Source of the DNA: a phage
Sequence record: PZ583741.1
Reading direction: 5' to 3' (one strand)
DNA: 64,000 nucleotides
This document shows, piece by piece, positions 1 to 64,000 of this stretch (within the stretch, counting starts at the first letter, position 1; the number at the start of each line of letters is the position of its first letter). The translations under genes were made by a program, and so were the position numbers. The notes under the pieces are model-generated. The model saw only the letters and a list, made by a program, of their open reading frames with translations, was not told the DNA's origin and ran no database searches.

Positions 1-1302
<1,302 letters not shown>

Positions 1303-1385
1303 GGGCTTGGTTTTATCTTATTAGCATGCACAGAACAAATATTATTATCGCATAGCACAATATCTCTACGATGCTGAATATTGTT

Positions 1386-1970
1386 TTAATCATCCAGTTT
1401 CACGCCGGGAATCTTGCCTGCTGCGATGGCTTCATAAATTAGCTTGGCCTCACCCTCGCGCTTGTAATCTTGAGCTACCATTTCTAATACCGCGCAGATA
1501 GATTCAAGTACAGCCTCATGCTTCCTTTCTGATTCTGTGCGGAGTGGGCGGAACTGCGGTTTGTCGATGATGATATCCTTTGCTATTTCCGTGCCCTGCT
1601 CTACGCCGAGTATTTTAGTTATTCCATAAATAACAACCAGTTGGTCTGACGCATATTTAATTGTTACCGGATACCACTCACCGTTGTTGTCGCGATACTC
1701 ACACTCACACCCCACTGGCGGTAGGCCCTCTCCGTTCCATGCGGGCTTTTGCGATGCTGCTAGTGCGGATTCGTATTGGTCCTTGCTAATTTCAATGTCA
1801 TTATCTTCCACTTCAGAATCCATCTCAATGCACCATTCTGACAGACAATCACCATTGGCATCAATGAAGTACAGCGTGGTGTTGCTGCATAAAAAACCAG
1901 CCTCCACCGCACCATCAGGCCGCCCACCACGCTTAGGCAATTCTTGAACTAACAGGTCGATAAGTTTCAT
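1386..1970 (-). CDS. hypothetical protein
   Basis: 194-aa ORF, ATG with GGAGAA RBS. Confidence 0.55.
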   Translation of the reverse strand: MKLIDLLVQELPKRGGRPDGAVEAGFLCSNTTLYFIDANGDCLSEWCIEMDSEVEDNDIEISKDQYESALAASQKPAWNGEGLPPVGCECEYRDNNGEWYPVTIKYASDQLVVIYGITKILGVEQGTEIAKDIIIDKPQFRPLRTESERKHEAVLESICAVLEMVAQDYKREGEAKLIYEAIAAGKIPGVKLDD

Positions 1971-2191
1971 TTTGTTTCTCCATCAAAAAGGATTTCTTTG
2001 TATTCATCACTAACTTCATATGCTTTATTTAGCTCAAATACCTCATAGTGGTTTTGACCACCTTCTCGCCATGAGTGTTTGTCATTTAGTTTTGCGGCAA
2101 CAGCGTCGGCTTCATGCTTGTGTGGATAAATAGCAACGACATTTGATGAGACGCCGCATTCGATACAACCAACATTAAACACAAGCCACAT
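1967..2191 (-). CDS. hypothetical protein
   Basis: 74-aa ORF, AGGAGAA RBS, overlaps downstream gene start by 4 nt. Confidence 0.5.
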   Translation of the reverse strand: MWLVFNVGCIECGVSSNVVAIYPHKHEADAVAAKLNDKHSWREGGQNHYEVFELNKAYEVSDEYKEILFDGETK

Positions 2192-2201
2192 AATTATTCT
2201 C

Positions 2202-2459
2202 CTAACGCCTTATTAACCGCCGCATGCGCATTATCAAGAGCGCGGCGCTTGCTTGATGTTGTCCAGCCTTGCCGGATTGGTCGTCGTAGATTTCAAGTAG
2301 TTGCTGGAGTGCTGATAGTAGCTCTGGCGATTCTGCGATTAATTTTGCGTTATGCCATTGTTCGGTTTTATCACCGTTATATGTTGGAGTGAACGCAATC
2401 TCAACGCCAATATCCGAGACAACATCTGGCGCGTTATCGTCACCATTAACAACCTCCAC
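2202..2459 (-). CDS. hypothetical protein (GTG start)
   Basis: 85-aa ORF, no ATG near 5' end. Confidence 0.35.
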   Translation of the reverse strand: MEVVNGDDNAPDVVSDIGVEIAFTPTYNGDKTEQWHNAKLIAESPELLSALQQLLEIYDDQSGKAGQHQASAALLIMRMRRLIRR

Positions 2460-2496
2460 ACACCCGGCGTACCTTTAAATTTTCTCATCACCAATC

Positions 2497-2640
2497 TCAC
2501 TTAATATATTCAATGATTTCGCATTCACGTATCTGCACCAGACCAAATGGCGCAACCACTTTACCGCACGGACGGATTTTGATTTGCTCAAGGCAGAACA
2601 CTCCGCAGCGTCCGTTTTCTTTGAATTTGACCATTACCAT
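2497..2640 (-). CDS. small hypothetical protein (47 aa, Cys-rich)
   Basis: ORF below track cutoff found by manual translation. Confidence 0.25.
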   Translation of the reverse strand: MVMVKFKENGRCGVFCLEQIKIRPCGKVVAPFGLVQIRECEIIEYIK

Positions 2641-2649
2641 GATTTAACC

Positions 2650-3033
2650 TTAAAAAATAATTAATGTAGGCTGCAATTCTTCTTCATACCAAGTCCAGCC
2701 AATACACCGCCCTTCCATGGCGTCAATGTAAGGCTTTACCCAATCCAAAAATGCCTGAATCTCACCGCTATAGTTTTTGATATCGCTGCGACTGAAGATG
2801 TATTGCTCGTCGCTGTAGTCAAATTTTGGGCAACTATTAACTACGGATGGGTGATGGTAAAAGCTACAGTAGTTACCAATAGAATCCCAGCGCGGTAGTG
2901 TGAAAAATTCATGCTCAGGAAGCTTTACTGGCCTGTCGGCACCAGCAAACATATACTGGATTACATCCATCACCTCTTTCGGTACACCCCCCTTAATCTG
3001 ACACTTAAGAACCAACTCTGTGTACATTCCCAT
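2650..3033 (-). CDS. hypothetical protein
   Basis: 127-aa ORF, GGTGAGGAA RBS. Confidence 0.5.
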   Translation of the reverse strand: MGMYTELVLKCQIKGGVPKEVMDVIQYMFAGADRPVKLPEHEFFTLPRWDSIGNYCSFYHHPSVVNSCPKFDYSDEQYIFSRSDIKNYSGEIQAFLDWVKPYIDAMEGRCIGWTWYEEELQPTLIIF

Positions 3034-3055
3034 CCTTTATTCCTCACCGTTTGAT

Positions 3056-3112
3056 TGATGTAGATACTATGCACCACCACTCAATCTACGTCAATAGCCA
3101 TTGTGATAGAAT
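3056..3112 (+). promoter_or_regulatory. divergent promoter region: inverted motif pair TGATGTAGAT / ATCTACGTCA plus extended -10 TGaTAGAAT
   Basis: motif copies at 3056..3065 and 3084..3093; TAGAAT at 3107..3112 upstream of lysozyme gene. Confidence 0.4.
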
Positions 3113-3137
3113 TAATCATTATTGAACAGGAGGCAGA

Positions 3138-3578
3138 ATGAAACTATCGCAACGCGGCAAAGAACTCATTAAGTCGTTCGAAGGGCTTGAGCTACGCGCT
3201 TATCCAGACCCAGCCACGGGAGGAGCGCCGTGGACCGCTGGATATGGCCACACTGGCGCAGATGTGAAGCCTGGAATGACAGTGACACAGGAAATAGCTA
3301 ACGCATGGCTGGATAGTGACGTGAAGAAGTTTGAGGATGGCGTGTCAGCACTGTTAACTGCACCAACCACTCAGTCTCAATTCGATGCAATGGTGTCTCT
3401 GGCATACAACATTGGACTTGGCAACTTCCGCAAATCAACCCTACTACGCAAGCATAACGAGAAGTGCTACACCTGCGCCGCGAGTCAGTTCCTTGTGTGG
3501 AATCGCGCTGCTGGTAAGGTTATGAATGGCCTGACGCGGAGGCGTAACGCAGAACGCGCTATGTATATGGGGCAATGA
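3138..3578 (+). CDS. endolysin, GH24 (T4-type) lysozyme
   Basis: ELIKSFEGLELRAYPD...GYGHT motif pattern typical of phage lysozymes. Confidence 0.85.
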   Translation: MKLSQRGKELIKSFEGLELRAYPDPATGGAPWTAGYGHTGADVKPGMTVTQEIANAWLDSDVKKFEDGVSALLTAPTTQSQFDAMVSLAYNIGLGNFRKSTLLRKHNEKCYTCAASQFLVWNRAAGKVMNGLTRRRNAERAMYMGQ

Positions 3579-3814
3579 AAAAGCTAAGTAACTGGCTACT
3601 CGGCGCGTGGATTTCATTCTGTTCGCTGTTGCAGTTATGGCCCGATGCAATGATGCATGTATGGGTAATGATGCCGGATGACCTGAAAGCGGCTCTACCG
3701 CCAATCGTGGTGAAAGGGGTGAGTTATTCAATCATGCTGGTTGGCATACTCGGAAAGATGCACGGCATGAGGAAGGAAAACCGGAGGCTGCGCGATGATG
3801 TCGATTCTCGCTAA
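3575..3814 (+). CDS. putative holin / small membrane protein
   Basis: 79 aa, hydrophobic segments, between endolysin and spanin genes, ATGA overlap. Confidence 0.4.
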   Translation: MKKLSNWLLGAWISFCSLLQLWPDAMMHVWVMMPDDLKAALPPIVVKGVSYSIMLVGILGKMHGMRKENRRLRDDVDSR

Positions 3815-4274
3815 ATACTGGCGACCACTGGCAATTATTATAATTGTTGCTGCTGGCGCGTTGTGGGTTCGTAGTGAAGTCATCAACTACGGCGACCAGC
3901 GATACGCAGAAGGCAAAGCTCAGGCAATCGCAGAACAGAAGGCCGCAGACGAACAAGAGGAGCAACGACGCAATGCAGAACTGCAAAAGATTCAGGCCGA
4001 CGCACAGCAAAGGATTGATGCTGCGCGTAATGATTCTGTCAATGCTGCTGCTAAGTCTGGCAGGTTGCGCGCAGAAACAGAGCGCATCCGTAAGCTCGCA
4101 GAGCGTTATACCGGGACTCAGCCAGCAAGCGTACCAACCAGAAAGGTCATCGTTATGCTCACCCAATTGCTTGACGAGAGCAATGATGCTTATAGACGAA
4201 CAGCGGAGGAAGCTGACAGATATTACAACGCTGGACTGACTTGTCAAAAACAGTACGAATCACTAATTAAATGA
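3795..4274 (+). CDS. i-spanin (Rz-like)
   Basis: N-terminal TM helix then charged coiled-coil region; position after endolysin. Confidence 0.65.
   Translation: MMSILAKYWRPLAIIIIVAAGALWVRSEVINYGDQRYAEGKAQAIAEQKAADEQEEQRRNAELQKIQADAQQRIDAARNDSVNAAAKSGRLRAETERIRKLAERYTGTQPASVPTRKVIVMLTQLLDESNDAYRRTAEEADRYYNAGLTCQKQYESLIK
4018..4239 (+). CDS. o-spanin (Rz1-like lipoprotein) embedded in +1 frame of i-spanin
   Basis: signal peptide ending in lipobox LSLAGC; wholly inside 3795..4274. Confidence 0.6.
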   Translation: MLRVMILSMLLLSLAGCAQKQSASVSSQSVIPGLSQQAYQPERSSLCSPNCLTRAMMLIDEQRRKLTDITTLD

Positions 4275-4279
4275 TATAA

Positions 4280-4370
4280 TCACAAGTGCAGCTAGTCCGG
4301 CCAGACGAAAAGCAACTCATCACTGCCTGCTGCATCCCGCCAAAAGATGACCCTGATGAGGAATCCAATA
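4280..4370 (+). promoter_or_regulatory. conserved 5' leader element, copy 1 (hairpin CUCAUCA / UGAUGAG overlapping the SD GAGGAA)
   Basis: ~85 bp with high identity to 42207..42290. Confidence 0.5.
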
Positions 4371-4871
4371 ATGACTCAAGAAGAATTAAAAAGCATCCTT
4401 AATTACAACAGTGAAACGGGAAAATTCCAATGGGTATCAATGAAGTGGAAAAAGTCAAACCGTGTTGGCAGCAAAAAGTCTAACGGCTATATGCAGGTGG
4501 CTATAGGTGGCAAGGTTTATTATCAGCACAGACTGGCTTGGCTTTATATGACTGGTGAGATGCCTGACTCAGAGATTGATCATATAAATGGAATTAGGGA
4601 TGACAACAGGTGGTGTAACTTGAGGTTAGCAACAAGATCACAAAATGAGATGAATACAGTACTCTCATCAGCAAACACCTCTGGTGTAAAAGGGGTTAGT
4701 TGGGATAAGAGGAATAAGAAATGGTGCGCAACAATAGTGATAAATAGAAAAACAGTATGGCTAGGAAGACATTCATCCATCGAGTCAGCAAAAGCGGTGA
4801 TAGAAAGAGCAAGAGCACATATACATGGTGATTTTGCTTGCGATGGAATAAGGCAAGAGAAGCGGGATTGA
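4371..4871 (+). CDS. HNH homing endonuclease with AP2 DNA-binding domain
   Basis: HRLAWLYMTGE...IDHINGIRDDNRWCNLR HNH motif; C-terminal AP2-like region. Confidence 0.85.
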   Translation: MTQEELKSILNYNSETGKFQWVSMKWKKSNRVGSKKSNGYMQVAIGGKVYYQHRLAWLYMTGEMPDSEIDHINGIRDDNRWCNLRLATRSQNEMNTVLSSANTSGVKGVSWDKRNKKWCATIVINRKTVWLGRHSSIESAKAVIERARAHIHGDFACDGIRQEKRD

Positions 4872-4902
4872 TGTGTGAGGCGCAGTATAATTCGCTGCGC
4901 AA

Positions 4903-4933
4903 TAAAAAAGCCCCGTAATGGGGCTTGTGTTTA
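4903..4933. terminator. bidirectional rho-independent terminator
   Basis: hairpin aagccccgtaatggggctt flanked by A-run and T-rich tract. Confidence 0.55.
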
Positions 4934-5149
4934 ATTGGCTTGCTCGGTGTTTTCTCTCTTCTTCCACATCTGTTTTAGCTGGAAATAAGCATAAGCCTCA
5001 TCACCATCTTTCGCATTGCGCTCCATTTGCTCACACCATGCTGATGGTTTTGGTGGCTCACTCTGCTGGCAATGTTGTTGGTTCATCAACAGATTCCTCA
5101 ACCGCAGTTTCGACGATGCGCACCAACGAACACTCAAGGTCCGGTGCAT
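4931..5149 (-). CDS. hypothetical protein (uncertain)
   Basis: 72-aa ORF; overlaps 5058..5366 in another frame. Confidence 0.25.
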   Translation of the reverse strand: MHRTLSVRWCASSKLRLRNLLMNQQHCQQSEPPKPSAWCEQMERNAKDGDEAYAYFQLKQMWKKRENTEQAN

Positions 5150-5366
5150 TGTAATTACCCGCCAGAAACAGAACGCTACCCGTGCTAATCAGCACCTGTT
5201 TTGCGTTTGCCTGCGACAGATTCTGCACGATGAATTGCGCCGTTTCTGTGCCGATTTTCAGCACTGCGCTGCCGTCGCTGTTCAGTGATACCAGTTGCGC
5301 GGAAGTGTCAGCAATATTGGTGAAGTTCGCGTTTCGTTGCGCGATTGTGATGTCGCAGAATGACAT
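5058..5366 (-). CDS. hypothetical protein (uncertain)
   Basis: 102-aa ORF abutting upstream gene. Confidence 0.3.
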   Translation of the reverse strand: MSFCDITIAQRNANFTNIADTSAQLVSLNSDGSAVLKIGTETAQFIVQNLSQANAKQVLISTGSVLFLAGNYNAPDLECSLVRIVETAVEESVDEPTTLPAE

Positions 5367-5635
5367 TATTTAATCTCTCCATTCAGTTCATTAACAATTA
5401 ACGTTGCATAGCCAGCAATATCTTTCCAGCTATCATCATAGGTCGGATCGCCATTCAGAATGCGCCCAATTTTGTGCTGAATCATGTCGAGTGCCTCGCG
5501 CTGGCTTGGCGTCAGGTTATGCCAACCATCCACTTCACGCATCACATCTTTCAGTTCCTGCATGATTTCAGCACCGTCTTTGAATTTGCCATATCTACTG
5601 CCGCGTTCGGTGATGAGTTGCTCTGTATCTTTCAT
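5366..5635 (-). CDS. hypothetical protein
   Basis: 89-aa ORF tightly packed with HNH gene. Confidence 0.5.
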   Translation of the reverse strand: MKDTEQLITERGSRYGKFKDGAEIMQELKDVMREVDGWHNLTPSQREALDMIQHKIGRILNGDPTYDDSWKDIAGYATLIVNELNGEIK

Positions 5636-6121
5636 TTACTTTAATGCTCCGTGATTTTTATGGAAACAATATTTTCCCTCAGCTGCCTTTCTGCATTCCG
5701 CAGCCATTGACAAGTTTGAGAATCTGCCAAGCGCAATCTGCTTTCCGTTCACGGCAATCTTTGCATACCATTTCTTACTCTTGTTATCCCAACTAACTCC
5801 GACAACATTACTCGTGTTATCAGATCGCATAGAAAGATTCTTAGCGTTCTGCTTTCTGCTTACCAATCTGAGATTCTCAATCCTATTATCATCACGAATG
5901 TGGTTTATATGATCGATCTCCATCCCCTCTGGTATCTCACCATTGTGCATTTCCCAAATTATTCTATGCATCAGTCGCACTTTTCCAAAGCAATGAACCT
6001 GCATGTACCCATTACCTGCCATGCTTCCTGCCAGCCTCCCTATTTTCATGTTTCTGTTTGTTTTTATCTTCCAATATAGCAACCCATCACGGTATTCGAA
6101 CACATCATTCCAATCCATCAT
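5636..6121 (-). CDS. HNH homing endonuclease with AP2 domain
   Basis: HRIIWEMHNGEIPEGMEIDHINH...DNRIENLRLV and C-terminal GxHKNHG; paralog of 45718 and 51801 genes. Confidence 0.85.
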   Translation of the reverse strand: MMDWNDVFEYRDGLLYWKIKTNRNMKIGRLAGSMAGNGYMQVHCFGKVRLMHRIIWEMHNGEIPEGMEIDHINHIRDDNRIENLRLVSRKQNAKNLSMRSDNTSNVVGVSWDNKSKKWYAKIAVNGKQIALGRFSNLSMAAECRKAAEGKYCFHKNHGALK

Positions 6122-6320
6122 CACTCTCCTTTATTGTGACTTTGTTATTCTCGTCAACACTGAAGTTGGCGCGAATTAAATCATACATGTCATTTTTAGA
6201 CATATCAGCCAGCGCCACATAGCAACGGGCAAAGTAGCGAACATCACGGAGAGTCAGCGGCTGCCGCTTCTCCACAATGCTGGTGATAATGTCCATCGGC
6301 TCGCGTCGTGGTCTTGGCAT
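6105..6320 (-). CDS. hypothetical protein
   Basis: 71-aa ORF with AAGGAG RBS. Confidence 0.5.
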   Translation of the reverse strand: MPRPRREPMDIITSIVEKRQPLTLRDVRYFARCYVALADMSKNDMYDLIRANFSVDENNKVTIKESDDGLE

Positions 6321-6347
6321 ATTTGCTACTCCTTCTCGAAAAACATC

Positions 6348-6392
6348 TTGACGTTTCTACATCACCTAGTCAATACTTATTGACGTAGATTG
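6348..6392. promoter_or_regulatory. divergent promoter/operator region with motif pair TCTACATCA (6356..6364) and TGACGTAGATTG (6381..6392)
   Basis: strand-switch intergenic region; motif in both orientations. Confidence 0.4.
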
Positions 6393-6419
6393 TACCACAA
6401 CGGAAAAGGTGATGTGGAA

Positions 6420-6617
6420 ATGCAATACAAAGAAATAGCAGCGAGATACCAGAAAGAGGTGCGCGAGGTTATGGAAATCCTTAACGTTCGCGAAGATACC
6501 ATTAAGTATGTGGAAACTGCCATGTGTTCACTGGCGCTTGAGGCGGAGGTTGCTGGTCGTGAAAAGGCTGACGAACTTATATCTGCGGTGGTTTATAGTT
6601 CAGCCAGTAACGGTTGA
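6420..6617 (+). CDS. hypothetical protein
   Basis: ATG at 6420 in ORF 6390..6617. Confidence 0.45.
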   Translation: MQYKEIAARYQKEVREVMEILNVREDTIKYVETAMCSLALEAEVAGREKADELISAVVYSSASNG

Positions 6618-6677
6618 GGATGAAGGTTATCTGTGCGTTGAGCACGTTGTTATCAAATTCTATGGGAGAAATTACAA

Positions 6678-6872
6678 ATGGCGCATGACGAACTGTACGA
6701 AGAATCGTTAATCCAGCGACTGAATGAAGTTGAGCGCACACGCGAATGGCTGGAATGCGAACTGCGAGAAGTGCGCAATCGCCTGCAACGCAAACGCAGT
6801 CAGCAGAAGGACGTTATCGACTGGTCTGGTGATACGCCTAAATTTAATAACCTTGGAGAATGGGTAAAATGA
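6678..6872 (+). CDS. hypothetical protein
   Basis: 64-aa ORF, GGAGAA RBS. Confidence 0.5.
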   Translation: MAHDELYEESLIQRLNEVERTREWLECELREVRNRLQRKRSQQKDVIDWSGDTPKFNNLGEWVK

Positions 6873-7117
6873 GCGCACCACATATGCCGATGATGAACGA
6901 TGAAATGCTATTACAATGCCCGTTTTGTGGTTGTGATGACGTAAGGGTTATTGATGACGGAGAAGGTTTGCACGTTGAGTGTGGAGATTGTTTTTGCCGC
7001 ACTGACTCGTATTGCTGTGCATCCACGGCAATGAAGAAATGGAACACCAGCAACGGACACCAATACACCGCTGACGACTTCAATCAGGCAGCAGCGGAGC
7101 GTGAGCATGGACTATAA
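6869..7117 (+). CDS. zinc-ribbon protein, Lar-like (restriction-alleviation family candidate)
   Basis: CPFCG...C..C zinc ribbon; ATGA overlap with upstream gene. Confidence 0.45.
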   Translation: MSAPHMPMMNDEMLLQCPFCGCDDVRVIDDGEGLHVECGDCFCRTDSYCCASTAMKKWNTSNGHQYTADDFNQAAAEREHGL

Positions 7118-7595
7118 ATCACAAATCATGCGCGTGATTGTCAATCATCCGGGAGCAACGCGTGCATATATTGAAAAGCATTGCGGAGGAAAACATTCAA
7201 GCACCACAACACATCGCCTGCATGAGATGCTTGCGCTTGGATTCATTCGTCGAGAGAAGTCCGTGATTCGTGGTGGTAAGTGGCAGTATAAGTATTTCAT
7301 CTCTGATGATGCAGCAGGAATTGATGATGCGATTAAGTGCCATTTGCTTGATAACGCTGGCGCAGAGGTTAAAGAAATCAGCGCCACAACCGGCATTGAT
7401 TATCGCATCGTAAAAAGCCGCATTCGCATCATGTTTCATAATGGCGATGTGACGCGAAGCTATGACCACCACAAGAAGCTATGGCGTTATTCTTGGCATG
7501 AGCAGGAAGTTAACGTCAGCAACCTGTTCAATTCACTTCTTCGCAACGTAAGAGGTCAGCGTGGGGAAAGCAAAACGCAAGAAGCAAGAGTATGA
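7107..7595 (+). CDS. hypothetical protein (possible winged-helix DNA-binding)
   Basis: ORF 7101..7595, ATG at 7107 with GGAG RBS. Confidence 0.45.
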   Translation: MDYKSQIMRVIVNHPGATRAYIEKHCGGKHSSTTTHRLHEMLALGFIRREKSVIRGGKWQYKYFISDDAAGIDDAIKCHLLDNAGAEVKEISATTGIDYRIVKSRIRIMFHNGDVTRSYDHHKKLWRYSWHEQEVNVSNLFNSLLRNVRGQRGESKTQEARV

Positions 7596-7720
7596 GCCGC
7601 TGCCGCCATGCGAAATGTCAGGAATGCCACAACAGGAGGATGTGATTCTCACCGAAGCTGAGTGGCGCAAGGTGGCAAGAGTGCAAATCATGTTCCGCAA
7701 ACTTGCTGAGGATGTACTAA

Positions 7721-8074
7721 ATGAGATGGGCTATTAAGCATAAATCAGGCATGACTCTGTTTGTTACATCGGATGAGTTTATTGCCAATAACCGTAGAAA
7801 GATGGGATGGATAGTGGAGGAAGTGAAGATGACTAGTAGAGAGCAGTTTGAGCTCCAATGCAGAAATGGGTTGATCAATGGCGGATTAGCAGTGTTTGAA
7901 AATGGTGTTTACGCTTCCGAATTAACAAGAGCTGTCTGGGCTGGATGGAAAGCATCGCGCGCAGCAATTGAAATTGAATTGCCAGAGGAAGAAAGTTTGG
8001 GATGCTACGCTATTTACTATGCAGAAGATGTTATTGAGGCAATTGAACAATCAGGCTTAAAGGTGAAAAAATGA
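7721..8074 (+). CDS. hypothetical protein
   Basis: 117-aa ORF. Confidence 0.5.
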   Translation: MRWAIKHKSGMTLFVTSDEFIANNRRKMGWIVEEVKMTSREQFELQCRNGLINGGLAVFENGVYASELTRAVWAGWKASRAAIEIELPEEESLGCYAIYYAEDVIEAIEQSGLKVKK

Positions 8075-8397
8075 TTATCCAACTAAACGACATTATGAAA
8101 GCAGACATCATTAAGCTTGAAGATTATGACATGCAACTAGCATTTGAAATCGAAACTGTTGAACGCCAACTGCAATATGCGGATAAGAAGAATGATCGCA
8201 TCTGGCATGAGAAAGCACTTAAGGCACGCGATCACATGAAGCGCACGCGAGCACTCATTAAAACGCGACTGGATAAGCTGTATTACGGCGAGGAGCGCAT
8301 GCTGCATGGAGCGATTCTGGCGCAAATCCGCAAGGAAATGCCGATTGGAAAATTCATGTCATACGTTCACCGGGCAAAGCAGGAGGCTGGGTTATGA
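8071..8397 (+). CDS. hypothetical protein
   Basis: 108-aa ORF, AAGGTGA RBS. Confidence 0.5.
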   Translation: MIIQLNDIMKADIIKLEDYDMQLAFEIETVERQLQYADKKNDRIWHEKALKARDHMKRTRALIKTRLDKLYYGEERMLHGAILAQIRKEMPIGKFMSYVHRAKQEAGL

Positions 8398-8582
8398 GCG
8401 AGCCAAAATTTCCAGAACTGCCTGTTGAGGTTCAGGTTGCATTGATTAATGCAGCAAGCGCAATGGCGACAAAGAAGATTGAGGCAATAGGCAGTGATTA
8501 CAACAGGAACATAGACTGGTTTCAGAGGGAGTATCAAAAAATCTGCGACGCACTCTACAAAGAAAACAGGGGTAGACCATGA
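8394..8582 (+). CDS. hypothetical protein
   Basis: 62-aa ORF, AGGAGG RBS. Confidence 0.45.
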   Translation: MSEPKFPELPVEVQVALINAASAMATKKIEAIGSDYNRNIDWFQREYQKICDALYKENRGRP

Positions 8583-8725
8583 TTCCATTGCTGTGGATAT
8601 TATCAGCCTACGCATTCGCGAGGGTATTTGAGGCTGACACTCTGTACCAGATGATTTGCTATGGCGCTCTGTTTTGTCTTTCAGGTGCTGCGCTTGCATT
8701 TATGGATGATGTGATCTCAGACTAA
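8579..8725 (+). CDS. small membrane protein (48 aa)
   Basis: ATGA overlap with upstream gene; hydrophobic. Confidence 0.3.
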   Translation: MIPLLWILSAYAFARVFEADTLYQMICYGALFCLSGAALAFMDDVISD

Positions 8726-8919
8726 CACCGTATATCTTTTGTTCATCATGGGCTGCTATCATTTAATCAGGAGGTAGCCCATGAACATAATCCCTATCAC
8801 TTACTTTCTCACGCTCTACGCACTCACTGATTCGCCATTGTTTGCACTGGCTACCGCCTCATGGTGCTATATCTCCCTGTGTTATAATTCGACCACAAAC
8901 TAACCGTGGAGAGTTAACC

Positions 8920-10332
8920 ATGATTGTCAAGATTGGCGATAAGTGGGTGGTCAAGTCGAAAGACGGCTCACAGCAATTTGGCGAATACGACACAGAAGAA
9001 GCCGCCAAAAAACGCCTCGCAGAAGTGGAGGCATTCAAGCATATGAATAATAAATTGCAGGTTAACGTCCTGACGACCATCAACTCCGCAAGCAATATCA
9101 GTGAGCAAATCATTGATGGCGACCCGCACTACGTGATTAAAAACGTCGTGCCAGTAGTTGATGATGTCGTGATGAACAACGGCCTGTATCCGGGCGAGGA
9201 AATCCGCAAGAGCTATCACGGCCTTGATGGTAAGCCTGCACCATACAATCACCCGATGATTGATGGCAAATACGTTTCCGCAAGCATGACCCGCGCCGCT
9301 AACCAGTTCAGCGTTGGCGCATGGATTGAAAACTCATCCCATGACGGCAGCAAGGTGCTTGTTGACCTGAAGGTAAACAAAGTCATCGCCGAACGCGCAG
9401 AGAAAGGTCAGGAGTTGCTTGGTCGCATTGAGGCGCTGATGAACTCCGCAGACGGCGCTGAGCCAATCCACGTATCCACTGGCTTGTTGCTCAACCGCGA
9501 AGCTGCGGAAGGCACAAGCAAAGGCAAAAAATACTCATGGATTGCACGCAATATGGAATGGGACCACCTCGCCATCCTGCCGCTGGGAGTGCCGGGAGCC
9601 GGAACGCCAGAAGATGGTGTTGGCATCTTTGCCACCAATGGCGAGCAAATCGAACGCATCACCGTAAACCTTGAGGATTCAACCGTGCCGGACGAAAGCG
9701 CTAACAAGATTAATTATAAATCGTGGCTGCATAAAGCCATCAACTACATCACCAATAAATCAGATCTGTCTTTTGAGAATATCAGTGAGCAGATTCGCCA
9801 GATTCTTAAGGCTGAAGTCGGTGAAGATGTCTGGCCTTATATCGTGGCCGTGTACGACGACCGCGTCGGATTTGAAATCAAAGGCCAGATTTTCCAGCAG
9901 TTCTACATCGTTGAAGATGATGTGGTAAAATTGGTCGGTGAGCGGGTCAAGGCTGTTTATAAGACTGAACTTGAGCCGGTAAAATCAACTGAAGGGGAAA
10001 TCTCAATGACTAACGAGGAATTACAGGCGGCATTCGCTGAAGCCCTCAAGCCGGTTCAGGAATCGTTGACAGCTGTCAACCAGAAGCTGACCGACATCGA
10101 AGCTGAAAACGTTAAGCTGAAAGAGCAATTGCAGGCGAATACCGAGCAGGAAGAAACCGCGATGCGTGCTGCTATCATCGCTGAACTGAAACTGCCAGAA
10201 TCAGCTGTGAATGCGCTGAAAGGCGAAGCACTGCGTGAAACCTATGCGCTGACCAGCAAGCCTGCCGCGCTGAAGGGTGGCTTCCAGCCGAACCACGCCG
10301 ATGACGATTTTGATATGGAGGCACCTGAATAA
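8920..10332 (+). CDS. putative scaffolding protein / prohead protease
   Basis: GGAGAG RBS; coiled-coil E/K/L-rich C-terminus; directly upstream of decoration-like and major capsid genes. Confidence 0.6.
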
Positions 10333-10802
10333 TGGCTACTATCCGTTATGGCACCATCATCGGCGGCCCGGCCCGCAAAAATGACCCGCAGATTCGTGAA
10401 GGCATCATGAAGGCAGCGTTGAAGCCGGGTGCACTGGTTGATTTCAATAATAATGACGAAATCATCGGACATGCTACCACTGACGGTCAGGGTTTCCCTT
10501 ACGTGCTTCAGCACAACTACATCGGCGGCGGTGATGTCTCTGAAGCAGTTCCGGCTAATGCCACTGGTATGGCTGTGCAGTGCGAATTTGGCGTAACTTA
10601 TCATGCGCTGGTTGCTGCATCTTCCCAGCTGAAGAAAGGTACTCCGCTGGCAAGTGATGGCACTGGTGCGCTGAAAGTTGCCGCTAATCAGGAAAATATC
10701 CTGTTCTATTCCGATGAAACTTATACCGTTGCCTCTGATGGCGCTGAGCTGGTTGCAGTTCGTCTCGCTGGCAATGCTTCCATTCCTGCTGGAGAAATGT
10801 AA
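10332..10802 (+). CDS. putative head decoration / structural protein
   Basis: 156-aa ORF between scaffold and major capsid genes. Confidence 0.45.
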
Positions 10803-11875
10803 TGGAAAAGATTATTTTTACCAAAGGCTTGGTAGCCAACTCCGCAGTAGTGGCTGACCAGTGGAAACATCTGACCATCGACCGCAAGATGTTCTGCAAT
10901 GCAGAGGCTGAGCTGGCGAAAACCTACGGTGTGAACGCCACCGCGCTGGTAACGAAAGATTACTGGCGCGACGTGGATAACGTCACCACCCGCGTTTTCC
11001 GCAACGAAGCTGGTCAGGATATGATGGCTGACCTGATGGGTATCGCGGCAAACATCAATATCGGTAAGACTGTGGCAATCAGCCGCATTGCTTCCGATGC
11101 TGGTAAGGTTGTCCGCACTCTGTCCGGTCAGGAACCGGAAGATCTGGATAAAACTCGCTACGATTACACTGGCGATGTGATTCCAATCTTCAAAACTGGC
11201 TACAGCCGCGAATGGCGTGAACTGCTGGGTATGCAATCTGAAGGCTTCGACCCGCTGCTGGACGATCAGGCTAACGTCACCTTCAACCTGCGTTCCGATA
11301 TGGCGCAGTACCTGCTGACTGGCGACCAGACTCTGAACGTGAACGGCGTGTACACTGGTTACGGTATCACCAACCACCCGAACACCATTCAGGTTAACCT
11401 GAACACCGATTCCACCGGCCTGAATATCGACCTGCAAACCGCAACGCCAGATAAAATCGTGACCTTCTTCAATCAAGATTTCCAGGCCATTCTGGATGCG
11501 CAGAACGTATTTGAGCAGGTGACTCTGTGGGTTTCCCCGGCAGTGCGCCGCAGCTTCATGCGTCCGTATTCTGATGCTGCTGGCTTTAAAGGTGGCACCG
11601 TTGAGCAGTACATCACTCAGTTCGGCAATGGTCGCATCGGTAAGATTGGCACCAACTTCCTGCTGACTGGCAACCATTTCGTTGGTTACGTTCGCAACGA
11701 CATGTACATCCGTCCGCGTGTTGCTCAACCTGTTTCCACCTACGCAGCAGCCCGTACCAACCCGCACGATAACTTTAACTTTATGGTATGGGCTGCTATG
11801 GGTCTTCAGGTGCGTAAGGATGCTACCGGCAAGTCCAGAGTGTTCAACGGCTACGGCACACAAACTCCGCTGTAA
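10802..11875 (+). CDS. major capsid protein
   Basis: 357 aa, last gene of head triad, followed by strong terminator. Confidence 0.7.
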   Translation: MEKIIFTKGLVANSAVVADQWKHLTIDRKMFCNAEAELAKTYGVNATALVTKDYWRDVDNVTTRVFRNEAGQDMMADLMGIAANINIGKTVAISRIASDAGKVVRTLSGQEPEDLDKTRYDYTGDVIPIFKTGYSREWRELLGMQSEGFDPLLDDQANVTFNLRSDMAQYLLTGDQTLNVNGVYTGYGITNHPNTIQVNLNTDSTGLNIDLQTATPDKIVTFFNQDFQAILDAQNVFEQVTLWVSPAVRRSFMRPYSDAAGFKGGTVEQYITQFGNGRIGKIGTNFLLTGNHFVGYVRNDMYIRPRVAQPVSTYAAARTNPHDNFNFMVWAAMGLQVRKDATGKSRVFNGYGTQTPL

Positions 11876-11877
11876 TA

Positions 11878-11905
11878 GAAAGGGGCGAAAGCCCCTTTGT
11901 GAATT
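11878..11905 (+). terminator. rho-independent terminator
   Basis: hairpin aaaggggcgaaagcccctttg. Confidence 0.6.
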
Positions 11906-11916
11906 TGAGGTGAATA

Positions 11917-12138
11917 ATGGCTAAGTACGAAGTCATCGCACGCGGAATCTTTGTTAAAGAGAAAGGCAAGATTCGTGAATTGCAGCTTGGCGAGGTTATC
12001 ACAGAACCTGCTGAGCATCTGATATCAAAGCTGCGCGTCATGCCTGAGCTGCCAAAGACGTTTGAGGTTGCCACGCCCGCAAAAGAAGGTGACAGCAAAC
12101 AAAAACGCCGTCGTCGCGCAGGTAGCGAAGATGAATAA
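11917..12138 (+). CDS. hypothetical protein
   Basis: 73-aa ORF, GAGGTGA RBS. Confidence 0.5.
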   Translation: MAKYEVIARGIFVKEKGKIRELQLGEVITEPAEHLISKLRVMPELPKTFEVATPAKEGDSKQKRRRRAGSEDE

Positions 12139-12140
12139 AT

Positions 12141-12166
12141 AAAGCCCCTAGTCAGGGGCTTTTGAT
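12141..12166. terminator. bidirectional terminator
   Basis: hairpin agcccctagtcaggggct plus T-tract. Confidence 0.6.
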
Positions 12167-12168
12167 TG

Positions 12169-12705
12169 CTACAGACGCATAGGCATAACAACAATTTTCG
12201 CAGTCTCGCCAGATAGCGCACTAAGACAGCAAACTGCGGCATTTGTGTTTCCATTTAGTTCAAATTTGACACCACAGAATTTATGATTAAACAGCTTCGC
12301 CACTTTCTCAATATCAACAAGGTATCCAGCATTAAAGCCAATTTCCTCTGCTGCTTTCTTCTCCTTTGGTATCACGCGATCAATATCTGGGAATCGACCA
12401 TCAATCTCTTCACAGATACCAGCGCCAACCATCGTGCCAGCTTCATCATGATACGTTGCAATTTTCGACTTAGTATCAATGATGGCGTACTCATAACGTT
12501 TTGTTGGTGACTTTCCAATCTTGATAATCACATTTTCTGTCAGCTTATTGTCATGACTGCCACCAATGAATGCGCGATGACCGTCAGTTGACGCAATGCG
12601 ACCATCATTCATAAAGCAGATTCCATTCAGGTAATATCGAACGTCGTTTCGAGCCTGAAAGATTAATGCTGATTCAAGTAATAATTTGCTGATTTTTAGT
12701 TTCAT
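12169..12705 (-). CDS. truncated DNA polymerase III beta sliding clamp homologue (mini-clamp, 178 aa)
   Basis: VRYYLNG, TDGHR, DGRFPDxxRVIP, EIGFNxxY and C-terminal VVMPMRL match DnaN pocket-forming motifs (DnaN sequence recalled from memory). Confidence 0.8.
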   Translation of the reverse strand: MKLKISKLLLESALIFQARNDVRYYLNGICFMNDGRIASTDGHRAFIGGSHDNKLTENVIIKIGKSPTKRYEYAIIDTKSKIATYHDEAGTMVGAGICEEIDGRFPDIDRVIPKEKKAAEEIGFNAGYLVDIEKVAKLFNHKFCGVKFELNGNTNAAVCCLSALSGETAKIVVMPMRL

Positions 12706-12878
12706 CACTTCACCTTAATCATGTGTTGTTTTGCAACTTTCAGGCATTCTTCAAAAATGCCACCTTTCTTAGCGCTCTGATTGCGCTTGTAATACTGAAT
12801 CGCCGCATCAACTGCCATCTGGTCGATGTCTGGCAGCTTGGCGCGAAGTTGTTTTTCTATGAATGATTCTGGAGACAT
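12705..12878 (-). CDS. small hypothetical protein (57 aa)
   Basis: manual translation; stop overlaps mini-clamp start. Confidence 0.35.
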   Translation of the reverse strand: MSPESFIEKQLRAKLPDIDQMAVDAAIQYYKRNQSAKKGGIFEECLKVAKQHMIKVK

Positions 12879-13060
12879 TTAATATCCTCATCATCGAAGT
12901 GGCGTTCATTCCATCTTTCTGCCGCATCTTCGGCACCGTACTCGCTTCTCTTTTCAGTGCCACAATAACCGCATTCAACAACAAACCTGTCCTGCCAGTT
13001 ATTATCAATGAATGCCGATGGTGTATTTCCGCAAAACGGGCATATTTTTAATTTAATCAT
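12857..13060 (-). CDS. zinc-ribbon protein, Lar-like (second copy)
   Basis: CPFCG...CGYCG zinc ribbon. Confidence 0.45.
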   Translation of the reverse strand: MIKLKICPFCGNTPSAFIDNNWQDRFVVECGYCGTEKRSEYGAEDAAERWNERHFDDEDIKCLQNHS

Positions 13061-13869
13061 CACATCTTCTCCAGAATTGCCATAACCTCGTGAATGTCAG
13101 CAACAGGGATCTGAATAAATTCCTCGTCCTCAGCAACCACATGACCAGCAGGAAGAATCACGTGATCCGCTGGCTTCAATAACTCAATCAGGCGGTCTAC
13201 TGGCTTAATCTTTTTCGACTTCAGAACCTTCGCCGTGACCTTATCCTTTCCTTGTGCTTTGGCCTCTTCGACGGCCTCGTCGATAACTTTAACCGCATCA
13301 TCGCCATGCTCACGCGTTACTGCTACGGCGTTTGCATAGCTGATTTTCCCAGCACTAATGCGAGCTTTTACTTCAGCAGGCACATCACCAAGCGACAGGT
13401 GCATTTGCACGTCAGATACTGAGCGACCTACCTTCTTGGCGATTTCTTCATTCGTCCAGCCAAAGCCTTTCAGTCTCGTGTAAGCCTTTGCGCGTTCAAA
13501 CGGGTCAAGCTGCTTACCCTGACTTGATGACACCATAAAGGCGATTTTATCCGCCTCATCGCCAGTGAAATCTTTGCACTCAATACGAACGATTGGTGCG
13601 CCTCGCTCAATGGCACGCAACGCGCCGAGATAGCGATGCTGACCATCAAGAATGCGGATTCCCTTCTCGTCTGGAATAACTGTTAATGCTGGTAATGGCT
13701 GACCTGATTCCCAGCACTGCGCGAAATACTCCACATGCTGCTCGTCTGCTTCGCGGATGTTGTATCCCGGTTCCAGATAGATTTGCCCCACTGGCACGAG
13801 ATAGGTTTTGTTAACAGCGATGCCGTTGCGAGTTTCTTTGTCTGAATAGATTTTGCTTAGTGTCTTCAT
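13060..13869 (-). CDS. ParB-like nuclease domain protein
   Basis: ILDGQHRY ParB N-terminal domain signature. Confidence 0.75.
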   Translation of the reverse strand: MKTLSKIYSDKETRNGIAVNKTYLVPVGQIYLEPGYNIREADEQHVEYFAQCWESGQPLPALTVIPDEKGIRILDGQHRYLGALRAIERGAPIVRIECKDFTGDEADKIAFMVSSSQGKQLDPFERAKAYTRLKGFGWTNEEIAKKVGRSVSDVQMHLSLGDVPAEVKARISAGKISYANAVAVTREHGDDAVKVIDEAVEEAKAQGKDKVTAKVLKSKKIKPVDRLIELLKPADHVILPAGHVVAEDEEFIQIPVADIHEVMAILEKM

Positions 13870-13870
13870 A

Positions 13871-14062
13871 TCATTCACCGCTTTCTTCTAACAATTGCTC
13901 GTAATATGCGACGTATTCATTAGCCAGATGGTACAGGCGCTCAGCAGACTTGCGTTCTGCATTGCTTAAGTCATCAATAGACTCAATGTTGCCAATTGCA
14001 TCAACGCAATCGTTGAAGTCTTGCTCTGTGTTACGAAATCGACAGTAGGACATGTTTGCCAT
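13871..14062 (-). CDS. hypothetical protein
   Basis: 63-aa ORF. Confidence 0.45.
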   Translation of the reverse strand: MANMSYCRFRNTEQDFNDCVDAIGNIESIDDLSNAERKSAERLYHLANEYVAYYEQLLEESGE

Positions 14063-14064
14063 GA

Positions 14065-14325
14065 TTATTTCTCATCACCCTGAAAAATTCCGCCAAACTC
14101 TTCTACCAGTTCATCAATACATTCGTCCGCCTCAGCGCAATTTCCAGCAGCACTAAGCAGAATATCAACCGCCTCATCATCAGGAATGTTAATTGCCGAG
14201 AAAAACTCAACAATGCATATTTTCACAACCTGATATTCACCTTCTGTCTGGCAGGATGCGAAACTGCAAGCGACCGCATCAATCAGCTTGGCTTTGTCAT
14301 CGCTTGGGTTATCAATATCAAACAT
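14065..14325 (-). CDS. small acidic protein (possible DNA mimic)
   Basis: 86 aa, strongly D/E-rich, GAGGTGA RBS. Confidence 0.5.
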   Translation of the reverse strand: MFDIDNPSDDKAKLIDAVACSFASCQTEGEYQVVKICIVEFFSAINIPDDEAVDILLSAAGNCAEADECIDELVEEFGGIFQGDEK

Positions 14326-14441
14326 TCCATCACCTCTAACATTTATTGTTGTTTCTACGTCACTAACTATAAACGCCCCATCAATCTACGTCAACAGGAA
14401 TATGCTAAAATCATGCTAATCAAACAACAGGAGATTTGAGC

Positions 14442-14561
14442 ATGGGTTCAACAAACGGTCCTTCTCGTTCACGCGCTACTGGCAATACCAAAACTGGCGG
14501 CAAAACTGGCGCAGTGAAGCCAAACGGTTCCACCCGTTCACCATCGCGCGGTAAGAAATAA
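14442..14561 (+). CDS. small basic protein (39 aa)
   Basis: manual ORF; ends taATG into next gene. Confidence 0.3.
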   Translation: MGSTNGPSRSRATGNTKTGGKTGAVKPNGSTRSPSRGKK

Positions 14562-15001
14562 TGTTCGGCGCAGACATGGCCATCATGATCATGTATGTGC
14601 TGGGTTTCGCTTGCACTGGCATGGTCGCGTTTCTGGTGTTCATTCCGGCAATGGTGATGTCTGTGTATCTTGGATGGGTGCTTGTTGATTCATTTTCCGC
14701 CGAATATCTGTATTACCTTGCGCAGTCTATGGTCTGGTTGTTCCCGGCTATTGCACTGCGCAAAAGTACAAAGATGGCGCTCTGCGTGCTGACGATGAGC
14801 CTTTACGAATGGCTGGTTGCGATAGAGTCATTCGTATGGGAATTTATCACGCCTGTAGAAACGCCACTTCATGCGCAGTACGCATTTATTATTATCGGCA
14901 TCCATCTGTTCATCCTTTCCATCACTTTTAAATGGGGCGGCGAAATTGGACATTATTCTTGGCGTGGTCGCCATTGTTTTTTCGCTGATTCAAATCTATA
15001 A
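14561..15001 (+). CDS. membrane protein
   Basis: 146 aa with multiple hydrophobic helices. Confidence 0.5.
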   Translation: MFGADMAIMIMYVLGFACTGMVAFLVFIPAMVMSVYLGWVLVDSFSAEYLYYLAQSMVWLFPAIALRKSTKMALCVLTMSLYEWLVAIESFVWEFITPVETPLHAQYAFIIIGIHLFILSITFKWGGEIGHYSWRGRHCFFADSNL

Positions 15002-15033
15002 GTGCTGGAAACATATCATCAGCGAGACGCACA

Positions 15034-15318
15034 ATGAACGGAGCACTAAGGCAGGCCGCAGAGCAGATTATAAACGGAACGGCAGGACAGGTGATTGACA
15101 AGGCTGGATACGCTTCTATTGGCGCAGGCATTAGCCTGAAAGTTGCAGAGCAAACGCCTGTCACACAATCTTATTTTGAGGCTATGATTCCACACAGCCT
15201 GACAGAGTGGGCGGCAGTGGCATCAATACTTGGCGCGCTGTCTCTGGTAATAAAAAACCTCTTTGAAATGTGGTGGACGGTACGGGAGTCGAAGAAAAAT
15301 GGCAGCACCAACACCTGA
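15034..15318 (+). CDS. hypothetical protein
   Basis: 94-aa ORF. Confidence 0.4.
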   Translation: MNGALRQAAEQIINGTAGQVIDKAGYASIGAGISLKVAEQTPVTQSYFEAMIPHSLTEWAAVASILGALSLVIKNLFEMWWTVRESKKNGSTNT

Positions 15319-15694
15319 AGAATTAGTAAGCCAGATGGCATCCCGTGGAATGACTATCACCACAACGGATGCGTCTGGCATTCTGTGTCTTGTGGCATCA
15401 ATCAGTGAATGCCTTGAACTAAACTATCCAAACGATGATTGCCGACAAAATGCGATCATGCTGTGGGCTTCAATCCTGATTGGGGCTAATACCGCAGGCC
15501 GATATGTTACCAGTCAGAGTGCACCATCCGGAGCGTCGCAATCATTCGCTTATGGCAGCAAGCCGTGGGTTGCGCTGCACAATCAGATGAAACTACTGGA
15601 CACAGCCGGATGCACTAGCGATTTAGTGGAAGACCCTGACGGAAGCGGTAAACCGTGGTTTGCGGTTGTGCGTGGGAGTAAATGCAAATGTTAA
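15299..15694 (+). CDS. hypothetical protein
   Basis: ATG at 15299 in ORF 15263..15694. Confidence 0.4.
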   Translation: MAAPTPEELVSQMASRGMTITTTDASGILCLVASISECLELNYPNDDCRQNAIMLWASILIGANTAGRYVTSQSAPSGASQSFAYGSKPWVALHNQMKLLDTAGCTSDLVEDPDGSGKPWFAVVRGSKCKC

Positions 15695-15837
15695 TGACAA
15701 AAGATTTAATTGAACGACTTGGCAAATTAACAAAAGAGCCGTCATTTACCATTCCAGTATGGTGTAAAACTCGTGAGCAGCGAAGAAAATTCATGCTCGA
15801 TTGTGCGAAAGGTTTAGTGGAGCCTGATAAATCATGA
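15688..15837 (+). CDS. small hypothetical protein (49 aa)
   Basis: manual ORF bridging neighbours with overlapping start/stop. Confidence 0.3.
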   Translation: MLMTKDLIERLGKLTKEPSFTIPVWCKTREQRRKFMLDCAKGLVEPDKS

Positions 15838-16175
15838 CCTCAATCTCTCGGTTCTCCTATACGCAACCATGCACAATCTGGCACAAAAGCGGCACTGATA
15901 AATACGGCAAGCCAACATTCGGTGCACCAGTGGGCATCATGTGCGATTATGGCTTTAACGATGATGTATCGACCGATGCGAAAGGTAATGAGATTGTACA
16001 GAAGAATACTTTCTGGACAGAATACGCTGGCGCTAACGCTGGCGATTACATCATGATTGGCACGGTAACAGATGCTGACCCGCTGGCGGCTGGAGCTAAC
16101 CAGATTCTGAATGTGATTAATTATGGCAACACTTTTCAAAGAAGTGAGCCACCTGATTTTGCACTGGTGACATAA
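15834..16175 (+). CDS. putative neck / head-tail joining protein
   Basis: position between capsid and tail tube genes. Confidence 0.4.
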   Translation: MTSISRFSYTQPCTIWHKSGTDKYGKPTFGAPVGIMCDYGFNDDVSTDAKGNEIVQKNTFWTEYAGANAGDYIMIGTVTDADPLAAGANQILNVINYGNTFQRSEPPDFALVT

Positions 16176-16573
16176 TGCCAGCAAAATTAAGAGGTGTCCG
16201 CCAAGCCGTAGAAAGAACATCGCAGATTGTGGATGAGATAATCGCCACGAAAGCGGTGCGTGCTATGAAATCAGCAACATACATCATCCGCACTGAATCA
16301 GCCACGCTAACGCCAATTGATACATCGACGCTAATTAACAGCCAGTTTGATACCGTGGAAATTAGCGGAACGCGAATCACTGGCAAGGTTGGCTATTCTG
16401 CTAAATATGCTCTGTACGTCCATAACGCCAGCGGAAAACTTGCAGGTAAACCGCGCAGCAATGGTAACGGTACATACTGGTCGCCGGGCGGTGAGCCGCA
16501 ATTTTTAACCAAAGGGGCGCGGCGCACAAAAGACCTTGTCGATGGCGCGATTAAGAAGGAGATGACACTCTAA
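16175..16573 (+). CDS. putative head-tail connector (HK97 gp10-like)
   Basis: PIDTSTL motif resembling gp10-family PxDTG block. Confidence 0.45.
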   Translation: MPAKLRGVRQAVERTSQIVDEIIATKAVRAMKSATYIIRTESATLTPIDTSTLINSQFDTVEISGTRITGKVGYSAKYALYVHNASGKLAGKPRSNGNGTYWSPGGEPQFLTKGARRTKDLVDGAIKKEMTL

Positions 16574-16947
16574 TGAATATGCTTGAACTGGTTGATGCAT
16601 ATCTTCAGGATGCTGGATTGTATGATGGCTGGACTTCGCAGTTGCAGTTCTGGAATGACACCGGAGATGGCAAAGAACAATTTATTGTCCTGCAATCCAA
16701 TGGTGGCACGCAGGTAATGGATGGCCTCGGCGGTGATTTCTATTTCTCGTTATACGTTGTTGGCAAACAAGGCCAGTACAACGTTGCTGATGTTGATGCG
16801 AAAGCCAATGAGATTATCGAATACATTAAGACGCATCCGATTGATTCATGCGTTAACTACATCCAGTTGCAGGCTCCGCTCGGTAGGCCAATGCTGACGG
16901 AAGAAAAAAGACCTGTGCATGAGTTGCTTTTGCGGGTTGTTAAATAA
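16573..16947 (+). CDS. putative neck / tail completion protein
   Basis: AAGGAGA RBS; position before tail tube. Confidence 0.4.
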   Translation: MNMLELVDAYLQDAGLYDGWTSQLQFWNDTGDGKEQFIVLQSNGGTQVMDGLGGDFYFSLYVVGKQGQYNVADVDAKANEIIEYIKTHPIDSCVNYIQLQAPLGRPMLTEEKRPVHELLLRVVK

Positions 16948-16975
16948 ATAAAGCCGCACTTGGCGGCCTTATTAC
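16948..16975 (+). terminator. putative terminator
   Basis: hairpin gccgcacttggcggc. Confidence 0.4.
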
Positions 16976-17001
16976 TGGTTTAAGCATTGCCAGCGTGCTT
17001 T

Positions 17002-17067
17002 CTTAATATCCAGCCCCGTAACCCATACATACCCCTACATATGATTGCGATAATGCTGGATATTAAG
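17002..17067. repeat. 13-bp perfect inverted repeat CTTAATATCCAGC / GCTGGATATTAAG separated by 40 bp, in a ~560 bp ORF-free region
   Basis: read directly: 17002..17014 and 17055..17067. Confidence 0.6.
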
Positions 17068-17458
17068 TGTTGTGGTGGCCGGTGCTGATCTCCGGCATAA
17101 GGCGCTTATTCGGCGGCGTCGAGCTTGCTTATTCGCTTGAGCCATCCTCGTGAGTCAGCCACGTCCCACTGCGCATCAGCCTGCGCATTCACCACAACGG
17201 AAAGAGCACTGATGCGCTCACTAGGGACTCCTTAGCCATAACCAACGGGCTTCTGGTACACCAATGCTCTTACCTGTTGTGTGCCCATTATTAATCACAG
17301 CGGGCCACTGCGCCGAATTTGTTTACAAGGAATCGGAAGACCTTGCTGACTTACAGGCTATTACGCCGCTATCAGAACAACATCATCGTTTGCATTTATC
17401 TTTGTGGTCAGTTTCTAAAAAGTCCGCAAAGTCGCTCACGAAAACTATCTGAGATACA

Positions 17459-17501
17459 ATCTACACCACAAAAATAACGCTGTCAACACCTGTGATATAA
17501 T
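17459..17501 (+). promoter_or_regulatory. tail-gene promoter: ATCTACACCA - N12 - TGTCAACACC - TGaTATAAT
   Basis: extended -10 at 17493..17501; same architecture as 19179..19227. Confidence 0.45.
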
Positions 17502-17537
17502 CACCACGTTAGCAGCTAACACAATTCGGAGATCGAA

Positions 17538-18257
17538 ATGGCTATTTGTGTAAATGATAAAGGCGTTCTGGTCGGTCGCATGACCCGACTGTTCCTTGCT
17601 GAAGGATGCGGTGACGCAGTTCCGTCAGCAGAAGACTGGAGGTATTTAGGATCAACCACCAGTAAAGGCGTTGACTACTCGCCGCAGACTACCACGTCGG
17701 AAGCGGATACCGCTGGCGGTTTTGTTTCCACTCTCGTTACCAGCTCTGATATGACCATTAGTGCAGAGGTGGAAATTCGCAAAAATGACCCAAGCGATGA
17801 GTTTGGCTTCCATCGCCTGGTTGAGATTTACACCACTGAACTGAAAGCGCGTCGCCAGCCTTCATTATGGGTGCGCGAGGTGACTGGTGCGACTATCGTC
17901 ACCGCGTACTGCAACATCACCAGCATCAGCTACGAAGGCGGCACTAACGACATCGTTACTGGAAGCCTTGAGTTTAAGGTGTATGATTCTGACAGCGTTA
18001 CCGTCGAAAGCCTTGAGCCTCTGAAGTTCACTACCGACCTGCAATCAACTGGCAGCACTGGCAGCCCGTTAACTGTTGCTGTTGAAGGTGGCGTCAATCC
18101 TTACACTTACGTGTGGCGCAAAGATGGCGTAGTTGTTGGTGGTGAATCAGGCGCATCACTGGCAAGCCCTACCGATGGTGTGTACACCGTAACGGTGACT
18201 GACTCGTCTACCGACCCTGAAATCATCATCAGCAAGGCTTGCACCGTATCCCAATAA
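17538..18257 (+). CDS. major tail (tube) protein with C-terminal Ig-like domain
   Basis: 239 aa; Ig-like C-terminal region; upstream of tape measure. Confidence 0.65.
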   Translation: MAICVNDKGVLVGRMTRLFLAEGCGDAVPSAEDWRYLGSTTSKGVDYSPQTTTSEADTAGGFVSTLVTSSDMTISAEVEIRKNDPSDEFGFHRLVEIYTTELKARRQPSLWVREVTGATIVTAYCNITSISYEGGTNDIVTGSLEFKVYDSDSVTVESLEPLKFTTDLQSTGSTGSPLTVAVEGGVNPYTYVWRKDGVVVGGESGASLASPTDGVYTVTVTDSSTDPEIIISKACTVSQ

Positions 18258-18290
18258 AGAAAAAGCCCCGAAAGGGGCTTTGTTTTATTC
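18258..18290. terminator. bidirectional terminator
   Basis: hairpin agccccgaaaggggct plus T-tract. Confidence 0.6.
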
Positions 18291-18482
18291 TGCTGGTGGT
18301 TCTGGCAGTGGCATCCAGTGGGTTATATCATCAGGACATACTGTTCGATAGCCACCATCCACCCAACTATCCCAATACCCATCACAATCTAACCACATCA
18401 CCTCTACATAAATTCCATCTGTAACAAGGACATCTAGAAAGTCATCCGGCATCCGCTCGCTACACTTAATCCACTGGCTCAT
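18285..18482 (-). CDS. DUF551-like phage protein
   Basis: C-terminal WMPLPEPP motif. Confidence 0.45.
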   Translation of the reverse strand: MSQWIKCSERMPDDFLDVLVTDGIYVEVMWLDCDGYWDSWVDGGYRTVCPDDITHWMPLPEPPAE

Positions 18483-18622
18483 ATCACCTTATCCTCATCA
18501 AAAATCACACCAATCACACGAAGCAAGTCTTTCGCCATGCGTTCAGCTTCTTCGTAATCATAACCTGCATCGACATACAGTTCAGTATAGAAAATCAGGT
18601 CAACTTTTGTTTGCTCGTTCAT
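18479..18622 (-). CDS. small hypothetical protein (47 aa)
   Basis: manual ORF filling gap in minus-strand island. Confidence 0.25.
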   Translation of the reverse strand: MNEQTKVDLIFYTELYVDAGYDYEEAERMAKDLLRVIGVIFDEDKVI

Positions 18623-18813
18623 TTCTTGTCGCCACTATTAACTAATGCCCAAACAAGTGCCGCAACCCATCCAATAAAGCTCCATCCGACAAGAATATTC
18701 AGAACACAGATTGCAGTCGTATTTACGTGCTTGCGTTGCAGAGCCACAAAAGATGGCAGAAGGTACGCAAATATCACCAAACCAACGAAAAACAACAAAA
18801 TAACAACGTCCAT
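18619..18813 (-). CDS. small two-helix membrane protein, superinfection-immunity-like
   Basis: LGWSFIGWVAALVWAL GW-rich TM pattern; GAGGT RBS. Confidence 0.4.
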   Translation of the reverse strand: MDVVILLFFVGLVIFAYLLPSFVALQRKHVNTTAICVLNILVGWSFIGWVAALVWALVNSGDKK

Positions 18814-18845
18814 AGCTAACCTCAATTGTTAATAACTTGTTTATA

Positions 18846-19139
18846 TTACATGCCATTCTTTTCGCACAAAGCAACAGATACATCACGCAACTGCTCTTTG
18901 GTCATATCCTTGCGCGCATAAACCATTTCTACGATAGCAAGTCCGATTATTTCTGCTGATTCGTTGTTTTTTGTGGAACCATTAACTACCACCTCGGCAA
19001 GATTCTTGCTGATACCGTTATCGCGAGCATCGGCAGTGTTTAATGCGATGTCGCCAATGTTCTTGCACACCTCGGAAGTTGCTACAGCAGAGAAAGAGGA
19101 AACCAATAGTGCAGATGCGATCAACATTTTAATTTTCAT
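18846..19139 (-). CDS. secreted protein with signal peptide (exclusion candidate)
   Basis: N-terminal MKIKMLIASALLVSSFSAVA signal-like; GAGGTGAG RBS. Confidence 0.5.
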   Translation of the reverse strand: MKIKMLIASALLVSSFSAVATSEVCKNIGDIALNTADARDNGISKNLAEVVVNGSTKNNESAEIIGLAIVEMVYARKDMTKEQLRDVSVALCEKNGM

Positions 19140-19178
19140 AACTCACCTCATTTATTCATATCTCGTTTCGATGACTTG

Positions 19179-19227
19179 AATCTACATCACCACCTCGCAG
19201 GTGTCAACACCACTGAGATGATATAAT
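19179..19227 (+). promoter_or_regulatory. tail-gene promoter: ATCTACATCA - N12 - GTCAACACC - TGaTATAAT
   Basis: extended -10 at 19219..19227. Confidence 0.45.
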
Positions 19228-19256
19228 CAACATCAGTCAAATTCAGGATGCAAAAC

Positions 19257-19964
19257 ATGAGCAATCGCACGCCACTAACAGAAATCGGGGAGATGCGCAT
19301 CTCGCTTTCTGACAGGAGTTTTTTCTTCAAGCCATCATTCCGCGCCATGAATGAAATCGGCACACCAAAAGAAATCGTCGAGGTGTATGCTAAGCTCAAC
19401 GGCATTGATTATGTTGCGCCATTGCAGCACGTGGAATACCTGCCATTTGGCGCGCAGATGCAGGTCATGAAAACCATCAGTAAGCCTGTGTATGGTCGCC
19501 ATGTACTGAGCGCGGCCTATATTGTCATGCAGTCATGCAGTGAAGATGATATTTCTGTGCTGATTGGTGGATGGAAACCAACACCACGCGGCGTGCGATA
19601 TGTCCCCAGCATCATGCCAGTGAGCGACATTATTATTATTGCGCGCAACCTGATGCAGCACGGCATCATTGGTAAGTCCCCACTCAAAGTACCTGAGCGT
19701 CTGGAAGAGCATGGCAAGAAAACAACAAACGAGTTTCATGCGTCGCAATACATCATCTCAGCACGCACGCATTTCGACATGACGCGCGATGAGGCTGAAA
19801 ACCTGTCCATGACAGAGTTTCAGATGATGATTAAGAATAAATATCCAGAGCCGAAAGGGTTAACGAAAGAAGAGCGCGCGGCAGAGTATAATCAGGCCAA
19901 AGCAGACCGTGAGCGCATGAAGGCACTGGCTGAACGCAAAGCGAAAAAAGCGAGGAATACATAA
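19257..19964 (+). CDS. putative tail assembly chaperone
   Basis: immediately upstream of tape measure gene. Confidence 0.45.
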   Translation: MSNRTPLTEIGEMRISLSDRSFFFKPSFRAMNEIGTPKEIVEVYAKLNGIDYVAPLQHVEYLPFGAQMQVMKTISKPVYGRHVLSAAYIVMQSCSEDDISVLIGGWKPTPRGVRYVPSIMPVSDIIIIARNLMQHGIIGKSPLKVPERLEEHGKKTTNEFHASQYIISARTHFDMTRDEAENLSMTEFQMMIKNKYPEPKGLTKEERAAEYNQAKADRERMKALAERKAKKARNT

Positions 19965-22339
19965 TGGCTGAAGAAGTCGGCGGAATTGTCTATGAAGTCG
20001 GGATGGATGTTAAAGGCCTGAAGGCTGGCGCGACAACAGCCAACAAGACTTTAGATGACCTTGAATCATCAACCAACAAAACCACAAGCGCGCTTGGCAG
20101 GCTGGATAAAAATGCCAGAAATGCTGGCAGCGGAATGAAGAATGCTGGCGGCGCAGCTTCAGGGCTAAAAACCAGTATGTCGATGCTGGCTAGCGCAATA
20201 TCCGTGTCACTGATTATCGAATGGGGTAAGCGATTCCTTGAGGTTGCTGATAACATGACGCAGCTTCAGGCAAGGATTGCTCGCCTGTCAACTGATGCGA
20301 AAACCGCGAACGAAACATTCAGTTCACTGGCAAATATCGCCTCAACCACTGGTGCAAGCCTGAGTGACACTACGAAGTTGTGGGAGACATTGACGTCATC
20401 ACTGAAAGAGGCTGGAGCGACAAATGCGCAGGTTCTGAACCTTACCGATACCCTGCAAAAAATAGGACGAATCGGCGGGTCATCAACCGAAGAAATGGCG
20501 AACGCATTACGTCAGTTCGGTCAGTCAATCGCATCTGGCACAATCCGTGCAGAAGAGTTCAACTCCATCCTTGAGCAGATGCCTGAGCTTGCTCGCCAGA
20601 TAGCTGCTGGTCTTGGTATTTCAATGGGTGAACTTCGAGCCAGAATGCTCGACGGAAAACTGACGGCGGAAGATGCACTGAACGCCATTCAGGACAGAAC
20701 AAGAGTCGTCAATGCTGAGTTTGAAAAACTTCCTCGCACAATGGATCAGGCTGTTGGTTCTCTTGAGATTTCATTCTCCAAACTTGTGGTTGCCGTTAAC
20801 GATGCTACTGACGCATCAAAAACAGCAGTTGAGATTATCGACCAGCTGGCAAAATACATTGATTTCCTCGGTGACAAGTCAACCAGCACGAGCGATAAAA
20901 TTCTGTCTCTCGCCACGGTTATATCGAAGTTAAACCCGGGCGCGTGGGCGCAAATGGGAGTTGATGCGCTTTTTGGTGATGACGATATTGAGAAGCAAAA
21001 ACAATATAACGATCAGGTTGAGCGATTCGTTAAGGCATCGGCGGAAGGCTACGAACAGACAAAAAAACAGGCTGAAGCAACAAAACACCTGAAGATTGCG
21101 CAAGCACCAACAAAAGATAAAAAAGGCAAAGGAAAGGGTAAGAGCGCAGAGGAACGTCAGGCTGAATCAGTCGCTGAAAAGCTGGAGAAATTACGCCAGC
21201 AGACCATGCTTAATGCCACATCTACCAGCGAATTATCCCGCGAGCAAGCCATTCTCAATGCTCAGCAATCACTTGGAAAGGCGGCGACTCAGGAGCAAAT
21301 AAAACTGGCTGGTGAATATGCCGCTAAGATTTGGGACCAGAAGAATGCGTTGAAGGAGCAGGCAGAAGCGGAGAAGGAAAGGCAGCGTGTAGAAAAATCA
21401 TATCAGGGACTACGCGCCATTGCGTCACCAACGACTGGCATTGACAGTGAATACCAGCAACGCATGGCTGACCTTGATGCTTATGCTGCTGCGTACCCGC
21501 AGAAAATTACGGAGATTGAACAGACTCGCGCAGCAATTGAAGCGCAATATCGCCAGCAGCGAATGGATGCCATGTGGGCAGAATGGCAGCAACAAAGCCT
21601 CGGAGCGCAACTTTTCGGTACGGCGCTTGATTCGGCAATGAGTACGGCATCAAACAGCATAACCGGATTACTGACAGGTACAATGAGTGTACAGGATGCA
21701 ATGCGCAGCCTCGGCTCTACTGTACTGAACTCTCTGGTAAATAGTTTCGTCGAAATGGGTGTGCAGTGGGTTAAATCTGCGGTTATGGGGCAGACTGCGC
21801 AGGTTGCAGCAACCGCTACCACAACAGCGGCGCAAACAGCAGGACTGGCAACTACCACAGCCGCCTCAACTGCGGCGGCAGCCACCACTACGGCGGCATG
21901 GACCCCAGCTGCAATTGTTGCTTCAATCGGTTCATTCGGCGGTGCGGCTGCAATTGGTGTAGGTGCTGTACTTGGGGCGTTGGCGATGGGGATAGCTGGC
22001 AAGCGCAAGAATGGCGGTCCTGTTAGCGCCGGAAGCATGTACGAAGTGGGCGAAAATGGCTTGCCTGAAATATTCCAGGCGTCCAACGGTCGCCAGTACA
22101 TGATTCCCGGTAACGATGGCTCAGTTATCAGCAACAAAGACCTGACAGGCGGTGGTAGTGGCGTTGTGGTTTATAATAACGTGATAAATAACAGCTCAGC
22201 GCAGGTTAGCAGCAGCGCCAGAGATAACGGTGACGGCAGCGTGACGATTGAGACGATTGTGAGTGATATTTCTGAAAATGGCCCGATAGGGCAAGCCATC
22301 TCAAGAAACTACAACACCAACAGACGAGCAACAGAGTAA
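19964..22339 (+). CDS. tail tape measure protein
   Basis: 791 aa, coiled-coil, Ala/Thr/Gly-rich hydrophobic segment. Confidence 0.85.
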   Translation: MAEEVGGIVYEVGMDVKGLKAGATTANKTLDDLESSTNKTTSALGRLDKNARNAGSGMKNAGGAASGLKTSMSMLASAISVSLIIEWGKRFLEVADNMTQLQARIARLSTDAKTANETFSSLANIASTTGASLSDTTKLWETLTSSLKEAGATNAQVLNLTDTLQKIGRIGGSSTEEMANALRQFGQSIASGTIRAEEFNSILEQMPELARQIAAGLGISMGELRARMLDGKLTAEDALNAIQDRTRVVNAEFEKLPRTMDQAVGSLEISFSKLVVAVNDATDASKTAVEIIDQLAKYIDFLGDKSTSTSDKILSLATVISKLNPGAWAQMGVDALFGDDDIEKQKQYNDQVERFVKASAEGYEQTKKQAEATKHLKIAQAPTKDKKGKGKGKSAEERQAESVAEKLEKLRQQTMLNATSTSELSREQAILNAQQSLGKAATQEQIKLAGEYAAKIWDQKNALKEQAEAEKERQRVEKSYQGLRAIASPTTGIDSEYQQRMADLDAYAAAYPQKITEIEQTRAAIEAQYRQQRMDAMWAEWQQQSLGAQLFGTALDSAMSTASNSITGLLTGTMSVQDAMRSLGSTVLNSLVNSFVEMGVQWVKSAVMGQTAQVAATATTTAAQTAGLATTTAASTAAAATTTAAWTPAAIVASIGSFGGAAAIGVGAVLGALAMGIAGKRKNGGPVSAGSMYEVGENGLPEIFQASNGRQYMIPGNDGSVISNKDLTGGGSGVVVYNNVINNSSAQVSSSARDNGDGSVTIETIVSDISENGPIGQAISRNYNTNRRATE

Positions 22340-22370
22340 AAAGAAGCCCCTCACGGGGCTTTGTTCATTA
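22340..22370 (+). terminator. rho-independent terminator
   Basis: hairpin agcccctcacggggct. Confidence 0.55.
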
Positions 22371-23430
22371 TCTCGCTCATTAATTCAGGTGAGTATTTCA
22401 GCCATTCTGTTGCCCCATCAAAACCCGTCAGTCCTGCGCTTTCATATTTCTTATGGTAATACTTTTCAATGCGCATGGCTTCGGCTCCGGTCGTTTTTAT
22501 TTTATGTATGAGGTTGAAGTCGAATGGTGTTCCTGATTTAAGTTGCGATAATCTTTTTCTGATTTTATTAGTTATTCCAACCTTAATAATTCCATCGGCC
22601 ATCAAGAAATACACATATCCGGTCAATGATGGATTATATCCACCTTTTGCACAAGAAGGGCAGCCACTACCTTTCATATGTGTATTTGGTGATTGCATGA
22701 ATATCCCATGAATAGGGCAAACTATTTTTACCTTACTCATCACATTTCTATAATCAACAAGATGATAGTCATATCTTGAATCGTGAATTTTATTTGACCT
22801 GATGATGAACTCACCTACCTTTAAAGTTCTTCCTTCAACTCTAGACTGAATGCCGCATGACGGACACCCTTTGCCGTTTACATGTGATATGGCTCTCTGA
22901 GTAAATAACCCGTGTATGTTGCATTTAATATTAACATCGGCATCCATGCCATTAAAATTAGCAGCAGAGTAATCATATCTCAATCCATGCCTAGCAACAG
23001 CCCTAGAAATAAAACTATCAATAGAATGCGTTTTCTTTTCGGATATCCTTTTATATCCGCACAATCTACACCCTAAACCTTCAAGGTGTTTATAAGGAAG
23101 CTGTTCGAAATCCCCATGGGTTGCGCATGTTATTGTTATTTTCGTGTGTGAGTTTATATATTCAACTTTAGAATAGTCATAAGAGTCACCATGCTTTGCA
23201 ATCGCATCAGTCACAAACTCACGCGTTGTTTTCCTCTTACCTCCAGAGCATGATTGGCACCCGGCCCCATTCAAATGAGCGTCTGGAGTTTGCTCAAAAT
23301 CACCGTGATAATGGCACGTTATAATTATCTTCATCTTTGAACGGATGTACACTGATTTATCATAAACGTACTTATCGCCATGAACCGATTTAGCTTTGGC
23401 AATGAATTCTTCGGTAGTTAGCTTGCGCAT
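22351..23430 (-). CDS. GIY-YIG (T5orf172-type) nuclease with four N-terminal tandem zinc-binding repeats
   Basis: four ~65-aa repeats of C..HG.F.Q.P..H..G.GC..C; C-terminal GYVYFL...KVGIT GIY-YIG-like domain. Confidence 0.7.
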   Translation of the reverse strand: MRKLTTEEFIAKAKSVHGDKYVYDKSVYIRSKMKIIITCHYHGDFEQTPDAHLNGAGCQSCSGGKRKTTREFVTDAIAKHGDSYDYSKVEYINSHTKITITCATHGDFEQLPYKHLEGLGCRLCGYKRISEKKTHSIDSFISRAVARHGLRYDYSAANFNGMDADVNIKCNIHGLFTQRAISHVNGKGCPSCGIQSRVEGRTLKVGEFIIRSNKIHDSRYDYHLVDYRNVMSKVKIVCPIHGIFMQSPNTHMKGSGCPSCAKGGYNPSLTGYVYFLMADGIIKVGITNKIRKRLSQLKSGTPFDFNLIHKIKTTGAEAMRIEKYYHKKYESAGLTGFDGATEWLKYSPELMSEIMNKAP

Positions 23431-23564
23431 TTTGAACCCTCGGTTAAAGGTGGTTTGAAGTGATGCAGCAGGCGATAACCAATCGCTTTTCGGACGCCTC
23501 CTAGCTGCACTTATTATTGTACCATCAGCGTGCTAAAATACAACAATACGAGATGGAGACTATC

Positions 23565-27366
<3,802 letters not shown>

Positions 27367-27405
27367 TACAATATACATCAAATTCACAAAGGAGCATTTA
27401 TTATA

Positions 27406-29673
27406 ATGGCTACCACACCAACCAATAAACCAATTCCGTCAGAAGACCCGCGCGACCTGAAGTTTAATGCTGGTAAAATTGACGAAGTTGTCAACTCTGA
27501 CAATCACTACTACACCGATCGCTTTGGTCATCGCCGCTTTACAATTGCAGGATTCCAACACACCGCAGAAGAAGCAATTCGTAACTATGGCTACATCACA
27601 ATGGATAGCTTCGAGGATGGCGCGACGCTGACGTTACCGAATCAGGTTTTGCGCTATGAAGTTACTGGAGAATATTACCGCTGGGATGGTGAATTCCCTA
27701 AAACAGTCGCTTCTGGTTCAGCTCCTGCATCCGCTGGCGGTGTTGGAATTGGGAAATGGCTGAGCGTCGGTGATGCAGTCCTGCGCAGCCAGATTTCAGA
27801 CCCGGATGGTGCGTCCAATTACCCGGAATTGCAGATGGCAAGATGGCGTGATGAGGGTGATGTTCGAGGCTGGGGTGCTAAAGGGGATGGTGTAACGGAT
27901 AGTACGGAGAATATAGCTGCTTCACTAAATTCTCAAAAAGCTGTCGTAGCATCAGACGGTGTATTCTCTAGTTCTGGTATTAATAGTAATTACTGTAACT
28001 TAGACGGTAGAGGCAGTGGTGTACTAAGTCACCGTTCAAGTACAGGTAACTACTTAGTATTTAACAATCTACGCTCAGGTCGCTTAAGTAATATTACGGT
28101 AGAAAGTAATAAGGCGACCGATACCACTCATGGGCAGCAGGTATCTCTTGCTGGTGGCAATGATGTTACTATAAGTGATGTTAATTTCTCAAACGTTAAG
28201 GGCACTGGTTTCAGTTTAATCACATACCCTAATGATGCACCCTCTGATGGGCTTATGATTAAAGGCATTCGAGGTAGCTACTCCGGCTATGCTACTAATA
28301 AGGCGGCTGGATGCATACTTGCTGATTCCTCGGTTAACTCCCTCATAAATAACGTCATTGCTAAGAACTACCCTCAGTTCGGAGCCGTAGAGTTGAAAGG
28401 TACAGCCAGTTACAACATAGTCAGTAATGTTATAGGGACAGATTGCCAGCATGTAACTTACAACGGTACTGAGGGACCAATGGCTCCCTCTAATAACCTT
28501 ATCAATGGGGTAGTGGCTAATAATCCTAAGTATGCAGCGGTTGTTGCAGGCAAAGGTAGTACGAACTTAATATCAGACGTGCTCGTAGATTACTCAACCT
28601 CTGATGCTAGGCAGGCTCATGGTGCTACCGTAGAAGGTTCTGATAACGTCATAAATAATGTGCTTATGTCAGGATGTGATGGTACTAACTCTTTAGGGCA
28701 AACTCAGACTGCTACAATTGCGCGCTTTATAGGTACAGCTAATAACAACTATGCGTCTGTATTTCCTAGCTACAGTGCTACAGGTGTTATTGCTTTCGAA
28801 TCAGGTTCTACCCGTAACTTCGTAGAGGTAAAGCATCCGGGAAGGAGAAACGACCTTCTCAGTAAGGCTGGTACTATTGAAGGTGCAGTTACTATTGACG
28901 GCACTAGTAATAGCAACGTAGTGCACGCTCCTGCATTAGGACAGTACATAGGCAGTATGTCCGGTAGGTTCGAATGGCGGATTAAGTCCATATCACTTCC
29001 GTCAGGCGTTCTTACCTCGGCTGATAAGTACAGAATGCTTGGGGATGGTGATGTGTCATTAGCTGTAGGTGGGGGTACTTCTTCTCAAGTTCGCCTATTT
29101 ACTTCTGATGGTACTTATCGGGCAGTATCACTCACCAAGGGTAACGTGCGTCTTCCTACCAGTAGCACTGGTTATTTGCAGTTAGGTTCTGATGCAATAA
29201 CCCCAGATCGTACTGGTACATACGCATTAGGTTCCGCAAGTCTAGCATGGTCTGGCGGTTTTACTCAATCAGAATTCATTGTTGTCTCAGATGCTAGGGA
29301 TAAAACAGAGCCTCTTATTATCTCAGATGCTTTACTGGATGCTTGGTCTGAAGTTGACTTTGTGCAGTTTCAGTACTTGGACCGAATTGAGGAGAAGGGC
29401 GCAGACTCAGCTAGGTGGCACTTCGGCATCATCGCTCAGCGAGCTAAGGAGGCATTCGAACGTCACGGTATAGATGCACATCGTTATGGCTTCCTGTGCT
29501 TCGACAGTTGGGATGCTGTATACGAGGAAGATGCCAATGGCTCTCGTAAACTGATTACACCAGCAGGTTCCCGCTACGGTATACGTTACGATGAAGTACT
29601 GATATTAGAGGCTGCGTTGATGCGGCGTACTATTAAGCGTATGCAGGAAGCATTAGCTGTTATGTCTAAGTGA
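27406..29673 (+). CDS. tail fibre / tailspike with C-terminal S74 intramolecular chaperone domain
   Basis: SDARDK autoproteolysis motif at codon ~628 (nt 29287); central repetitive beta-helix-like region. Confidence 0.8.
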   Translation: MATTPTNKPIPSEDPRDLKFNAGKIDEVVNSDNHYYTDRFGHRRFTIAGFQHTAEEAIRNYGYITMDSFEDGATLTLPNQVLRYEVTGEYYRWDGEFPKTVASGSAPASAGGVGIGKWLSVGDAVLRSQISDPDGASNYPELQMARWRDEGDVRGWGAKGDGVTDSTENIAASLNSQKAVVASDGVFSSSGINSNYCNLDGRGSGVLSHRSSTGNYLVFNNLRSGRLSNITVESNKATDTTHGQQVSLAGGNDVTISDVNFSNVKGTGFSLITYPNDAPSDGLMIKGIRGSYSGYATNKAAGCILADSSVNSLINNVIAKNYPQFGAVELKGTASYNIVSNVIGTDCQHVTYNGTEGPMAPSNNLINGVVANNPKYAAVVAGKGSTNLISDVLVDYSTSDARQAHGATVEGSDNVINNVLMSGCDGTNSLGQTQTATIARFIGTANNNYASVFPSYSATGVIAFESGSTRNFVEVKHPGRRNDLLSKAGTIEGAVTIDGTSNSNVVHAPALGQYIGSMSGRFEWRIKSISLPSGVLTSADKYRMLGDGDVSLAVGGGTSSQVRLFTSDGTYRAVSLTKGNVRLPTSSTGYLQLGSDAITPDRTGTYALGSASLAWSGGFTQSEFIVVSDARDKTEPLIISDALLDAWSEVDFVQFQYLDRIEEKGADSARWHFGIIAQRAKEAFERHGIDAHRYGFLCFDSWDAVYEEDANGSRKLITPAGSRYGIRYDEVLILEAALMRRTIKRMQEALAVMSK

Positions 29674-29749
29674 GTAATACTAGTACGGTTAGATCAGTAG
29701 AGTTGGTTAACAGTAGCCTACGTACTACCAGGCTATTATTTATCAAGGT

Positions 29750-29782
29750 ATAAAACCCCGCCCAGGCGGGGTTTGTTTTATC
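29750..29782. terminator. bidirectional terminator
   Basis: hairpin aaaccccgcccaggcggggttt. Confidence 0.6.
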
Positions 29783-29783
29783 A

Positions 29784-30293
29784 TCAGAACGGAATGTCGT
29801 CGTCGAAGTCAATCGGCGGCTCATTGCCTCCTTGTGGGCTTTGTTGTTTTTGTGGCTGTTGTTGTTGCGGATTTGTCCCCCATCCACCTTGAGGTTGCTG
29901 TCCTGATTGCTGGCGTGGTTGTTGCTGATCAGAATCATCACGTCTACCACCAAGCATCTGCATAACACCACCCATCTGCGGAATGACAATCTCAGTGGTG
30001 TATTTTTCAACGCCGCTCTGGTCTGTCCATTTGCGAGTGAGTAATTTACCTTCCACGTACACCTGAGAGCCTTTCCGCAGGTATTCACCAGCAACTTCTG
30101 CCAGCTTCCCGAAGATAACCACGCGATGCCATTCAGTTTGCTCTTTCTTTTCACCTGTGGCCTTGTCATTCCACTGTTCTGATGTTGCAACGGAAAGATT
30201 GGCAATTGCAGAACCTGATGCTGAATATCTAATTTCCGGGTCATTACCAACTCGACCAAGGATTATGCACTTATTAATACCAATCGAAGACAT
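29784..30293 (-). CDS. ssb: single-stranded DNA-binding protein
   Basis: OB-fold region, Gln/Gly-rich linker, C-terminal DFDDDIPF tail. Confidence 0.9.
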
Positions 30294-30793
30294 TACTTGA
30301 ATCTCCCGTTTTTATCTCTTAATCTGCCATTATGATTCTCTGTGGCGTGTAATGATGCGTGCTCTGACTTCGTCATAAGCATTAGGTTACTTGGATGGTT
30401 GTTTGTTTTATCATGGTCTATATGATGAACGCATTCATTGTGAAACAACCTCCTCCCAATAATGCCTTCCATAACTACAACATGCTCTCCTCTTCCTTTG
30501 TTTTCACCCATAGTTATCTCGACATAACCGTTCGGTTTTACAGAGCGCCCCTTGCCAACTCCTTTCTTTGATTTTGATATATTTTGCTTCCATTCTTCAG
30601 TAAACTCTCGTTTTTTACCCCTAAGTCCTGAGCCAAGCCTTCCCTCTGCGGCAGCAATTCTTATTGCATCCCCTCTGCTTCTCAATATTCCGGCTTTCTT
30701 AAATCTAAACCTCAATGTTGACATGGCTATTCCTGTTTCATTGGAGATTTGAGGGATGCTCATGCCAGACAAATACATATCAAACTCATTCAT
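30293..30793 (-). CDS. HNH endonuclease
   Basis: [18 protein letters not shown] motif; GGAGG RBS before ATG at 30793. Confidence 0.75.
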
Positions 30794-30873
30794 ATGCACC
30801 TCCTTGTGCAATATAGTAATTTACAACCATCAAGTCAACTTTTAATTACTTTATTTACGCCGCGTGCCATTTA

Positions 30874-31533
30874 TTAAAATCCTTCAATTGGAGTTGGTTT
30901 ATGTTCGGTTTTTTCTTCCTGCGGTTCTGGCTGCTGTGGTTGCTGTTTGGCCAGTTTTGCAGGGTTAAATGATTCACCTGATACCATGAATTTAGCCTTC
31001 ATCTCCTGATAAGCGCCAACAATAACGCGAGTTGCTGCATCATCACCACGAAACGCCTTGTATTCTTCGCCATAGATTGAAGTTAATTCTTCCATGCTCG
31101 CTGCGTTTCGAATTAATGCGACTGCGTCTTTTGGTGATTTGCGAGCGGCATTACCGTCATCATCAGCCTGAGCAATACCAAACATTGCCGCGATGGAATA
31201 TCTGCGTGCGTACGTCATTGCGGAACCATACCCTTGCGCATCCTTCTTGGCTACTGGCATTGGCATCACTGATGACATGTACTCGCCAGACTCATGCATT
31301 ATCGTTGTTTCAAGTTTAAGCACATCCATTGAGTCGCCATCAATGGCATTCTGGATGATTATAAGACCATTAGCCTCAAGCGCTGGACGTATCGCATCAA
31401 GGAATGACTCAAGGTTTGCGTAATTGCTTTTCAGGTGTGGGTTTTTGGCGTTTTTCTTTGCGCCGCTACTCATCACCTTGCGAGCCTCAACCAGAGCCTT
31501 AATCAGATTTGCTTTCTGTTCCGAGAAAATCAT
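30874..31533 (-). CDS. ERF-family single-strand annealing protein
   Basis: GSAMTYARRY and surrounding ERF-like pattern. Confidence 0.8.
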   Translation of the reverse strand: MIFSEQKANLIKALVEARKVMSSGAKKNAKNPHLKSNYANLESFLDAIRPALEANGLIIIQNAIDGDSMDVLKLETTIMHESGEYMSSVMPMPVAKKDAQGYGSAMTYARRYSIAAMFGIAQADDDGNAARKSPKDAVALIRNAASMEELTSIYGEEYKAFRGDDAATRVIVGAYQEMKAKFMVSGESFNPAKLAKQQPQQPEPQEEKTEHKPTPIEGF

Positions 31534-31550
31534 TTACATCACCTCACTAA

Positions 31551-32489
31551 TTATAAATTAAATTGTTTTTTGAACCATTCTGGCGTTTCCATTTCTATTA
31601 CAGGATTACCCATTGAATAACCCGGCCACGAATTGGCCTTTTTGCACGCCTTGTAAATTTCCATTGCACCATTTAACTGGATGCGACCGATTCGTAATTG
31701 CTCCTCTGTCAATCGAATCAACGCAGGAATAAACGGCGCTTTCTTTTCCTGCACGAGAAGATTCACAGAGCGTGGCGCATGACCATATGCCGCAACAAAC
31801 ATGTCGTGCTGCATCGCCATTTTCATAAAGTAGCCAAGTCGCGCAGCATGGCGGAAAAACTCATCAGGCTTGGCGCTAACTGCCGTCTTGTAGTCAATGA
31901 TTTCGCCACCTTTTGTCAGGCAGTCAAAGCGAACTTTTGCTTTTTCTCCATTAAGTTCACCGAGGATTGACACTTCCGCATAAGCACCAGAAAGAAGGCT
32001 GCTGTAATAGCTGTTTGCGTGAATTACAGCACGCATTTGCTGAATAGCATCATAATAATGCCCTTCTAACAAAATGCGACCATTGGAGTTAATTTCAGCA
32101 ATAAGACGCTCTTCGTCGTAAATCTTCACTGGCTCGCCAGTTGCACGAATGATTTTGATCACATCAGCTTTCGACTTCCCTGAGAGTCCTTTGATGCCTC
32201 GCTCTTTCGCCCATGAGTTCATGTCACTGACAGTAACTAGCAGATCATCACCAAAATCTTCTTTGGTTGGCATGCGAGCATATTCAGCATCGAAACGCTC
32301 AGGTTCAAGCAGAGCTGTATGACTTCCGGTTCCGAAGATAAGTGCTTTTGATTGCTCATCTTCTTCGTCTTTGTAGCGCCAAGCTGCTGGGCATCTGTCA
32401 AGTATATTCCATAACCCAGAACCATTAATATGCTCGGTGTCAGCGTGGTATTGCTCATTAGTTAATTCATTATTGAAATAGACCTTCAT
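31551..32489 (-). CDS. PD-(D/E)XK family exonuclease (recombination partner of ERF)
   Basis: D...E.K-type motif; adjacency to ERF. Confidence 0.55.
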   Translation of the reverse strand: MKVYFNNELTNEQYHADTEHINGSGLWNILDRCPAAWRYKDEEDEQSKALIFGTGSHTALLEPERFDAEYARMPTKEDFGDDLLVTVSDMNSWAKERGIKGLSGKSKADVIKIIRATGEPVKIYDEERLIAEINSNGRILLEGHYYDAIQQMRAVIHANSYYSSLLSGAYAEVSILGELNGEKAKVRFDCLTKGGEIIDYKTAVSAKPDEFFRHAARLGYFMKMAMQHDMFVAAYGHAPRSVNLLVQEKKAPFIPALIRLTEEQLRIGRIQLNGAMEIYKACKKANSWPGYSMGNPVIEMETPEWFKKQFNL

Positions 32490-32526
32490 TGTTAACCTCA
32501 CTCATCATCACGTAAATGAATCTACA

Positions 32527-32967
32527 TCAATCCACATCAAAAGGCAAGCCAAAATAGGTCAACACTGCAATCTTTATCTGGTCGAGTCCACACGCCACCG
32601 CAGAGAATGCACCAGCGCTGGCGCTATCGTTGAGAAACGGTATCTGTCCTGGTTGCCATTTGCTAAGCGTTGAATCATGGCGCTTCAACTCTATCGTCGC
32701 TTTATGCCACCCACCCCCGGGCGTCAGGATTATCACATCAGACACCCCTGACCTGACACCTTTCCTTGCGCGCGATGCAAGATGCTGCACTGAGTTGCTT
32801 TTGGTCTCCTGAGACGGATGGAACCACAGCACATCAGGAAACCGGTAATCCATCCACCACTTGAACGCTATCAATTCGGAATCCTCAAGCGGACACTCGC
32901 CGCGGTAACCATCATCAAAAATTAATACCTTGTCACTCAGCTCATGCTGCTTGAATCGCTTTTTCAC
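32527..32967 (-). CDS. VRR-NUC domain nuclease
   Basis: DVIILTPGGGWHKATIELKRHD...Q pattern; GTG start with AGGAGAG RBS. Confidence 0.55.
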   Translation of the reverse strand: MKKRFKQHELSDKVLIFDDGYRGECPLEDSELIAFKWWMDYRFPDVLWFHPSQETKSNSVQHLASRARKGVRSGVSDVIILTPGGGWHKATIELKRHDSTLSKWQPGQIPFLNDSASAGAFSAVACGLDQIKIAVLTYFGLPFDVD

Positions 32968-34876
32968 TATTCTCTCCTGTAAAATCTTTTCTGTGGATTA
33001 TGTCGCGACCTTTATCATTAATACGATGCGTGATGCGTTTTGGCGCTTTAATCAATCCCGCATACATCATGAACTGCTTGGCGTTCTGGCATTTCAGGAT
33101 TTTTCCAGCCATTGACTTATCATCAAGGTGAGGAAATACTGCCTTTGCCTTGAACATATTTTTCATGTGAGTTGCGCCGCCATAAGGGTAGAAAACTTCG
33201 TTAGCCCAGCCTTCTTTGCCATCACAACGATTAATCCAGTAGCGATATAAAATACCATCTCCATCCTTCGTTAACTGGACTTTGAAATCCATAACATCAG
33301 CCCACTCATTATCCGTATACGCACGCTCATTCAGTGCCGCATTCGGGTCACGCAAAACATGATCACAATGCCGGCAATAGCGCGCTGTCGGGTCGTTTTT
33401 AGTACCGCATCCATCATCAAAAATACGGATTCCATGCTTATCGAAGCCGCAACGGATGTAACTGAAAAACTCCTCGCAGCGACCATCTTGCGACAATGCA
33501 TCTTTGCCAATGCAGCGGCGCGCAGATGGGCTGTTCATTGTTCCGCATTTCGGACACGGAACTTGTTCGCCGCTGCGTTTTGAACGTTGCGCTTCAGCCT
33601 CTTCCAGAATAGGGTCTTCATACAGCTGACCAAGCTCAAACATCGTTCCTGAGAAATCAAGAACCAGATGGTCTTCTTTATGATACCCGGCATCAATTTG
33701 CTCTTTCTTCAGCAGGCGCATTCCGCGACCAAGCAGCTGAACAAGAAGAGTGAGTGACATTATTTTTCGTAATATGCAGCTCGTATCCCATAACGGTATA
33801 TTTACGCCAGTGGTAAGGGCTGCTATCTGGAATGTGAATTTTTTACGCCCGGTGTATGCATCTTTTAGAGCCTTCCTTCTGGCTTTTGACCCAATATCTT
33901 CTGTAACTATTGAATAACTTCCTTCAGGCAAATATTTTGCCGCCTCCTGGCAATGCTTTTTACCAGCACATGTAATTAGCACTCCGTTCCTGTTTTTAGT
34001 CAACTCCATAACCTTGAGCATGATTTTCTGCGTCAACGTACCTTGCTCAAGAATTTCTTTCTGCATCTGCTTGAGCTGCTCGGCGGTAAAGTCCTGAGTG
34101 CCATCAACATCTGAACCATGAAAATCCGAAAGGTCATAATGCAGACTATCAACATCATGAAGACCAAAAATTGTTGGCACAAGAAAACCGTTTTCAACCA
34201 TGTACTTGGTGTCTATGTTGATAATCTCTTTCTTCCAGAAAGCGCCTTTTATTGATGTAGTTCCGCGAAACGGTGAGCCTGTATAACCTATTATTCTTAA
34301 CTCATGGCCGTGCTTATCTTTGCACCTTTTCATTAGCTCATTAATTATCACTGCATACTGCGTATCACCATCATTAACAACGTCAATGTCATTAACCATA
34401 TGATTTTCATCGATCAGCAGAAATCTTGGGCAAAAGTCAGAAAGCGCGCCTTTTGCAATAACATTCCCTGACTCATCCTTTTTGTCAAACAAAGCATTTG
34501 CAACAGTACCCTCAGAGCCACAGATTATTGGGTACGTAGAACTTTTCCTACCCAACGAAGCACTGAATAGTGAGTTTCTAACACCAAGCGCCCATAGCTC
34601 TTCCGCATCTTGCTCCACTATTTCGCCCTGTCTTGATAAAATCATCCCTGAATAGCCCATTTCCTGAAAACGCTTTGCTATCATGGCAATCATTAGTGAC
34701 TTTCCGCTACCGACGCTTGCTGTTACATAGCTCGGGCCAACATAATGACGAATAACATCGCCAGTTAACTTATATATCAACCACTGATAAGGTCTTGGCT
34801 CGATATCACCAGTATCCAAGCAGGATTTCAGCAAGTTAATGTCAATCTCTGAAATCATCTTGTCTATTTTGTGCAT
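32942..34876 (-). CDS. superfamily-2 DNA helicase with C-terminal zinc ribbons
   Basis: Walker A SVGSGKS, Walker B LLIDENH, Cys clusters. Confidence 0.75.
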   Translation of the reverse strand: MHKIDKMISEIDINLLKSCLDTGDIEPRPYQWLIYKLTGDVIRHYVGPSYVTASVGSGKSLMIAMIAKRFQEMGYSGMILSRQGEIVEQDAEELWALGVRNSLFSASLGRKSSTYPIICGSEGTVANALFDKKDESGNVIAKGALSDFCPRFLLIDENHMVNDIDVVNDGDTQYAVIINELMKRCKDKHGHELRIIGYTGSPFRGTTSIKGAFWKKEIINIDTKYMVENGFLVPTIFGLHDVDSLHYDLSDFHGSDVDGTQDFTAEQLKQMQKEILEQGTLTQKIMLKVMELTKNRNGVLITCAGKKHCQEAAKYLPEGSYSIVTEDIGSKARRKALKDAYTGRKKFTFQIAALTTGVNIPLWDTSCILRKIMSLTLLVQLLGRGMRLLKKEQIDAGYHKEDHLVLDFSGTMFELGQLYEDPILEEAEAQRSKRSGEQVPCPKCGTMNSPSARRCIGKDALSQDGRCEEFFSYIRCGFDKHGIRIFDDGCGTKNDPTARYCRHCDHVLRDPNAALNERAYTDNEWADVMDFKVQLTKDGDGILYRYWINRCDGKEGWANEVFYPYGGATHMKNMFKAKAVFPHLDDKSMAGKILKCQNAKQFMMYAGLIKAPKRITHRINDKGRDIIHRKDFTGENSEKAIQAA

Positions 34877-35397
34877 TATTTTACCCTACCAAATTCACCA
34901 TGATACTTTTTTGATGCTTCCGCATAAACTTTTGCTGCTTCTTCTTTTGTATCATATCTGCCGAGCCATATTTTTTTATTATTTACATGTATAGAGCAAG
35001 TCCATTTTTTTGTTTGCTTGCAAAAACCAACCCCCTTTACACCGGATGTGTTATGGCTTGGAATCCTCATGTTTCTTAAATTTCCATTAAAGTTTGTTTC
35101 TCTTAGATTTTCTATCCTGTTATTCAATCTATTACCATCTTTATGGTCTATTATTAACTCAGGCCAATAACCATGCACTAAAGCCCAAATTATTCTATGA
35201 ACCTTTATATCAACACCTAAAAAGCCAACCTGAAGATATCCACTTACAGTCTTAGAACCTGCAATAGCGCCACGTTTAACCCTGTTTGTTGTTGTTCTTT
35301 TCCATATGAGATTTATTCCGTCATATGAAAAATACTCCCGCAACGTGGATACTGGTATTGACTTCTCTTTTAACTTCATCAATTCGAAATCATTCAC
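34876..35397 (-). CDS. HNH homing endonuclease with AP2 domain
   Basis: HRIIWALVHG...IDHKDGNRLNNRIENLR; AP2-like C-terminus. Confidence 0.8.
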   Translation of the reverse strand: MNDFELMKLKEKSIPVSTLREYFSYDGINLIWKRTTTNRVKRGAIAGSKTVSGYLQVGFLGVDIKVHRIIWALVHGYWPELIIDHKDGNRLNNRIENLRETNFNGNLRNMRIPSHNTSGVKGVGFCKQTKKWTCSIHVNNKKIWLGRYDTKEEAAKVYAEASKKYHGEFGRVK

Positions 35398-35459
35398 TTT
35401 ACGTTACCCTCATTCAGTGTTACGCTTAAAGCATACAAACAGTAACAGATGGAGTCAAC

Positions 35460-36410
35460 ATGTTTTCTTGGGAAGAGATACAACAAAAGATGATTGGAAA
35501 TTGGGAGGCGGCACTACTGTCAATAGTCAACATAGACAGGAAAATTTTTTCTGGAAAACATCAACCATGCCCTCATTGCATGGGGGTTGACCGGTTCCGT
35601 TGGGATAATCACTTCGAAACAAAAGGCGACGGCGGAGCAATCTGCAATCAGTGCGGTTCCGGTAGTGGCATGAACTGGCTGATGAAACTCTCCGGCATGA
35701 GCTTTCCCGAAGCACTGGAGGCGCTGGGTGGATTCCTGAACATGCACCCGCGTGAAAAGCTGGAGGCAATCAGGAAGGAGCTGCCGAAGATAAATCACAA
35801 CGATGACTTCATCACAGAGCAGGAAGTCGCAGCAATCATGGCTAAAACGACGCGTGTCTCGATGAATGAGTGGACTTTGATAAACGGTATTGGTTGCGAC
35901 GTTAATGTCGCCAGAGGTAAATCTGGAGAGCTTATTGTGGTTGAGATGGTGCGTGCTGACACAATGAAGCCGTGCAACGTGGCATTCATTGGCATGGATG
36001 GTGATGCATTCAAAACATTTTATAAAGCAGGATACAACAAAGACTCAGCCATAAACGGAAAACTCACGCGAGGCTCGATAAGCCCAATCGGAGAAGACAA
36101 CGGAAAGTTCATTTATCTGGTATCTGATTATGCCGATGCATGGAAATGCCATTACTTCACTGGCGCTCATGTCTGGTGTTGCTGGTCGCCGGAAAACATG
36201 TGGGAAGTGGTGCGTTCTGTTAGCGATGAGACGAAGGCGAGATTGCGCTGCATAGTTAATTATAAATTTGACGAACTTTGCGCTGCGGAAAATTCAGGGC
36301 TTCCGGTGATGTTGCCTGATGATGCTGACACTATCAGGATGGCGAAGAGAATCAGAAGAAAGATTTATGATGCTGGCGAGTTGATAGAGAAAATGTCAGT
36401 CAGCAGATAA
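35460..36410 (+). CDS. DNA primase (P4-alpha-type zinc-ribbon primase domain)
   Basis: CPHCMGVDRFRWD...GAICNQCGSG zinc-ribbon motif. Confidence 0.65.
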   Translation: MFSWEEIQQKMIGNWEAALLSIVNIDRKIFSGKHQPCPHCMGVDRFRWDNHFETKGDGGAICNQCGSGSGMNWLMKLSGMSFPEALEALGGFLNMHPREKLEAIRKELPKINHNDDFITEQEVAAIMAKTTRVSMNEWTLINGIGCDVNVARGKSGELIVVEMVRADTMKPCNVAFIGMDGDAFKTFYKAGYNKDSAINGKLTRGSISPIGEDNGKFIYLVSDYADAWKCHYFTGAHVWCCWSPENMWEVVRSVSDETKARLRCIVNYKFDELCAAENSGLPVMLPDDADTIRMAKRIRRKIYDAGELIEKMSVSR

Positions 36411-36440
36411 AAGAAACCCTCCAATCGGAGGGTTTTTGTT
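36411..36440. terminator. bidirectional terminator
   Basis: hairpin aaaccctccaatcggagggttt plus T-tract. Confidence 0.55.
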
Positions 36441-36441
36441 A

Positions 36442-36843
36442 TCAGCGTTTCATCTTGTCAATTTCATCGTCAATAATCTTTATTATCTCTCGCTTTGCAT
36501 TCCTCCATGCATAAATGGCATCAAGCGAAGCTCTGTCTTTTGAATCACCGGTAGCTGTTGAATACAGGATTATGTCTCCCATCTTACAAAATGTATCTAT
36601 GTAAACAGCCCTAAAAAGACCATCGCCGCAACTCCAGCACAAGCAATTATTTATTTTCTTGCAATCATTACCAATGATTCCGGTGCTAAACAACTGAATC
36701 CAGCCAATAGGTTCACCAATGGAAATGTCATACTCATCACTATGACCACTAACAGAGCACTCAAGACGGAACGTTCGATATTCATGCAGATTGAGACATA
36801 ATGATCTGTAAATAAGGAATTTAGATCTTTTCTTAACGCTCAT
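36442..36843 (-). CDS. hypothetical protein
   Basis: 133-aa ORF, GAGGGGG RBS. Confidence 0.5.
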   Translation of the reverse strand: MSVKKRSKFLIYRSLCLNLHEYRTFRLECSVSGHSDEYDISIGEPIGWIQLFSTGIIGNDCKKINNCLCWSCGDGLFRAVYIDTFCKMGDIILYSTATGDSKDRASLDAIYAWRNAKREIIKIIDDEIDKMKR

Positions 36844-38435
36844 CACAACCCCCTCATAAATCTCATGCGCTTAACGGCAGCAGAAAGATAATTTCTAACC
36901 GTTGAGTTCATCCGCAGACCATCCCATGAACCATCACTGCACATCTTAATTGCTCTTGGATTATCCCTGTCCAGCATTAGTGGTGAATGTTTGTTCTCCT
37001 CAATAGCAAGAAGAACTTCATAAACAAATTTATCAGGCGTTAACGTGATGTTGTTCGAGTCAGCAGAATTGATTATCTTTTCGACTCTGTCACGGCACAG
37101 CTTGTTCTTTATAACAGACAAATAAGGCGTTTTAATGAATGCTTGTGATTCACAAATTCGCTTTATTTTTTCAACAATGTTCGACCACTCAGTATTCTCA
37201 AGTCCATCAAATGCCTGTTCACCCTCAAGGAATCTTTTCAGCCCCGCGAGGTGTTCAAGAACAGTGAGATAACCCCACTCGATATGCTCCGTCGTAACTG
37301 ATGGTGTCATTCCCTGACGACTTGACAGATCGGTATACGCCGCCAGAGTTGCAAGATCGACAATCATTAGACCCATGCGAGGGATAACATCACCAACAAC
37401 ACCATCGCAATCACCAAGCTCACTTTCCAGTTTCATAGACAGAGATCTGTGCAGTTTTTTCGCATTATCATCAGCCCATACAACGTGAGTTTTCGCGGTA
37501 AGAACCCTACCTTTCCACTCATTGATTATTTTTCTTGAAAGCGTACCACTCACTTCCACATCCTTCATCGCTGGCATTTCCTCACCAGCAAGATGTCCAA
37601 GCTGGAACAGAACGCGACCCATACCGCCATCTTTCTGCCATGAACGCGCAGCATCTATTCCCTGCTCTGGTGTGACAGTAATCAGCGGAACAAATTTTGC
37701 GTTTTCAATTCCACCGTCTTTTGTTGCAATTTCGTACTCATTCATTGCCGACTTTAGCGCGCGCCCAACGCTGTGATCCATCATCGCAAGTCGCTTATAA
37801 TCTATAACTCCTTTTCCATCATCGCCACCAGTAAGTGGCACTATCCATCCCTCAGCGCTTGCTGCCGCCATGATGCGTTTTGGGTTTTGTTCCCAAGTAA
37901 GGTTTTCAAGCAACTCCTTGATTATTGGTCTGTTAGGAACCCACACGCCGCCATCAGTGAGGCCTCTATACCACGCCATAGTACCGCCAAGATATGCATT
38001 ACGCGGGTTATTCCAGTCTTCAAGATGTTGCTTGTCATCATTCACAACGTAGAGCAAAGACCCACCTCCGGCAATCAGGTCTAACTGCATCTGTTTCGTA
38101 GATGTTGATTTAGACGCGCAAACTCTGGACCCTATTCCCAGCGCATTGGCATATGCCCTGACGAAACTCACCGGGGCACCCTTACCTGCACCAGAGCGAG
38201 CTACCAGAAATATGCCAGTATTGCAGATACTACCTGTTGGACCAATCAAGTATCGTCCAGCCATCGCCTGAGCAAGACCCAAAGCGCCAGTTAAACGATA
38301 TCTTCCACCTCCATCACGGCGCTCAAACCCCCTTGCGATCTCATCCATAAACTCACCAAGTGCCCCGGGAGCATCCCGCTTTATGCCCATAGCCAGAGAC
38401 TCAAAATCAATCGAACTCATCAATACACCATCCAT
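36843..38435 (-). CDS. P-loop NTPase, putative replication helicase/ATPase
   Basis: Walker A ARSGAGKG, Walker B-like LLYVVNDD. Confidence 0.55.
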   Translation of the reverse strand: MDGVLMSSIDFESLAMGIKRDAPGALGEFMDEIARGFERRDGGGRYRLTGALGLAQAMAGRYLIGPTGSICNTGIFLVARSGAGKGAPVSFVRAYANALGIGSRVCASKSTSTKQMQLDLIAGGGSLLYVVNDDKQHLEDWNNPRNAYLGGTMAWYRGLTDGGVWVPNRPIIKELLENLTWEQNPKRIMAAASAEGWIVPLTGGDDGKGVIDYKRLAMMDHSVGRALKSAMNEYEIATKDGGIENAKFVPLITVTPEQGIDAARSWQKDGGMGRVLFQLGHLAGEEMPAMKDVEVSGTLSRKIINEWKGRVLTAKTHVVWADDNAKKLHRSLSMKLESELGDCDGVVGDVIPRMGLMIVDLATLAAYTDLSSRQGMTPSVTTEHIEWGYLTVLEHLAGLKRFLEGEQAFDGLENTEWSNIVEKIKRICESQAFIKTPYLSVIKNKLCRDRVEKIINSADSNNITLTPDKFVYEVLLAIEENKHSPLMLDRDNPRAIKMCSDGSWDGLRMNSTVRNYLSAAVKRMRFMRGL

Positions 38436-38710
38436 ACGCGCAAGAATTTACCATGGATAACACCATGTTTCACCGTTAACACAGCACCCACCCTGTCAGC
38501 CTCAATTTTTAGCGCCCTCTGAAGTGACGCCATTGTCATCTGAAAACCTCGCTCTATGTCGTATGCGTAGCACCCATCTCTGCCACCAATCAAAATTGAA
38601 GTTGAATACCCGTTCTCAAAGTAAAACTGACACCCATCAGGAGCGGTAAGATTATTTATCACGTCGTGAGCAAGCGATGTCGTAACAGGGAATATCGGAG
38701 CGCAACTCAT
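38420..38710 (-). CDS. hypothetical protein
   Basis: ATG at 38710 with GAGGTGAG RBS. Confidence 0.45.
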   Translation of the reverse strand: MSCAPIFPVTTSLAHDVINNLTAPDGCQFYFENGYSTSILIGGRDGCYAYDIERGFQMTMASLQRALKIEADRVGAVLTVKHGVIHGKFLRVWMVY

Positions 38711-38717
38711 ACTCACC

Positions 38718-38948
38718 TCACTCAACTCGCTTAATGTGCAAAACTTCATCGAAATATGAGCACGTTCTGAATTTCATCCCAAAATCCTCACCAACCCTTC
38801 CGAGACACGCGCGAAATCTTTCAACAGAAAGCCCTTTATCTGCAATATCCTCATAAGCAATTGAATTAACCTGGCCAACATCCATATGTTTTGCAACGCG
38901 ATACACGAATTCCATCTTTGAACCATCACGATACATTTTGTTTCTCAT
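38718..38948 (-). CDS. hypothetical protein
   Basis: ATG at 38948 with GAGGTGA RBS. Confidence 0.45.
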   Translation of the reverse strand: MRNKMYRDGSKMEFVYRVAKHMDVGQVNSIAYEDIADKGLSVERFRACLGRVGEDFGMKFRTCSYFDEVLHIKRVE

Positions 38949-39126
38949 AGTCACCTCAATCCGCATTCCAACAGTAACTATAGATAAAAAATAAAATTAA
39001 CGCAACGCAAAACAGGTCTAACCAGCAACAACAGCTACCACACTTAACAACTAGTCTGACCACCATCTCGTATCAGATATATGTGGATGGTGCCCGTCGT
39101 TTAATTTGTGCTCGATTTTTACCTAA

Positions 39127-39470
39127 TTTACCGTATATTTATTGGTCAGTTTTTGCATAACTAATTGATTTATATGATTTACCGGTTTTACCGGAACTCT
39201 AAGGAGTATTTTCATCATTGAGAGTAGTAGTATATTAATTGGTCTAATTTTTAAATAACTCTAATAAAATCAATATATTAATATAAGAAAGTAACTTGCT
39301 TACTTATATAGGATTTACCGGGTAAAACCGGTAACTCCTCCGCATCCCGCGTCATTACTGGATTGATTTTTACCACCTGTAGGTAAATACAGTAGTTTTT
39401 AAGTCAGGATTGTTTTTGTAAGATGTTGATTACCGGTACTTTATTTGAAAAACCGGGATTTACCGGGTTT
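39127..39470. repeat. iteron-like array: at least 8 copies of TTTACCGG in direct and inverted orientation inside a ~640 bp AT-rich ORF-free region (candidate replication origin or genome terminus)
   Basis: copies near 39127, 39178, 39187, 39314, 39322(inv), 39430(palindromic TACCGGTA), 39452(inv), 39460. Confidence 0.55.
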
Positions 39471-39544
39471 TTGTTGTGTGATTAATAATTGCGCAATTGG
39501 TCATGTTTCAACAGAACACACTGATGCGACATCTGAAAATCATA

Positions 39545-39574
39545 TTGACGTAGAATTACAACTGATGTAGATTG
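39545..39574. promoter_or_regulatory. early promoter/operator with motif copies TTGACGTAGAAT and TGATGTAGATTG
   Basis: A-module motif at strand-switch region. Confidence 0.35.
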
Positions 39575-39603
39575 AACTCATCGAAACAAACGAGGGTGAA
39601 GAG

Positions 39604-39789
39604 ATGAAAGAAGAAAGCACGTACAGCATTGACCAGATGAAGTTATTCAGCGATATATGCATGGCATTGTCACAACAGGTTCCAAGCCTGCCTGCTGATA
39701 TGCGCTCAAATGCCATCATTGATGCGGCAAACATGATTTGCGAGGCATATGCGATGACTGAAGATGAATATAAGGATTCGAAGAAATGA
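39604..39789 (+). CDS. small acidic early protein
   Basis: 61 aa, GAGGGTGAAG RBS. Confidence 0.5.
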   Translation: MKEESTYSIDQMKLFSDICMALSQQVPSLPADMRSNAIIDAANMICEAYAMTEDEYKDSKK

Positions 39790-40188
39790 CAGGCGCAGCA
39801 TTCGAGCTTATCGCCAGTCTGGTTATCGCGGCATTCATTATCATCGCAGTGGCAGTTTATAAATCAGGATATAAGGAGTGACAGAATGAGCAGCTGGCAT
39901 AATGAACACATCATGCAATGGTATCGTCGCCGCATTAAGACAATCATTAACTCTCACGAGGTGCAATAAATGGCAAAGACTATCTATCGTCGCGAGAAGC
40001 TGGAATAAGAACTCGGTCACGTTGGCGCGCAGAACTTCATGAGCAAGCAGGCACGCAATGCAATGGAATCTATCCGCGTAAATCGCGTTGTGCGCGTGTT
40101 CAATGGCGAGGGTAAACGAAGAGTAATGGATGAGCTGATTATCGTATTTTGACCTCGATTCAGCGCTCTTATTTTTAATGGTGATGAT

Positions 40189-40422
40189 ATGGCAAAAGTA
40201 AAAACATATGAGTTCTGGTTTGTGCAGAACAAAATTCATGCAAGCAAGATAATCAAGCGAGCGCACTGGTGGAATAAGTGGCTAATCCTGTCAGGATGCA
40301 TTGTGCTGGCAAAGTGCAAATTCAAAGCGATTGACATCACAGATGAGGATTCACTCAAAATCGCAAAGATTGAGTTTGAAGAAGATGGCTATTACGAAGA
40401 AATTATGGGGGTTAGGGTATGA
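40189..40422 (+). CDS. hypothetical early protein
   Basis: 77-aa ORF. Confidence 0.45.
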   Translation: MAKVKTYEFWFVQNKIHASKIIKRAHWWNKWLILSGCIVLAKCKFKAIDITDEDSLKIAKIEFEEDGYYEEIMGVRV

Positions 40423-40820
40423 GTGAAGTTAAAACATACGCAGTGAATTGCAATGACGCATGGCTAAACACCGAAGGTGATAACATCTCCGGGTCATACG
40501 TTAAGTACAAAGACCATCAGGAAGTGGTTGCCGCTATTGAGGCCAAGTGCGCGGCGCTAGCAGCGGAGAATGCGGCGCTTAAACAGTCGGAGAAGGAATT
40601 TAATAACTTCTGTCGTCAGGAGTACTACGGTTGGGAGGACAACTTCACGGAAACCCCAGCCACCGATGATTTTCTGGTTGAAATTGAACGCAAAGCAATC
40701 CGCAAGTTCATTAACAGTATTGAACACATTCTTCGCGACAAGTTGTCACCGTATGACACAGAAGAGATGCTTGAGGATATGCGTATTTTCCTGGAAGAGC
40801 AGAGTGGTGAGCAAAAATGA
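40419..40820 (+). CDS. hypothetical early protein
   Basis: 133-aa ORF, overlapping stop/start. Confidence 0.5.
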   Translation: MSEVKTYAVNCNDAWLNTEGDNISGSYVKYKDHQEVVAAIEAKCAALAAENAALKQSEKEFNNFCRQEYYGWEDNFTETPATDDFLVEIERKAIRKFINSIEHILRDKLSPYDTEEMLEDMRIFLEEQSGEQK

Positions 40821-41119
40821 CAATCACAAAACAACGTGTAGAAGAAATAATATCGCGCATTGAAATGTATGGGCATGGTGCCGGGTATACCGCAGAAGAG
40901 GTTTATGACCTTGCTATACTGGCGCTGAATTTATCAAATATCGCAAACCTGAAGCGATACGAACTTGATATGGATGGTTGCGACTCGTGCGGTCAGGATT
41001 GTGGCGCTGACATGAGCGAAGACCCTGAAGGCGAATTTGTCATGTTCGACGATGTTGTCAAGATGGTTCAGTTCGACACTACCAACCTGCAATTCGAAAG
41101 CCTGGCTAAAAGTGAATAG
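40817..41119 (+). CDS. hypothetical early protein
   Basis: 100-aa ORF. Confidence 0.5.
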   Translation: MTITKQRVEEIISRIEMYGHGAGYTAEEVYDLAILALNLSNIANLKRYELDMDGCDSCGQDCGADMSEDPEGEFVMFDDVVKMVQFDTTNLQFESLAKSE

Positions 41120-41182
41120 CTACCCGTTCATATTAATTATCAGTGCGCTCTATGTGTCGCACGCTTTAGTGGAGGCATACCA

Positions 41183-41290
41183 ATGAACAACCACAAACGA
41201 CGCCGATACACCACTGGCGCTAAAATCTTCCTTGCTGTTTATGTGCTGGCACTTGTAGCAGCTGTTGCAGGAGTTGTGCATTATGTTTAA
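41183..41290 (+). CDS. small membrane peptide (35 aa)
   Basis: strong GGAGG RBS; basic N-terminus then TM helix. Confidence 0.35.
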   Translation: MNNHKRRRYTTGAKIFLAVYVLALVAAVAGVVHYV

Positions 41291-41462
41291 CGATATCAGT
41301 GACGCAATGCAAAACATGTGGGAACGCTACTGGGACGGTATGATGACGTGTCATTACATGATGGTGCAGCTCGGCAATCGCATTGAGGTTGTACCTGACA
41401 ATGGTGTGCATGACATCAAGTACATGTGCTCTACGAGGGATTATGCTAATGCAAACAACTAA
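41283..41462 (+). CDS. hypothetical protein
   Basis: ATG at 41283 in ORF 41265..41462. Confidence 0.4.
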   Translation: MFNDISDAMQNMWERYWDGMMTCHYMMVQLGNRIEVVPDNGVHDIKYMCSTRDYANANN

Positions 41463-41622
41463 AGCCAAGGTTTGGCAACTCGCCAAGCAGCACGAATTGG
41501 ACGATTTTATAGCGAAGGTTGCCAAAACATTCCCAGATGCGCTTGAAATCGTTCATGTGCAGACGCAAACAGAAAATGCATGGTGCTATGCTGGCAAGCG
41601 TGGTAATGATAGTGTACAATAA
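41443..41622 (+). CDS. hypothetical protein
   Basis: internal ATG of ORF 41383..41622. Confidence 0.35.
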   Translation: MLMQTTKAKVWQLAKQHELDDFIAKVAKTFPDALEIVHVQTQTENAWCYAGKRGNDSVQ

Positions 41623-41665
41623 ACGCATAACCACCATTGCTTTCACTCATATCATCACCCAACCT

Positions 41666-41695
41666 TTGACCCGCCTTGTGCGGGTTCTTTTTTGT
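41666..41695 (+). terminator. rho-independent terminator
   Basis: hairpin gacccgccttgtgcgggtt plus T-run. Confidence 0.55.
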
Positions 41696-41770
41696 CATTA
41701 ACAGCATGGCGTAGAATCTGTTACAATATCGAATAACGGGAAAAAAGCGGAATATTGATAGGGTTTATAT

Positions 41771-42187
41771 ATGGCTAAAAAGCTATTCAGTAAAGAAAAT
41801 CAACCACAAAATAAACGTGGGAAAGACAAGCGTAAGTTGCTCGTTGAAGCTCTTGAGAGAAAGGGGTTTAGTGAGGAAAAGCTCTATGACGCCATCGTTG
41901 AGATGGCGATGATTGAGCGTGATACTGCAATGATGAAAGAGCTTATCGTTCGATTCAGTCCGTTACCTAAGCCTGTCGCCCCTGTTTTTGAAGTTGATTT
42001 CCCTGATGACGGAACTCCGGTAGAGAAGATTGATGCTGTTATTCGTGGCATAGCTGCTGGTGTTATACCTGTGGACATTGGAAAGACATTTGCGGAGGTT
42101 ATCAGGACTGGGCTTGATATTGCTGAAGTTACCGAACTCGCCGCGCGCCTTGAGCGACTGGAGAAATTACTGGCGCAGCAACAGTAA
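41771..42187 (+). CDS. putative terminase small subunit
   Basis: 138 aa, immediately upstream of large terminase; coiled-coil C-terminus. Confidence 0.45.
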   Translation: MAKKLFSKENQPQNKRGKDKRKLLVEALERKGFSEEKLYDAIVEMAMIERDTAMMKELIVRFSPLPKPVAPVFEVDFPDDGTPVEKIDAVIRGIAAGVIPVDIGKTFAEVIRTGLDIAEVTELAARLERLEKLLAQQQ

Positions 42188-42206
42188 CTGATTTATAATA
42201 ATTAAT

Positions 42207-42290
42207 GCGGCTAGGGGGCACCCGAAAAGCGACTCATCACCGCCTGCCGCATTCACTTCAATGATGCCCTGATGAGGAATCTATATATGG
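42207..42290 (+). promoter_or_regulatory. conserved 5' leader element, copy 2 (same hairpin/SD arrangement as 4280..4370)
   Basis: aligned by eye to copy 1. Confidence 0.5.
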
Positions 42291-44806
42291 CACGCAAAAG
42301 ACTGTCAGCACCAGCAATTGAAAAACTCGAAGAGATTATTGGCGATGGCGTGATTGATACGCCTGAATCCGCGGTGTTCGGTGTTGTTAATACAGATAAG
42401 CAGATTGTTCGCAAACTAAAAATGACGCAAAGCGGAGTTGATGACGTTAGCGACTCTGATATTAACGTTGATCACCTGATACCAGAAAAGCTGGAAAAGC
42501 TACTTTACCCCAAGCGAAATAAGATTGTGTTTGGCGGGCGCGGATGCTTAGCCATCGGCACAATGGTTAGGATGTTTGATGGTAGCCTAAAACGCGTAGA
42601 GGATATCGCTGTTGGCGATAAGGTTATGGGTCCAGACAGTAAACCACGAAATGTTTTAAGCATCTGCCGTGGGTTTGATGACATGTATACGGTTCATCAA
42701 AAATATGCTGAGGACTACACTGTCAACTCAAGTCACATACTGTCATTACGAAAGATTCCATCTGCTATCAGTGACGAGACAAAAACACCGGATGGTAAAA
42801 GAATTTATCGTTATTACCCAAATGACCCTGAAATACTTAATATCGGTGTTTCAGAATATTTGTCGCGCGCAACTTCCACGAAGTTCCGTCATGTCTTTAA
42901 AGGGTGGCGAACAGGATGGGATTTTCAGGAACAAAGCGTTCCAATTGACCCGTACTTTCTTGGTTTATGGTTAGGTGATGGCTCATCTCGTAGTGTTGAA
43001 GTATGCACGCCTGATCCAGAGATAGTTGACTACCTTCACGGTGTGGCAAGCCAATATGGGATGCAGGTAAAGGTTCGCGACGATGATAGATGCCCTGTCT
43101 ATGCGATAACTAATGGTCGAGCTGCTGGCATGGGGAAAAACACCAACCCTTTACTAACTAAAATGCAGCAGCTTGGGGTGATTAATAATAAACACATACC
43201 TGACTGCTATATTAAAAACAGCAGACAGGTAAGACTTCAGATTCTGGCTGGGCTATTGGATACTGATTCGCATTACCACAAAGAAAAGAAAAGCTATTGT
43301 TTTACATCAATAAATAAAGATATAGCCTTCTCTTTGATGGATGTGGCAAGATCACTTGGCTTCAAGTCAAGCATAATCAAAAAGACCGATGTCACCTTTG
43401 AGTATAAAGGTGAGAAAAGAATATACGAAAAGGATGTGTGGGAGGTGTTCGTTAGTGGTGAACTTCATACAATCCCATGCCGAGTAAAAAGGAAGATAGC
43501 AGAGAAAACCAAGTCAACCCGTGGAAAGATGACTGAGGTGTCATTGTCTTATGCCGGGCATGGTGTATACGCTGGATTCACTCTTGATGGCGATCATCTT
43601 TTCTTGCTTGCTGATGGCACAGTTACACACAACAGCGGAAAAACAAGAACAGTAACTACAATACTTACGGAGCGTGCACGCTTTAAGCCTGACAGGATAG
43701 CTTGTTTCCGTGAGATTCAGCAGTCTATTGAGGATAGTTCGTATCAGGAACTGAAAGACGAGATTGACAGGAAGGGCGAGACAAAAGAGTTTCGCGTAAT
43801 CAACAACGAAATAACACACAAGGTAACGAAAGCAAAGTTCCGCTTTAAAGGTCTGTATCGCAACCAGACGACCGTTAAAGGCTTTGCTGGCATTACAGTC
43901 GCTTGGGTTGAGGAGGCTGAAAACGTTAGCCAGACAAGCTGGGAAATCCTCACTCCAACTGTTCGCGCTGATGGCTCTGAGATATGGGTGACATTCAACC
44001 CAAATAAGGAGCATGACCCCACATGGAAGACGTGGGTTGAGCCGTTTTATAGCAAACTGCGCTCAAGTGGCGGTATTTACGAAGACGAAGAAAACCTGAT
44101 TATTGAATGTAACTATTCAGATAATCCGTGGTTTTGGGATACGCCACTACCCAGCCAAATGCAACGAATGAAAGAGACAGACTTCGACCGCTATCAATGG
44201 GTTTGGGGTGGTCGCTTTAACAAGAGGAATGACGAGCAGGTCTTTGGCGGCAAATGGCGCATTGATAACTTTGAGGTTAAACCTGAATGGCACGGCCCAT
44301 ACTTCGGGATGGACTTCGGGTTTTCCACTGATCCTACCGCAATGATTGAAGTTTACATCGAAGAACTACCAGGTGCACGGCGCAACATTTATATTAATCG
44401 CGAATATGGCAAGGTTGGCCTTGAGATTACCGATACACCAGCTGCGATGGAGCAATCATTCCCGATGGCTAAGCGCGCGCGATGGTATGCAGACTGCGCT
44501 CGACCGGAAACCATCAGCCACATCAAGCGTTCTGGCTTTGATATTCATCCATGCACAAAATGGCCGGGAAGCGTTGAGGATGGCGTAACGTGGCTGCGCG
44601 GCTGCGACAGTATCATCATCCATGAGCGATGCAAGGAAATGCAGAATGAAGCGGCAATGTACAGCTATAAGGTTGATAAGCTGACCGGAAATGTACTCAC
44701 GGATATTGTTGATGCATATAACCATTACTGGGATGCCGTTCGCTATGCGCTTAATGACCACATCGTCCAGCGCGGTAGCGGAATGCTAATCCGGCGCAGG
44801 AGATAA
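42287..44806 (+). CDS. terminase large subunit, intein-containing
   Basis: Walker A GRG|SGKT split by intein; C-terminal nuclease region. Confidence 0.9.
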   Translation: MARKRLSAPAIEKLEEIIGDGVIDTPESAVFGVVNTDKQIVRKLKMTQSGVDDVSDSDINVDHLIPEKLEKLLYPKRNKIVFGGRGCLAIGTMVRMFDGSLKRVEDIAVGDKVMGPDSKPRNVLSICRGFDDMYTVHQKYAEDYTVNSSHILSLRKIPSAISDETKTPDGKRIYRYYPNDPEILNIGVSEYLSRATSTKFRHVFKGWRTGWDFQEQSVPIDPYFLGLWLGDGSSRSVEVCTPDPEIVDYLHGVASQYGMQVKVRDDDRCPVYAITNGRAAGMGKNTNPLLTKMQQLGVINNKHIPDCYIKNSRQVRLQILAGLLDTDSHYHKEKKSYCFTSINKDIAFSLMDVARSLGFKSSIIKKTDVTFEYKGEKRIYEKDVWEVFVSGELHTIPCRVKRKIAEKTKSTRGKMTEVSLSYAGHGVYAGFTLDGDHLFLLADGTVTHNSGKTRTVTTILTERARFKPDRIACFREIQQSIEDSSYQELKDEIDRKGETKEFRVINNEITHKVTKAKFRFKGLYRNQTTVKGFAGITVAWVEEAENVSQTSWEILTPTVRADGSEIWVTFNPNKEHDPTWKTWVEPFYSKLRSSGGIYEDEENLIIECNYSDNPWFWDTPLPSQMQRMKETDFDRYQWVWGGRFNKRNDEQVFGGKWRIDNFEVKPEWHGPYFGMDFGFSTDPTAMIEVYIEELPGARRNIYINREYGKVGLEITDTPAAMEQSFPMAKRARWYADCARPETISHIKRSGFDIHPCTKWPGSVEDGVTWLRGCDSIIIHERCKEMQNEAAMYSYKVDKLTGNVLTDIVDAYNHYWDAVRYALNDHIVQRGSGMLIRRRR
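42545..43633 (+). mobile_element. intein (363 aa) with LAGLIDADG homing endonuclease domain inside terminase Walker A motif
   Basis: starts CLAIGT, ends VTHN followed by extein Ser; two LAGLIDADG motifs (LGLWLGDGSS, LAGLLDTDSH). Confidence 0.8.
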
Positions 44807-44807
44807 A

Positions 44808-44840
44808 AATAAAGCCCTCATCTGAGGGCTACTTTCATTT
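44808..44840. terminator. bidirectional terminator
   Basis: hairpin agccctcatctgagggct. Confidence 0.55.
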
Positions 44841-44987
44841 AATCAATGCTCGTCGACCAAGTTCAGCAATCCATTCCGCCGCATCCTCTATTTTGTTGAA
44901 CTCATAAAGATGCTTGCCGTCTTCCATGACATAAAACAGAATGCGACCAAATTTATTTTTCTTTGCGCTAAATTTAACATCTTTCAT
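44835..44987 (-). CDS. small hypothetical protein (50 aa)
   Basis: manual ORF with strong GGAAGGAG RBS, convergent with terminase. Confidence 0.4.
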   Translation of the reverse strand: MKDVKFSAKKNKFGRILFYVMEDGKHLYEFNKIEDAAEWIAELGRRALIK

Positions 44988-45014
44988 ATTTTCACTCCTT
45001 CCGTTTCATGAGTT

Positions 45015-45120
45015 CAATCTACATCACAAGCATATCCACGTCAACATTTATTGTTGTTGATAAATCTGCATCACCACACTTGACCAATCTACACCGAGCG
45101 CATAGTATAATCTACATCAG
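45015..45120. promoter_or_regulatory. cluster of at least four ATCTACATCA-type motif copies with -10-like TATAAT
   Basis: copies at 45015, 45063, 45086 and 45108. Confidence 0.4.
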
Positions 45121-45139
45121 GCTTACCGGAGATATCACT

Positions 45140-45346
45140 ATGCGCAGCTATGCAGGATTTACACAGGAGGAAAAAGAACAGGTTTATTCACTGGCGCGGG
45201 CTGGCGTGCCTGATGAGGTGATTTGCTGTCGGTATGATATCGACGAGGACTTCCTGCTGCGTGTTATTGATGACGTTTTCGTTAACCTGCAAGAGAAGCG
45301 AGGATATAAGGGTATCTGCTGCAAGAATGATTTTTTGAGAGGGTGA
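45140..45346 (+). CDS. hypothetical protein
   Basis: ATG at 45140 with GGAG RBS. Confidence 0.45.
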   Translation: MRSYAGFTQEEKEQVYSLARAGVPDEVICCRYDIDEDFLLRVIDDVFVNLQEKRGYKGICCKNDFLRG

Positions 45347-45508
45347 TGTGGTGATTATTGAAAAAACAAATGAATGCCACAGTCTGTATATAAATACAGA
45401 ACTAGTCATCAATTTAAGGCAATGTGACGACTGGGTTCAGCTTGACAAACACCAAGCCGCGCAACTAATCGAAGTCCTGCAACGCTGGGTTAATGGTGAG
45501 GAGATTGA

Positions 45509-45718
45509 ATGATGAGCGTTTATTTTTATTGCGGTCACATTGAGCGACAAGGAAGCGTAGCGAGCGTTGGTAGTTTCTGCGGATTATCAATTGGACCTGA
45601 TGCTGTTAGCGCATATGAAGATGTCATGAGAGCGCAGGTGAAGGAAATCCAGTCAATCACTGAGAGCGGCGCTTTTAATCTTTCTGTTATTTTTGATAAA
45701 TTCGAAAAGGTGGAGTGA
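45509..45718 (+). CDS. hypothetical protein
   Basis: 69-aa ORF. Confidence 0.45.
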   Translation: MMSVYFYCGHIERQGSVASVGSFCGLSIGPDAVSAYEDVMRAQVKEIQSITESGAFNLSVIFDKFEKVE

Positions 45719-46194
45719 TGATTGATTGGGTATCTTTATTTGATTATGATGGAGCGTCTTTGGTGTGGAAGCATGGAAGGGGAGGTGTTTCCGTTGGCAG
45801 CATTGCGGGAACGGTTAATGCTGGCGGGTACATTCAGCTCAAAGTTAACGGAAGATTTTATTATGCCCACAGAATTATATGGGAAATGCATAACGGTCCT
45901 ATACCGGAAGGTATGGAGATTGACCACATAAATCATAACAAGGCGGACAACAGGATTGAGAATTTGCGTCTTGTTCGACACAAAACTAACACTAAAAACG
46001 CGCCTAAATACAAAAATAACACCAGCGGCGTTACTGGTGTGAGTTGGTATAAGAGAGATAAAAAATGGCTAGCACAAATAATGGTTGATGGCAATTACAT
46101 ACGTCTTGGTCTTTTTGATAATTTCGAAGCAGCAGTCGACGTGAGAAAGGAAGCAGAACTAAGGTATGGATTTCACAAGAACCACGGCGCTTGA
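45718..46194 (+). CDS. HNH homing endonuclease with AP2 domain
   Basis: HRIIWEMHNGPIPEGMEIDHINH...DNRIENLRLV; C-terminal GFHKNHG. Confidence 0.85.
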   Translation: MIDWVSLFDYDGASLVWKHGRGGVSVGSIAGTVNAGGYIQLKVNGRFYYAHRIIWEMHNGPIPEGMEIDHINHNKADNRIENLRLVRHKTNTKNAPKYKNNTSGVTGVSWYKRDKKWLAQIMVDGNYIRLGLFDNFEAAVDVRKEAELRYGFHKNHGA

Positions 46195-46222
46195 TGATAT
46201 AATGACCCTTGCAGAAATGTGA

Positions 46223-47461
<1,239 letters not shown>

Positions 47462-47516
47462 GTTATCTTACAAGGCATCTCGTGGGGTGCCTCAGTAAGA
47501 CAACCGGAGATAGAGC

Positions 47517-47702
47517 ATGAAAACCAAAATGATTCACAAGTCAGAAGTAAAAATTGGCGACACGGTAATTCACTGCGGTGAGATGAAGACGGTTGGCATG
47601 GAAACATTTGGCAAGGATGAGTTTATGGGACTCCTACTGTGGGGTGATAGCTATCGCTGCGGCTACAAGATGGTTGAGGTTGTAACTGAGGTTAAGTTTT
47701 GA
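47517..47702 (+). CDS. hypothetical early protein
   Basis: 61 aa, GGAGA RBS. Confidence 0.5.
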   Translation: MKTKMIHKSEVKIGDTVIHCGEMKTVGMETFGKDEFMGLLLWGDSYRCGYKMVEVVTEVKF

Positions 47703-47746
47703 ATAGCACGAATTGCTAAACCTTCCGCAAGGCCGTTTGATATAGT
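47703..47746 (+). promoter_or_regulatory. B-module promoter cassette 1: ATAGCACGAATTGCTAAA - N20 - TATAGT
   Basis: palindrome TAGCA-N5-TGCTA; -10 hexamer 38 bp after motif start. Confidence 0.5.
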
Positions 47747-47966
47747 GGTCTTGTTGAAGCAAAACAATCAATCATGGGGTTACACAAATGCAAGTTTATA
47801 AATCACCTGGCGGCGCTCGTTACGTTGTTGTTGATGGCATGGTGTACTGCAAGCCGCTAACCGGATTCACATTTCGCTCGTCAATGACGGTGGATCGATA
47901 CCTTTAGTTGATAGGTTGGGGATTTCTTAGGTTTGAAAAGGTAATCAAGCCTATAATGACCGTCAA

Positions 47967-48010
47967 ATAGCACGAATTGTTAAAATGGGATTCATCCTGA
48001 ATGGTATGAT
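47967..48010 (+). promoter_or_regulatory. B-module promoter cassette 2 (variant TTGTTA; -10 TATGAT)
   Basis: same 38-bp spacing. Confidence 0.4.
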
Positions 48011-48162
48011 CCACACATCAACCACAAGAATGGAAGTTAAGTGACGATATACGAACATAAATTCAGCAGTATGGGTATTGATATGCTCCTGCACTATGTA
48101 GACGAAAAATACGCAAATCTCATGCTTAATACGCATGGCGGCACAATAACGAGGATTGAGAT

Positions 48163-48426
48163 ATGAGTAAGTACAACCGTGAGATTATCGGCCTGGATGG
48201 GGAAGTAACCACAGTGGATGTATATCGAGTCCTGGATGCATTCCAGGTAACAGACCAAGCTATACAGCACGCAATCAAGAAGATGCTGTGCACTGGACTT
48301 AGAGGGCATAAGGACTATCTTACTGACATTGAAGACTCCATTGAATCACTGCAAAAAGCCAAGGAACTTTACGATCAGCGCAAGAGTTACGAGCGGCGAT
48401 ACAATTTATCTTTTACAGATAAATAG
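48163..48426 (+). CDS. hypothetical early protein
   Basis: 87 aa, GAGGA RBS; stop TAG lies inside next motif. Confidence 0.5.
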   Translation: MSKYNREIIGLDGEVTTVDVYRVLDAFQVTDQAIQHAIKKMLCTGLRGHKDYLTDIEDSIESLQKAKELYDQRKSYERRYNLSFTDK

Positions 48427-48466
48427 CACGAATTGCTAAACCCGCTCAGAAGGGTTTTGTTATAGT
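48423..48466 (+). promoter_or_regulatory. B-module promoter cassette 3
   Basis: motif plus TGtTATAGT extended -10. Confidence 0.5.
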
Positions 48467-48495
48467 TAGTTCACACCAAACGAGAGGAAATAAAG

Positions 48496-48714
48496 ATGAT
48501 TACTATTAACCTGTCAGATAAACAAGCAGCAGAACTCAAGTCCATGCTTTCAATCTTTGAGAAGCCAAATGACCAGGTAATTGCCAAAGAGGTAGTGGCT
48601 CAGATTAACAACCAGCAATTCGACGTAAGTGACTTCGAGTCATCGCGCCAGTACGAGGCAATGAGTGTTAATGCTGCATACCTGACTAACTGGGATAATG
48701 CGACTAAGAAATGA
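48496..48714 (+). CDS. hypothetical early protein
   Basis: 72 aa, GAGAGGAAA RBS. Confidence 0.5.
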   Translation: MITINLSDKQAAELKSMLSIFEKPNDQVIAKEVVAQINNQQFDVSDFESSRQYEAMSVNAAYLTNWDNATKK

Positions 48715-48860
48715 TTTTATACATACATGAGTACTGGACGGGGAAGTTTAACACAGTTCGACATGTCCGTGTTTACGAAGATTATGTAAATGCATTCAAT
48801 CAGCAGAAGGTTCTTGGTGGCACCATCAAGGTTTGCGATGTTGTGGATGAGATTTACTAA
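48711..48860 (+). CDS. small hypothetical protein (49 aa)
   Basis: manual ORF, ATGA overlap. Confidence 0.35.
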   Translation: MILYIHEYWTGKFNTVRHVRVYEDYVNAFNQQKVLGGTIKVCDVVDEIY

Positions 48861-48904
48861 ATAGCACGAATTGCTAAAGCAGTCTTGGGGTAATTTGTTA
48901 TAGT
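48861..48904 (+). promoter_or_regulatory. B-module promoter cassette 4
   Basis: motif plus TGtTATAGT. Confidence 0.5.
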
Positions 48905-48934
48905 TACCACATCAAAACTAACGAGGTTATAAGA

Positions 48935-49039
48935 ATGAGTGAATTAATTAAAACTATCGCGGACTATCCATTTGCTTCGCTTTTTCTTGCTATTGCAATA
49001 TATGAAATTGTAAAGATTATTGTCAAATGTATTAAATAG
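48935..49039 (+). CDS. small membrane peptide (34 aa)
   Basis: manual ORF, GAGG RBS. Confidence 0.3.
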   Translation: MSELIKTIADYPFASLFLAIAIYEIVKIIVKCIK

Positions 49040-49079
49040 CACGAATTTCTAAAACATTATCGGGGTATCTTACTATAGT
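49036..49079 (+). promoter_or_regulatory. B-module promoter cassette 5 (variant TTTCTA)
   Basis: motif plus TATAGT at fixed spacing. Confidence 0.45.
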
Positions 49080-49109
49080 TACCCCATCAAAACGAAACAG
49101 GAAGCAGAA

Positions 49110-49289
49110 ATGAAATTTCAACAAGGCGAGCCAAAGCTACAAGTCAACCACTTCGATGGTTACGCAACATTCATCATAGCCCAGGCTTGCGGGATGCGAG
49201 ATGAACCTCACGTTCACACCATTCACTTAACAGAAGAACAGGCACGAGAACTGGCTTACGAAATTCTTGAGCAATTGAACCGAATTTAA
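49110..49289 (+). CDS. hypothetical protein (59 aa)
   Basis: GGAAG RBS. Confidence 0.4.
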   Translation: MKFQQGEPKLQVNHFDGYATFIIAQACGMRDEPHVHTIHLTEEQARELAYEILEQLNRI

Positions 49290-49338
49290 CGCGCATAAAA
49301 CGCATTCTAACGAACGATAATTTAAGTAAGGCGATTCT

Positions 49339-49497
49339 ATGATTAAGGTTGTTTTTATTGCTGATGATGGTGTTTATCCATTATTATCTAATGGTGATGT
49401 TATTTACGTGCAAGACATGGGTTGCGCATATATCTATACAGATGAGTTTGGTGACTCTTATTATATTGAGAAATGGGAAGTTGAGGAGATTGCATGA
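49339..49497 (+). CDS. small protein, paralog 1 (52 aa)
   Basis: MIKVVFIADDG...; similar to next ORF. Confidence 0.4.
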   Translation: MIKVVFIADDGVYPLLSNGDVIYVQDMGCAYIYTDEFGDSYYIEKWEVEEIA

Positions 49498-49655
49498 TTA
49501 AGCTTGTTTATGTGGGTGAGAGTGATTATGTGGCGCTCATTCAGAGTGGTGATGTGTTCTTCGCAGAGATGAGTGATGATGGTAGTTTCTACATCGTAAA
49601 GAACAAGAATGGCGAAGATATCTACCTTTCAAAAGATGAGGTCATCATTTACTAA
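49494..49655 (+). CDS. small protein, paralog 2 (53 aa)
   Basis: MIKLVYVGESD...; tandem duplicate. Confidence 0.4.
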   Translation: MIKLVYVGESDYVALIQSGDVFFAEMSDDGSFYIVKNKNGEDIYLSKDEVIIY

Positions 49656-49780
49656 TGGATAACTACGAATCACCAGTAGAGTGGTGTAAGCGAATGCAGG
49701 ACGAAGCTAAAACTGGTGAAGAGGCGATGGCTTACTACGAACTGGCGCAAATTTGGATGGAACGTGAGAAGAAAGAATGA
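49655..49780 (+). CDS. small hypothetical protein (41 aa)
   Basis: manual ORF with overlapping start/stop. Confidence 0.3.
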   Translation: MDNYESPVEWCKRMQDEAKTGEEAMAYYELAQIWMEREKKE

Positions 49781-49920
49781 GCTTCACTGAATACGTTATC
49801 GCATGCGAGAGACTGGTCTTTGACATGAAGACTTTTCACTGGTTCATCATCAAGGATTTAATTAAGCCTTACAAGCAAGGCGTTACGCCAGAGGCTTTTG
49901 TTAAGTCATTCTACAAATAG
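49777..49920 (+). CDS. small hypothetical protein (47 aa)
   Basis: manual ORF; stop TAG inside next motif. Confidence 0.35.
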   Translation: MSFTEYVIACERLVFDMKTFHWFIIKDLIKPYKQGVTPEAFVKSFYK

Positions 49921-49960
49921 CACGAATTGCTAAACGCAGTCGCCATGGATGGCATATAAT
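49917..49960 (+). promoter_or_regulatory. B-module promoter cassette 6 (-10 TATAAT)
   Basis: motif plus consensus -10 at fixed spacing. Confidence 0.5.
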
Positions 49961-49993
49961 TACCACATCAACACAACGAAGAGAGATATAATA

Positions 49994-50140
49994 ATGAAAA
50001 ATGTATTTGGCATCAGCTATGAAGAAGAGTTTGTTGATTGCCTTATTTACCTGAATGAGATCTACGGAGATGAGTTTGAATGTGATGGTGATTCACTTCA
50101 TGCAAAAATAGAACTTGAAACATTTGGGGAGGTTGTCTAA
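49994..50140 (+). CDS. hypothetical protein (48 aa)
   Basis: ATG at 49994 in ORF 49949..50140. Confidence 0.4.
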   Translation: MKNVFGISYEEEFVDCLIYLNEIYGDEFECDGDSLHAKIELETFGEVV

Positions 50141-50382
50141 TGATGTTTGGATTATCAGAAGCACACTTCAACGCAGTTAAACGCCAGGCAGCAAAGTTGA
50201 ACGAAGAGTACAGCAAGTTATCGCCAAAACAGCGCAAGGACGATAAGCAGGTTGCGGCATTGATTTCAAAGATGTGGGAGCCAGTTTTCACAATCATTAG
50301 TCGAGACCGCTTTGTTTGGACCAGTGGGTATCTTAAGGGTAGAGTAGGTCACGACGAGAATGGGAATAGTCTTTATGAGTAA
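50140..50382 (+). CDS. hypothetical protein
   Basis: 80 aa, GGGAGG RBS. Confidence 0.5.
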   Translation: MMFGLSEAHFNAVKRQAAKLNEEYSKLSPKQRKDDKQVAALISKMWEPVFTIISRDRFVWTSGYLKGRVGHDENGNSLYE

Positions 50383-50557
50383 TTGCAATAAGCATAGGTA
50401 TAAGTACGCTTTCAGTTCAAAACTTACAGCCCACGACATAAAACTACTTAATCTAGGTTACTTCAAATCCAGCAAAAATGAAAATCATGTCGGGGATTAT
50501 AGATCATTTTATGAGTGCGTTAATTGCGGCGAGATGATTGCGATGGGGGTATTATGA
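50360..50557 (+). CDS. hypothetical protein (zinc-finger-like)
   Basis: 65-aa ORF; start uncertain (50360 or 50375). Confidence 0.35.
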   Translation: MGIVFMSNCNKHRYKYAFSSKLTAHDIKLLNLGYFKSSKNENHVGDYRSFYECVNCGEMIAMGVL

Positions 50558-50640
50558 GTGAGTTAACAATCTGGTTTATCGCAGGTCTGATTACTTGGGC
50601 TTACTTTTTAATCGTTTAGATTGAGCTTGTTAAAAAGAGC

Positions 50641-50669
50641 TTGCATCACTGACAGGAATTATCTAATAT
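50641..50669 (+). promoter_or_regulatory. sigma70-like promoter (TTGCAT - 17 bp - TAATAT) upstream of tRNA
   Basis: hexamers and spacing read from sequence. Confidence 0.4.
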
Positions 50670-50838
50670 TAACCACGTAGACAAACGAGGCCACCAGGTG
50701 GCAACGGCGCACGGAGCGCACTACACGGCAAGTCCGTAGCTCATTAAGTAGCGTATGCGGCATTAAGACCTAGCGCAAATAGGCAGATTAATCGGCTGTA
50801 TCAGGCAGCCCCGGAGCCGTAACCGGGACTCATTCAAA

Positions 50839-50916
50839 GCTCTGCTAGCTCAATTGGACAGAAGCAACGACCTTCTAAGTCGCAGGTTACTGGTTCGAAT
50901 CCAGTGCGGAGCGCCA
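50839..50916 (+). tRNA. tRNA-Arg (anticodon UCU), CCA encoded
   Basis: 7-bp acceptor stem, GG in D-loop, anticodon loop CUUCUAA, T-loop TTCGAAT, 3' GCCA. Confidence 0.75.
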
Positions 50917-50931
50917 ATAAAGGAGTTCATT

Positions 50932-51114
50932 ATGTGGGATGTGAAGTTGTCAATTCGCTTAATGGGCCGCTCGTGCAAGAATTGCACTCAAGAATACATC
51001 GCGTCAGTTGCCGCAATCAGCGCTGAGGATGCGGTAGCGAAAGTAAAGGAGATGTCAGGCGCTGACCCTGACACCCACAAATTCCTGGTAGCTTACGTTC
51101 GTGAGCAAAAGTAA
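50932..51114 (+). CDS. hypothetical protein (60 aa)
   Basis: AAGGAG RBS; track ORF 50854 overlaps the tRNA so start moved. Confidence 0.45.
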   Translation: MWDVKLSIRLMGRSCKNCTQEYIASVAAISAEDAVAKVKEMSGADPDTHKFLVAYVREQK

Positions 51115-51154
51115 AAAGTGTTATACCCTCGTTAAGTTTCGTTTCTCTCGTTGT

Positions 51155-51184
51155 TTTTAGCCCTCGCTTGAGGGCTTTTTTTCG
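51155..51184 (+). terminator. rho-independent terminator
   Basis: hairpin agccctcgcttgagggct plus T6. Confidence 0.6.
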
Positions 51185-51225
51185 TCTGCAATATGCTATA
51201 ATCTGGAATCAACAAAGGAGGATTT

Positions 51226-51732
51226 ATGAGCAAAGCAGCATTAAAGATGGGTGAGGGAAATTTCAAGGCGCTCTACAACAAGAAGTATGGCGACATTGCT
51301 ATGGTGGCAATCAACCGCAAGTACACGCCTGAGGAAGTTTTCGATTTCGCCGTTAGATACTTCTCCTGGGCTGAGAGCGAGGCAATTAAGGCTATTGAGA
51401 CGGCTGCTTTCCAGGGTGTGGTTAGCGAGAGCCTCGTACACAAGCCTAGAGTATTCACCTTAACTGGGCTGGCGCTCTTTATGGGTGTCAATATCAATAG
51501 ATTCGCTCGCTGGCGTACTGAGGCTGGATACTCTGATGTGATGGAATTCATTGATAACGTTATTTACGAGCAGAAGTACCAGCTTGGTGTCGCAGGCATC
51601 ATCAACTCTACCATCGTTGGTAAAGAGCTAGGAATTGATAAGCCGCAGGAGATTAAGATTAGCAACAACTCCACAGCTAACGATGTTGACAGTATGAAGG
51701 AAGCACTTGAGTCCGTGATCAGTAAGCTATAG
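51226..51732 (+). CDS. terminase small subunit
   Basis: 168 aa, HTH-like TLTGLALFMGVNINRFARW; AAGGAGG RBS; upstream of large terminase. Confidence 0.6.
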   Translation: MSKAALKMGEGNFKALYNKKYGDIAMVAINRKYTPEEVFDFAVRYFSWAESEAIKAIETAAFQGVVSESLVHKPRVFTLTGLALFMGVNINRFARWRTEAGYSDVMEFIDNVIYEQKYQLGVAGIINSTIVGKELGIDKPQEIKISNNSTANDVDSMKEALESVISKL

Positions 51733-51800
51733 CACTTATTGTTAAAAGAATGGGCCCAATCAATGAGATAATTGGGTCACTAACTTAACGAGGTGATGAT

Positions 51801-52313
51801 ATGAATTGGCATGATTATTTTGAATACAAAGATGGGAAGATTTACTGGAAAGATTACGATAGCGAGAAGCTTGGAAGGAGAAGGATACAGCGAAGATTCA
51901 TAGGGAAAGAGGTTGGCGGCATTGATAAAAGCCTAGGGTATGTTAGGGTAAACATGCCTGGTAAAAAATATTGGGTTCATAGAATAATCTGGGAAATGCA
52001 TAACGGAGCAATACCAGAAGGTATGCAAATTGACCATATAAATCATGTTAGAAATGATAACAGGATAGAAAACATTAGGTTAGTTACAATTCAGGAAAAT
52101 AGAAAGAATCAGTCAATAAATTCTAGGAATAAGACCGGGGTTACCGGAGTCTGCATAGTATCTAGGACTGGCAAGTATGTAGCTCAAATAAAAAAGGATG
52201 GAGAGAATATTCACTTGGGATTCTTTGATAATATTCACGACGCATCGATTGTCAGGGCGAGGGCTGAATTTATTCTTGGGTATCATAAAAACCACGGGAG
52301 GAAAGATGAGTGA
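51801..52313 (+). CDS. HNH homing endonuclease with AP2 domain, between terminase subunits
   Basis: HRIIWEMHNGAIPEGMQIDHINH...DNRIENIRLV; C-terminal GYHKNHG. Confidence 0.85.
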   Translation: MNWHDYFEYKDGKIYWKDYDSEKLGRRRIQRRFIGKEVGGIDKSLGYVRVNMPGKKYWVHRIIWEMHNGAIPEGMQIDHINHVRNDNRIENIRLVTIQENRKNQSINSRNKTGVTGVCIVSRTGKYVAQIKKDGENIHLGFFDNIHDASIVRARAEFILGYHKNHGRKDE

Positions 52314-53877
52314 TTTGATAGTTTGGGATGAGTTAAATCATGCGCAGAAGATGGCTATCAAGGCCATCTCTGAGCATAGTTTCGAGGGGTTCTTGCGGTG
52401 TTTCTTCCAGATAACTCAGGGCGAGAGATTCAAAATGAATTGGCATGCGAAGTACCTTTGCCGCGTCATTGATGAGATTCTTGAGGGTAAGAGAAAGGAT
52501 ACCATCATAAACGTATCTCCGGGATCTGCCAAAACCGAACTGTTTAGCATCCACTTCCCTGTATATAGCATGATTAAGATTAAGAAGGTTAGGAATCTTA
52601 GTTTGTCGTTCTCTGACTCATTGGTTAAGCGCAACTCCAAGCGCGTAAGGGATTTGATAAAATCAAAGGAGTTCCAGGAGCTTTGGCCCTGCACCTTTGG
52701 AACGTGCAGGGATGACGAGATTCAGGTTCTTGATGAGAATGGCAAAGTTAGGTTTGAGTCTATATCTAAGGCGATGGCTGGTCAGGTGACAGGAAGCAGG
52801 GGCGGCTACATGACTGACGATTATAGTGGTTGCATAATGCTGGATGACCCACTAAAGCCTGATGACGCGTTAAGTAATGTAAGAAGAGAGGCTGTCAATA
52901 TGCTTCTCAAGAACACAATCCGTTCACGTCGAGCTAGCTCAGTAAAGGGAAAAGAAACGCCAATACTTTCCGTGCAGCAAAGACTTCATGTTCTGGACAC
53001 TAGCCACTTCATGGAGTCAGGGCAAATGGGCATAAAGTTCGACGTAGTGAAAGTTCCAGCCATAGTCACAGAGGATTACGCCGACACGCTTCCTGATTGG
53101 ATCAAACAACAATTTATTGATGATGTTCTTTCATCACCATTTGTAGAGCGGGATGGAGTTAAGTATTACAGCTACTTTCCGGCAAAGGAGTCAATAGAAG
53201 ACCTGATGGCTATGTGGGATGCTGACCCGTACACGTTCCTTAGTCAGTACCAGCAGGAACCTGTAGCTCTGGGCGGCAATCTTATTAATGTGGATTGGTT
53301 CCAGCGCCTTAGTGATACATTCATACCTCCAGCCAAGTATGATTATCGATTCATCACATGCGATACCGCGATGACCACTAAAAGTTACAGCGACTTCTCT
53401 GTTCTTCAGTTGTGGGGCTATAAAGATGCTAAGATTTACCTTATTGATCAGCGCAGGGGTAAATGGGAGGCCCCAGAGTTGGAGGCTGAACTTCTGGACT
53501 TTGAGAAGAAATCAAGGGCAACCAGTCAGTCAGATGGTATCCTCAGAAAGATTATTATCGAGAAGAAAGCGTCTGGTATCGGCCTGATTCAATCAGCTGG
53601 CAGGGTTATGCGAACACCGATAGAGCCATACGTACCGGATAATGACAAGCTAACCAGGGTGATGAGTGCACTACCACAGATTAAGGCTGGTAACGTAGTT
53701 CTTCCAGAGTCATCGCCGTGGCTAAACGGATTGCTCACTGAGGTTGCGGCTTTTACGGCAGATGACTCGCATAAGCACGACGACCAAATTGACTGTCTAA
53801 CAATGGCGGTAAACCTTGTACTTAACATCGCTGATGATCCTAAGGCGAGACTGATGCGCATAGCGGGAATGAAATAG
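52306..53877 (+). CDS. terminase large subunit
   Basis: Walker A-like VSPGSAKTE; C-terminal nuclease Asp residues; overlaps HNH stop by 8 nt. Confidence 0.8.
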   Translation: MSDLIVWDELNHAQKMAIKAISEHSFEGFLRCFFQITQGERFKMNWHAKYLCRVIDEILEGKRKDTIINVSPGSAKTELFSIHFPVYSMIKIKKVRNLSLSFSDSLVKRNSKRVRDLIKSKEFQELWPCTFGTCRDDEIQVLDENGKVRFESISKAMAGQVTGSRGGYMTDDYSGCIMLDDPLKPDDALSNVRREAVNMLLKNTIRSRRASSVKGKETPILSVQQRLHVLDTSHFMESGQMGIKFDVVKVPAIVTEDYADTLPDWIKQQFIDDVLSSPFVERDGVKYYSYFPAKESIEDLMAMWDADPYTFLSQYQQEPVALGGNLINVDWFQRLSDTFIPPAKYDYRFITCDTAMTTKSYSDFSVLQLWGYKDAKIYLIDQRRGKWEAPELEAELLDFEKKSRATSQSDGILRKIIIEKKASGIGLIQSAGRVMRTPIEPYVPDNDKLTRVMSALPQIKAGNVVLPESSPWLNGLLTEVAAFTADDSHKHDDQIDCLTMAVNLVLNIADDPKARLMRIAGMK

Positions 53878-53917
53878 CACAAATTGCTAAACACTAAAGC
53901 CACGGATGGCGTATAGT
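53874..53917 (+). promoter_or_regulatory. B-module promoter cassette 7 (variant ATAGCACAAATTGCTAAA)
   Basis: terminase stop TAG is inside motif; TATAGT at fixed spacing. Confidence 0.45.
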
Positions 53918-53946
53918 TACTTCACACAAAAGAGAGGAGAAGAAAG

Positions 53947-54279
53947 ATGAAGGCAGTATTTAAAGGTTATAAAAAAGCTGGTCGTTTGGAATTTACTATT
54001 GGTAAGATTTATGAGTTATCAGAAACACGCGGAGTGGGTGGATATATGGTGGTGACTGATGACGGTGGCTTTCGGGCAATATTTATCCCAGACAACATCT
54101 ATGATTTCGAGGTGTTGATCCCAGATGAATTTATCGGTAAAGAAAAGCAATTCAAATATTACATCAATGGCGAAGCTGTTTCTAAAGTCAAGTTCGATGA
54201 TACACTGTTATGCGTCAAGGAATTTAAATCTGATGGCATTGATACATCATCAATCAAGTTCGAAGTAAAATTCGAGTAA
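53947..54279 (+). CDS. hypothetical protein
   Basis: 110 aa, GAGAGGAG RBS, own promoter and terminator. Confidence 0.5.
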   Translation: MKAVFKGYKKAGRLEFTIGKIYELSETRGVGGYMVVTDDGGFRAIFIPDNIYDFEVLIPDEFIGKEKQFKYYINGEAVSKVKFDDTLLCVKEFKSDGIDTSSIKFEVKFE

Positions 54280-54298
54280 CCACAAAAGCTATGATAAA

Positions 54299-54325
54299 CT
54301 AGCCCCTAAATGGGGCTTTTTTATT
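54299..54325 (+). terminator. rho-independent terminator
   Basis: hairpin agcccctaaatggggct plus T6. Confidence 0.6.
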
Positions 54326-54335
54326 GGAGAAAAAC

Positions 54336-55562
54336 ATGGTCAAGACAGACAGCTACGCCAATATCTTTCTAGGCGGCAGTGATGGTAGTGAGATTTACGG
54401 GAGCTTGCAGAACCAAGCGCCTACAATTCTGGCTTCGCTTTATGCGGATAATGCACTGGTGCGTCGAATTATCGACACAATCCCGGAGACGGCATTAGCG
54501 GCAGGATTCCACATTGACGGCATTGATGACGAGCCTGCATTCTGGTCTCGCTGGGACTATCTGGAGTTGACAAGGCACATCAACGAAGCGTGGTCGTGGG
54601 CTAGATTGTTCGGTGGAGCGGCAATTGTCGCTATCGTTAAGGACAACAGAGCTCTAACAAGCCCAGTCAGAGAAGGTTCTGAGCTTGAAACTGTTCGCGT
54701 ATACGACCGCACACAAGTAAAAGTCCAAACTCGAGAGGAGAATCCGCGCAACGCACGTTTTGGTAATCCACTAACCTATCGCATCACCACTAATGAGAGC
54801 GATATGTTTTACGATGTGCATTACAGCCGCATTCATATCATCGACGGAGAGCGAATCCCTAACGTAATGCGTCGGCAAAATGATGGCTGGGGCCGCAGCG
54901 TTCTCTCCAGTGATATTCTTGACTCAATCAAGGATTACACCAACTGCGAACGACTAGCGACTCAACTGCTCAAGCGTAAACAGCAAGCGGTCTGGAAAGT
55001 CAAGGACCTGGCATTGCTTTGTGATGATAGTGAAGGAGTTGGCGCGGCTCGTTTACGTCTCGCTCAAGTTGATAACAACAGCGGAGTTGGTCAGGCAATT
55101 GGCATTGATGCGGAATCGGAAGAATACAGCATTCTGAACTCTGATATTGGTGGGATTGATGCGTTCCTGGATAAGAAGTTCGACAGAATCGTTGCTCTGA
55201 GCGGCATCCATGAAATAATCCTGAAGAACAAGAACGTCGGCGGCTTATCATCAAGCCAGAATACAGCGCTTGAGACATTCCATAAGCTAGTCGATCGAAA
55301 GCGTAACGCTGAACTGCTGCCGATTCTCGGGTTCCTGATTCCGTTCATTTCAGACGAGCAAGAATGGTCAGTGGAGTTTAATCCTCTGGCTCAGGAATCA
55401 AGTAAAGATAAAGCGGAGACCCTTGAGAAGAACGTAAACAGTATAGCAACACTAATTGCAGCTGGCGCTATGGATACTAGCGAAGCGCGTGATACACTAC
55501 GAACTATCGCGCCAGAGATTAAGATTGGCGATGGCAATATCGAACCTAAAGAACCAGTCTAG
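54336..55562 (+). CDS. putative portal protein
   Basis: 408 aa; between large terminase and scaffold. Confidence 0.5.
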   Translation: MVKTDSYANIFLGGSDGSEIYGSLQNQAPTILASLYADNALVRRIIDTIPETALAAGFHIDGIDDEPAFWSRWDYLELTRHINEAWSWARLFGGAAIVAIVKDNRALTSPVREGSELETVRVYDRTQVKVQTREENPRNARFGNPLTYRITTNESDMFYDVHYSRIHIIDGERIPNVMRRQNDGWGRSVLSSDILDSIKDYTNCERLATQLLKRKQQAVWKVKDLALLCDDSEGVGAARLRLAQVDNNSGVGQAIGIDAESEEYSILNSDIGGIDAFLDKKFDRIVALSGIHEIILKNKNVGGLSSSQNTALETFHKLVDRKRNAELLPILGFLIPFISDEQEWSVEFNPLAQESSKDKAETLEKNVNSIATLIAAGAMDTSEARDTLRTIAPEIKIGDGNIEPKEPV

Positions 55563-55631
55563 GAAGCAATGGCGACGACAGAGGAACCTAATGAATGATG
55601 AATTTGATGGCTTTTAGTGAGGAGAATTGGG

Positions 55632-56717
55632 ATGTCTAAAGCCCGCTATGACAGTGTAAAGTTTAAAGCAACAATCGACGAGAATGGATTCTTAGTTGAC
55701 ACTCCGGTAGTCGCTCGTCTCGGCGTGCAAGTCTACTACATGGAAGATGGTCGAACGGTTCGAGAGTTTCGCCCGGCAGAGGAGGTTTTCAATGATGAAT
55801 CTCTGGCAAGCTACCAGGGTAAGCCAATGACTCTTGATCATGTTTTCGTTAACTCAGAGAACGCTAAAGAGGTAGTAGTCGGCTCAGTTGCTGGAAAGGC
55901 AGAGCCATTAGGCAGCTCCGTGGTTGCTCCAATTGTTATTTACGATAATGCCGCCATTCAGGAAGCTATGTCAGGTAACGCAAAGGAGTTATCCGTTGGA
56001 TACTCATCAGTCATTGATTACACCCCAGGTTGGGGTGACCCTGTTACTGGTGAGTACTTCCTTAAGTCTGAAAGTGAGCTATTCGACGTACCAGAAGGAT
56101 GGCAGGAGTTCGACGCAATTCAGCGTGACATTAAAGTGAACCATCTCGCAATGGTATATCGCGGTCGCGCAGGTATTGCCAAATTGAATATGGACGGTGA
56201 GCAGGAAAACCCGTATACTACTGACGTTGATATCAATAAAGAGGATAAACAGGAAATGATTAAGATTAAACTAGACGGCGCGCAGGAATTCGAAGTCGCC
56301 CCAGAAATCGCTTCTCACATCGAAGCGCTGAACGCAAAGGCTGACACTGCAATCGCAGAGCGCGACTCGCTGAAAGCTAAGGTAGATGCAATTCCAGCTG
56401 AAATCGAGAAAGCAGTAGCTAAAGCTAAAGCTGATGCCGATGCCCTAGCCGCTCTGGTTGCTGTTGCTGCTGAAGCTGGTGTTAAGGCTGACGGCCTGGA
56501 TGCTAAAGGCATTAAAGTTGCTTACGTTAAAGAAGTCTCCAGTCTTGATGTTTCCGAGAAGTCTGACGCTTACATCGACGCAGCGTTCGACATTGCCAAA
56601 GAATCTGATAAAATGGCTGAAGTACGTAAAGCGACTACCGCTTCCGACAAATCTGACAGCGCCGAAGAGCCTAAGAAATTAGACCCGCGTGCTCGTTTAG
56701 CTAAAATTAAGAAATAA
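55632..56717 (+). CDS. putative scaffolding protein / prohead protease
   Basis: GAGGAG RBS; Ala/Lys/Glu-rich coiled-coil C-terminus. Confidence 0.55.
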   Translation: MSKARYDSVKFKATIDENGFLVDTPVVARLGVQVYYMEDGRTVREFRPAEEVFNDESLASYQGKPMTLDHVFVNSENAKEVVVGSVAGKAEPLGSSVVAPIVIYDNAAIQEAMSGNAKELSVGYSSVIDYTPGWGDPVTGEYFLKSESELFDVPEGWQEFDAIQRDIKVNHLAMVYRGRAGIAKLNMDGEQENPYTTDVDINKEDKQEMIKIKLDGAQEFEVAPEIASHIEALNAKADTAIAERDSLKAKVDAIPAEIEKAVAKAKADADALAALVAVAAEAGVKADGLDAKGIKVAYVKEVSSLDVSEKSDAYIDAAFDIAKESDKMAEVRKATTASDKSDSAEEPKKLDPRARLAKIKK

Positions 56718-56729
56718 GGAGTTATAAAC

Positions 56730-57239
56730 ATGGCAATTCGTTCCGTAGCACTGGCTGGTATGGTTTCTGATACCTCTCTGTATAACATCGACGGCGCTTG
56801 CGTAGTTGGCGGCAGCGATGCAATTCCGGTTGGTACTGTTGTTGGTGTAACAGCCGCTCAGCCTATAGATGGTCACAAAGTTGTTGGCCTTCCAGCTGTA
56901 ACTGGCACGGCAGTTAAACCTTATGGTGTTGTTGTTAAATCTCATTACGAGACTCCAGATGGCACAGCTCGCGTAAATGAAGCAGTTAACGTAATGACTC
57001 ATGGTCGCATCTGGGTTCGCACCACTTTAGCAGCCGCGCCAGTTTTTGGTAGCAAGGTTTTCGTAAACGCAAGTGGTGTAGTTGTTGCTGAAGCGGCTAC
57101 TACTACTTGGGAAACTGGTTTTACATTTGCTGGCGGTTACATCGCAAACACTGGCACAGACCCACAAAACCTGAGCGTTGATGGTGCCCTAGTTGAGGTT
57201 CAGCTTATCCAATCCACGGACTCAACCGTTGCAGCATAA
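56730..57239 (+). CDS. putative head decoration protein
   Basis: 169 aa between scaffold and major capsid genes. Confidence 0.45.
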   Translation: MAIRSVALAGMVSDTSLYNIDGACVVGGSDAIPVGTVVGVTAAQPIDGHKVVGLPAVTGTAVKPYGVVVKSHYETPDGTARVNEAVNVMTHGRIWVRTTLAAAPVFGSKVFVNASGVVVAEAATTTWETGFTFAGGYIANTGTDPQNLSVDGALVEVQLIQSTDSTVAA

Positions 57240-57253
57240 TAGTTAAGACTAAA

Positions 57254-57280
57254 CTAACCCGCTTCGGCGGGTTTTTTATT
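57254..57280 (+). terminator. rho-independent terminator (UUCG loop)
   Basis: aacccgcttcggcgggtt plus T6. Confidence 0.6.
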
Positions 57281-57362
57281 GCCTATCATCTCATCATTGC
57301 GTGGTCTAAAAACTCGTGTATAATGAACACGTAGACACCTAACTGAAAAGGAACAATAAAGA

Positions 57363-58304
57363 ATGGCCATTAAATTTGATGCAGAACAAGCAAAAATCAC
57401 CGCTCATCTCGAGCAAATGGGCGTAGACAAAGCTGATGCCGCTGGTATCTGGACCGTTAAGCAACTGACCGCCAATCTGGCACGTGCTTACGAAAAAGAA
57501 TATCCAGACAACTCCGTTGTTAATATCTTCCCTGTAACCAATGAAATCCCAGGTCATGCGAAATATTTCGAATATCCAGAATTTGACGGCGTTGGCATTG
57601 CTCAGATTATCGCTGATTACTCTGACGACTTGCCGCTGGTTGATGCGTTTATGACAGAGAAACAAGGTAAAGTGTTCCGCTTCGGTAACGCGTTCCTGAT
57701 CTCTACTGATGAAATCAAAGCTGGCGCTGCTACTGGTCAATCGCTGTCATCTCGTAAGCAGGCGTTGGCATTCGAAGCGCACGATAACCTGTTGGATAAA
57801 CTGGTATGGTCCGGCTCTACACCGCACGGCATTCCTAGCGTATTCGACCATCCGAACATCAACAACGTTGTTGCTGGTACGTGGAACTCCGCAGCTGCCG
57901 CCATGACTGATATTACCGCACTTATTGATGCAATCGAGACTTCGACTAATGGCACTCACACCGCAACTGATATTCTGCTGCCTGCTTCCGCTCGCCGCTT
58001 GATGCAAGAGCTGGTTCCTAACACCTCTATCAGTTACGCGCAGCTGTTCGCCACCAACAACTCGGGTATCAATCTGCGTTACCTTCAGTTCCTGGATAAC
58101 TACGATGGCGCAGGCGGCAAAGCTGCTCTGGCTTTTGAGAAGGATGCATTAAATATGTCTATCGAGATCCCGGAGGCCACTAACGTACTTCCTGGTCAAA
58201 TGAAGGATTTACATATCAAGTACCCCGTAACCTCTAAGGCTACAGGTTTGATTTTATATCGTCCTCTGACGATGGCGGTAATGAAAGGCATTACCTACGA
58301 GTAA
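57363..58304 (+). CDS. major capsid protein
   Basis: 313 aa; own promoter and strong terminator. Confidence 0.65.
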   Translation: MAIKFDAEQAKITAHLEQMGVDKADAAGIWTVKQLTANLARAYEKEYPDNSVVNIFPVTNEIPGHAKYFEYPEFDGVGIAQIIADYSDDLPLVDAFMTEKQGKVFRFGNAFLISTDEIKAGAATGQSLSSRKQALAFEAHDNLLDKLVWSGSTPHGIPSVFDHPNINNVVAGTWNSAAAAMTDITALIDAIETSTNGTHTATDILLPASARRLMQELVPNTSISYAQLFATNNSGINLRYLQFLDNYDGAGGKAALAFEKDALNMSIEIPEATNVLPGQMKDLHIKYPVTSKATGLILYRPLTMAVMKGITYE

Positions 58305-58307
58305 TAA

Positions 58308-58333
58308 ATGGCCCTCTTCGGAGGGCTTTTTTA
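58308..58333 (+). terminator. rho-independent terminator (UUCG loop)
   Basis: gccctcttcggagggc plus T6. Confidence 0.6.
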
Positions 58334-58396
58334 CGTCTGTACCAAATGGAATTGTTGGGTTATAATCACTCAATCAGATAAACAAAGGAGACAAAA

Positions 58397-58642
58397 ATGA
58401 TTCGTTTAGAACACACTGGCGCTTGCCTTATCGTTTACAGTGGCGAGAAATATCTACCTGGTGACACTTTCGAGGTTGATGTAATTTGCGACGGACTAAA
58501 GCGTTTAATCGCAGAGGGCAAACTCACCATTGATGGTGATGCCAAAGCAACCAAACAGATTGCGCAGGAAGTTGTTAGCAAGAAAAAGCGCAAGGAACCG
58601 AAAACCATCTCCGAAGCTGAGACTGGCAACGAGTACAAATAA
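58397..58642 (+). CDS. hypothetical structural protein
   Basis: 81 aa, AAGGAG RBS. Confidence 0.45.
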   Translation: MIRLEHTGACLIVYSGEKYLPGDTFEVDVICDGLKRLIAEGKLTIDGDAKATKQIAQEVVSKKKRKEPKTISEAETGNEYK

Positions 58643-58683
58643 CAAACAGGGGGCTTAGGCCTCCTTTATTGTATGGAGCTAAT

Positions 58684-59085
58684 ATGAATGATGCAATTTT
58701 GGCGTTTATGCGCTCACTCGTTCCTGCGCTCAAGGCAGTGGATGACGAATCAATTAATGTATGGATTGATTTGGCACGTCTATACGTATGCGAAAGCAAG
58801 TTTGGCGCAGACAAAGATAAGGCAGTAGGACTTTACGCATTACACTTGATGCTTGCTGATGGCGCATTTAAGGGTGAGAATGAAGGATTGGAAACATACA
58901 GCCGTAGAATGGCAAGTTATGCACTGAGCGGTGAATTCTCTATCACCTACGATAACCAATCAGCAATCCAGGGTGATTTATCATCTTCCTCCTGGGGTCG
59001 TATGTACAAAGCACTGCTCCGCAAGAAAGGTGGCGGCTTTGGATTGATTACTTCCGCTGGTGGCGGTGGGTGCGGTTGCCGATGA
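58684..59085 (+). CDS. putative head-tail connector
   Basis: gene order. Confidence 0.4.
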   Translation: MNDAILAFMRSLVPALKAVDDESINVWIDLARLYVCESKFGADKDKAVGLYALHLMLADGAFKGENEGLETYSRRMASYALSGEFSITYDNQSAIQGDLSSSSWGRMYKALLRKKGGGFGLITSAGGGGCGCR

Positions 59086-59453
59086 ACTACAGCGAAATCG
59101 AATCAATCACTCGCTCTGGAATTAACTTCTTTAGTGATGCTAATGGTGTTTACGAGATGAGCACTGGCGCTGGATATGTTGAAATCGTTAACGGAGTTGA
59201 AGTAGAAGTGCCAGCGCAAACATTCCAGCTAAAAGGCTTAGTGCGAGAAATCAAGACGCGCGATATTGATGGTGAGTTTATCCAGTTTGGCGATAAGCGC
59301 GGAATCTTCACGGCTCAGGTGGAAATTAAGCAGGGTTATCAGATTAAAGTTGATGGTGAGACTTTTGTTGTCGTTGACCCGCGCCCAGTTAAACCGACTG
59401 GCACAGTTGTTGGGTATAGACCGATTCTTCGTAGGGTGGCTACTTATGGCTAG
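59082..59453 (+). CDS. putative head-tail joining protein
   Basis: ATGA overlap with upstream gene. Confidence 0.4.
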   Translation: MNYSEIESITRSGINFFSDANGVYEMSTGAGYVEIVNGVEVEVPAQTFQLKGLVREIKTRDIDGEFIQFGDKRGIFTAQVEIKQGYQIKVDGETFVVVDPRPVKPTGTVVGYRPILRRVATYG

Positions 59454-59883
59454 AAATATTGGAAGCGTTGCTACGTTTGAGAAATCTATTGCTGACTGGA
59501 TTGACAGAGCAGATAATGGATTTGAAATTGTAGTAGCTAATACAGTTACCAAGACAGCTAATGCAATTGTTGACCTTTCTCCTGTCGACACTGGTAGGTT
59601 CAAAGCTAACTGGCAAATCACCGCAAACTCACCAGCTCAGCAATCACTGAATGAGTACGATCAGACTGGTGGGCAGACAAAAACATATCTCGCCAGACAG
59701 GCTAGAGCTGTCGCCAACTCAAAAGCTACGAGTGTTATTTATATAACCAACCGACTTGATTACGCTGCTGGGCTTGAGTATGGGGCATCAAATCAGGCTC
59801 CAGCTGGCGTTTTGGGTGTTGTGCAAGCAAGGTTGGGCAGGTACTTCCAGGAAGCGGTAGAGGAGGCTCGTCGTGCAATATGA
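59446..59883 (+). CDS. putative HK97 gp10-like head-tail connector
   Basis: SPVDTGRFKANW motif. Confidence 0.45.
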   Translation: MARNIGSVATFEKSIADWIDRADNGFEIVVANTVTKTANAIVDLSPVDTGRFKANWQITANSPAQQSLNEYDQTGGQTKTYLARQARAVANSKATSVIYITNRLDYAAGLEYGASNQAPAGVLGVVQARLGRYFQEAVEEARRAI

Positions 59884-60274
59884 ATTATCATTAGCAGCAA
59901 GGAAATTCGTCAACGATTTGTTGGTAAATGAATTTCCGGTCAGGTATCCAGTTGCGTGGGAGAACGCTAAGTTTACTCCTCCTGTCGATGGCTCAATCTG
60001 GCTTAAGTACGACTACACGGAAGTTGACACCGTAACTTACGGATTAAGCAGGAAGTGCAAATACTACGTAGGCATGGTGCAGATTTCAGTATTCTTCAGT
60101 CCTGGTACTGGAATTGATAAGCCGAGACGTATTGCTAATCAATTGGCAGAATCTATCGTTGATGGTACAATGCTTGACAGCGGGACCATTTATGAGTCTG
60201 GAGTTGTTAACCCCGTTATCAAATCCAAGTCTGGGTGGTTTATCCCGGTTCGTTTTTATGTTCGTCTAGACTAA
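59873..60274 (+). CDS. putative tail completion protein (GTG start)
   Basis: AGGAGG RBS 6 nt before GTG. Confidence 0.4.
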   Translation: MQYELSLAARKFVNDLLVNEFPVRYPVAWENAKFTPPVDGSIWLKYDYTEVDTVTYGLSRKCKYYVGMVQISVFFSPGTGIDKPRRIANQLAESIVDGTMLDSGTIYESGVVNPVIKSKSGWFIPVRFYVRLD

Positions 60275-60289
60275 CAAAAGGAAAAATAC

Positions 60290-60946
60290 ATGGCTCATTT
60301 ATCAAACGGCACCCAGGTGTTCGTAGAAGGCTCTCGCGGAACTGCAATTGACGTAACAGCAATTTCTAACGCAGTTACACCTGTTTTAACTGTATCTGAC
60401 GCATCAGGCTTGGTTGTTGGTGATTACCTGCTTTTCACCTCCTCTGCTTCGACGCTTCTGGCTGACAAGCAGGTTCGCGTAACTGCAATCTCTGGCACGT
60501 CAGTAACTGTTGAAGGTATTGATACATCCAGCACTACCAAGTTCCCAGCTGGTTTAACTGGTGAAGTTGTTAAGATCACTTCATGGTTCGAAGTTCCTTG
60601 TGTTCAGGATGTATCTACTGATGGTGGCGAACAGCAATTCGTTAACTTCCAGTGTCTTTCTGATGACCGTGAACAGCAGATTCCTACTTATAAGTCTGCG
60701 GTAACGAACACCTTCACCTTCGCTCACGAGTACACCAACCCGGTCTATCCGGTTCTGCGTAACTACGATGAGTCAGGTCAGGTTGTTGCAATTCGCCTGT
60801 TCGTACCTCGCGCTCAGGAAATGCGCTTGCAGTCCGGCACTATCGCTTTCAACGACACCCCTACCATTGGTGTTAACGAAATCGAAACGGTATCCATCGC
60901 AGTATCCATTCGTGGTCGCCTGTCCTCTGTGGCAGCTGAAGTTTAA
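60290..60946 (+). CDS. major tail (tube) protein
   Basis: 218 aa, AAGGAA RBS, upstream of chaperone pair and tape measure. Confidence 0.6.
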   Translation: MAHLSNGTQVFVEGSRGTAIDVTAISNAVTPVLTVSDASGLVVGDYLLFTSSASTLLADKQVRVTAISGTSVTVEGIDTSSTTKFPAGLTGEVVKITSWFEVPCVQDVSTDGGEQQFVNFQCLSDDREQQIPTYKSAVTNTFTFAHEYTNPVYPVLRNYDESGQVVAIRLFVPRAQEMRLQSGTIAFNDTPTIGVNEIETVSIAVSIRGRLSSVAAEV

Positions 60947-60949
60947 AGC

Positions 60950-60977
60950 ATAAACCCTCTTCGGAGGGTTTTTTATT
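60950..60977 (+). terminator. rho-independent terminator (UUCG loop)
   Basis: aaccctcttcggagggtt plus T5. Confidence 0.6.
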
Positions 60978-61029
60978 GCTACCAACCTGCTATAATGCAA
61001 TCTCACAAACAATAAGAGGATTAACTAAG

Positions 61030-61344
61030 ATGGCAAAGTTCAAACTTTCACTGGCGGCACTCCCAGACTTTAAGCTACCAGTAAAATTTAAGCTGGCTAA
61101 CGACCAGGATGTAGAGGTTATCTTTACAGTCAAGCACAAGAAAACATCAGAGCTTCAGGTGTTACTACAGAAAGAAGACCTGAGTACTAAAGAATTGATT
61201 ATGGCAATCGCCTCTGATTGGGACTTGGAAGAGGAATATAACGAGGATAACGTTAATGAGTTCTCTGACCTGTTCCCAGCTTCAACCGTTGCCCTTACTA
61301 CCGCTTATATGCAAGCGCTTGCTGGTCAGCGAGTAAAAAACTAA
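61030..61344 (+). CDS. tail assembly chaperone (G-like)
   Basis: 104 aa directly before tape measure; AGAGGA RBS. Confidence 0.55.
   Translation: MAKFKLSLAALPDFKLPVKFKLANDQDVEVIFTVKHKKTSELQVLLQKEDLSTKELIMAIASDWDLEEEYNEDNVNEFSDLFPASTVALTTAYMQALAGQRVKN
61335..61341 (+). promoter_or_regulatory. -1 programmed frameshift slippery heptamer A_AAA_AAC
   Basis: X_XXY_YYZ in zero frame, 1 codon before the stop. Confidence 0.5.
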
Positions 61345-61664
61345 AACGAGCGGTGTATCTACAGTACCAGTCAGAGCCAACTGATGCCGAACTGGAAGCT
61401 ATTGGGATGCGCCGCTCTGATTACGAAGACGAAGAGCCTGAGGTTTTGCACTTTGACGACAACATGATGAAGGCGTGGGACATTTATTGCTCAATGGCTA
61501 CGCAGTGGAGAGTCGGAGCTAACGGAGCTACAGGCCTAGATTACAACGTGCTAAACTTCCTCTTTAGAGTGTATAATGTTTCTGAAGAAGAATTGGTACT
61601 CAGCGATTTACGCATCCTTGAAGCTAAGGCTCTTGAGATGATGGATAACCTGAGAAAAAAATAA
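61338..61664 (+). CDS. tail assembly chaperone extension (GT-like, reached by -1 frameshift)
   Basis: -1 frame ORF open from slip site to 61664, no ATG of its own. Confidence 0.45.
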   Translation, partial: KLKRAVYLQYQSEPTDAELEAIGMRRSDYEDEEPEVLHFDDNMMKAWDIYCSMATQWRVGANGATGLDYNVLNFLFRVYNVSEEELVLSDLRILEAKALEMMDNLRKK

Positions 61665-61688
61665 CCCGCTTCGGCGGGTTTTCTATTA
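61661..61688 (+). terminator. terminator/attenuator hairpin (same sequence as 57256..57273)
   Basis: aacccgcttcggcgggtt followed by ttctatt. Confidence 0.4.
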
Positions 61689-61699
61689 TGGAGGCTTAG

Positions 61700-64000
61700 A
61701 TGGCAACAAATGAATTAGCCGGAATCACACTAGCCGTAGACGTCTCGCAGGTAGACAGGGGAACGCAATCCCTACAAAAGTTCAGACAGGCCAACCAACA
61801 GGCTGCATCTGGGATTAGTGAGTTCGTCAATGCTGAGCAGGTTGCTAAAAACCAGGCTAGAGATACCGCTCGCGCACTTGCTGAGCAACAGGCATCTTTA
61901 GCTAAATTGCAAACAGCTATTGACCCAACTGCGGCAAAATTCCGCAAGCTGCAGGAGGCTGCTGTAGGTCTTGATAAGGCGTTCGCTGCTGGAGTGGTTC
62001 CCGATGAGGAGTTTTTCCGCTTAGGCGAGGCACTTGAAACGCAGAATGCAAAACTTGCTCGTTCACGTGCGGCGCTAACTGAAGAGGGTAGAGCAGCTGC
62101 TCAGGCTGCAAAAGATAAAGCAAAAGCAAAGGCTGAAGCGGATAGATTTATCGCATCACTTGAGCGTCAGGCTCAGGCGGCAACATTGACGCGTGAGGAG
62201 TACCTAAAGTTACAAGCGGCCCAGCTTGGAGTAAGTTCTCAGGCAGCGCCTATTATTGACAGAATCGCCGATGCATCACAGAAGGCAAACACCCAGCTAA
62301 TTGCTCAGAGCAAGGCTTTTCAACGATCTGGCTTAAGCGCTGGTCAATACAAGAACGCAATTTCTCAGCTGCCAGCGCAGATTACTGATATTGGCACGTC
62401 GCTTGCTGGCGGCATTCCTATTTGGCTTATTGCAATTCAGCAAGGTGGGCAGATCAAGGATTCATTTGGCGGTATTGGTAACACCTTTAGATTCGCGCTT
62501 GCAGCCTTAAACCCATTTAATGTAGCTGTTGGTGTTTTGGGTGGCGCACTTATTGCTCTTGGTGTTGGTGCAGCTCAGGCTGAAAGTGAATTCAGAGCAT
62601 TAAACTCCGCAATTGCTTTCTCCAACAACTCTACAATCGCATCAATCTCACAGGTTAGAGAGTTGGTTAGCTCTGTTTATGATGCAACAGGTGCTACCAG
62701 AGGACTTGTGACTAGCATCGCAACAAGCCTTATTGAGCAAGGGAACCTTACGCTGACGCAGATTGACAAGATTACTAAATCGACCGCAAGATGGGCGCAG
62801 TTGACAGGTAAGGATGCGAAGGAGATTACTGGTTACTATAACCAGATTGCAAGCGACCCAATCCAGGGTTTAGTTGATTTGGATAAGCGCTTTAACTTCC
62901 TCACACAGGGGCAGTTGACGACAATCGAAAACCTGAGAAAGACAAAGGGAGAAGTTGAGGCCGTTACTGCTGCGATTGATATTTTCAGCAAGTCTCAGGA
63001 AGCCAACCTTAACGACATAGCTGCGCAGTTAACTCCGCTTGAGCTAGCCTGGAATGATTTCAGAAAGTACATCTCTGATATCTGGGATGCAATTAGTCGT
63101 AGAACTGTCGGGGCGCTGAACCTATTTGTTGACGTAATCGCCGGAACGATTGAACAGATCAGGGTATTCATTAACCAGGGTGATGTTCTGATTGGTGAAT
63201 TCGTAATTAGCGCAACTCAGGCATTGCAGAACATTCCTGGTCTTGATGGCGTTGGTGATGATGTTATCAAGGGGCAGCAGAAGATTATCGATGCCGCCAA
63301 GAAGCAAAACCTTGAGCTAGAGAAGTCTATCAAGGAGCGAGATGCCAGAATCAGAGAGGGAGAGCTTGGTTACGTTACTCGCAGAGAAAATCAGAATACA
63401 AATGAGCAATCAGGGACAGATGAGGAATTTGCAAAAAGGAAGAAGGCGCTTCAGGATGAGCTTGATGCGATCAAGAAGAACAGGAAAGAAGAAAATAGTA
63501 GGGTTAAGGAGCAAAGAGATTTAACAATTGGTTATGAATCTGGCGTTCTGGCGCTTCAGGCTCAACTCAAGGTGCTTCAGGAAAACAGGGATATTGGCGC
63601 AGTAATAAGCAATGAGCGCAAGCAGTATCTTCATGAGGAGGCCAAATTCAGGATTCTTGAGCAGAGACAACTTGATGGCTCAATTACCAAAGAGCAAGCA
63701 AGACTTCTCATTGAAAAGGATAAAGTTCTTGAGTTAGCCAGACAGAAGGCTGAGCTAGGTGATCAGATTGCTTTGCAGGAGCGAGCTAATAAGTTAGCTG
63801 AAGATAACCGCAAGAAGATTCTTCAGATTAACAATGAGGCAAGTAACATTGATTTGGGTGCTGGTTTATCATCTCGCGAGCAGCAGAGAGCCAAAGAGAT
63901 TCAGGCTCTTCAATCCAATCAGGTTAATGCTGGTGGTTCTGTTGATGATGTTGATTTTCAGCAACTTCTCGAAGCAAGACGTAACTTTTATGCTCAGGAG
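61700..64000 (+). CDS. tail tape measure protein (3' end beyond window)
   Basis: open frame from ATG 61700 to window end; coiled-coil; hydrophobic Gly/Ala-rich segment. Confidence 0.8.
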   Translation, partial: MATNELAGITLAVDVSQVDRGTQSLQKFRQANQQAASGISEFVNAEQVAKNQARDTARALAEQQASLAKLQTAIDPTAAKFRKLQEAAVGLDKAFAAGVVPDEEFFRLGEALETQNAKLARSRAALTEEGRAAAQAAKDKAKAKAEADRFIASLERQAQAATLTREEYLKLQAAQLGVSSQAAPIIDRIADASQKANTQLIAQSKAFQRSGLSAGQYKNAISQLPAQITDIGTSLAGGIPIWLIAIQQGGQIKDSFGGIGNTFRFALAALNPFNVAVGVLGGALIALGVGAAQAESEFRALNSAIAFSNNSTIASISQVRELVSSVYDATGATRGLVTSIATSLIEQGNLTLTQIDKITKSTARWAQLTGKDAKEITGYYNQIASDPIQGLVDLDKRFNFLTQGQLTTIENLRKTKGEVEAVTAAIDIFSKSQEANLNDIAAQLTPLELAWNDFRKYISDIWDAISRRTVGALNLFVDVIAGTIEQIRVFINQGDVLIGEFVISATQALQNIPGLDGVGDDVIKGQQKIIDAAKKQNLELEKSIKERDARIREGELGYVTRRENQNTNEQSGTDEEFAKRKKALQDELDAIKKNRKEENSRVKEQRDLTIGYESGVLALQAQLKVLQENRDIGAVISNERKQYLHEEAKFRILEQRQLDGSITKEQARLLIEKDKVLELARQKAELGDQIALQERANKLAEDNRKKILQINNEASNIDLGAGLSSREQQRAKEIQALQSNQVNAGGSVDDVDFQQLLEARRNFYAQE

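What the first reader, a model, noticed from the sequence alone, without database searches (positions are those of the whole stretch)
16976..17537. 560-bp ORF-free structured region before the tail tube gene
In an otherwise tightly packed genome this region has no credible ORF. It contains a perfect 13-bp inverted repeat (17002..17014 and 17055..17067), a 9-bp inverted repeat GCGCATCAG/CTGATGCGC with a ~32-nt loop (about 17175..17236), GC-rich hairpins and the late promoter at 17481..17501. Candidates are a non-coding RNA, a packaging or recombination site, or the remnant of a deleted gene.
Basis: seen in the sequence. Interest (0 to 1): 0.5.

Follow-up and report, generated by a model that had tools for sequence, protein, structure and literature searches.

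The report
Phage tmRNA-like RNA gene, opposite strand
The "empty" 560 bp before the tail tube gene is a roughly 500-nt RNA gene on the opposite strand that looks like the message-carrying half of tmRNA, the bacterial ribosome-rescue RNA, but has no recognisable tRNA half; near-identical copies occur in many unrelated enterobacterial phages and have not been annotated as such.

Summary
The gap is not empty: it holds a non-coding RNA gene on the minus strand. Predicted signals are a sigma-70 promoter (TTGACA-17 nt-TAGATT, 17486-17458), a start near 17450, and a terminator at 16967-16942.

The 5' 183 nt (17450-17268) form a tmRNA-like core:
- a resume motif AUAAAU followed by a 10-codon tag frame, ANDDVVLIAA, then a stop codon;
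- the stop sits in a hairpin;
- two pseudoknots follow, both supported by covariation.

The core is 80-97% identical in siphophages, N4-like podophages, Ackermannviridae, HK620 and lambdoid prophages, and P1. In HK620-type phages it lies between pR' and tR'. In P1 it lies in the ban operon ahead of the tRNA genes. It is always in the sense of local transcription or of neighbouring tRNAs.

ARAGORN does not call it and Rfam scores stay below threshold. It lacks G3:U70, a canonical T-loop and an encoded CCA. The identity as a tmRNA-derived RNA is well supported. The mechanism, ribosome rescue versus decoy, is inferred only. I found no prior description, so I class it as a new variant of a known kind.

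The parts
17458..17486 (-). Predicted sigma-70 promoter of the RNA gene: -35 TTGACA (17486-17481), 17-nt spacer, -10 TAGATT (17463-17458). The predicted start is near 17451-17449.
   Evidence: It is the only promoter-like site in 16850-17650 (10 of 12 matches). It is conserved in Bas80 and ASO78B. Conservation with unrelated phages begins exactly at the predicted start.
17268..17450 (-). tmRNA-like core: 5' motif, tentative PK1, resume motif, tag frame, stop-codon hairpin, PK2 and PK3.
   Evidence: Covariance model R1 finds one copy in the window, 210 bits. On 38 distinct copies, 87% of cells are paired against 40-46% when partners are slid, and 97 cells change on both sides (0 of 500 shuffles reach this). 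Weak Rfam tmRNA_permuted and beta_tmRNA matches fall on the tag region.
17438..17447 (-). Conserved 5' motif UAGUUUUCGU. The invariant part across the family is GUUUUCG.
   Evidence: It is the most conserved 5' element across class B, L025/L056 and L017-type copies. By eye it resembles AAUAGUUUCGAC, which follows the 5' acceptor strand in genuine phage two-piece tmRNAs. It is also a 10-nt perfect complement of E. coli ssrA 97-106, but a match this long arises in 17 of 300 shuffles.
17400..17445 (-). Tentative pseudoknot PK1. S1 pairs 17445-17441 with 17415-17411; S2 pairs 17431-17424 with 17407-17400.
   Evidence: The sequence is conserved, but no pair changes on both sides (helices 1 and 2). 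S1 cannot form in L025, L056 or L017-type copies. I treat it as inferred.
17361..17399 (-). Resume motif AUAAAU (17399-17394) and tag frame GCA AAC GAU GAU GUU GUU CUG AUA GCG GCG UAA, encoding ANDDVVLIAA* (17393-17361).
   Evidence: There is an in-frame UAG upstream and no ATG, GTG or TTG start. All 22 distinct family tags have 10 codons plus a stop. The other two frames contain stops in 21 of 22 and 17 of 22. Residues 5-8 are 97% hydrophobic. Several changes within lineages are synonymous.
17346..17375 (-). Hairpin around the stop codon, analogous to tmRNA helix 5. Outer stem 17375-17371 / 17350-17346; inner stem 17367-17365 / 17358-17356.
   Evidence: In the outer stem one pair switches between G-C (22 copies) and A-U (15 copies), and no cell is unpaired in four of the five pairs (helix 3).
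17313..17345 (-). Pseudoknot PK2. S1 pairs 17345-17341 with 17330-17326; S2 pairs 17336-17333 with 17316-17313.
   Evidence: Helix 5 is 99.5% paired, with three pairs changing on both sides (CG/UA, GC/AU, AU/GC). Helix 6 has three pairs changing on both sides.
17283..17312 (-). Pseudoknot PK3. S1 pairs 17312-17308 with 17300-17296; S2 pairs 17305-17302 with 17286-17283. The loop UGAUUAAUAA is conserved.
   Evidence: Helix 7 is 96.8% paired, and its closing pair appears as CG, GC or UA. In helix 8 all four pairs change on both sides.
17199..17274 (-). Helix H: GGUAAGAGCAUU (17274-17263) pairs with AGUGCUCUUUCC (17210-17199) around a variable insert of about 52 nt.
   Evidence: I extracted 47 unique instances using anchors outside the stem. 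Their 9-nt arms pair almost perfectly, with at least 8 different compensatory arm sequences and a conserved U.G wobble. The MFE fold reproduces the helix.
17069..17198 (-). Helix A: GUUGUGGUG (17198-17190) pairs with CACCACAAC (17077-17069). Inside are the hairpin UGCGCA-GGCUGA-UGCGCA (17187-17170), a variable middle, and the hairpin GCCGG-AGAUCAGCA-CCGGC (17096-17078), which abuts the 3' strand.
   Evidence: The variable end of the stem covaries: GUG/CAC, CUG/CAG, AUG/CAU, AGG/CUU, AC/GU. The inner hairpin has a compensatory G-C to A-U change in L035. One variant (L027) has a canonical T-arm, GGUGG-UUCGACU-CCACU, at the position of the second hairpin.
17002..17067 (-).
   Evidence: I1. It is conserved in the same phage group, with a compensatory U-A to C-G change in L123 and a G.U variant in L002. 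Relatives have tRNA genes directly after it.
16942..16967 (.). Bidirectional intrinsic terminator: hairpin 16967-16953, then UUUAUUUAUUU (16952-16942) on the minus strand. It is shared with the convergent gene 16573..16947.
   Evidence: The scan lists the hairpin on the plus strand. The minus-strand U-tract is read. The MFE fold shows an 11-bp terminal stem.
17493..17501 (+). TGaTATAAT, a possible extended -10 promoter for the major tail protein gene. It is divergent from, and overlaps, the promoter of the RNA gene.
Evidence: Read directly. The consensus scan does not report it because it has no -35.

Best explanation
The gap is a non-coding RNA gene on the minus strand. It is transcribed from its own sigma-70 promoter (start near 17450) to the bidirectional terminator near 16945, giving a primary transcript of roughly 500 nt.

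Its first 183 nt are a derived tmRNA (ssrA-like) module. They contain a resume motif, a 10-codon tag frame (ANDDVVLIAA) whose stop codon lies in a hairpin, and a run of small pseudoknots. The canonical alanine-accepting tRNA-like domain is missing.

Two helices (H and A) follow the core. In other phages these helices, or real tRNA genes, flank the core on one or both sides.

Inferred mechanism, not shown: tRNA-processing enzymes cut the core out of a tRNA-operon-like transcript. In the infected cell the core then serves as a tag template in ribosome rescue (trans-translation). Stalled ribosomes would be released and the incomplete proteins would carry a phage-specified degradation tag. The tRNA-like partner would be the non-canonical helix A or H element, or a component I have not identified.
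For: Strand and transcription:
- The only promoter-like site in the region is on the minus strand, and conservation with unrelated phages starts at its predicted start site.
- Relatives have minus-strand tRNA genes just downstream.
- The HK620 copy lies between the annotated pR'/qut and the late terminator, in the sense of late transcription.
- The P1 copy lies just downstream of the annotated C1-controlled P1ban/P2ban promoters and upstream of trnA and trnT.
- Conserved G.U pairs fit only this strand.

tmRNA relationship:
- Rfam tmRNA_permuted and beta_tmRNA align to the tag region in the window and in every homologue tested.
- A scan of viral contigs for the 17-nt resume and tag-start motif returned about 100 tmRNA-style tags. 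These include ARAGORN-verified two-piece phage tmRNAs with the same motif.
- The layout matches tmRNA: stop codon in a hairpin, followed by pseudoknots supported by covariation.

The tag looks translated:
- All 22 distinct tag sequences have 10 codons plus a stop.
- Stops are frequent in the other two frames.
- Residues 5-8 are 97% hydrophobic and the tags end in AA or VA.
- Many within-lineage changes are synonymous (GUU/GUA/GUC, CUG/UUG, GCG/GCC/GCU).
- The U and A at -5 and -4 of the resume codon are invariant. From my own knowledge, these correspond to U85 and A86 of E. coli tmRNA.

Functional constraint:
- Identity is 80-97% across unrelated phage families.
- 718 of 5426 complete E. coli genomes carry it in prophages or P1-like plasmids.

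Processing:
- 35 of 52 distinct cores have helix H directly after PK3, and others are directly flanked by tRNAs or by H or A strands.
- Some H and A variants contain canonical T-arms abutting their 3' strand.
Against: - No chargeable tRNA-like domain was found. Helix A has U-A or C-G, not G.U, at position 3:70.
- The hairpin that occupies the T-arm position has a variable 9-nt loop rather than a T-loop.
- CCA is encoded only in the HK620 and lambdoid copies, and the base after the 3' strand is not conserved.
- ARAGORN calls nothing here. Rfam scores are 27-35 bits against a threshold of 47.
- The tRNA model does not hit helices H or A.
- There is no separate acceptor piece anywhere in the window.
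- P1-like and some lambdoid copies have helix A reduced to a closed mini-hairpin.
- PK1 has no covariation support.
- I have no expression data for this phage. The promoter, the terminator and all processing steps are predictions.
Confidence: 0.5

Rival explanations
1. tmRNA mimic or antagonist. The RNA is not itself translated. It interferes with host trans-translation by titrating SmpB, the ribosome or another tmRNA partner, or by pairing through its 5' motif with the tag codons of host tmRNA. This would protect phage proteins from tagging or redirect ribosome rescue.
For: - The tRNA-like domain needed for charging is absent or non-canonical.
- The 5' motif UAGUUUUCGU is a perfect complement of E. 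coli ssrA 97-106, which are tag codons 3-6. Most variants keep 9-11 nt of this complementarity, while the phage's own tag is not complementary to it.
- There is a precedent for a partial phage tmRNA that inhibits host tmRNA: the tRNA-like-domain-only molecule of mycobacteriophage DS6A (PMC4131195).
Against: - A 10-mer complement arises in 17 of 300 shuffles.
- Beyond the invariant GUUUUCG, the flanking bases vary without tracking the host sequence.
- A pure decoy would not need an intact 10-codon frame with synonymous variation.
- I could not identify the host of the L017-type variant, so the one possible phage-host covariation test failed.
Confidence: 0.2
2. The RNA has no function tied to ribosome rescue. 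It is a leader or processing scaffold for phage tRNA operons, or a stable RNA with an unrelated role. In this window it is left without its tRNAs, and the tmRNA likeness is historical only.
For: - It is found at the head of, or inside, tRNA clusters.
- Helices H and A recur as cassettes between tRNA genes in P1-like elements.
- The window lacks the tRNAs that its relatives have downstream.
Against: - The core, not the cassettes, is the constant unit. It is kept where no tRNA follows: in this window, in HK620, and in L061 and L074.
- This reading leaves the maintenance of the tag frame and the resume motif unexplained.
Confidence: 0.13
3. It is a decaying pseudogene of a phage two-piece tmRNA. 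It hitchhikes in a recombination hot spot and is spread by homing endonucleases and by recombination at conserved cassette ends.
For: - The tRNA-like domain has been lost.
- The architecture around the core is a mosaic of modules.
- An HNH/AP2-type ORF lies directly after the core in L086.
- Gene content in this gap differs among close relatives.
Against: - Compensatory covariation occurs in at least five helices.
- Loops are invariant.
- Identity is 80-97% across phage families.
- 22 tag variants are all free of frameshifts and premature stops.
All of these indicate purifying selection.
Confidence: 0.1
4. It is a DNA-level element (pac or cos site, origin, recombination site) or a set of small plus-strand protein genes, as annotated in Bas80.
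For: - Inverted repeats are present.
- Bas80 and Bas77-79 annotate hypothetical proteins here.
Against: - The same sequence sits at unrelated genome positions in phages with different packaging strategies.
- G.U pairs are strand-specific.
- The plus-strand ORFs are broken in the window, and indels among homologues are not multiples of three.
- A 131-bp direct repeat at 1-131 and 47277-47406 marks what look like the genome ends, far from this region.
Confidence: 0.03

Closest known systems
Two-piece (circularly permuted) tmRNA genes of phages, such as Methylophilales phage Melnitz and the ARAGORN-positive viral contigs L013, L022, L024 and L098
   Same: - They share the resume and tag-start sequence UAAAUGCAAACGA(U/A)GA(U/A).
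- Tags are 10-14 codons and end in AA.
- The stop codon lies in a hairpin.
- They are phage-borne and often lie near tRNA genes.
- The class-B 5' motif AUAGUUUUCGUC resembles their AAUAGUUUCGAC (PMC9004378).
   Different: Those genes have an acceptor piece with a canonical T-loop, an acceptor stem compatible with G3:U70, and an encoded ACCA upstream of the coding piece. The window has none of these. Its pseudoknots downstream of the tag also differ in sequence.
Standard bacterial tmRNA (SsrA, Rfam RF00023), such as E. coli ssrA
   Same: The order of parts matches: a possible pseudoknot, a single-stranded resume region with U and A at -5 and -4, a tag beginning ANDx and ending in hydrophobic residues plus AA, a stop in helix 5, then further pseudoknots. 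The sequence around the stop is also similar (UAAUAGCCUGU against UAAUAACCUGC).
   Different: - There is no 5' acceptor strand, no P2 helix and no T-arm/ACCA end.
- blastn finds no similarity to host ssrA.
- The core is 183 nt against 363 nt.
- The gene is carried by phages, not by the chromosome next to smpB.
Mycobacteriophage DS6A tmRNA-like gene, which has the tRNA-like domain only
   Same: It is a phage-borne partial tmRNA, which shows that phages keep incomplete tmRNA derivatives. It was reported to inhibit host tmRNA (PMC4131195, PMC11915505).
   Different: It is the mirror image. DS6A keeps the tRNA-like domain and lacks the tag. This element keeps the tag and pseudoknots and lacks the tRNA-like domain.
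Short pR'-tR' leader transcripts of lambdoid phages (lambda 6S RNA, StxS of Stx phages; named from my own knowledge)
   Same: In HK620 and lambdoid prophages the element fills the interval between pR'/qut and the late terminator. There it would be the constitutive short late-leader transcript.
   Different: There is no sequence relationship. The window copy has its own promoter in a virulent-type siphophage.

Membership tests
tmRNA (standard or permuted) | A resume codon preceded by a conserved single-stranded motif, followed by a short tag frame that ends in hydrophobic residues plus AA and a stop codon | tested here: met
   AUAAAU-GCA AAC GAU GAU GUU GUU CUG AUA GCG GCG UAA at 17399-17361. 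All 22 family variants keep 10 codons plus a stop. ARAGORN-verified phage tmRNAs carry the same motif.
tmRNA (standard or permuted) | The stop codon lies in a hairpin (helix 5), and pseudoknots flank the tag | tested here: met
   The stop hairpin, PK2 and PK3 are supported by covariation. PK1 upstream of the tag is only tentative.
tmRNA (standard or permuted) | A tRNA-like domain with a 7-bp acceptor stem carrying G3:U70, the alanine identity element | tested here: not met
   Helix A is UGUGGUG/CACCACA, with U-A at 3:70 (C-G if read in the other orientation). Helix H has no conserved G.U at that position. An apparent G3:U70 in P1-like copies proved to be a misassigned hairpin strand.
tmRNA (standard or permuted) | A canonical T-arm (5-bp stem, loop of UUCGAAU type) directly before the 3' acceptor strand, and a 3' NCCA | tested here: not met
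   In the window the hairpin at that position is GCCGG-AGAUCAGCA-CCGGC, with a variable 9-nt loop, and the 3' strand is followed by ACAC. Canonical T-arms occur only in some variants elsewhere (L027, L035, L025, L097). There is no TLD anywhere in the window.
tmRNA (standard or permuted) | Detection by ARAGORN, or an Rfam score above the gathering threshold | tested here: not met
   ARAGORN finds nothing in the window or in any class-B copy. tmRNA_permuted scores 27.1 bits in the window and at most 34.9 in homologues, against a threshold of 47.
tmRNA (standard or permuted) | Charging with alanine, binding of SmpB and EF-Tu, and tagging of stalled nascent chains | not testable with these tools
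   This needs biochemistry or proteomics.
tRNA / tRNA-like element (helices H and A) | A cloverleaf that scores with the tRNA covariance model or with ARAGORN | tested here: not met
   Rfam tRNA (E up to 0.5) and ARAGORN give no hit on the H or A cassettes, including variants with canonical T-arms. The resemblance is limited to a closing stem with a hairpin abutting its 3' strand.
Protein-coding gene (hypothetical proteins annotated in Bas80 and Bas77-79) | An open reading frame conserved among homologues | tested here: not met
   The window has only ORFs of 62 aa or less here. Homologues differ by 1-, 5- and 8-nt indels.

The most novel reading that the evidence does not exclude
This would be a previously unrecognised class of phage RNA: a tmRNA with no tRNA-like domain of its own. 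It would act on the host's ribosome-rescue system in trans. One route is docking onto host tmRNA through the 5' motif that is complementary to the host tag codons. Another is assembly with a non-canonical tRNA-like piece charged by an enzyme other than AlaRS. Either way the phage would block or re-programme the tag that rescued host proteins receive. It would be the first natural anti-tmRNA or tag-reprogramming RNA, shared by P1, P22-like, lambdoid, N4-like, Vi1-like and T1-sized siphophages.
Probability: 0.2. Interest if true: 0.9.

Novelty: new variant of a known kind. Interest (0 to 1): 0.75.

Why it matters
Phage-encoded tmRNAs are considered rare. One ARAGORN survey found them in about 2% of phage genomes, with two-piece forms mostly marine (PMC9004378). 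This element escapes ARAGORN and stays below Rfam thresholds, yet:
- it is present in 417 phage records (any part of the region);
- 13% of complete E. coli genomes carry it;
- it occurs in classic model phages, P1 (ban operon leader) and HK620 (late leader), where the interval is unannotated or only flanked by a 'dicF-like region' note.

If it works in or against trans-translation, manipulation of ribosome rescue would be a common strategy of enterobacterial phages. That would give a handle on the long-known dependence of some phages on ssrA. If it works without a tRNA-like domain, it would challenge the view that the two halves of tmRNA must act together.

In practical terms, the family should be added to RNA annotation resources. 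The spurious 'hypothetical proteins' called across it should be removed.

Tried and rejected
1. A closing stem between 17471-17464 and 17077-17070 (I9), read as a one-piece acceptor stem. Rejected: the 5' arm lies in the promoter spacer and is not conserved outside the window's own phage group.

2. G3:U70 plus A73 in P1-like copies. Rejected: GCGUAAC is the 3' strand of a mini-hairpin, GUUGCG-loop-CGUAAC.

3. Antisense pairing of the 5' motif with the host tag. Kept only as a lead. A complement of 10 nt or more arises in 17 of 300 shuffles. RNAduplex on full-length RNAs was uninformative.

4. A test of phage-host covariation using the L017-type variant (motif AAUUGUUCGUC). It failed because the host could not be identified. 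L017 is a distant N4-like phage with 32-34% GC, partly from human-microbiome samples, and carries no uptake-signal sequences.

5. Rejected: its 5' arm lies in the variable insert of helix H.

6. Shared 8-9-mers between the helix A insert and the PK4 region of E. coli tmRNA. Judged to be chance, and blastn finds no ssrA match.

7. A search for a separate acceptor piece or TLD in the window. None found.

8. Rfam tRNA model on the H and A cassettes. No hit.

9. The first genome contigs pattern was mistyped and gave 0 hits. The corrected pattern found only 3 species representatives.

10. The P1 genome paper could not be read. Five literature searches found no description of this element.

11. Folding energy does not discriminate between the strands.
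Full report
**1. The observation**

Window 16976-17537 lies between a 124-aa gene (16573..16947, phrog_782) and the major tail (tube) protein gene (17538..18257, phrog_853, E 9e-84). No ORF in the gap exceeds 62 aa.

The 13-bp perfect inverted repeat is exactly at 17002-17014 / 17055-17067. The 9-bp repeat is at 17171-17179 / 17209-17217, with 29 nt between the arms. The first is far beyond chance and is conserved with a compensatory change in relatives. The second is within chance expectation and is not the conserved pairing.

Both strands fold better than shuffled controls (z -1.9 minus, z -4.6 plus). Thermodynamics therefore does not choose the strand.

**2. What the region is related to**

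Megablast shows that the window's own relatives share the gap. These are siphophages of about 47 kb: Bas77-80, ZCEC08, HC6, ASO78B, Sf11 and DS8. Their content in the gap varies and includes minus-strand tRNA genes: Met in Bas80, Ser and Arg in ASO78B.

Unexpectedly, window ~17068-17488 is also 80-91% identical to unannotated DNA in unrelated phages:
- Klebsiella siphophages;
- N4-like Gamaleyavirus (PE007);
- Ackermannviridae (Magnus, Det7 and others);
- HK620;
- Vibrio phage pYD38-A;
- in part, Erwinia, Pantoea and Pseudomonas phages.

In complete E. coli genomes it occurs in 718 of 5426. There are 221 chromosomal copies, and the one examined lies in a lambdoid prophage between Q and the holin gene. 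There are 554 plasmid copies; the one examined is a P1-like plasmid of about 92 kb, where the element lies between dmt and the tRNA genes. Host ssrA is not matched.

Among one-genome-per-species representatives, only three carry the core. It therefore belongs to the mobile phage gene pool of Enterobacterales.

**3. Strand and transcription**

Every context places the element in the sense of the window's minus strand:
- neighbouring tRNAs in relatives are on that strand;
- in HK620 it lies between the annotated pR'/qut and the late terminator tQ;
- in P1 it lies just downstream of the C1-controlled P1ban/P2ban promoters and an annotated 'dicF-like region', and upstream of trnA and trnT.

In the window, the only sigma-70-like site in 16850-17650 is on the minus strand: TTGACA (17486-17481), 17 nt, TAGATT (17463-17458). 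Sequence conservation with unrelated phages starts at its predicted start site, about 17450.

The transcript would end at the bidirectional terminator: hairpin 16967-16953 followed by UUUAUUUAUUU. These signals are predictions. I have no expression data for this phage.

**4. The tmRNA-like core**

The only Rfam matches in the gap are sub-threshold hits of tmRNA_permuted (27.1 bits, threshold 47) and beta_tmRNA on the minus strand. They align to the tag-coding part of those models, and the same hits recur in all homologues tested.

The minus strand reads AUAAAU GCA AAC GAU GAU GUU GUU CUG AUA GCG GCG UAA, which encodes ANDDVVLIAA* (17399-17361). There is an in-frame UAG upstream and no start codon.

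I scanned viral contigs for the 17-nt motif TAAATGCAAACGAWGAW. This returned 120 loci, about 100 of which carry tmRNA-style tags. They fall into two classes:
- Class A: genuine two-piece (permuted) phage tmRNAs, with a canonical acceptor piece and 5' strand. ARAGORN recognises them or they are evident by eye.
- Class B: this element, which ARAGORN never calls.

I aligned 38 distinct class-B cores (A1) and scored a structure drawn by hand. 87.1% of cells are paired, against 40-46% when the 3' partners are slid. 97 cells change on both sides, against 11-31 for the slid controls. None of 500 shuffles reaches the observed values.

The best-supported elements are:
- the hairpin around the stop codon;
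- an H-type pseudoknot right after it (PK2: 17345-17341/17330-17326 and 17336-17333/17316-17313);
- a second pseudoknot (PK3: 17312-17308/17300-17296 and 17305-17302/17286-17283).

A pseudoknot upstream of the tag (PK1) is plausible but has no covariation. One of its stems cannot form in divergent members.

A covariance model built from A1 finds exactly one copy in the window (17268-17450, 210 bits). It scores class-B copies at 117-210 bits, an AT-rich N4-like variant (L017 type) at 58 bits, and true permuted tmRNAs at 20-33 bits. The last figure is inflated, because those loci were selected by the shared 17-mer.

**5. Is the tag read?**

The 22 distinct class-B tag sequences all have 10 codons plus a stop. 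The other two frames carry stops in 21 and 17 of the 22. Residues 5-8 are 97% hydrophobic. Within lineages there are roughly eleven synonymous changes (GUU/GUA/GUC, CUG/UUG, GUA/GUU, GCA/GCC, GCG/GCC/GCU, UAA/UAG) against roughly seven conservative replacements.

The U and A at -5 and -4 are invariant. From my own knowledge, these correspond to the positions that set the resume codon in E. coli tmRNA.

Part of the tag also lies in the stop hairpin, so RNA structure contributes to this conservation. Even so, the pattern looks like selection on a peptide.

**6. What follows the core**

Two helices follow PK3.

Helix H pairs GGUAAGAGCAUU (17274-17263) with AGUGCUCUUUCC (17210-17199). I extracted instances using anchors outside the stem. 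The 47 unique instances pair almost perfectly, with at least eight different compensatory arm sequences and a conserved U.G wobble. The flanks ACAACAGGUAA and UUUCC-GUUGUG are more conserved than the stem itself.

Helix A pairs GUUGUGGUG (17198-17190) with CACCACAAC (17077-17069). Its variable end covaries: GUG/CAC, CUG/CAG, AUG/CAU, AGG/CUU, AC/GU.

Both helices enclose variable inserts. In the window, helix A contains the conserved hairpin UGCGCA-GGCUGA-UGCGCA and a second hairpin (17096-17078) that abuts the 3' strand, much as a T-arm abuts an acceptor strand. In some variants a canonical T-arm sits at exactly that place: L027 for helix A; L035, L025, L070 and L126 for helix H. In L097 a stem-plus-T-arm element ending in A-CCA follows the core.

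Neither the Rfam tRNA model nor ARAGORN accepts any of these as a tRNA.

The H and A cassettes recur one to three times per locus and between the tRNA genes of P1-like elements. Of 52 distinct cores, 35 have helix H directly after PK3. Others have an H or A 3' strand, or a real tRNA, directly at their 5' end.

This is the basis for my inference that the core is released from a tRNA-operon-like precursor by tRNA-processing enzymes. It is an inference only.

Relatives have tRNA genes immediately after it, and the window goes straight to the terminator.

**7. What is missing**

- No acceptor stem has G3:U70.
- There is no canonical T-loop in the window.
- CCA is encoded only in the HK620 and lambdoid copies, and no discriminator base is conserved.
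- P1-like copies and the upstream lambdoid cassettes have helix A reduced to a closed mini-hairpin.
- There is no separate acceptor piece anywhere in the window.

The element therefore fails the defining tests of tmRNA membership on the tRNA side and passes them on the mRNA side.

**8. Mechanism**

What is shown: a conserved, structured, strand-specific RNA element with a tmRNA-type tag module. It is widely shared among enterobacterial phages and sits where it will be transcribed.

What is inferred: it acts in ribosome rescue. My best guess is that it supplies a phage-specified tag template for trans-translation during infection. The tRNA-like function would come from the non-canonical A or H element or from an unidentified partner. 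This is the only reading that explains the maintained reading frame.

The main rival is a mimic or antagonist of host tmRNA. It is attractive because the tRNA-like domain is absent, and because the conserved 5' motif UAGUUUUCGU is a perfect complement of host tag codons 3-6 (ssrA 97-106). That match alone is not significant (17 of 300 shuffles). The motif may instead be the counterpart of the AAUAGUUUCGAC motif that follows the 5' acceptor strand in genuine phage two-piece tmRNAs.

A processing-scaffold role, a decaying pseudogene, and a DNA-level site are less likely, for the reasons listed under the rival explanations.

**9. Novelty**

Known phage tmRNAs are ARAGORN-detectable standard or two-piece forms, plus the DS6A molecule that has only the tRNA-like domain (PMC4131195, PMC11915505, PMC9004378).

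I found no description of a tag-only, pseudoknotted tmRNA derivative in enterobacterial phages. The P1, HK620 and BASEL annotations leave the interval blank, label an adjacent 'dicF-like region', or call hypothetical proteins across it.

I could not read the P1 genome paper or search subscription journals. Prior mention therefore cannot be excluded.

I rate it a new variant of a known kind, with about a one-in-five chance that it works in a way that would make it a new kind.

Noticed in passing
window 1-131 and 47277-47406; window 47407-64000: A 131-bp direct repeat (99% identical) brackets a genome of about 47.3 kb. The DNA after 47406 belongs to a different phage type (vB_Ec-G8 / CEB_EC3a-like, with small and large terminase genes). 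The window is therefore one complete phage genome plus the start of another sequence. The only tRNA ARAGORN finds in the window (tRNA-Arg, 50839-50916) lies in that second part.
   Followed up: partly
window 17438-17447 (minus) against E. coli ssrA 97-106 (L128): The conserved 5' motif of the RNA is a perfect 10-nt complement of the host tmRNA tag codons 3-6 (11 nt in lambdoid copies). The phage's own tag is not complementary to it. This is not significant alone (17 of 300 shuffles). The L017-type variant AAUUGUUCGUC would fit a host tag ANDEQY, but its host is unknown.
   Followed up: partly
L129 (phage P1, NC_005856) 68791-68892: The P1 annotation carries a 'dicF-like region' that ends exactly where the tmRNA-like core begins. 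The leader of the ban operon therefore appears to hold two non-coding RNA modules ahead of trnA and trnT.
   Followed up: no
L097 3560-3840 (minus strand), directly after the core: A tRNA-like element with a 7-bp acceptor stem (UCCAGGA/UCCUGGA), a canonical T-arm (GGUGG-UUCGAUU-CCUCC), A73 and an encoded CCA, but with about 100 nt between the 5' strand and the T-arm. ARAGORN does not call it, even in intron mode.
   Followed up: partly
L086, about 130-500 nt downstream of the tag; L017 301-996: ORFs of homing-endonuclease type lie next to the tmRNA-like core or in the same tRNA region. They were recognised by eye only: an AP2-like motif GVSWDTSRRKWRVRI in L086 and an HNH/AP2-like 231-aa ORF in L017. 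They might explain how the module spreads between unrelated phages.
   Followed up: no
L005 (Klebsiella phage Magnus) 262-476, minus strand: An Rfam STnc100 sRNA match above threshold (52.9 bits against 47) lies about 1.7 kb from the tmRNA-like element, in a stretch annotated as tiny hypothetical ORFs.
   Followed up: no
window 17204-17219 (minus): A local hairpin, GAGCGCAUCAGUGCUC followed by UUUCC, competes with helix H for its 3' strand and was flagged as terminator-like. Its 5' half lies in the variable insert, so it is specific to this phage.
   Followed up: partly
L001 (Bas80) 2673-3176 and the equivalent stretch in Bas77-79: 'Hypothetical protein' CDSs of 33 and 121 aa are annotated on the plus strand across the RNA element. 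They have no conserved frame in relatives and are probably annotation artefacts.
   Followed up: partly
Pseudomonas phage vB_Pae_CF177c (MK511010) 49293-49408: The helix A cassette alone, with the same insert as in the window, is 91% identical in a Pseudomonas phage and is annotated there as a hypothetical protein. The cassettes therefore move independently of the core and beyond Enterobacterales.
   Followed up: no

What the first reader, a model, noticed from the sequence alone, without database searches (positions are those of the whole stretch)
18285..19139. Reverse-oriented moron island between tail tube and tail chaperone
Four minus-strand genes interrupt the tail operon: a DUF551-like protein, a 47-aa ORF, a two-helix GW-rich membrane protein resembling superinfection-immunity proteins, and a signal-peptide protein. 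The last two are typical of superinfection exclusion or receptor masking.
Basis: inference. Interest (0 to 1): 0.5.

Follow-up and report, generated by a model that had tools for sequence, protein, structure and literature searches.

The report
Reverse accessory operon in phage tail genes
Four small backward-facing genes between the tail-tube gene and the tape-measure block of a Skate-like Salmonella/E. coli phage form a real, separately transcribed accessory operon; one is a clear relative of the phage T4 Imm protein that blocks a second infection, and the locus is already labelled that way in many related genomes, so it is largely ordinary.

Summary
Four minus-strand genes lie at 18285-19139: DUF551, a 47-aa protein (orf47), a two-helix membrane protein and a signal-peptide protein (sp97). 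All are under purifying selection (dN/dS 0.05-0.11).

They form their own transcription unit. A sigma-70-type promoter (19207..19179) and a bidirectional terminator (18262-18281) bound it, and both are conserved in relatives.

The membrane protein (true start 18813, 64 aa) belongs to the T4 Imm family: Pfam PF14373 at 63.6 bits, and 49% identity to a T-even imm product. GenBank relatives already call it "superinfection immunity protein".

sp97 is not Cor, Llp or Spackle. It has no lipobox, no sequence match and no fold match. It defines an uncharacterised family of periplasmic four-helix proteins with two invariant cysteines.

The locus is not a recent island. The orf47 gene is present in all 42 distinct cassettes and sits at the same site, behind the same promoter, in two Klebsiella phages. 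Imm and sp97 are optional promoter-proximal passengers, yet every cassette carries at least one of them.

In genome-reduced seszw phages DUF551 was deleted, but sp97 and orf47 never were.

Most likely function: envelope-level superinfection exclusion. This is untested. Interest is low to moderate.

The parts
18262..18281 (.). Bidirectional intrinsic terminator (AAAGCCCC-GAAA-GGGGCTTT with T-runs on both strands). It ends both the tail-tube transcript and the leftward cassette transcript.
   Evidence: Found on both strands by the scan. The hairpin is present in 33 of 34 related loci. It is annotated as two terminators in phage Skate.
18285..18482 (-). DUF551 protein, 65 aa, acidic (pI 4.05), last gene of the unit. 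Its start overlaps the orf47 stop (ATGA).
   Evidence: Pfam PF04448, 55.5 bits against a cut-off of 22. The protein is very divergent among relatives, 31-93% identity. It was cleanly deleted in the viable seszw mutant seszw_220S and is missing from about 5 of about 71 seszw records.
18479..18622 (-). orf47, a 47-aa acidic protein (pI 4.13) of unknown function. It is the invariant anchor gene of the locus and is translationally coupled to Imm (ATGA overlap).
   Evidence: phrog_17424, E 8e-36. Present in 42 of 42 distinct cassettes at 87-97% identity. dN/dS 0.045. Homologues of 45-62% identity sit at the same site in Klebsiella phages 6991 and ZX4. Kept in all sequenced seszw genome-reduced mutants.
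18619..18813 (-). Imm-family inner-membrane protein, 64 aa from the ATG at 18813. Two hydrophobic helices (about residues 3-25 and 34-58) are joined by a short basic loop (QRKH), and there is a GW..GW motif.
   Evidence: PF14373, 63.6 bits against a cut-off of 27.9; phrog_1039 'immunity to superinfection', E 4.7e-24. 49% identity over 43 aa to the imm product of a T-even-type phage, pairwise E 4e-13. Hydropathy. Present in 31 of 42 cassettes.
18846..19139 (-). sp97, an exported protein. The signal peptide is encoded by 19080-19139 (cleavage predicted after A20). The 77-aa acidic mature protein is predicted to be a four-helix bundle with invariant C25 and C92 and a conserved R39-D40-x-G42 ... 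Y74 motif.
   Evidence: Hydropathy and sequence. Alignments A1, A2 and A4. AlphaFold model with pLDDT 91-98 over the mature part. No Pfam, PDB or NCBIfam match. phrog_2315, unknown function.
19179..19207 (-). Leftward sigma-70-type promoter, TTGACA (19207..19202) - 17 nt - TAGATT (19184..19179). The inferred transcription start is near 19172, giving a 5' UTR of about 33 nt before sp97.
   Evidence: 10 of 12 consensus match. Both hexamers are unchanged in all 34 related loci, whichever gene comes first. The same motif occurs 4 times in the phage genome against 0.59 expected. It is conserved in Klebsiella phage 6991.
19219..19227 (+). Rightward extended -10 promoter, TGaTATAAT, for the DUF6246 gene and the tape measure gene. 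It lies back to back with the leftward promoter.
   Evidence: Read from the sequence. Identical in 34 of 34 loci. The same arrangement lies upstream of the tail-tube gene at 17493-17501 and in Klebsiella phage 6991. Function is inferred.
17538..18257 (+). Left flank: the major tail (tube) protein gene with a C-terminal Ig-like domain. It forms its own promoter-to-terminator unit.
   Evidence: phrog_853, E 9e-84. Promoter module at 17458-17501. Terminator at 18262-18281.
19248..19964 (+). Right flank: the DUF6246 protein at the position of a tail assembly chaperone, followed by the tape measure gene (19964-22339). The start is probably 19257, because relatives annotate 708 bp.
   Evidence: PF19759, E 3e-71; phrog_791, unknown function. 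Annotations of relatives.

Best explanation
The locus is a conserved, separately transcribed leftward accessory operon. It sits between the tail-tube gene and the DUF6246/tape-measure block of a lytic Skate-like siphophage.

Host RNA polymerase would start at a near-consensus sigma-70 promoter. That promoter is one half of a bidirectional promoter module reused elsewhere in the genome in front of clusters of small genes. Transcription would stop at the bidirectional hairpin shared with the tube gene.

The two promoter-proximal products go to the cell envelope. The 64-aa Imm-family protein inserts in the inner membrane and, like T4 Imm, most likely stops a second phage from delivering its DNA across that membrane without affecting adsorption. 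The exported 77-aa four-helix protein sp97, which probably carries a disulfide, acts on its own in the periplasm. Its most likely role is a second, unrelated envelope-level exclusion or protection factor.

The two distal products, orf47 and DUF551, are small acidic cytoplasmic proteins of unknown role. orf47 is the ancestral resident of the locus. Imm and sp97 are interchangeable passengers inserted between the promoter and orf47, and they are gained or lost at a repeated ribosome-binding-site motif.

Shown here: gene reality, family membership, transcription signals and their conservation, and the modular architecture. Inferred: timing of expression, membrane and periplasmic location, and any exclusion activity.
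For: Genes and selection.

Imm family membership: PF14373 at 63.6 bits and phrog_1039. 49% identity over 43 aa to a T-even-type imm product encoded next to the DNA polymerase gene. Homologues occur in 1248 phage records, including Tequatrovirus-type phages annotated imm. T4 Imm is described as a plasma-membrane protein that, with Spackle, confers superinfection exclusion (PMC7677548; PMC6832632).

Transcription unit: promoter and terminator found. Both hexamers are unchanged in all 34 loci whether sp97, sp112 or Imm is the first gene. The hairpin is present in 33 of 34 loci. The promoter motif occurs 4 times against 0.59 expected, in front of small-gene clusters.

Envelope bias of the promoter-proximal slots: sp97, sp112 (an exported protein in Vi II-E1), the BS5 91-aa C-terminally anchored protein and Imm all occupy them. 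Every one of 42 distinct cassettes has at least one of sp97/sp112 or Imm, in all combinations, so the two act independently.

sp97 is exported and folded: signal peptide, invariant C25 and C92, high-confidence four-helix model.

Gain and loss junction: ATGAGGTGAGTTATG upstream of sp97 against TTGAGGTTAGCTATG upstream of Imm. In Imm-first loci whose junction was read (L019, L037) the sp97-type leader is fused directly to the Imm ATG.

Precedent: HK97 gp15 is an inner-membrane exclusion protein encoded by a moron inside the tail genes (PMC3594210).
Against: No experiment on any Imm homologue of this clade was found. The family name is carried over from T4.

sp97 has no detectable relation to any known exclusion protein.

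The phage seszw naturally lacks Imm. Its sp97 and orf47 genes survive in all of about 70 sequenced genome-reduced mutants, whereas DUF551 was deleted in about five. An exclusion gene should be dispensable in single-phage laboratory passage, so this hints at a role in the phage's own growth.

sp97-family genes in Roufvirus-like phages lie beside the lysis cassette.

The rightward tail promoter in the same module is also sigma-70-like. Promoter type alone therefore does not show early expression.

GC content (42.3%) is only slightly below the genome mean of 45.9%.
Confidence: 0.55

Rival explanations
1. The core of the operon (orf47, and sp97 where present) serves the phage's own infection cycle rather than excluding competitors. 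Possible roles are conditioning the envelope, timing or protecting lysis, or supporting tail gene expression. On this reading Imm is only an add-on.
For: orf47 is present in 42 of 42 cassettes with dN/dS 0.045, as constrained as the tail tube. It is conserved at the same site, with the same promoter, in Klebsiella phages whose tube and DUF6246 proteins are only 52-67% identical. sp97 and orf47 are kept in every sequenced genome-reduced seszw mutant down to 36.6 kb, whereas DUF551 was lost in about five; the authors class genes never lost from isolated mutants as quasi-essential or essential. sp97-family genes lie divergently next to endolysin, holin and spanin genes in phages GP-1, pYD38-A and contig L066.
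Against: sp97 is absent from 15 of 42 cassettes, so it is not required by the clade. Retention in seszw could reflect few usable CRISPR spacers in short genes, or closeness to the essential rightward promoter; the per-gene table is not held. Another homologue lies in a replication module and one lies in a bacterial genome. No function can be assigned to orf47.
Confidence: 0.25
2. sp97 is a functional analogue of T4 Spackle. It would be a periplasmic inhibitor of a peptidoglycan hydrolase carried by incoming phage tails, or of lysis from without, working beside Imm as in T4.
For: The gross features match Spackle as described in PMC7677548: an exported protein whose mature form is about 75 aa, a compact helical bundle, one cysteine pair near the two ends, acidic. 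For sp97 the mature form is 77 aa, there are four helices, C25 and C92 are invariant and the pI is 4.8. It is encoded next to an Imm homologue. Relatives of sp97 sit beside lysozyme-family endolysin genes.
Confidence: 0.1
3. The exported and membrane proteins mask or inactivate the phage receptor, as the lipoproteins Cor of T1 and Llp of T5 do.
For: Only the general fact that small envelope proteins of virulent siphophages can block receptors (BASEL discussion).
Against: sp97 has a signal-peptidase-I type site (AVA|TS) with the cysteine five residues further on and no lipobox; the same holds across the family. It has no Pfam match, and its only PHROG matches are families of unknown function. 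Skatevirus phages are reported to depend only on O-antigen through a tailspike, and complete modification of O-antigen during lytic infection is considered futile. In other small siphoviruses receptor-blocking genes lie next to the receptor-binding protein gene, not at this site.
Confidence: 0.03
4. The passengers are neutral or selfish cargo that collects at a permissive intergenic site and gives the phage no benefit.
For: There are nine different architectures at one site. An HNH endonuclease gene lies in the equivalent cassette of Klebsiella phage 6991. DUF551 is dispensable. The genome has several other reverse-oriented blocks of small genes among the structural genes.
Against: Purifying selection is strong on all four genes. 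Promoter, ribosome-binding sites and translational coupling are all conserved. No cassette lacks both envelope proteins.
Confidence: 0.07

Closest known systems
Phage T4 Imm (superinfection immunity protein; Pfam PF14373 Imm_superinfect)
   Same: The window's 64-aa protein is a homologue: it scores above the Pfam cut-off and shares 49% identity over the conserved loop and second helix with a T-even-type imm product. Both are small proteins with two hydrophobic helices encoded by lytic phages.
   Different: It is shorter (64 aa against 78 aa in the T-even-type phage compared). It is encoded inside the tail-gene region of a small siphophage rather than next to the DNA polymerase gene. It is optional within its own clade, present in 31 of 42 cassettes. 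No functional data exist for it.
HK97 gp15 moron (Cumby et al. 2012, as summarised in PMC3594210)
   Same: Both are small inner-membrane proteins encoded by a self-contained transcription unit inserted among siphophage tail genes. gp15 blocks genome entry without touching the receptor.
   Different: gp15 is related to YebO, not to Imm. It lies between the chaperone and tape measure genes, is a single gene, and is expressed from a prophage. Here the unit has four genes, faces the opposite way, lies between the tube gene and the chaperone-position gene, and belongs to a lytic phage.
Phage T4 Spackle (gp61.3)
   Same: sp97 shares the gross properties: exported, a mature form of about 75-77 aa, helical, one cysteine pair, acidic, partnered in the genome with an Imm-family gene.
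   Different: No sequence or fold similarity was detected. No tail lysozyme target is evident. sp97 and Imm assort independently.
Cor (T1, phi80) and Llp (T5) receptor-blocking lipoproteins
   Same: They are small envelope proteins of virulent or temperate siphophages that prevent re-infection.
   Different: They are lipoproteins that target porin receptors and are encoded beside receptor-binding genes. sp97 is not a lipoprotein, is unrelated in sequence, and belongs to a phage that targets O-antigen.
Saposin-like proteins (SAPLIP fold)
   Different: The scores are marginal for small helical proteins. Canonical saposins have three disulfides where sp97 has one cysteine pair. There is no sequence similarity and no evidence of lipid binding.

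Membership tests
T4 Imm / Pfam PF14373 Imm_superinfect | Match to the family profile above the curated cut-off | tested here: met
   63.6 bits against a gathering score of 27.9, E 1.6e-17, covering profile positions 2-42 of 42. phrog_1039 'immunity to superinfection', E 4.7e-24.
T4 Imm / Pfam PF14373 Imm_superinfect | Direct similarity to the imm product of T-even phages | tested here: met
   21 of 43 residues identical to the imm product of phage fDHCT2, whose gene lies next to the DNA polymerase gene; pairwise E 4e-13. tblastn also hits Tequatrovirus-size records annotated imm.
T4 Imm / Pfam PF14373 Imm_superinfect | Small membrane protein with two hydrophobic segments | tested here: met
   Kyte-Doolittle means reach 3.05. 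The two segments span about residues 3-25 and 34-58 and are separated by QRKHVNTT. No dedicated topology predictor was available.
T4 Imm / Pfam PF14373 Imm_superinfect | Made early in infection | tested here: inconclusive
   A conserved near-consensus sigma-70 promoter is shared with other small-gene clusters. The adjacent tail promoter is also sigma-70-like, and no transcript data were found.
T4 Imm / Pfam PF14373 Imm_superinfect | Blocks DNA entry by a second phage | not testable with these tools
   This needs plating, adsorption and DNA-entry assays.
Moron (Juhala/Hendrix sense, as in PMC3594210) | Own promoter and terminator | tested here: met
   (consensus matches plus conservation; activity not measured).
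Moron (Juhala/Hendrix sense, as in PMC3594210) | Extra DNA compared with related genomes that are otherwise syntenic | tested here: met
   Relatives whose DUF6246 protein is 34-45% identical have tube and DUF6246 genes 67-331 bp apart with no cassette. The unit is nevertheless present in every close relative and in two Klebsiella phages.
Moron (Juhala/Hendrix sense, as in PMC3594210) | Base composition different from the surroundings | tested here: inconclusive
   GC is 42.3% against 51.8% (tube), 48.7% (DUF6246) and 50.4% (tape measure), but the genome mean is 45.9%.
Moron (Juhala/Hendrix sense, as in PMC3594210) | Expressed from a repressed prophage to benefit the lysogen | tested here: not met
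   No integrase or repressor is annotated in the full genome of the relative Bas81. Skatevirus isolates are described as lytic.
T4 Spackle | Sequence homology | tested here: not met
   No Spackle chain at E<=10 with the single sequence or with the family profile.
T4 Spackle | Same fold | tested here: not met
T4 Spackle | Binds and inhibits a tail-associated lysozyme | not testable with these tools
   No multimer prediction or biochemistry was available.
Cor / Llp receptor-blocking lipoproteins | Lipoprotein signal with a lipobox cysteine | tested here: not met
   The sequence reads ...SFSAVA|TSEVC. The cysteine lies five residues after an AxA site, and the same pattern holds across 27 family members.
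Cor / Llp receptor-blocking lipoproteins | Sequence homology | tested here: not met
   No Pfam match for sp97, and its only PHROG matches are families of unknown function.
DUF551 (PF04448) | Profile match above the cut-off | tested here: met
   55.5 bits against 22, covering profile positions 1-67 of 68.
HK97 gp15 / YebO | Sequence homology | tested here: not met
   The Pfam scan of the four proteins at E<=0.1 returned only DUF551, Imm_superinfect and a sub-threshold DUF3302 match.

The most novel reading that the evidence does not exclude
sp97 founds a previously undescribed and widespread family of phage-encoded periplasmic proteins. Members have a signal peptide, a four-helix bundle that is weakly saposin-like, invariant Cys...Arg-Asp-x-Gly...Tyr...Cys, and a probable disulfide joining the two ends. 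The novel reading is that this family acts at the envelope by a new mechanism, either excluding incoming phages at the periplasmic step or controlling envelope integrity and lysis. In addition, the 47-aa acidic orf47 would be a quasi-essential small protein anchoring an ancient divergent unit inside the tail genes of Skate-like and Roufvirus-like phages.
Probability: 0.2. Interest if true: 0.55.

Novelty: new member of a known kind. Interest (0 to 1): 0.3.

Why it matters
Skate-like phages are being developed as Salmonella biocontrol and therapy agents and are part of the BASEL reference collection. If the Imm homologue and sp97 exclude other phages, they would affect how such phages behave in cocktails and in co-infection.

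The locus is also a compact natural example of modular gene exchange. It has a fixed promoter and anchor gene, and swappable envelope-protein slots bounded by a repeated ribosome-binding-site motif.

The practical gain is modest. The Imm call is already in public annotations. The open points are the function of sp97 and the function of the always-present 47-aa protein.

Tried and rejected

Defence and naming libraries. PADLOC and NCBIfam scans of the four proteins gave only sub-threshold noise.

Profile search with A2 in the word-indexed database. It returned almost only the close relatives already seen, so it was poor value.

Small ORF next to sp97-like genes. I checked whether the ORF after the sp97-like gene of Klebsiella phage GP-1, or the 47-aa ORF next to the Bas81 endolysin, is related to orf47. 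Neither is.

RNA in or beside the cassette. The Rfam scan of 16900-19300 gave only sub-threshold hits.

Supplementary tables of the seszw genome-reduction paper are not held. The authors' own essentiality class for the seszw cassette genes could therefore not be read, so I counted the deposited mutant genomes instead.

Literature searches for experiments on PF14373 members outside T4 found none that were relevant.

GC content as evidence of foreign origin was set aside as weak once the genome mean was computed.
Full report
**What the window is.** Bases 1-47,276 are a complete genome of a Skate-like small siphophage. It is about 91-93% identical in DNA to Salmonella, Escherichia and Shigella phages such as Skate, Akira, Sf11 and Bas77-81. 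A 131-bp repeat (1-131 = 47277-47406) marks the closure of the assembly. The remaining 16.6 kb belongs to a different, Dhillonvirus-like phage. The finding lies wholly in the first genome.

**The observation.** Four minus-strand ORFs occupy 18285-19139 exactly as described.
- Pfam identifies the first as DUF551 (E 1.1e-14) and the third as Imm_superinfect (E 1.6e-17).
- PHROGs places the 47-aa ORF in phrog_17424 and the 97-aa ORF in phrog_2315, both of unknown function.
- The Imm-like gene most likely starts at the ATG at 18813, giving 64 aa. That codon has a GAGG ribosome-binding site, and relatives annotate a 195-bp gene.
- Hydropathy shows two hydrophobic helices in that protein and a classical signal peptide in the 97-aa protein, with an A18-V19-A20 cleavage site.
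- The homologue in phage Vi II-E1 was annotated as exported, with a SignalP probability of 1.000.
- Across related genomes dN/dS is 0.045 for orf47, 0.066 for Imm, 0.107 for sp97 and 0.09 for DUF551. The tail tube gives 0.053 and the DUF6246 gene 0.030.

All four are therefore real genes under purifying selection.

**Transcription signals.**
- A hairpin at 18262-18281 has T-runs on both strands, so it can terminate both the tube transcript and the leftward transcript. It is present in 33 of 34 related loci and is annotated as two terminators in Skate.
- The 108-bp gap between sp97 and the DUF6246 gene holds a leftward TTGACA-17-TAGATT promoter at 19207..19179. Back to back with it is a rightward TGaTATAAT extended -10 element at 19219-19227 (read).
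- Both promoter hexamers and the rightward element are unchanged in all 34 related loci, whether the first leftward gene is sp97, its 112-aa variant or Imm.
- The same module precedes the tail-tube gene (17458-17501), and related copies lie at about 39.5 and 45.0 kb. That makes four matches against 0.59 expected. The other copies face clusters of small ORFs.
- Imm, orf47 and DUF551 overlap by ATGA, which implies translational coupling. sp97 has its own ribosome-binding site.

The tube gene is thus its own promoter-to-terminator unit. The cassette is an independent operon rather than an interruption of one long tail operon. Its timing is inferred, not shown.

**The Imm-like protein.** Membership of the T4 Imm family is solid.
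- It scores 63.6 bits against a cut-off of 27.9.
- It shares 21 of 43 residues with the imm product of a T-even-type phage whose gene sits beside the DNA polymerase gene.
- tblastn finds homologues in 1248 phage records, from T-even-type to mycobacteriophages.

T4 Imm is a plasma-membrane protein that, together with Spackle, makes an infected cell resistant to further T-even infection (PMC7677548; PMC6832632). Relatives of this phage already carry the label "superinfection immunity protein" in GenBank. I found no experiment on any member of this clade.

**The exported protein sp97.**
- It has no Pfam, NCBIfam, PADLOC or PDB sequence match.
- Close homologues (67-95% identity) are confined to genomes of about 46-48 kb of this clade.
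- An exhaustive profile search found 25 cluster representatives at E<=0.001, about 23 of them distant relatives.
- All share a signal peptide, an invariant Cys25, Arg39 and Cys92, and nearly invariant Asp40, Gly42 and Tyr74.
- With that deeper alignment AlphaFold gives a confident four-helix bundle, with pLDDT 91-98 over the mature part.
- There is no lipobox, so it is not a lipoprotein of the Cor/Llp kind.
- Skatevirus phages are reported to use only O-antigen through a tailspike, which makes receptor masking unlikely.
- Distant family members lie divergently beside the lysis cassette in three Roufvirus-like phages, in a replication module of another phage contig and in one bacterial genome.

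**Architecture across relatives.** I compared the gap between the tube and DUF6246 genes in 50 IMG/VR loci and the GenBank loci fetched. Among 42 distinct cassettes there are nine architectures.

| Feature | Cassettes (of 42) |
|---|---|
| orf47 present | 42 (87-97% identity) |
| Imm present | 31 |
| sp97 or its 112-aa variant present | 27 |
| At least one of the two present | 42 |

- A NinX/DUF2591 gene is optional.
- DUF551 is nearly always present but very divergent (31-93% identity).
- A 91-aa C-terminally anchored protein sometimes takes the first slot.
- The sp97 presence/absence polymorphism is bounded by a repeated motif: ATGAGGTGAGTTATG upstream of sp97 against TTGAGGTTAGCTATG upstream of Imm. 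In Imm-first loci whose junction was read (L019, L037) the sp97-type leader is fused directly to the Imm start codon.
- Klebsiella phages 6991 and ZX4 have tube proteins 52-54% and DUF6246 proteins 67% identical to this phage's. They carry a reverse cassette at the same site in which an orf47 homologue is the first gene, followed by unrelated small genes or an HNH endonuclease gene. The same bidirectional promoter was read in 6991.
- More distant relatives, with DUF6246 identity of 34-45%, have the tube and DUF6246 genes adjacent with no cassette.

The reverse unit is therefore old, orf47 is its anchor, and Imm and sp97 are later promoter-proximal passengers in the Skate-type lineage.

**Experimental hints from public records.** The Skatevirus seszw was subjected to CRISPR-based genome reduction (PMC9825161), and the mutant genomes are in GenBank.
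- Wild-type seszw has sp97-orf47-DUF551 and no Imm gene.
- The sp97+orf47 segment is present at 99% identity or more in 72 records, against 71 for the tail-tube control. The DUF551 gene is present at that level in only 66.
- Mutant seszw_220S shows a clean DUF551 deletion.
- The smallest mutant, 36.6 kb, still keeps all three genes.

DUF551 is therefore dispensable in the laboratory. sp97 and orf47 were never lost from isolated mutants. This may mean they contribute to growth, or only that they were hard to target. The per-gene table is not held.

**Interpretation.** The best-supported reading is an independently transcribed accessory operon whose promoter-proximal slots collect envelope-directed proteins. 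The Imm homologue most likely blocks DNA entry of a second phage at the inner membrane, as in T4. sp97 acts independently in the periplasm, and its function is unknown; I rank a second exclusion or protection role first.

The main rival is that orf47 and sp97 serve the phage's own cycle. The seszw retention pattern and the lysis-cassette neighbourhood of sp97 relatives support that view. The absence of sp97 from 15 of 42 cassettes weakens it.

Receptor masking and Spackle homology are rejected on the tests available. The closest positional precedent is the HK97 gp15 moron, an inner-membrane exclusion protein encoded among tail genes. It is unrelated in sequence and is expressed from a prophage, which does not apply to this lytic clade.

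**Verdict.** The Imm call is already public knowledge at the annotation level, so this is a new member of a known kind. What this analysis adds:
- the anchor-plus-slots architecture;
- the reused bidirectional promoter;
- recognition of sp97 as an uncharacterised periplasmic family;
- the unexplained constancy of the 47-aa protein.

Interest is low to moderate.

Noticed in passing
window 1-131 and 47277-47406; 47407-64000: The window joins two phage sequences. A 131-bp direct repeat closes a Skate-like genome of about 47.3 kb. The remaining 16.6 kb is Dhillonvirus-like (about 96% identity to Escherichia phage vB_Ec-G8) and carries the only tRNA found in the window (tRNA-Arg, 50839-50916).
   Followed up: partly
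window 22351-23430 (minus strand): A 359-aa gene with a T5orf172/MUG113 domain and repeated DUF723/CapR-type zinc-finger units (phrog_681 'endonuclease'), GC 39%. It sits in reverse orientation between the tape measure gene and the next tail gene. Bas81 has nothing at that junction, so it looks like a homing-endonuclease insertion.
   Followed up: partly
window 16950-17457: An ORF-free stretch of about 500 bp lies downstream of a second copy of the leftward promoter (17486..17458). Relatives carry minus-strand tRNA genes here (Skate tRNA-Ile; Bas81 tRNA-Arg and tRNA-Ser). ARAGORN finds none in this window and Rfam gives only sub-threshold tmRNA-like hits (E 0.005). It may be a decayed tRNA or an unknown non-coding RNA.
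   Followed up: partly
window 17458-17501, 19179-19227, about 39545-39573, about 45016-45044: A promoter motif (AATCTA-N17-TGTCAA on one strand) occurs four times against 0.59 expected by chance. At the first two sites it is paired with TGnTATAAT facing the other way, forming a bidirectional module. It appears to organise this genome into many short divergent units.
   Followed up: partly
L009 (Salmonella phage Vi II-E1, AM491472.1) 1796-1975: The record annotates VIP0030, a 'hypothetical phage membrane protein', on the strand opposite the conserved orf47 reading frame (locus 1801-1944). Given the selection on orf47, this is probably a wrong-strand gene call.
   Followed up: no
L012 (Salmonella phage BS5, MN692673.1) 1222-1497; also L032 and L045: A 91-aa protein with a C-terminal hydrophobic anchor occupies the first slot of the cassette in a few phages. 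It is annotated 'ABC transporter permease', but Pfam gives no support for that.
   Followed up: partly
window 19248 versus 19257: The DUF6246 gene is listed from the ATG at 19248. Relatives annotate 708 bp, which corresponds to the ATG at 19257 and has better spacing from an AGGA motif.
   Followed up: no
L065 (Bas81, PQ850630.1) whole genome: The structural genes of this clade are broken up by several other reverse-oriented blocks of small genes, for example between terminase and portal and between head morphogenesis and lysis genes. The tube/DUF6246 cassette is one of several such units.
   Followed up: no

Follow-up and report, generated by a model that had tools for sequence, protein, structure and literature searches.

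In a siphophage, the tape measure gene is separated from the tail genes that follow by a gene that runs antisense to its neighbors and is lacking in several close relatives of this phage, which raises the question of what kind of element it is and how it is expressed at such a junction. The gene is located in a window of 64,000 nucleotides (PZ583741.1), whose first 47.3 kb represent a siphophage that is ~90% identical to the Escherichia phages HC6 and ZCEC08 and to Salmonella phages of the Skatevirus/Swiduovirus type. Bases 1-131 are repeated at 47277-47406 with 99% identity, and therefore the genome of this first phage is taken to be ~47.3 kb long, its start appearing twice. The last 16.6 kb (47407-64000) belong to a different phage, are 95.8% identical to Escherichia phage vB_Ec-G8 and cover the terminase to tape measure region, so that the 64-kb window joins two phage genomes. 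Elsewhere in the first genome, Rfam gives a match to permuted tmRNA below threshold (27.1 bits vs 47) at 17361-17470 on the minus strand, where the stretch AUAAAUGCAAACGAU agrees well with the permuted tmRNA consensus; the annotation of ZCEC08 has a tRNA-Ile in the corresponding region.

The ORF encodes 359 aa and is present where an earlier note on this DNA had placed an antisense gene between tape measure and tail genes (Table 1). Its GC content of 0.39-0.40 is below that of the tape measure gene (0.50) and of the phage (0.46). The protein matches PHROG 681 “endonuclease” (E 2e-95) and has >7,000 matching relatives, with 985 GenBank phage records carrying one, whereas NCBIfam profiles gave no relevant match to it, and PDB sequence searches with the whole protein and with a C-terminal profile returned only the spurious hits MBD6, BLNK, RecA, and EF-Ts. 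As set out below, it is likely that the gene is the core of a cassette that codes for an active, free-standing homing endonuclease of the T5orf172 type (GIY-YIG superfamily). The earlier note had already read it as a homing endonuclease, and at the level of sequence this reading is now supported by an empty-site allele, by the divergence of a flank and by a published class of the same architecture.

Table 1. Position of the cassette, its parts and related RNA copies in the 64-kb window
Feature	Position	Strand	Basis or remark
Tape measure gene	19964-22339	+	adjoins nuclease cassette
Inserted cassette, ~1.22 kb	22340-23564		GC 0.40; relative to empty-site phages
Hairpin AAGCCCC-TCAC-GGGGCTT	22344-22361		terminator-like on both strands (scan)
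Nuclease ORF, 359 aa	22351-23430	-	ATG start; stop TGA 22351-22353
T5orf172/MUG113 domain, aa 261-359	22354-22650	-	GIY-YIG fold
Zinc module repeat 4, aa 193-260	22651-22854	-	motif and tblastn
Zinc module repeat 3, aa 125-192	22855-23058	-	motif and tblastn
Zinc module repeat 2, aa 62-124	23059-23247	-	motif and tblastn
Zinc module repeat 1, aa 1-61	23248-23430	-	motif and tblastn
int-alpA-like structured 5' leader of the nuclease mRNA	23448-23513	-	Rfam RF02996 match
Extended -10-like box TGgTACAAT	23516-23524	-	putative nuclease promoter; read by eye
Extended -10-like box TGcTAAAAT in conserved GTGCTAAAATACA	23531-23539	+	putative promoter
5' end of downstream tail gene, apparent co-conversion tract	23565-23804	+	divergence from ZCEC08
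int-alpA-like copy, 28.4 bits	4285-4349	+	directly upstream of HNH_3 + AP2 gene
int-alpA RNA copy, 42.6 bits, above gathering score	42204-42267	+	directly upstream of terL

Zinc module array and nuclease domain

The N-terminal part of the protein consists of four tandem zinc-type repeats, as the earlier note had described, each of which contains the motif C-x2-H-G-x-F-x-Q-x(4)-H-x(2)-G-x-G-C-x2-C. All 12 cysteines of the protein are found inside these motifs and every module offers four candidate zinc ligands (C-x2-H...C-x2-C), from which we infer that the repeats bind zinc and, in the way of related modules, DNA. Repeat 4 is related to the other three at the protein level (tblastn, E 1e-12 to 1e-13, 38-40% identity), and when modeled alone it gives a pLDDT of 87 and a pTM of 0.69. 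At the DNA level the repeats share 52-56% identity and no common word longer than 9 nt, and therefore they are regarded as old duplications. Domain search places them above the cut-off of DUF723 (35.5 bits vs 20.9), slightly below that of DUF4379 (23.4 bits vs 24.5) and below that of the Pfam family CapR (16.9 bits vs 24.2); therefore they are filed as DUF723-type repeats related to CapR. Among the best 120 hits the arrays comprise three to eight repeats; 82 of these proteins have a Vsr-like domain as C-terminal partner, and 23 have T5orf172. Since the nuclease partners differ in this way, the zinc array is a portable module that is found on unrelated nucleases. In a profile of 735 distinct repeats the scaffold is fixed and positions of low information alternate along the hairpin, an arrangement that would suit a specificity-determining surface. 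The cysteines and the first histidine are fixed in this survey by the selection pattern, whereas the conservation of the flanking G, F, Q, and second H (92-98%) is independent of it. To our knowledge, zinc modules of the DUF723/CapR type have neither a solved structure nor a known recognition rule. If each module reads a few base pairs, such modules could become a programmable DNA-targeting scaffold.

The C-terminal ~100 aa are matched by MUG113 (44.1 bits, cut-off 22.3) and T5orf172 (36.0 bits, cut-off 20), which both belong to the GIY-YIG clan of Pfam, so that the T5orf172-like domain proposed earlier is recovered alongside the zinc family. The generic GIY-YIG model PF01541 stays below its cut-off (12.1 bits vs 22.6). 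Family profile positions 1-98 of 101 are covered, and in the predicted structure the domain folds as a GIY-YIG alpha/beta core. Eight residues, Y274, K283, G285, N288, R293, E322, H326, and E342, are invariant across homologs from diverse phages, and the x-I/V-G motif reads K283-V-G285. An hhalign comparison with the catalytic domain of I-TevI, whose query sequence was confirmed against 1ln0 and 1mk0, aligned only 12 columns with a non-significant probability of 0.14; the columns pair K283 with Y17, G285 with G19 and R293 with R27, and the alignment was discarded as too weak for a residue map. Going by the order of secondary structure elements, E322 would correspond to E75 of I-TevI and to E180 of Odn.

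It is conceivable that the protein is a domesticated or nuclease-dead DNA-binding regulator, in which the zinc array works as a site-specific repressor or regulator and the T5orf172 domain is inactive or only binds. Such a role would find parallels in the CapR and CasPR proteins, which use modules of this kind as repressors, in the original prediction of T5orf172 as a DNA-binding domain (quoted in PMC8096241) and in the fact that I-TevI also autorepresses. CapR and the CasPRs, however, have no nuclease domain, whereas it is complete here, and neither the invariance of the GIY-YIG-type motif residues across homologs from diverse phages nor the modeled GIY-YIG core fits a domain that has lost its function, which leaves the regulator as a very improbable alternative to the endonuclease. 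As an endonuclease, the protein may act through its four zinc modules, which would fold independently and be strung like beads on flexible linkers. Together they would read a long asymmetric DNA site and tether the C-terminal GIY-YIG-type domain, which would then cut nearby.

The cassette at the tape measure junction

Homology to ZCEC08 ends at 22339 and restarts at 23562. ZCEC08, HC6, and Skate have an empty site, at which the tape measure gene is coupled to the next gene through TAATG, and the ~1.22-kb insert sits exactly at this point. The TGA stop of the nuclease gene lies inside the loop of a terminator-like hairpin, in agreement with the earlier note, but the hairpin cannot be assigned to the tape measure gene as had been assumed there: all occupied sites have one, in either of two sequence versions, whereas the empty sites have none, and the hairpin is therefore part of the cassette and not the original tape measure terminator. 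Since the better T-run (CTTTTT) is on the minus strand, the hairpin probably terminates the nuclease transcript. At the other end, the box TGgTACAAT is located 6 nt upstream of the outer stem of the RNA leader described below. A two-hexamer promoter scan found nothing at the proposed promoters of the cassette, the nuclease promoter being missed due to its poor -35 region; the proposed promoters are extended -10 boxes read by eye, together with a statistical association of such boxes with the motif contexts. We propose that a host-type promoter with an extended -10 drives a minus-strand transcript, which would carry in this order the int-alpA-like leader, the coding region of 359 aa and the hairpin terminator just outside the tape measure gene.

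The opposite strand appears to be equipped as well. The box TGcTAAAAT is followed by a GGAG Shine-Dalgarno (SD) sequence (23555-23558) and the ATG of the downstream tail gene (23565). The GTGCTAAAATACA element that contains the box is conserved at all occupied sites regardless of the cargo and is absent at empty sites. All occupied sites thus have a common frame, which consists of the GC hairpin after the tape measure stop, an antisense cargo, GTGCTAAAATACA and GGAG. It appears that the cassette replaces the TAATG coupling that the insertion destroyed, in that the plus-strand box may restart transcription of the downstream tail genes and the cassette would supply both promoter and ribosome-binding site for the first of them. 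Clean loss of the cassette may be costly for this reason, and homing endonuclease genes commonly decay after fixation (Barth, Dunham and Seed, 2023; PMC10448857), so that one could think of an inactive, decaying endonuclease gene that is kept for the promoter and the ribosome-binding site of its cassette. We regard this as very unlikely. The ORF is intact, with no frameshift and with all motif residues and the 12 zinc-ligand cysteines kept, and the protein recurs with 99% identity in public run assemblies (P0001, 72 member sequences) and with 94% identity at the same site of an IMG/VR contig (L012). Moreover, the slot of SeSz-2 is down to a 55-aa ORF and has nevertheless kept the frame.

The match spans at this slot fall into several size classes across the relatives, and the cargo varies. 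Phage swi2 has a 292-aa nuclease allele with three repeats, and 64795_sal3 has a 355-aa allele with four, which is the closest annotated homolog (58% identity). VSt472, Bas80, and BS5 carry a second T5orf172 lineage of 291-294 aa ending in ...TPQ. In KFS-SE2 the slot is occupied by an unrelated 216-aa antisense gene annotated as “amidase” (contig L003, 2364-3014, minus strand), which is also found in Segz_1, SB28, and CHRF_10023.1 and has the same hairpin and promoter frame without the RNA leader. The locus is thus a convenient natural test system, with empty, three-repeat and four-repeat alleles of two lineages and unrelated cargo, and near-identical phages that differ in their slots could be used to work out the target site and the contribution of each module. 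Two further observations concern the neighborhood. The gene that follows the cassette in Bas80 has 1371 nt (456 aa; L007, 2863-4233, plus strand) vs ~474 nt, and from about +450 nt it is unrelated to its counterpart in the phage studied here (24-48% alignment identity), so that it represents a fused or replaced tail gene beside the endonuclease. Skate, whose tape measure junction is empty, has an HNH homing endonuclease one gene downstream (L004, 2813-3304, minus strand), and therefore the neighborhood has more than one insertion point.

The flanks point to a recent arrival. Right behind the cassette, 66 mismatches to ZCEC08 are found within 23564-23804 (~240 nt, ~27%) compared to ~10% genome-wide, and this divergent segment, which resembles alleles from occupied sites, is followed by 637 nt (23805-24441) with zero mismatches to ZCEC08. 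On the other side, the tape measure gene is closer to KFS-SE2 than to ZCEC08 over its final ~150 nt. This pattern suggests that the cassette arrived with short co-converted flanks in genomes that are mosaic elsewhere, and it matches the published picture of T5orf172 homing endonuclease genes at boundaries of genetic exchange (PMC10448857). Co-conversion is not proven by it, since long identical runs occur elsewhere and non-nuclease cargo has the same frame. Two such runs, of 591 nt (26754-27344) and 280 nt (26473-26752) with no mismatch to ZCEC08, lie inside the gene of an 828-aa tail protein in a region that is otherwise ~90% identical; they look like mosaic exchange away from any identified nuclease gene.

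The enzyme could also serve in exclusion or competition, cutting competing phages or satellites with no need to copy itself. Odn, a T5orf172 nuclease redirected against the parasite PLE (PMC8263062), sets a precedent, and the wide variation of the repeat arrays between alleles of the same site could reflect changing targets. We nevertheless judge this improbable as the primary role, because the locus bears the marks of a homing cassette: there is an allele with an empty site, the insert sits precisely where two genes meet in the neighborhood of essential tail genes, and a short stretch of divergent flank borders on identical sequence. A match in PADLOC, moreover, is marginal and partial (E 9e-4, 44 residues), and a reading as defense system was dropped. 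Exclusion and homing are mutually compatible. For homing, which we infer as the main activity, the enzyme would in a mixed infection cut cassette-free relatives at or near the junction of tape measure and next gene, and repair from cassette-bearing genomes would copy the cassette together with short flanking DNA.

An int-alpA-like RNA leader

The int-alpA family of RNA motifs is linked to integrase and alpA genes, as its name says. Upstream of the nuclease gene, which has an SD-like GAGGG 8 nt before its ATG, an RNA of this type is predicted as 5' leader, with an outer stem around two hairpins and the conserved unpaired stretches CUAG, CGAAAAGCG and CCUG. The leader matches the 71-nt Rfam model RF02996 over its full length (positions 1-71), with a score of 30.1 bits that is below the gathering score of 35.8. 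Our own covariance model R1, built from ten motif copies, gives 70.1 bits, the leader being among its building sequences. A match is found in all six nuclease-bearing alleles of the site, from both lineages, and in none of four loci without nuclease. Nuclease-linked copies score 26.6-30.1 bits and have shorter hairpins, compared to 42-56 bits, above the RF02996 threshold, for copies upstream of non-nuclease genes; the former represent a divergent, sub-threshold sub-class of int-alpA. Over 11 distinct sequences 96.6% of the cells pair and 8 of 14 pairs change on both sides, in an alignment that was fitted to the RNA model and hence favors the structure. None of 500 shuffles reaches the observed values, and slid controls pair to 19-48%. 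Folded thermodynamically as a single sequence, the leader does not stand out (z = -0.26), and its lowest-energy fold departs from the model inside the outer stem, so that support for the structure is limited to covariation and the Rfam model. Two other kinds of Rfam match were dismissed as chance, isrG in the tape measure gene (14-32 bits vs a gathering score of 100) and a sub-threshold SOX2OT.

The signature CTAG..GAAAAGC..CCTG occurs in three copies in the 64-kb window vs 0.01 expected. Besides the leader, one copy precedes an HNH_3 + AP2 endonuclease gene of 174 aa, which has its own TGaTATAAT box (4285-4871 on the plus strand including the leader) and an architecture that corresponds to the “IPA-HNH” type of PMC10448857. 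The third copy precedes the intein-bearing large terminase gene (42272-44806, plus strand, 844 aa), in which a Hom_end-associated Hint domain and a LAGLIDADG domain lie inside Terminase_3/Terminase_3C. ZCEC08 has an HNH endonuclease gene just before terL, with only a weak match to the motif (16.9 bits).

Of 80 IMG/VR loci with related T5orf172 genes, eight have the R1 motif 10-40 nt ahead of the gene and 72 are without it, and the idea that the leader accompanies this nuclease family everywhere was therefore given up; the eight motif-bearing loci seemingly belong to related siphophages, being located on contigs of 46.6-49.2 kb or on short fragments. A pattern scan through viral contigs, followed by the model, gave 51 motif matches, with the first downstream ORF usually starting 20-33 nt after the motif. 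About 40% of 35 distinct downstream proteins are homing-type nucleases (HNH_3, 8; other HNH, at most 3; T5orf172, 2; DUF559 with zinc repeats, 1), a figure that is biased, since the scan signature came from nuclease leaders and the cassettes are not independent. One contig of 45.9 kb has three copies, upstream of an HNH, a T5orf172 and an HNH-AP2 gene. A strong -10-like hexamer is located at most 8 nt upstream of the motif in 25 of 50 distinct contexts vs 2.3% of random positions (p ~1e-27), and therefore the RNA is placed at the very 5' end of the transcript. As a side observation, one short viral contig with an int-alpA-like motif (IMGVR_UViG_3300020049_009822) also bears three CRISPR-DR4 direct repeats with 60-nt spacing (4245-4392, minus strand).

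These findings suggest that unrelated families of selfish nucleases use a common expression signal. We tentatively propose, with the odds slightly against it, that homing endonuclease cassettes carry the int-alpA-like RNA, directly behind a promoter and ~20-33 nt ahead of the start codon, as a portable expression module that sets the amount or timing of the nuclease; this divergent sub-class would be common to T5orf172, HNH_3-AP2, other HNH and Vsr-like enzymes in enterobacterial siphophages. It could work, for example, through stability of the mRNA 5' end, through translation initiation or through binding of a common phage or host factor. Our best guess is that the leader acts in cis on mRNA stability or translation. 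We consider a put-like role in antitermination unlikely, since transcription of the nuclease gene is expected to end at the hairpin and would not continue antisense into the tape measure gene. A literature search for int-alpA linked to homing endonucleases found no paper, and the leader might be the only part of the locus that is new. It gives the int-alpA motif its first functional setting and, if the proposed module is real, regulation of homing endonucleases would gain a testable handle and int-alpA a functional context.

Comparison with known systems

The interpretation as homing endonuclease is right and the class is already published, so that the protein is one well-preserved example of a very large described class and alone changes little. 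T5orf172 homing endonucleases with repeated CapR/DUF723/DUF4397 zinc fingers were described by Barth, Dunham and Seed (2023; PMC10448857), and these genes are located near essential genes and recombine between repeats. Similar to gp53, gp121, gp130, gp165, and gp174 of the vibriophage ICP1 and their relatives, the protein has N-terminal zinc modules and a C-terminal T5orf172 domain and is free-standing, and the likeness extends to the position near essential structural genes, variable presence, varying repeat number and adjacent exchange boundaries. In contrast to ICP1, the hosts of the present cassette are Skatevirus/Swiduovirus-like siphophages of Salmonella and E. coli, and its repeats are of the DUF723 type with C-x2-H...C-x2-C instead of the CapR type with CxxC...CxC. 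Furthermore, the antisense orientation, the own terminator, the divergent promoters and the int-alpA-like leader do not appear in the consulted portion of PMC10448857.

DNA binding by CapR is cysteine-dependent, as shown experimentally (PMC8096241), and the anti-CRISPR repressors CasPR require their CapR domains for activity (bioRxiv 10.64898/2026.02.23.707548). CapR of PLE and phage CasPR thus have a related zinc module; however, they are transcriptional repressors with one or two modules and no nuclease domain, compared to four modules and a nuclease here. A 2025 paper (PMC12350094) reports fusions of an EDxHD/Vsr endonuclease domain with three to five domains of CapR/DUF4379/DUF723-like type, and the CapR-like repeat, which has thousands of homologs, is presented there as a modular DNA-binding domain associated with nucleases. 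The repeat module of these enzymes is the same as here and forms arrays of three to five or more units, but the nuclease domain is unrelated and some of the enzymes are encoded in group I or group II introns.

Odn (ICP1 gp88) has a catalytic domain of the same family and cuts dsDNA, an activity that is lost in the E180A mutant (PMC8263062). In our literature search it was the only T5orf172 enzyme found with both demonstrated dsDNA cleavage and a mutant of the catalytic Glu. Like the protein studied here, which has L297 at this position, Odn is without the usual His/Tyr of the first helix. Its DNA-binding part, however, is a satellite-derived RepA_N domain in place of the zinc array, and the enzyme serves in defense against the satellite and not in homing. 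I-TevI and the Seg proteins of T4, which are classical GIY-YIG homing endonucleases, have no detectable sequence similarity to the protein and use different DNA-binding modules; I-TevI has its nuclease at the N-terminus, the reverse of the order found here, and the YIG of the motif corresponds to KVG here, its second Tyr being replaced by Lys. What the locus adds is the well-resolved anatomy of the cassette, the footprint of its import and the common int-alpA-like leader.

Follow-up and report, generated by a model that had tools for sequence, protein, structure and literature searches.

What does the large gene at 27406..29673 contribute to the phage that carries it, which bacterial surface would its product act on, and how did it come to sit at the tip of a siphovirus tail? 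The window, that is, the whole 64,000-nt stretch of DNA that we analyzed, consists of two unrelated phage sequences joined together, and the backbone around this gene is that of a 47.3-kb Skatevirus-like siphovirus with best matches to ASO78B, ZCEC08, Bas77/80/81, and VSt472. Assignment of the backbone to Guernseyvirinae/Kagunavirus was considered and rejected because these best matches form a Skatevirus-like cluster. The open reading frame is as an earlier note on this DNA had described it, a single frame of 755 aa with an ATG start, but that note called the product a tail fiber and tailspike is the more accurate word. The frame also matches phrog_14895, 'tail spike protein', with 1275 bits. 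With a probability of about 0.88, we read the locus as encoding a four-module, receptor-destroying K5 lyase tailspike of a Skatevirus-like siphovirus that has a self-shedding chaperone and a cassette in common with Gamaleyavirus. The features of the gene are as follows:

27388..27394, plus strand: ribosome-binding site AAAGGAG, read from the sequence, with its GGAG core at 27391-27394, 11 nt before the ATG.
27406..29673, plus strand: complete gene for the tailspike pre-protein (755 aa, 80.7 kDa), from the ORF list, with ATG start and with its stop codon at 29671-29673.
27406..27582, plus strand: N-terminal virion anchor (aa 1-59), from the match to Sf11 gp13, with helices predicted to dock on the adaptor helix of the distal tail protein.
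27592..27774, plus strand: Tail_spike_N domain PF18668 (aa 63-123; Pfam 59.1 bits, cut-off 25).
27775..27867, plus strand: neck or linker (aa 124-154), from binned identities on the homologue alignment.
27868..28950, plus strand: predicted right-handed parallel β-helix lyase domain (~aa 155-515, end approximate), from identity to 2x3h, AF2, and Foldseek.
28951..29286, plus strand: predicted C-terminal intertwined trimerization stalk (~aa 516-627), from alignment to the C-terminal part of 2x3h.
29287..29670, plus strand: C-terminal intramolecular chaperone / Peptidase S74 (aa 628-755, 14.7 kDa), from Pfam, PDB matches, and the Ser628-Lys633 dyad.
29753..29784, plus strand: intrinsic terminator hairpin from the terminator scan (9-bp stem, 6 GC pairs, T-run).

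The hairpin lies between the tailspike gene and a convergent SSB gene. A promoter scan around the tailspike gene returned 11 candidates with 10.6 expected, which is chance level, and we therefore make no promoter claim.

The N-terminal module points to attachment on a siphovirus tail. Residues 1-135 match gp13 of the Shigella siphophage Sf11 (9occ_G) with an E-value of 2.9e-68. In Sf11, residues 4-59 of gp13 form a four-helix bundle with the distal tail protein (DTP), and the docking contacts seen by cryo-EM involve R16 and K19 of the spike and E129, E136, E147, and E152 of the DTP (PMC12724387). Arg16 and Lys19 are present in all siphoviral versions compared, and the presumptive partners are encoded upstream:

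23565..24038, plus strand: distal tail protein with the adaptor helix that would hold the spike, 157 aa from an internal ATG, matching residues 1-155 of Sf11 gp17 (9occ_C; E 8.4e-96).
24880..27366, plus strand: baseplate hub protein 2 / central tail tip, 828 aa, with a full-length match to Sf11 gp14 (9occ_E; 1847 bits).

This DTP keeps E129, E136, and E147 but has Asp in place of E152, and the hub gene lies directly upstream of the tailspike gene. Sf11 thus shares the N-terminal anchor, R16/K19, the partner DTP helix, and the gene order of DTP, hub 1, hub 2, and spike, but its gp13 has 585 aa and carries an Sf6/P22-like O-antigen endorhamnosidase body without an S74 chaperone. Because the DTP has 157 aa here and 457 aa in Sf11, the full attachment geometry may differ between the two phages. 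Neither the siphovirus anchor nor the mosaic origin of the gene figured in the earlier note. Beyond the anchor, the Tail_spike_N stretch matches PDB entries 4oj5, 5w6h, 6nw9, and 4qnl and belongs to a domain common to spikes of the CBA120 TSP and G7C gp66 type. Within the neck that follows, residues 136-154 keep 79-95% identity even in homologues with a lyase domain that is only ~50% identical.

The core of the protein is probably a K5 (heparosan) capsular polysaccharide lyase of the KflA family, with specificity and chemistry judged from its 91% identity to the characterized enzyme. Residues 155-628 match the crystallized KflA of coliphage K5A (PDB 2x3h), with 90.9% of 474 aa identical (E 1.6e-276), and residues 61-755 match an 843-aa tail spike of solved structure (PDB 9vvr) with E = 0 and ~90% identity, both well outside what chance could produce; our literature search found no paper describing the latter structure. 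Single-sequence AlphaFold gave a pLDDT of only 33, and the AF2 model was built instead on a 29-sequence alignment. In this model of the monomer, pLDDT is ~90 over residues 150-470, which form the β-helix, and confidence is low over residues 517-634, as would be expected for an inter-chain fold modeled as a monomer. Foldseek places 2x3h first among matches to the model (E 2.4e-51, TM 0.73), followed by CBA120 tailspikes, the chaperones 3gw6, 3gud, and 4uw8, and generic right-handed β-helix enzymes. The β-helix fold, which the earlier note had named beforehand as a test of its reading, is therefore predicted, with 2x3h itself as the closest structure. KflA continues after its central helix as a triple-stranded β-helix or β-prism (PMC8822698), and the 2x3h chain stops at the position that aligns with Ser628.

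The same note had described a central repeat rich in Ser, Thr, Gly, and Asn, from which it suggested a protein acting on capsule or O-antigen. The composition agrees, since residues 155-627 contain 12.9% S, 12.3% G, 8.5% N, and 8.2% T, or ~42% combined, with ~28% in the N-terminal 154 aa and ~15% in the chaperone. No tandem repeats were found at the DNA level within the tailspike gene, so the word repeat is valid only structurally, for the rungs of the β-helix. The proposal of a depolymerase stands for a capsule-type enzyme, a K5 lyase of the KflA family, and not for an O-antigen enzyme.

Could the 9% divergence from KflA have redirected this fold to another capsule or O-antigen, or have left a protein that binds without cleaving? 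Of the 474 aa aligned to 2x3h, 43 are substituted, which might in principle alter the fine specificity, and the tolerance of the fold for divergence is evident from homologues of ~50% identity, such as prophage proteins of 820 aa in E. coli. However, the substitutions are clustered at residues 155-182, the N-terminal edge of the domain, and in the C-terminal stalk. We take the proposed catalytic residues of KflA to be Phe202, Glu206, Lys208, Tyr229, and Arg279, a list that reportedly goes back to Thompson et al. 2010. With an offset of +123 from KflA numbering, these positions and KflA 282 correspond to Phe325, Glu329, Lys331, Tyr352, Arg402, and His405, so that all five proposed residue types are present, and the 43 substitutions leave all six positions untouched. 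Across 18 homologues, down to ~50% identity, four of the five (F325, E329, K331, and Y352) as well as H405 are invariant; R402 varies within the family, which leaves some room for a change of function. The closest relatives, at ~96% DNA identity, are annotated as K5 lyase and come from phages isolated on UPEC. We therefore regard a different target or a non-cleaving protein as unlikely, and a K5 lyase as the preferred reading of the core.

The enzyme itself is already well known, and the novelty of the locus does not lie in it. KflA (K5A / K1-5, Vectrevirus) has the same β-helix, C-terminal stalk, S74 chaperone, and SDAR-K cleavage motif. However, KflA is a 632-aa protein with a short, adapter-binding podovirus N terminus, whereas the protein studied here has in that place a siphovirus anchor of 154 aa plus a Tail_spike_N domain, and homology to KflA begins only at ~aa 155-166 of its 755 residues.

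At the C terminus, the SDARDK motif occurs once in the 755-aa protein, at residues 628-633, so that the segment from Ser628 to the end comprises exactly 128 aa. Placement of this motif and an S74 chaperone in the last ~128 aa, as proposed from the DNA originally, is borne out by a Pfam match to Peptidase_S74 (PF13884) at residues 628-688 (50.2 bits, cut-off 22), by sequence and fold matches in the PDB to 3gud, 3gw6, and 4uw8, and by the invariance of S628 and K633, with their Ser-x4-Lys spacing, across an alignment of 29 homologues with identities as low as 33%. The K1F endosialidase and T5 pb1 (3gw6, 4uw8; MEROPS S74) share the chaperone fold and the dyad, but their mature domains are unrelated to the present lyase. 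The scissile bond in S74 proteins lies N-terminal to the Ser (T5 pb1 paper), and the family mechanism suggests putative self-cleavage at Val627-Ser628, for which the computed masses are 66.0 and 14.7 kDa from the 80.7-kDa precursor. In T5 pb1, an arginine from the neighboring subunit (Arg1250) acts as folding sensor and contributes the oxyanion hole. No equivalent of this T5/K1F 'sensor' arginine was located by sequence. Leu613, where KflA and 9vvr have Arg, was considered as a lost sensor and rejected, because the column holds R, L, Q, N, K, Y, or F across homologues.

The DNA offers an answer to how a podovirus-type lyase could come to be joined to a siphovirus anchor. Most of the gene belongs to a segment with a different nearest relative from that of the backbone:

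27752..29779, plus strand: exchanged cassette from codon 116 to the stop, with the 3'UTR and terminator, from blastn (2,029 bp).

Over these 2,029 bp, the cassette is 95.8% identical by blastn to the K5 lyase locus of Gamaleyavirus UE-S5b. Homology of the backbone to ASO78B ends at 27776 and restarts at 29752, and the cassette edges overlap this backbone homology by 25-28 nt. From these alignments, the cassette appears to join the siphovirus anchor within a conserved coding segment, 'GKWLSVGDA', and at the terminator hairpin, which doubles as its 3' edge. At the DNA level, the cassette comes closest to the K5 lyase of UE-S5b / UE-M6 (Gamaleyavirus, Schitoviridae, 784 aa), but the N-terminal 115 aa of that lyase differ from those of the present protein (15-54% identity), its virion is that of an N4-like podovirus, and an endosialidase gene adjoins the lyase gene of UE-S5b. 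Similarly, 9vvr, from a T7-like Kayfunavirus, shares Tail_spike_N, lyase, and chaperone over residues 61-755, but has a Phage_T7_tail (PF03906) N terminus and is only 46-55% identical over residues 61-115. In the record collection that we searched, the phages specific for K5 are podoviruses (Vectrevirus, Kayfunavirus, Gamaleyavirus).

Such a junction could also arise in silico if an assembler fused a siphovirus contig to a podovirus K5-lyase contig at shared sequence. The window itself joins two unrelated phage sequences, the junction lies within a short sequence common to both lineages, and the full-length chimera is absent from all deposited phage genomes searched. However, the reading frame is unbroken across both cassette junctions, and assemblies from metagenomes and SRA contain copies of 755 aa. 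The 755/756-aa architecture recurs, with 93-98% identity, in at least seven independent public sequences, among them HGT7578226.1 on a 48.3-kb contig, the MAG protein UWI41127.1, and Logan/ENA contigs of 23-48 kb. In the assemblies examined, the gene lies downstream of the same TMP-DTP-hub tail module. Because independent assemblies carry the 755/756-aa versions after the same siphoviral module, we consider the chimera real and an assembly artifact highly improbable. As a prophage gene, the tailspike had no match among 5,426 complete E. coli genomes.

There is a negligible chance that the protein is an endosialidase-type (K1) or O-antigen tailspike. In favor of that reading, relatives of ~91% backbone identity have genes for an endosialidase or for O-antigen spikes in this position (vB_Eco_ZCEC08, a close one, has an endo-N-acetylneuraminidase at the tailspike locus), and the chaperone domain was first described in endosialidases. 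However, the 755-aa protein has no Pfam match to PF12217, PF12218, PF12219, or PF12195, the endosialidase domains that 983-aa relatives with the same N terminus contain, and the alignment of its catalytic core with the K5 lyase runs from one end to the other. The earlier label 'endosialidase-type' thus holds for the C-terminal chaperone and fails for the core.

With the K5 lyase tailspike as the preferred reading, a working model can be proposed. During assembly, the last 128 residues would template the intertwined trimeric stalk (~516-627), after which the Ser628/Lys633 dyad would cut the Val627-Ser628 bond to release the 14.7-kDa fragment from the 66-kDa mature chain. In the trimer, the helices of residues 1-59 would wrap the DTP adaptor helix and, by homology and analogy with Sf11, six spike trimers (18 chains) could be fixed around the tail tip, with the Tail_spike_N domain and conserved neck next along the chain (63-154). 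The lyase domain would cut the heparosan polymer by β-elimination, allowing the virion to tunnel through to the outer membrane; adsorption would then be completed there by the hub or central fiber. Codons 116-755, the 3'UTR, and the terminator make up the cassette that N4-like Gamaleyavirus podoviruses also have, at ~96% identity.

Part of the value of this analysis lies in annotation, because copies in public databases go by the names 'tail fiber domain-containing protein' or 'pectate lyase superfamily protein', and part in providing a clean example of modular exchange. Because its boundaries are mapped to the nucleotide, the gene is a natural template for depolymerase swaps onto tails of the Sf11/Skatevirus type. 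K5 (heparosan) capsules, which mimic a host glycan, are carried by uropathogenic E. coli as well as by the probiotic Nissle 1917, and a siphovirus with a K5 lyase would widen the set of chassis for K5-targeted phage therapy or diagnostics. Binding or trimming of host mucosal glycans has reportedly been described for KflA and is said to have been suggested for phage ES17; it is conceivable here because heparan sulfate is built on heparosan as its unsulfated backbone. We tentatively suggest, as a possibility that we do not hold to be the likelier case, that these phages represent an undescribed lineage of K5-capsule-specific siphoviruses that might also bind or trim such glycans, and that gained their spike by cassette exchange with N4-like podoviruses, with the 25-nt 'GKWLSVGDA' segment and the terminator hairpin acting as portable crossover sites. 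If this is true, these crossover sites would let one depolymerase move between podovirus and siphovirus tails.

The tailspike gene is a single uninterrupted reading frame with a ribosome-binding site and a terminator, and two domains of the encoded pre-protein exceed the curated Pfam thresholds:

27406..29673, + strand: spike ORF, ATG start, 755 aa
11 nt 5' of the spike ORF: ribosome-binding site AAAGGAG
29753-29774: strong intrinsic terminator, between the spike ORF and the convergent SSB gene
Spike residues 63-123: Tail_spike_N (PF18668)
Spike residues 628-688: Peptidase_S74 (PF13884)

At the level of sequence, comparison with solved structures is decisive for what this protein is. Residues 1-135 align with tailspike gp13 of the Shigella siphophage Sf11 (9occ_G, E = 2.9e-68), residues 155-628 with KflA, the crystallised K5 (heparosan) lyase of coliphage K5A (PDB 2x3h, E = 1.6e-276), and the last 128 residues with the released chaperones of phi29 gp12 (3gud), K1F endosialidase (3gw6), and T5 pb1 (4uw8). 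Counted residue by residue, the spike is 90.9% identical to 2x3h, with 43 substitutions in 474 positions. The 843-aa tail spike 9vvr aligns without gaps to residues 61-755 (E = 0), and the PHROGs family phrog_14895 ('tail spike protein') spans residues 121-755 end to end (1275 bits). These comparisons support the assignment of the spike as a KflA-family K5 lyase with an S74 intramolecular chaperone on a Skatevirus/Sf11-type siphovirus anchor. The S74 chaperone tailspike with a depolymerase core proposed in the earlier note is thereby supported and sharpened to a KflA-family K5 capsular polysaccharide lyase. The gene itself is as that note described it, with SDARDK occurring once in the protein (residues 628-633) and exactly 128 aa from Ser628 to the C terminus. 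The core is indeed rich in Ser, Gly, Asn, and Thr (~42% of residues 155-627, versus 28% in the N terminus and 15% in the C-terminal domain). No DNA tandem repeat was found in the spike gene, so the 'repeat' ascribed to the core holds only as the structural periodicity of a beta-helix.

AlphaFold run on the single spike sequence gave an unusable model (pLDDT 33), and a monomer model was built with a 29-sequence alignment. In this model residues 150-470 have a pLDDT of ~90, a regular pattern of short strands forms a parallel beta-helix, and the C-terminal alpha/beta chaperone is modelled confidently. Residues 517-634 are poorly modelled, as expected for a monomer because the stalk folds only as an intertwined trimer. 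A Foldseek search of the PDB with the model returned 2x3h as the top match (E 2.4e-51, target TM 0.73), followed by the CBA120 tailspikes TSP1, TSP3, and TSP4 and the chaperone structures 3gw6, 3gud, and 4uw8; generic right-handed beta-helix enzymes (AlgE4 epimerase, the HK620 and Sf6 tailspikes, polygalacturonases) were also among the matches. The proposed fold check therefore returned a beta-helix, bearing out that part of the earlier reading.

The 632-aa KflA-type proteins align to the spike with an offset of 123 residues. In 2010 Thompson et al. reportedly proposed Phe202, Glu206, Lys208, Tyr229, and Arg279 as the catalytic residues of KflA. At their counterparts in the spike, positions 325, 329, 331, 352, and 402, all five residue types are present, and none of the 43 substitutions relative to 2x3h falls on these positions. 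In an 18-sequence alignment extending down to ~50% identity, F325, E329, K331, Y352, and H405 are invariant and R402 varies (R/K/S/T). The chaperone dyad, S628 and K633, is retained without exception across 29 sequences, down to 33% identity. In the T5 pb1 structure the scissile bond precedes the catalytic serine, which in T5 and K1F departs with the released chaperone (PMC4690869); cleavage at the same place would give predicted spike products of residues 1-627 (66.0 kDa) and 628-755 (14.7 kDa). Leu613, an arginine in KflA, was considered as a loss of the folding-sensor arginine and rejected, since this column is variable in the family and the substitution does not remove the sensor arginine; a sequence comparison yielded no other position that could be assigned as its equivalent.

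The partners needed to mount the spike on a siphovirus tail are encoded nearby:

23565..24038: homologue of the distal tail protein (DTP), matching Sf11 gp17 residues 1-155, E 8.4e-96
24880..27366: 828-aa hub protein, directly 5' of the spike gene, full-length match to Sf11 gp14

Between them lie genes for a 156-aa protein and an NlpC/P60 protein. By cryo-EM, the Sf11 virion carries six tailspike trimers, each held by a four-helix bundle of three gp13 N-terminal helices (residues 4-59) and one adaptor helix of DTP gp17, with salt bridges involving spike Arg16 and Lys19 and DTP Glu129, Glu136, Glu147, and Glu152 (PMC12724387). Both Arg16 and Lys19 are present in the window's spike, and its DTP keeps E129, E136, and E147, with Asp at 152. 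Together with the hub homologue, these residues suggest that docking would work as in Sf11. The DTPs differ in length, at 157 aa in the window (173 aa if counted from an upstream TTG, 23517-24038, + strand) and 457 aa in Sf11, where the gp17 of the cryo-EM model bears a large extra C-terminal appendage that the window's protein lacks. That the latter stops right after the adaptor helix argues that spike docking can do without the appendage in this lineage. Between the tape-measure and DTP genes, and antisense to them, a 359-aa ORF (22351-23430, - strand) contains T5orf172/MUG113 (GIY-YIG-like) and DUF723 zinc-finger-type domains, and probably represents a mobile gene for a nuclease or DNA-binding protein within the tail module; phage vB_EcoS_ASO78B has a shorter hypothetical gene (651 nt) at this position.

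An exact copy of positions 1-127 stands at 47277-47403, so the first 47,276 bp represent one complete, circularly closed phage genome. Its best backbone matches, at 59-73% coverage and 89-91% identity, are vB_EcoS_ASO78B, vB_Eco_ZCEC08, BASEL phages Bas77, Bas80, and Bas81, IME207, and Skatevirus VSt472; Bas77-81 belong to a cluster made up mainly of genus Skatevirus (BASEL paper). Other spikes occupy the locus in these relatives, that of ZCEC08 being an endosialidase. A gene for a 172-aa HNH_3 endonuclease (30293-30811, - strand) separates the SSB and recombinase genes, which are adjacent in ASO78B, and with ASO78B homology broken over 30249-30842 it looks like a homing-endonuclease insertion. 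Positions 47404-64000 belong to a different siphovirus, so the window spans more than one locus. This second segment covers a terminase, portal, capsid, and tape-measure region and shares 95.8% identity with Escherichia phage vB_Ec-G8 and ~90% with SU57 and CEB_EC3a. It holds the sole tRNA of the window, tRNA-Arg(TCT) (50839-50916, + strand); the first genome has none, and the annotation of ASO78B lists both tRNA-Arg(TCT) and tRNA-Ser(GCT).

Homology to ASO78B extends across the hub gene and 371 nt into the spike gene, ends at 27776, and restarts at 29752, and similarity to other siphoviral anchors is likewise lost between gene nt 320 and 374. Similarity to K5 lyase genes sets in at gene nt 261 for Kayfunavirus (92%), nt 347 for Gamaleyavirus UE-S5b and UE-M6 (95.7%), and nt 498 for Vectrevirus (K5A, K1-5, and others; 92-93%). 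Direct comparison with UE-S5b gives a single 2,029-bp block (27752-29779, 95.8%) that continues beyond the stop codon across the 3'UTR and terminator hairpin. The ASO78B and UE-S5b tracts have 25 nt in common at the 5' edge (27752-27776, codons 116-124, GKWLSVGDA) and 28 nt at the 3' edge (29752-29779, the terminator); these shared stretches would be the most likely crossover sites. At the protein level the neck (residues 136-154) is 79-95% identical even where a homologue's lyase domain is ~50% identical, which suggests a second conserved junction. In UE-S5b (locus sequence L005, 1-3114) the gene immediately 5' of the K5 lyase gene encodes an endosialidase, giving a dual K1/K5 arrangement as in phage K1-5.

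The full-length spike gene was found in none of 50,697 phage records (best coverage 89%), the exact protein was not found in a collection of 15 billion sequences, and a search of 5,426 complete E. coli genomes did not find the gene in prophages. Full-length 755/756-aa versions with 93-98% identity do occur in Logan and ENA assemblies, and in the contigs examined the homologue is preceded by the tape-measure, DTP, and hub module seen here, which argues that the chimeric architecture is natural and recurrent. The contig of one 756-aa siphoviral variant (P0002) has an Sf11-like replication module, unlike the window's backbone, placing the K5 cassette on at least two siphovirus backbones. Public copies have so far been neither recognised nor named as K5 lyases: among the NCBI members of the 755-aa-architecture cluster, HGT7578226.1, on a 48.3-kb contig, is a 'tail fiber domain-containing protein' and UWI41127.1 is labelled 'MAG: Pectate lyase superfamily protein'.

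Sequence and structure comparison establishes which modules make up the spike, its fold, the conserved dyad and lyase residues, and the conservation of docking residues and partner proteins. Cassette exchange as a principle is well known, as is each component of the spike; the novelty lies in pairing a K5 lyase with a siphovirus and in the unusually clean edges of the segment that was exchanged. A K5 lyase acting on unsulfated heparan sulfate domains is described in the ES17 paper (PMC7885116), and the window's spike might possibly act on them too. In the mechanism we envisage from the characterised homologues, the chaperone would template trimerisation of the spike, which would cleave itself at Val627-Ser628, and six trimers would be mounted at each tail tip. 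Beta-eliminative breakdown of the K5 heparosan capsule would be the first, host-range-determining step of infection.
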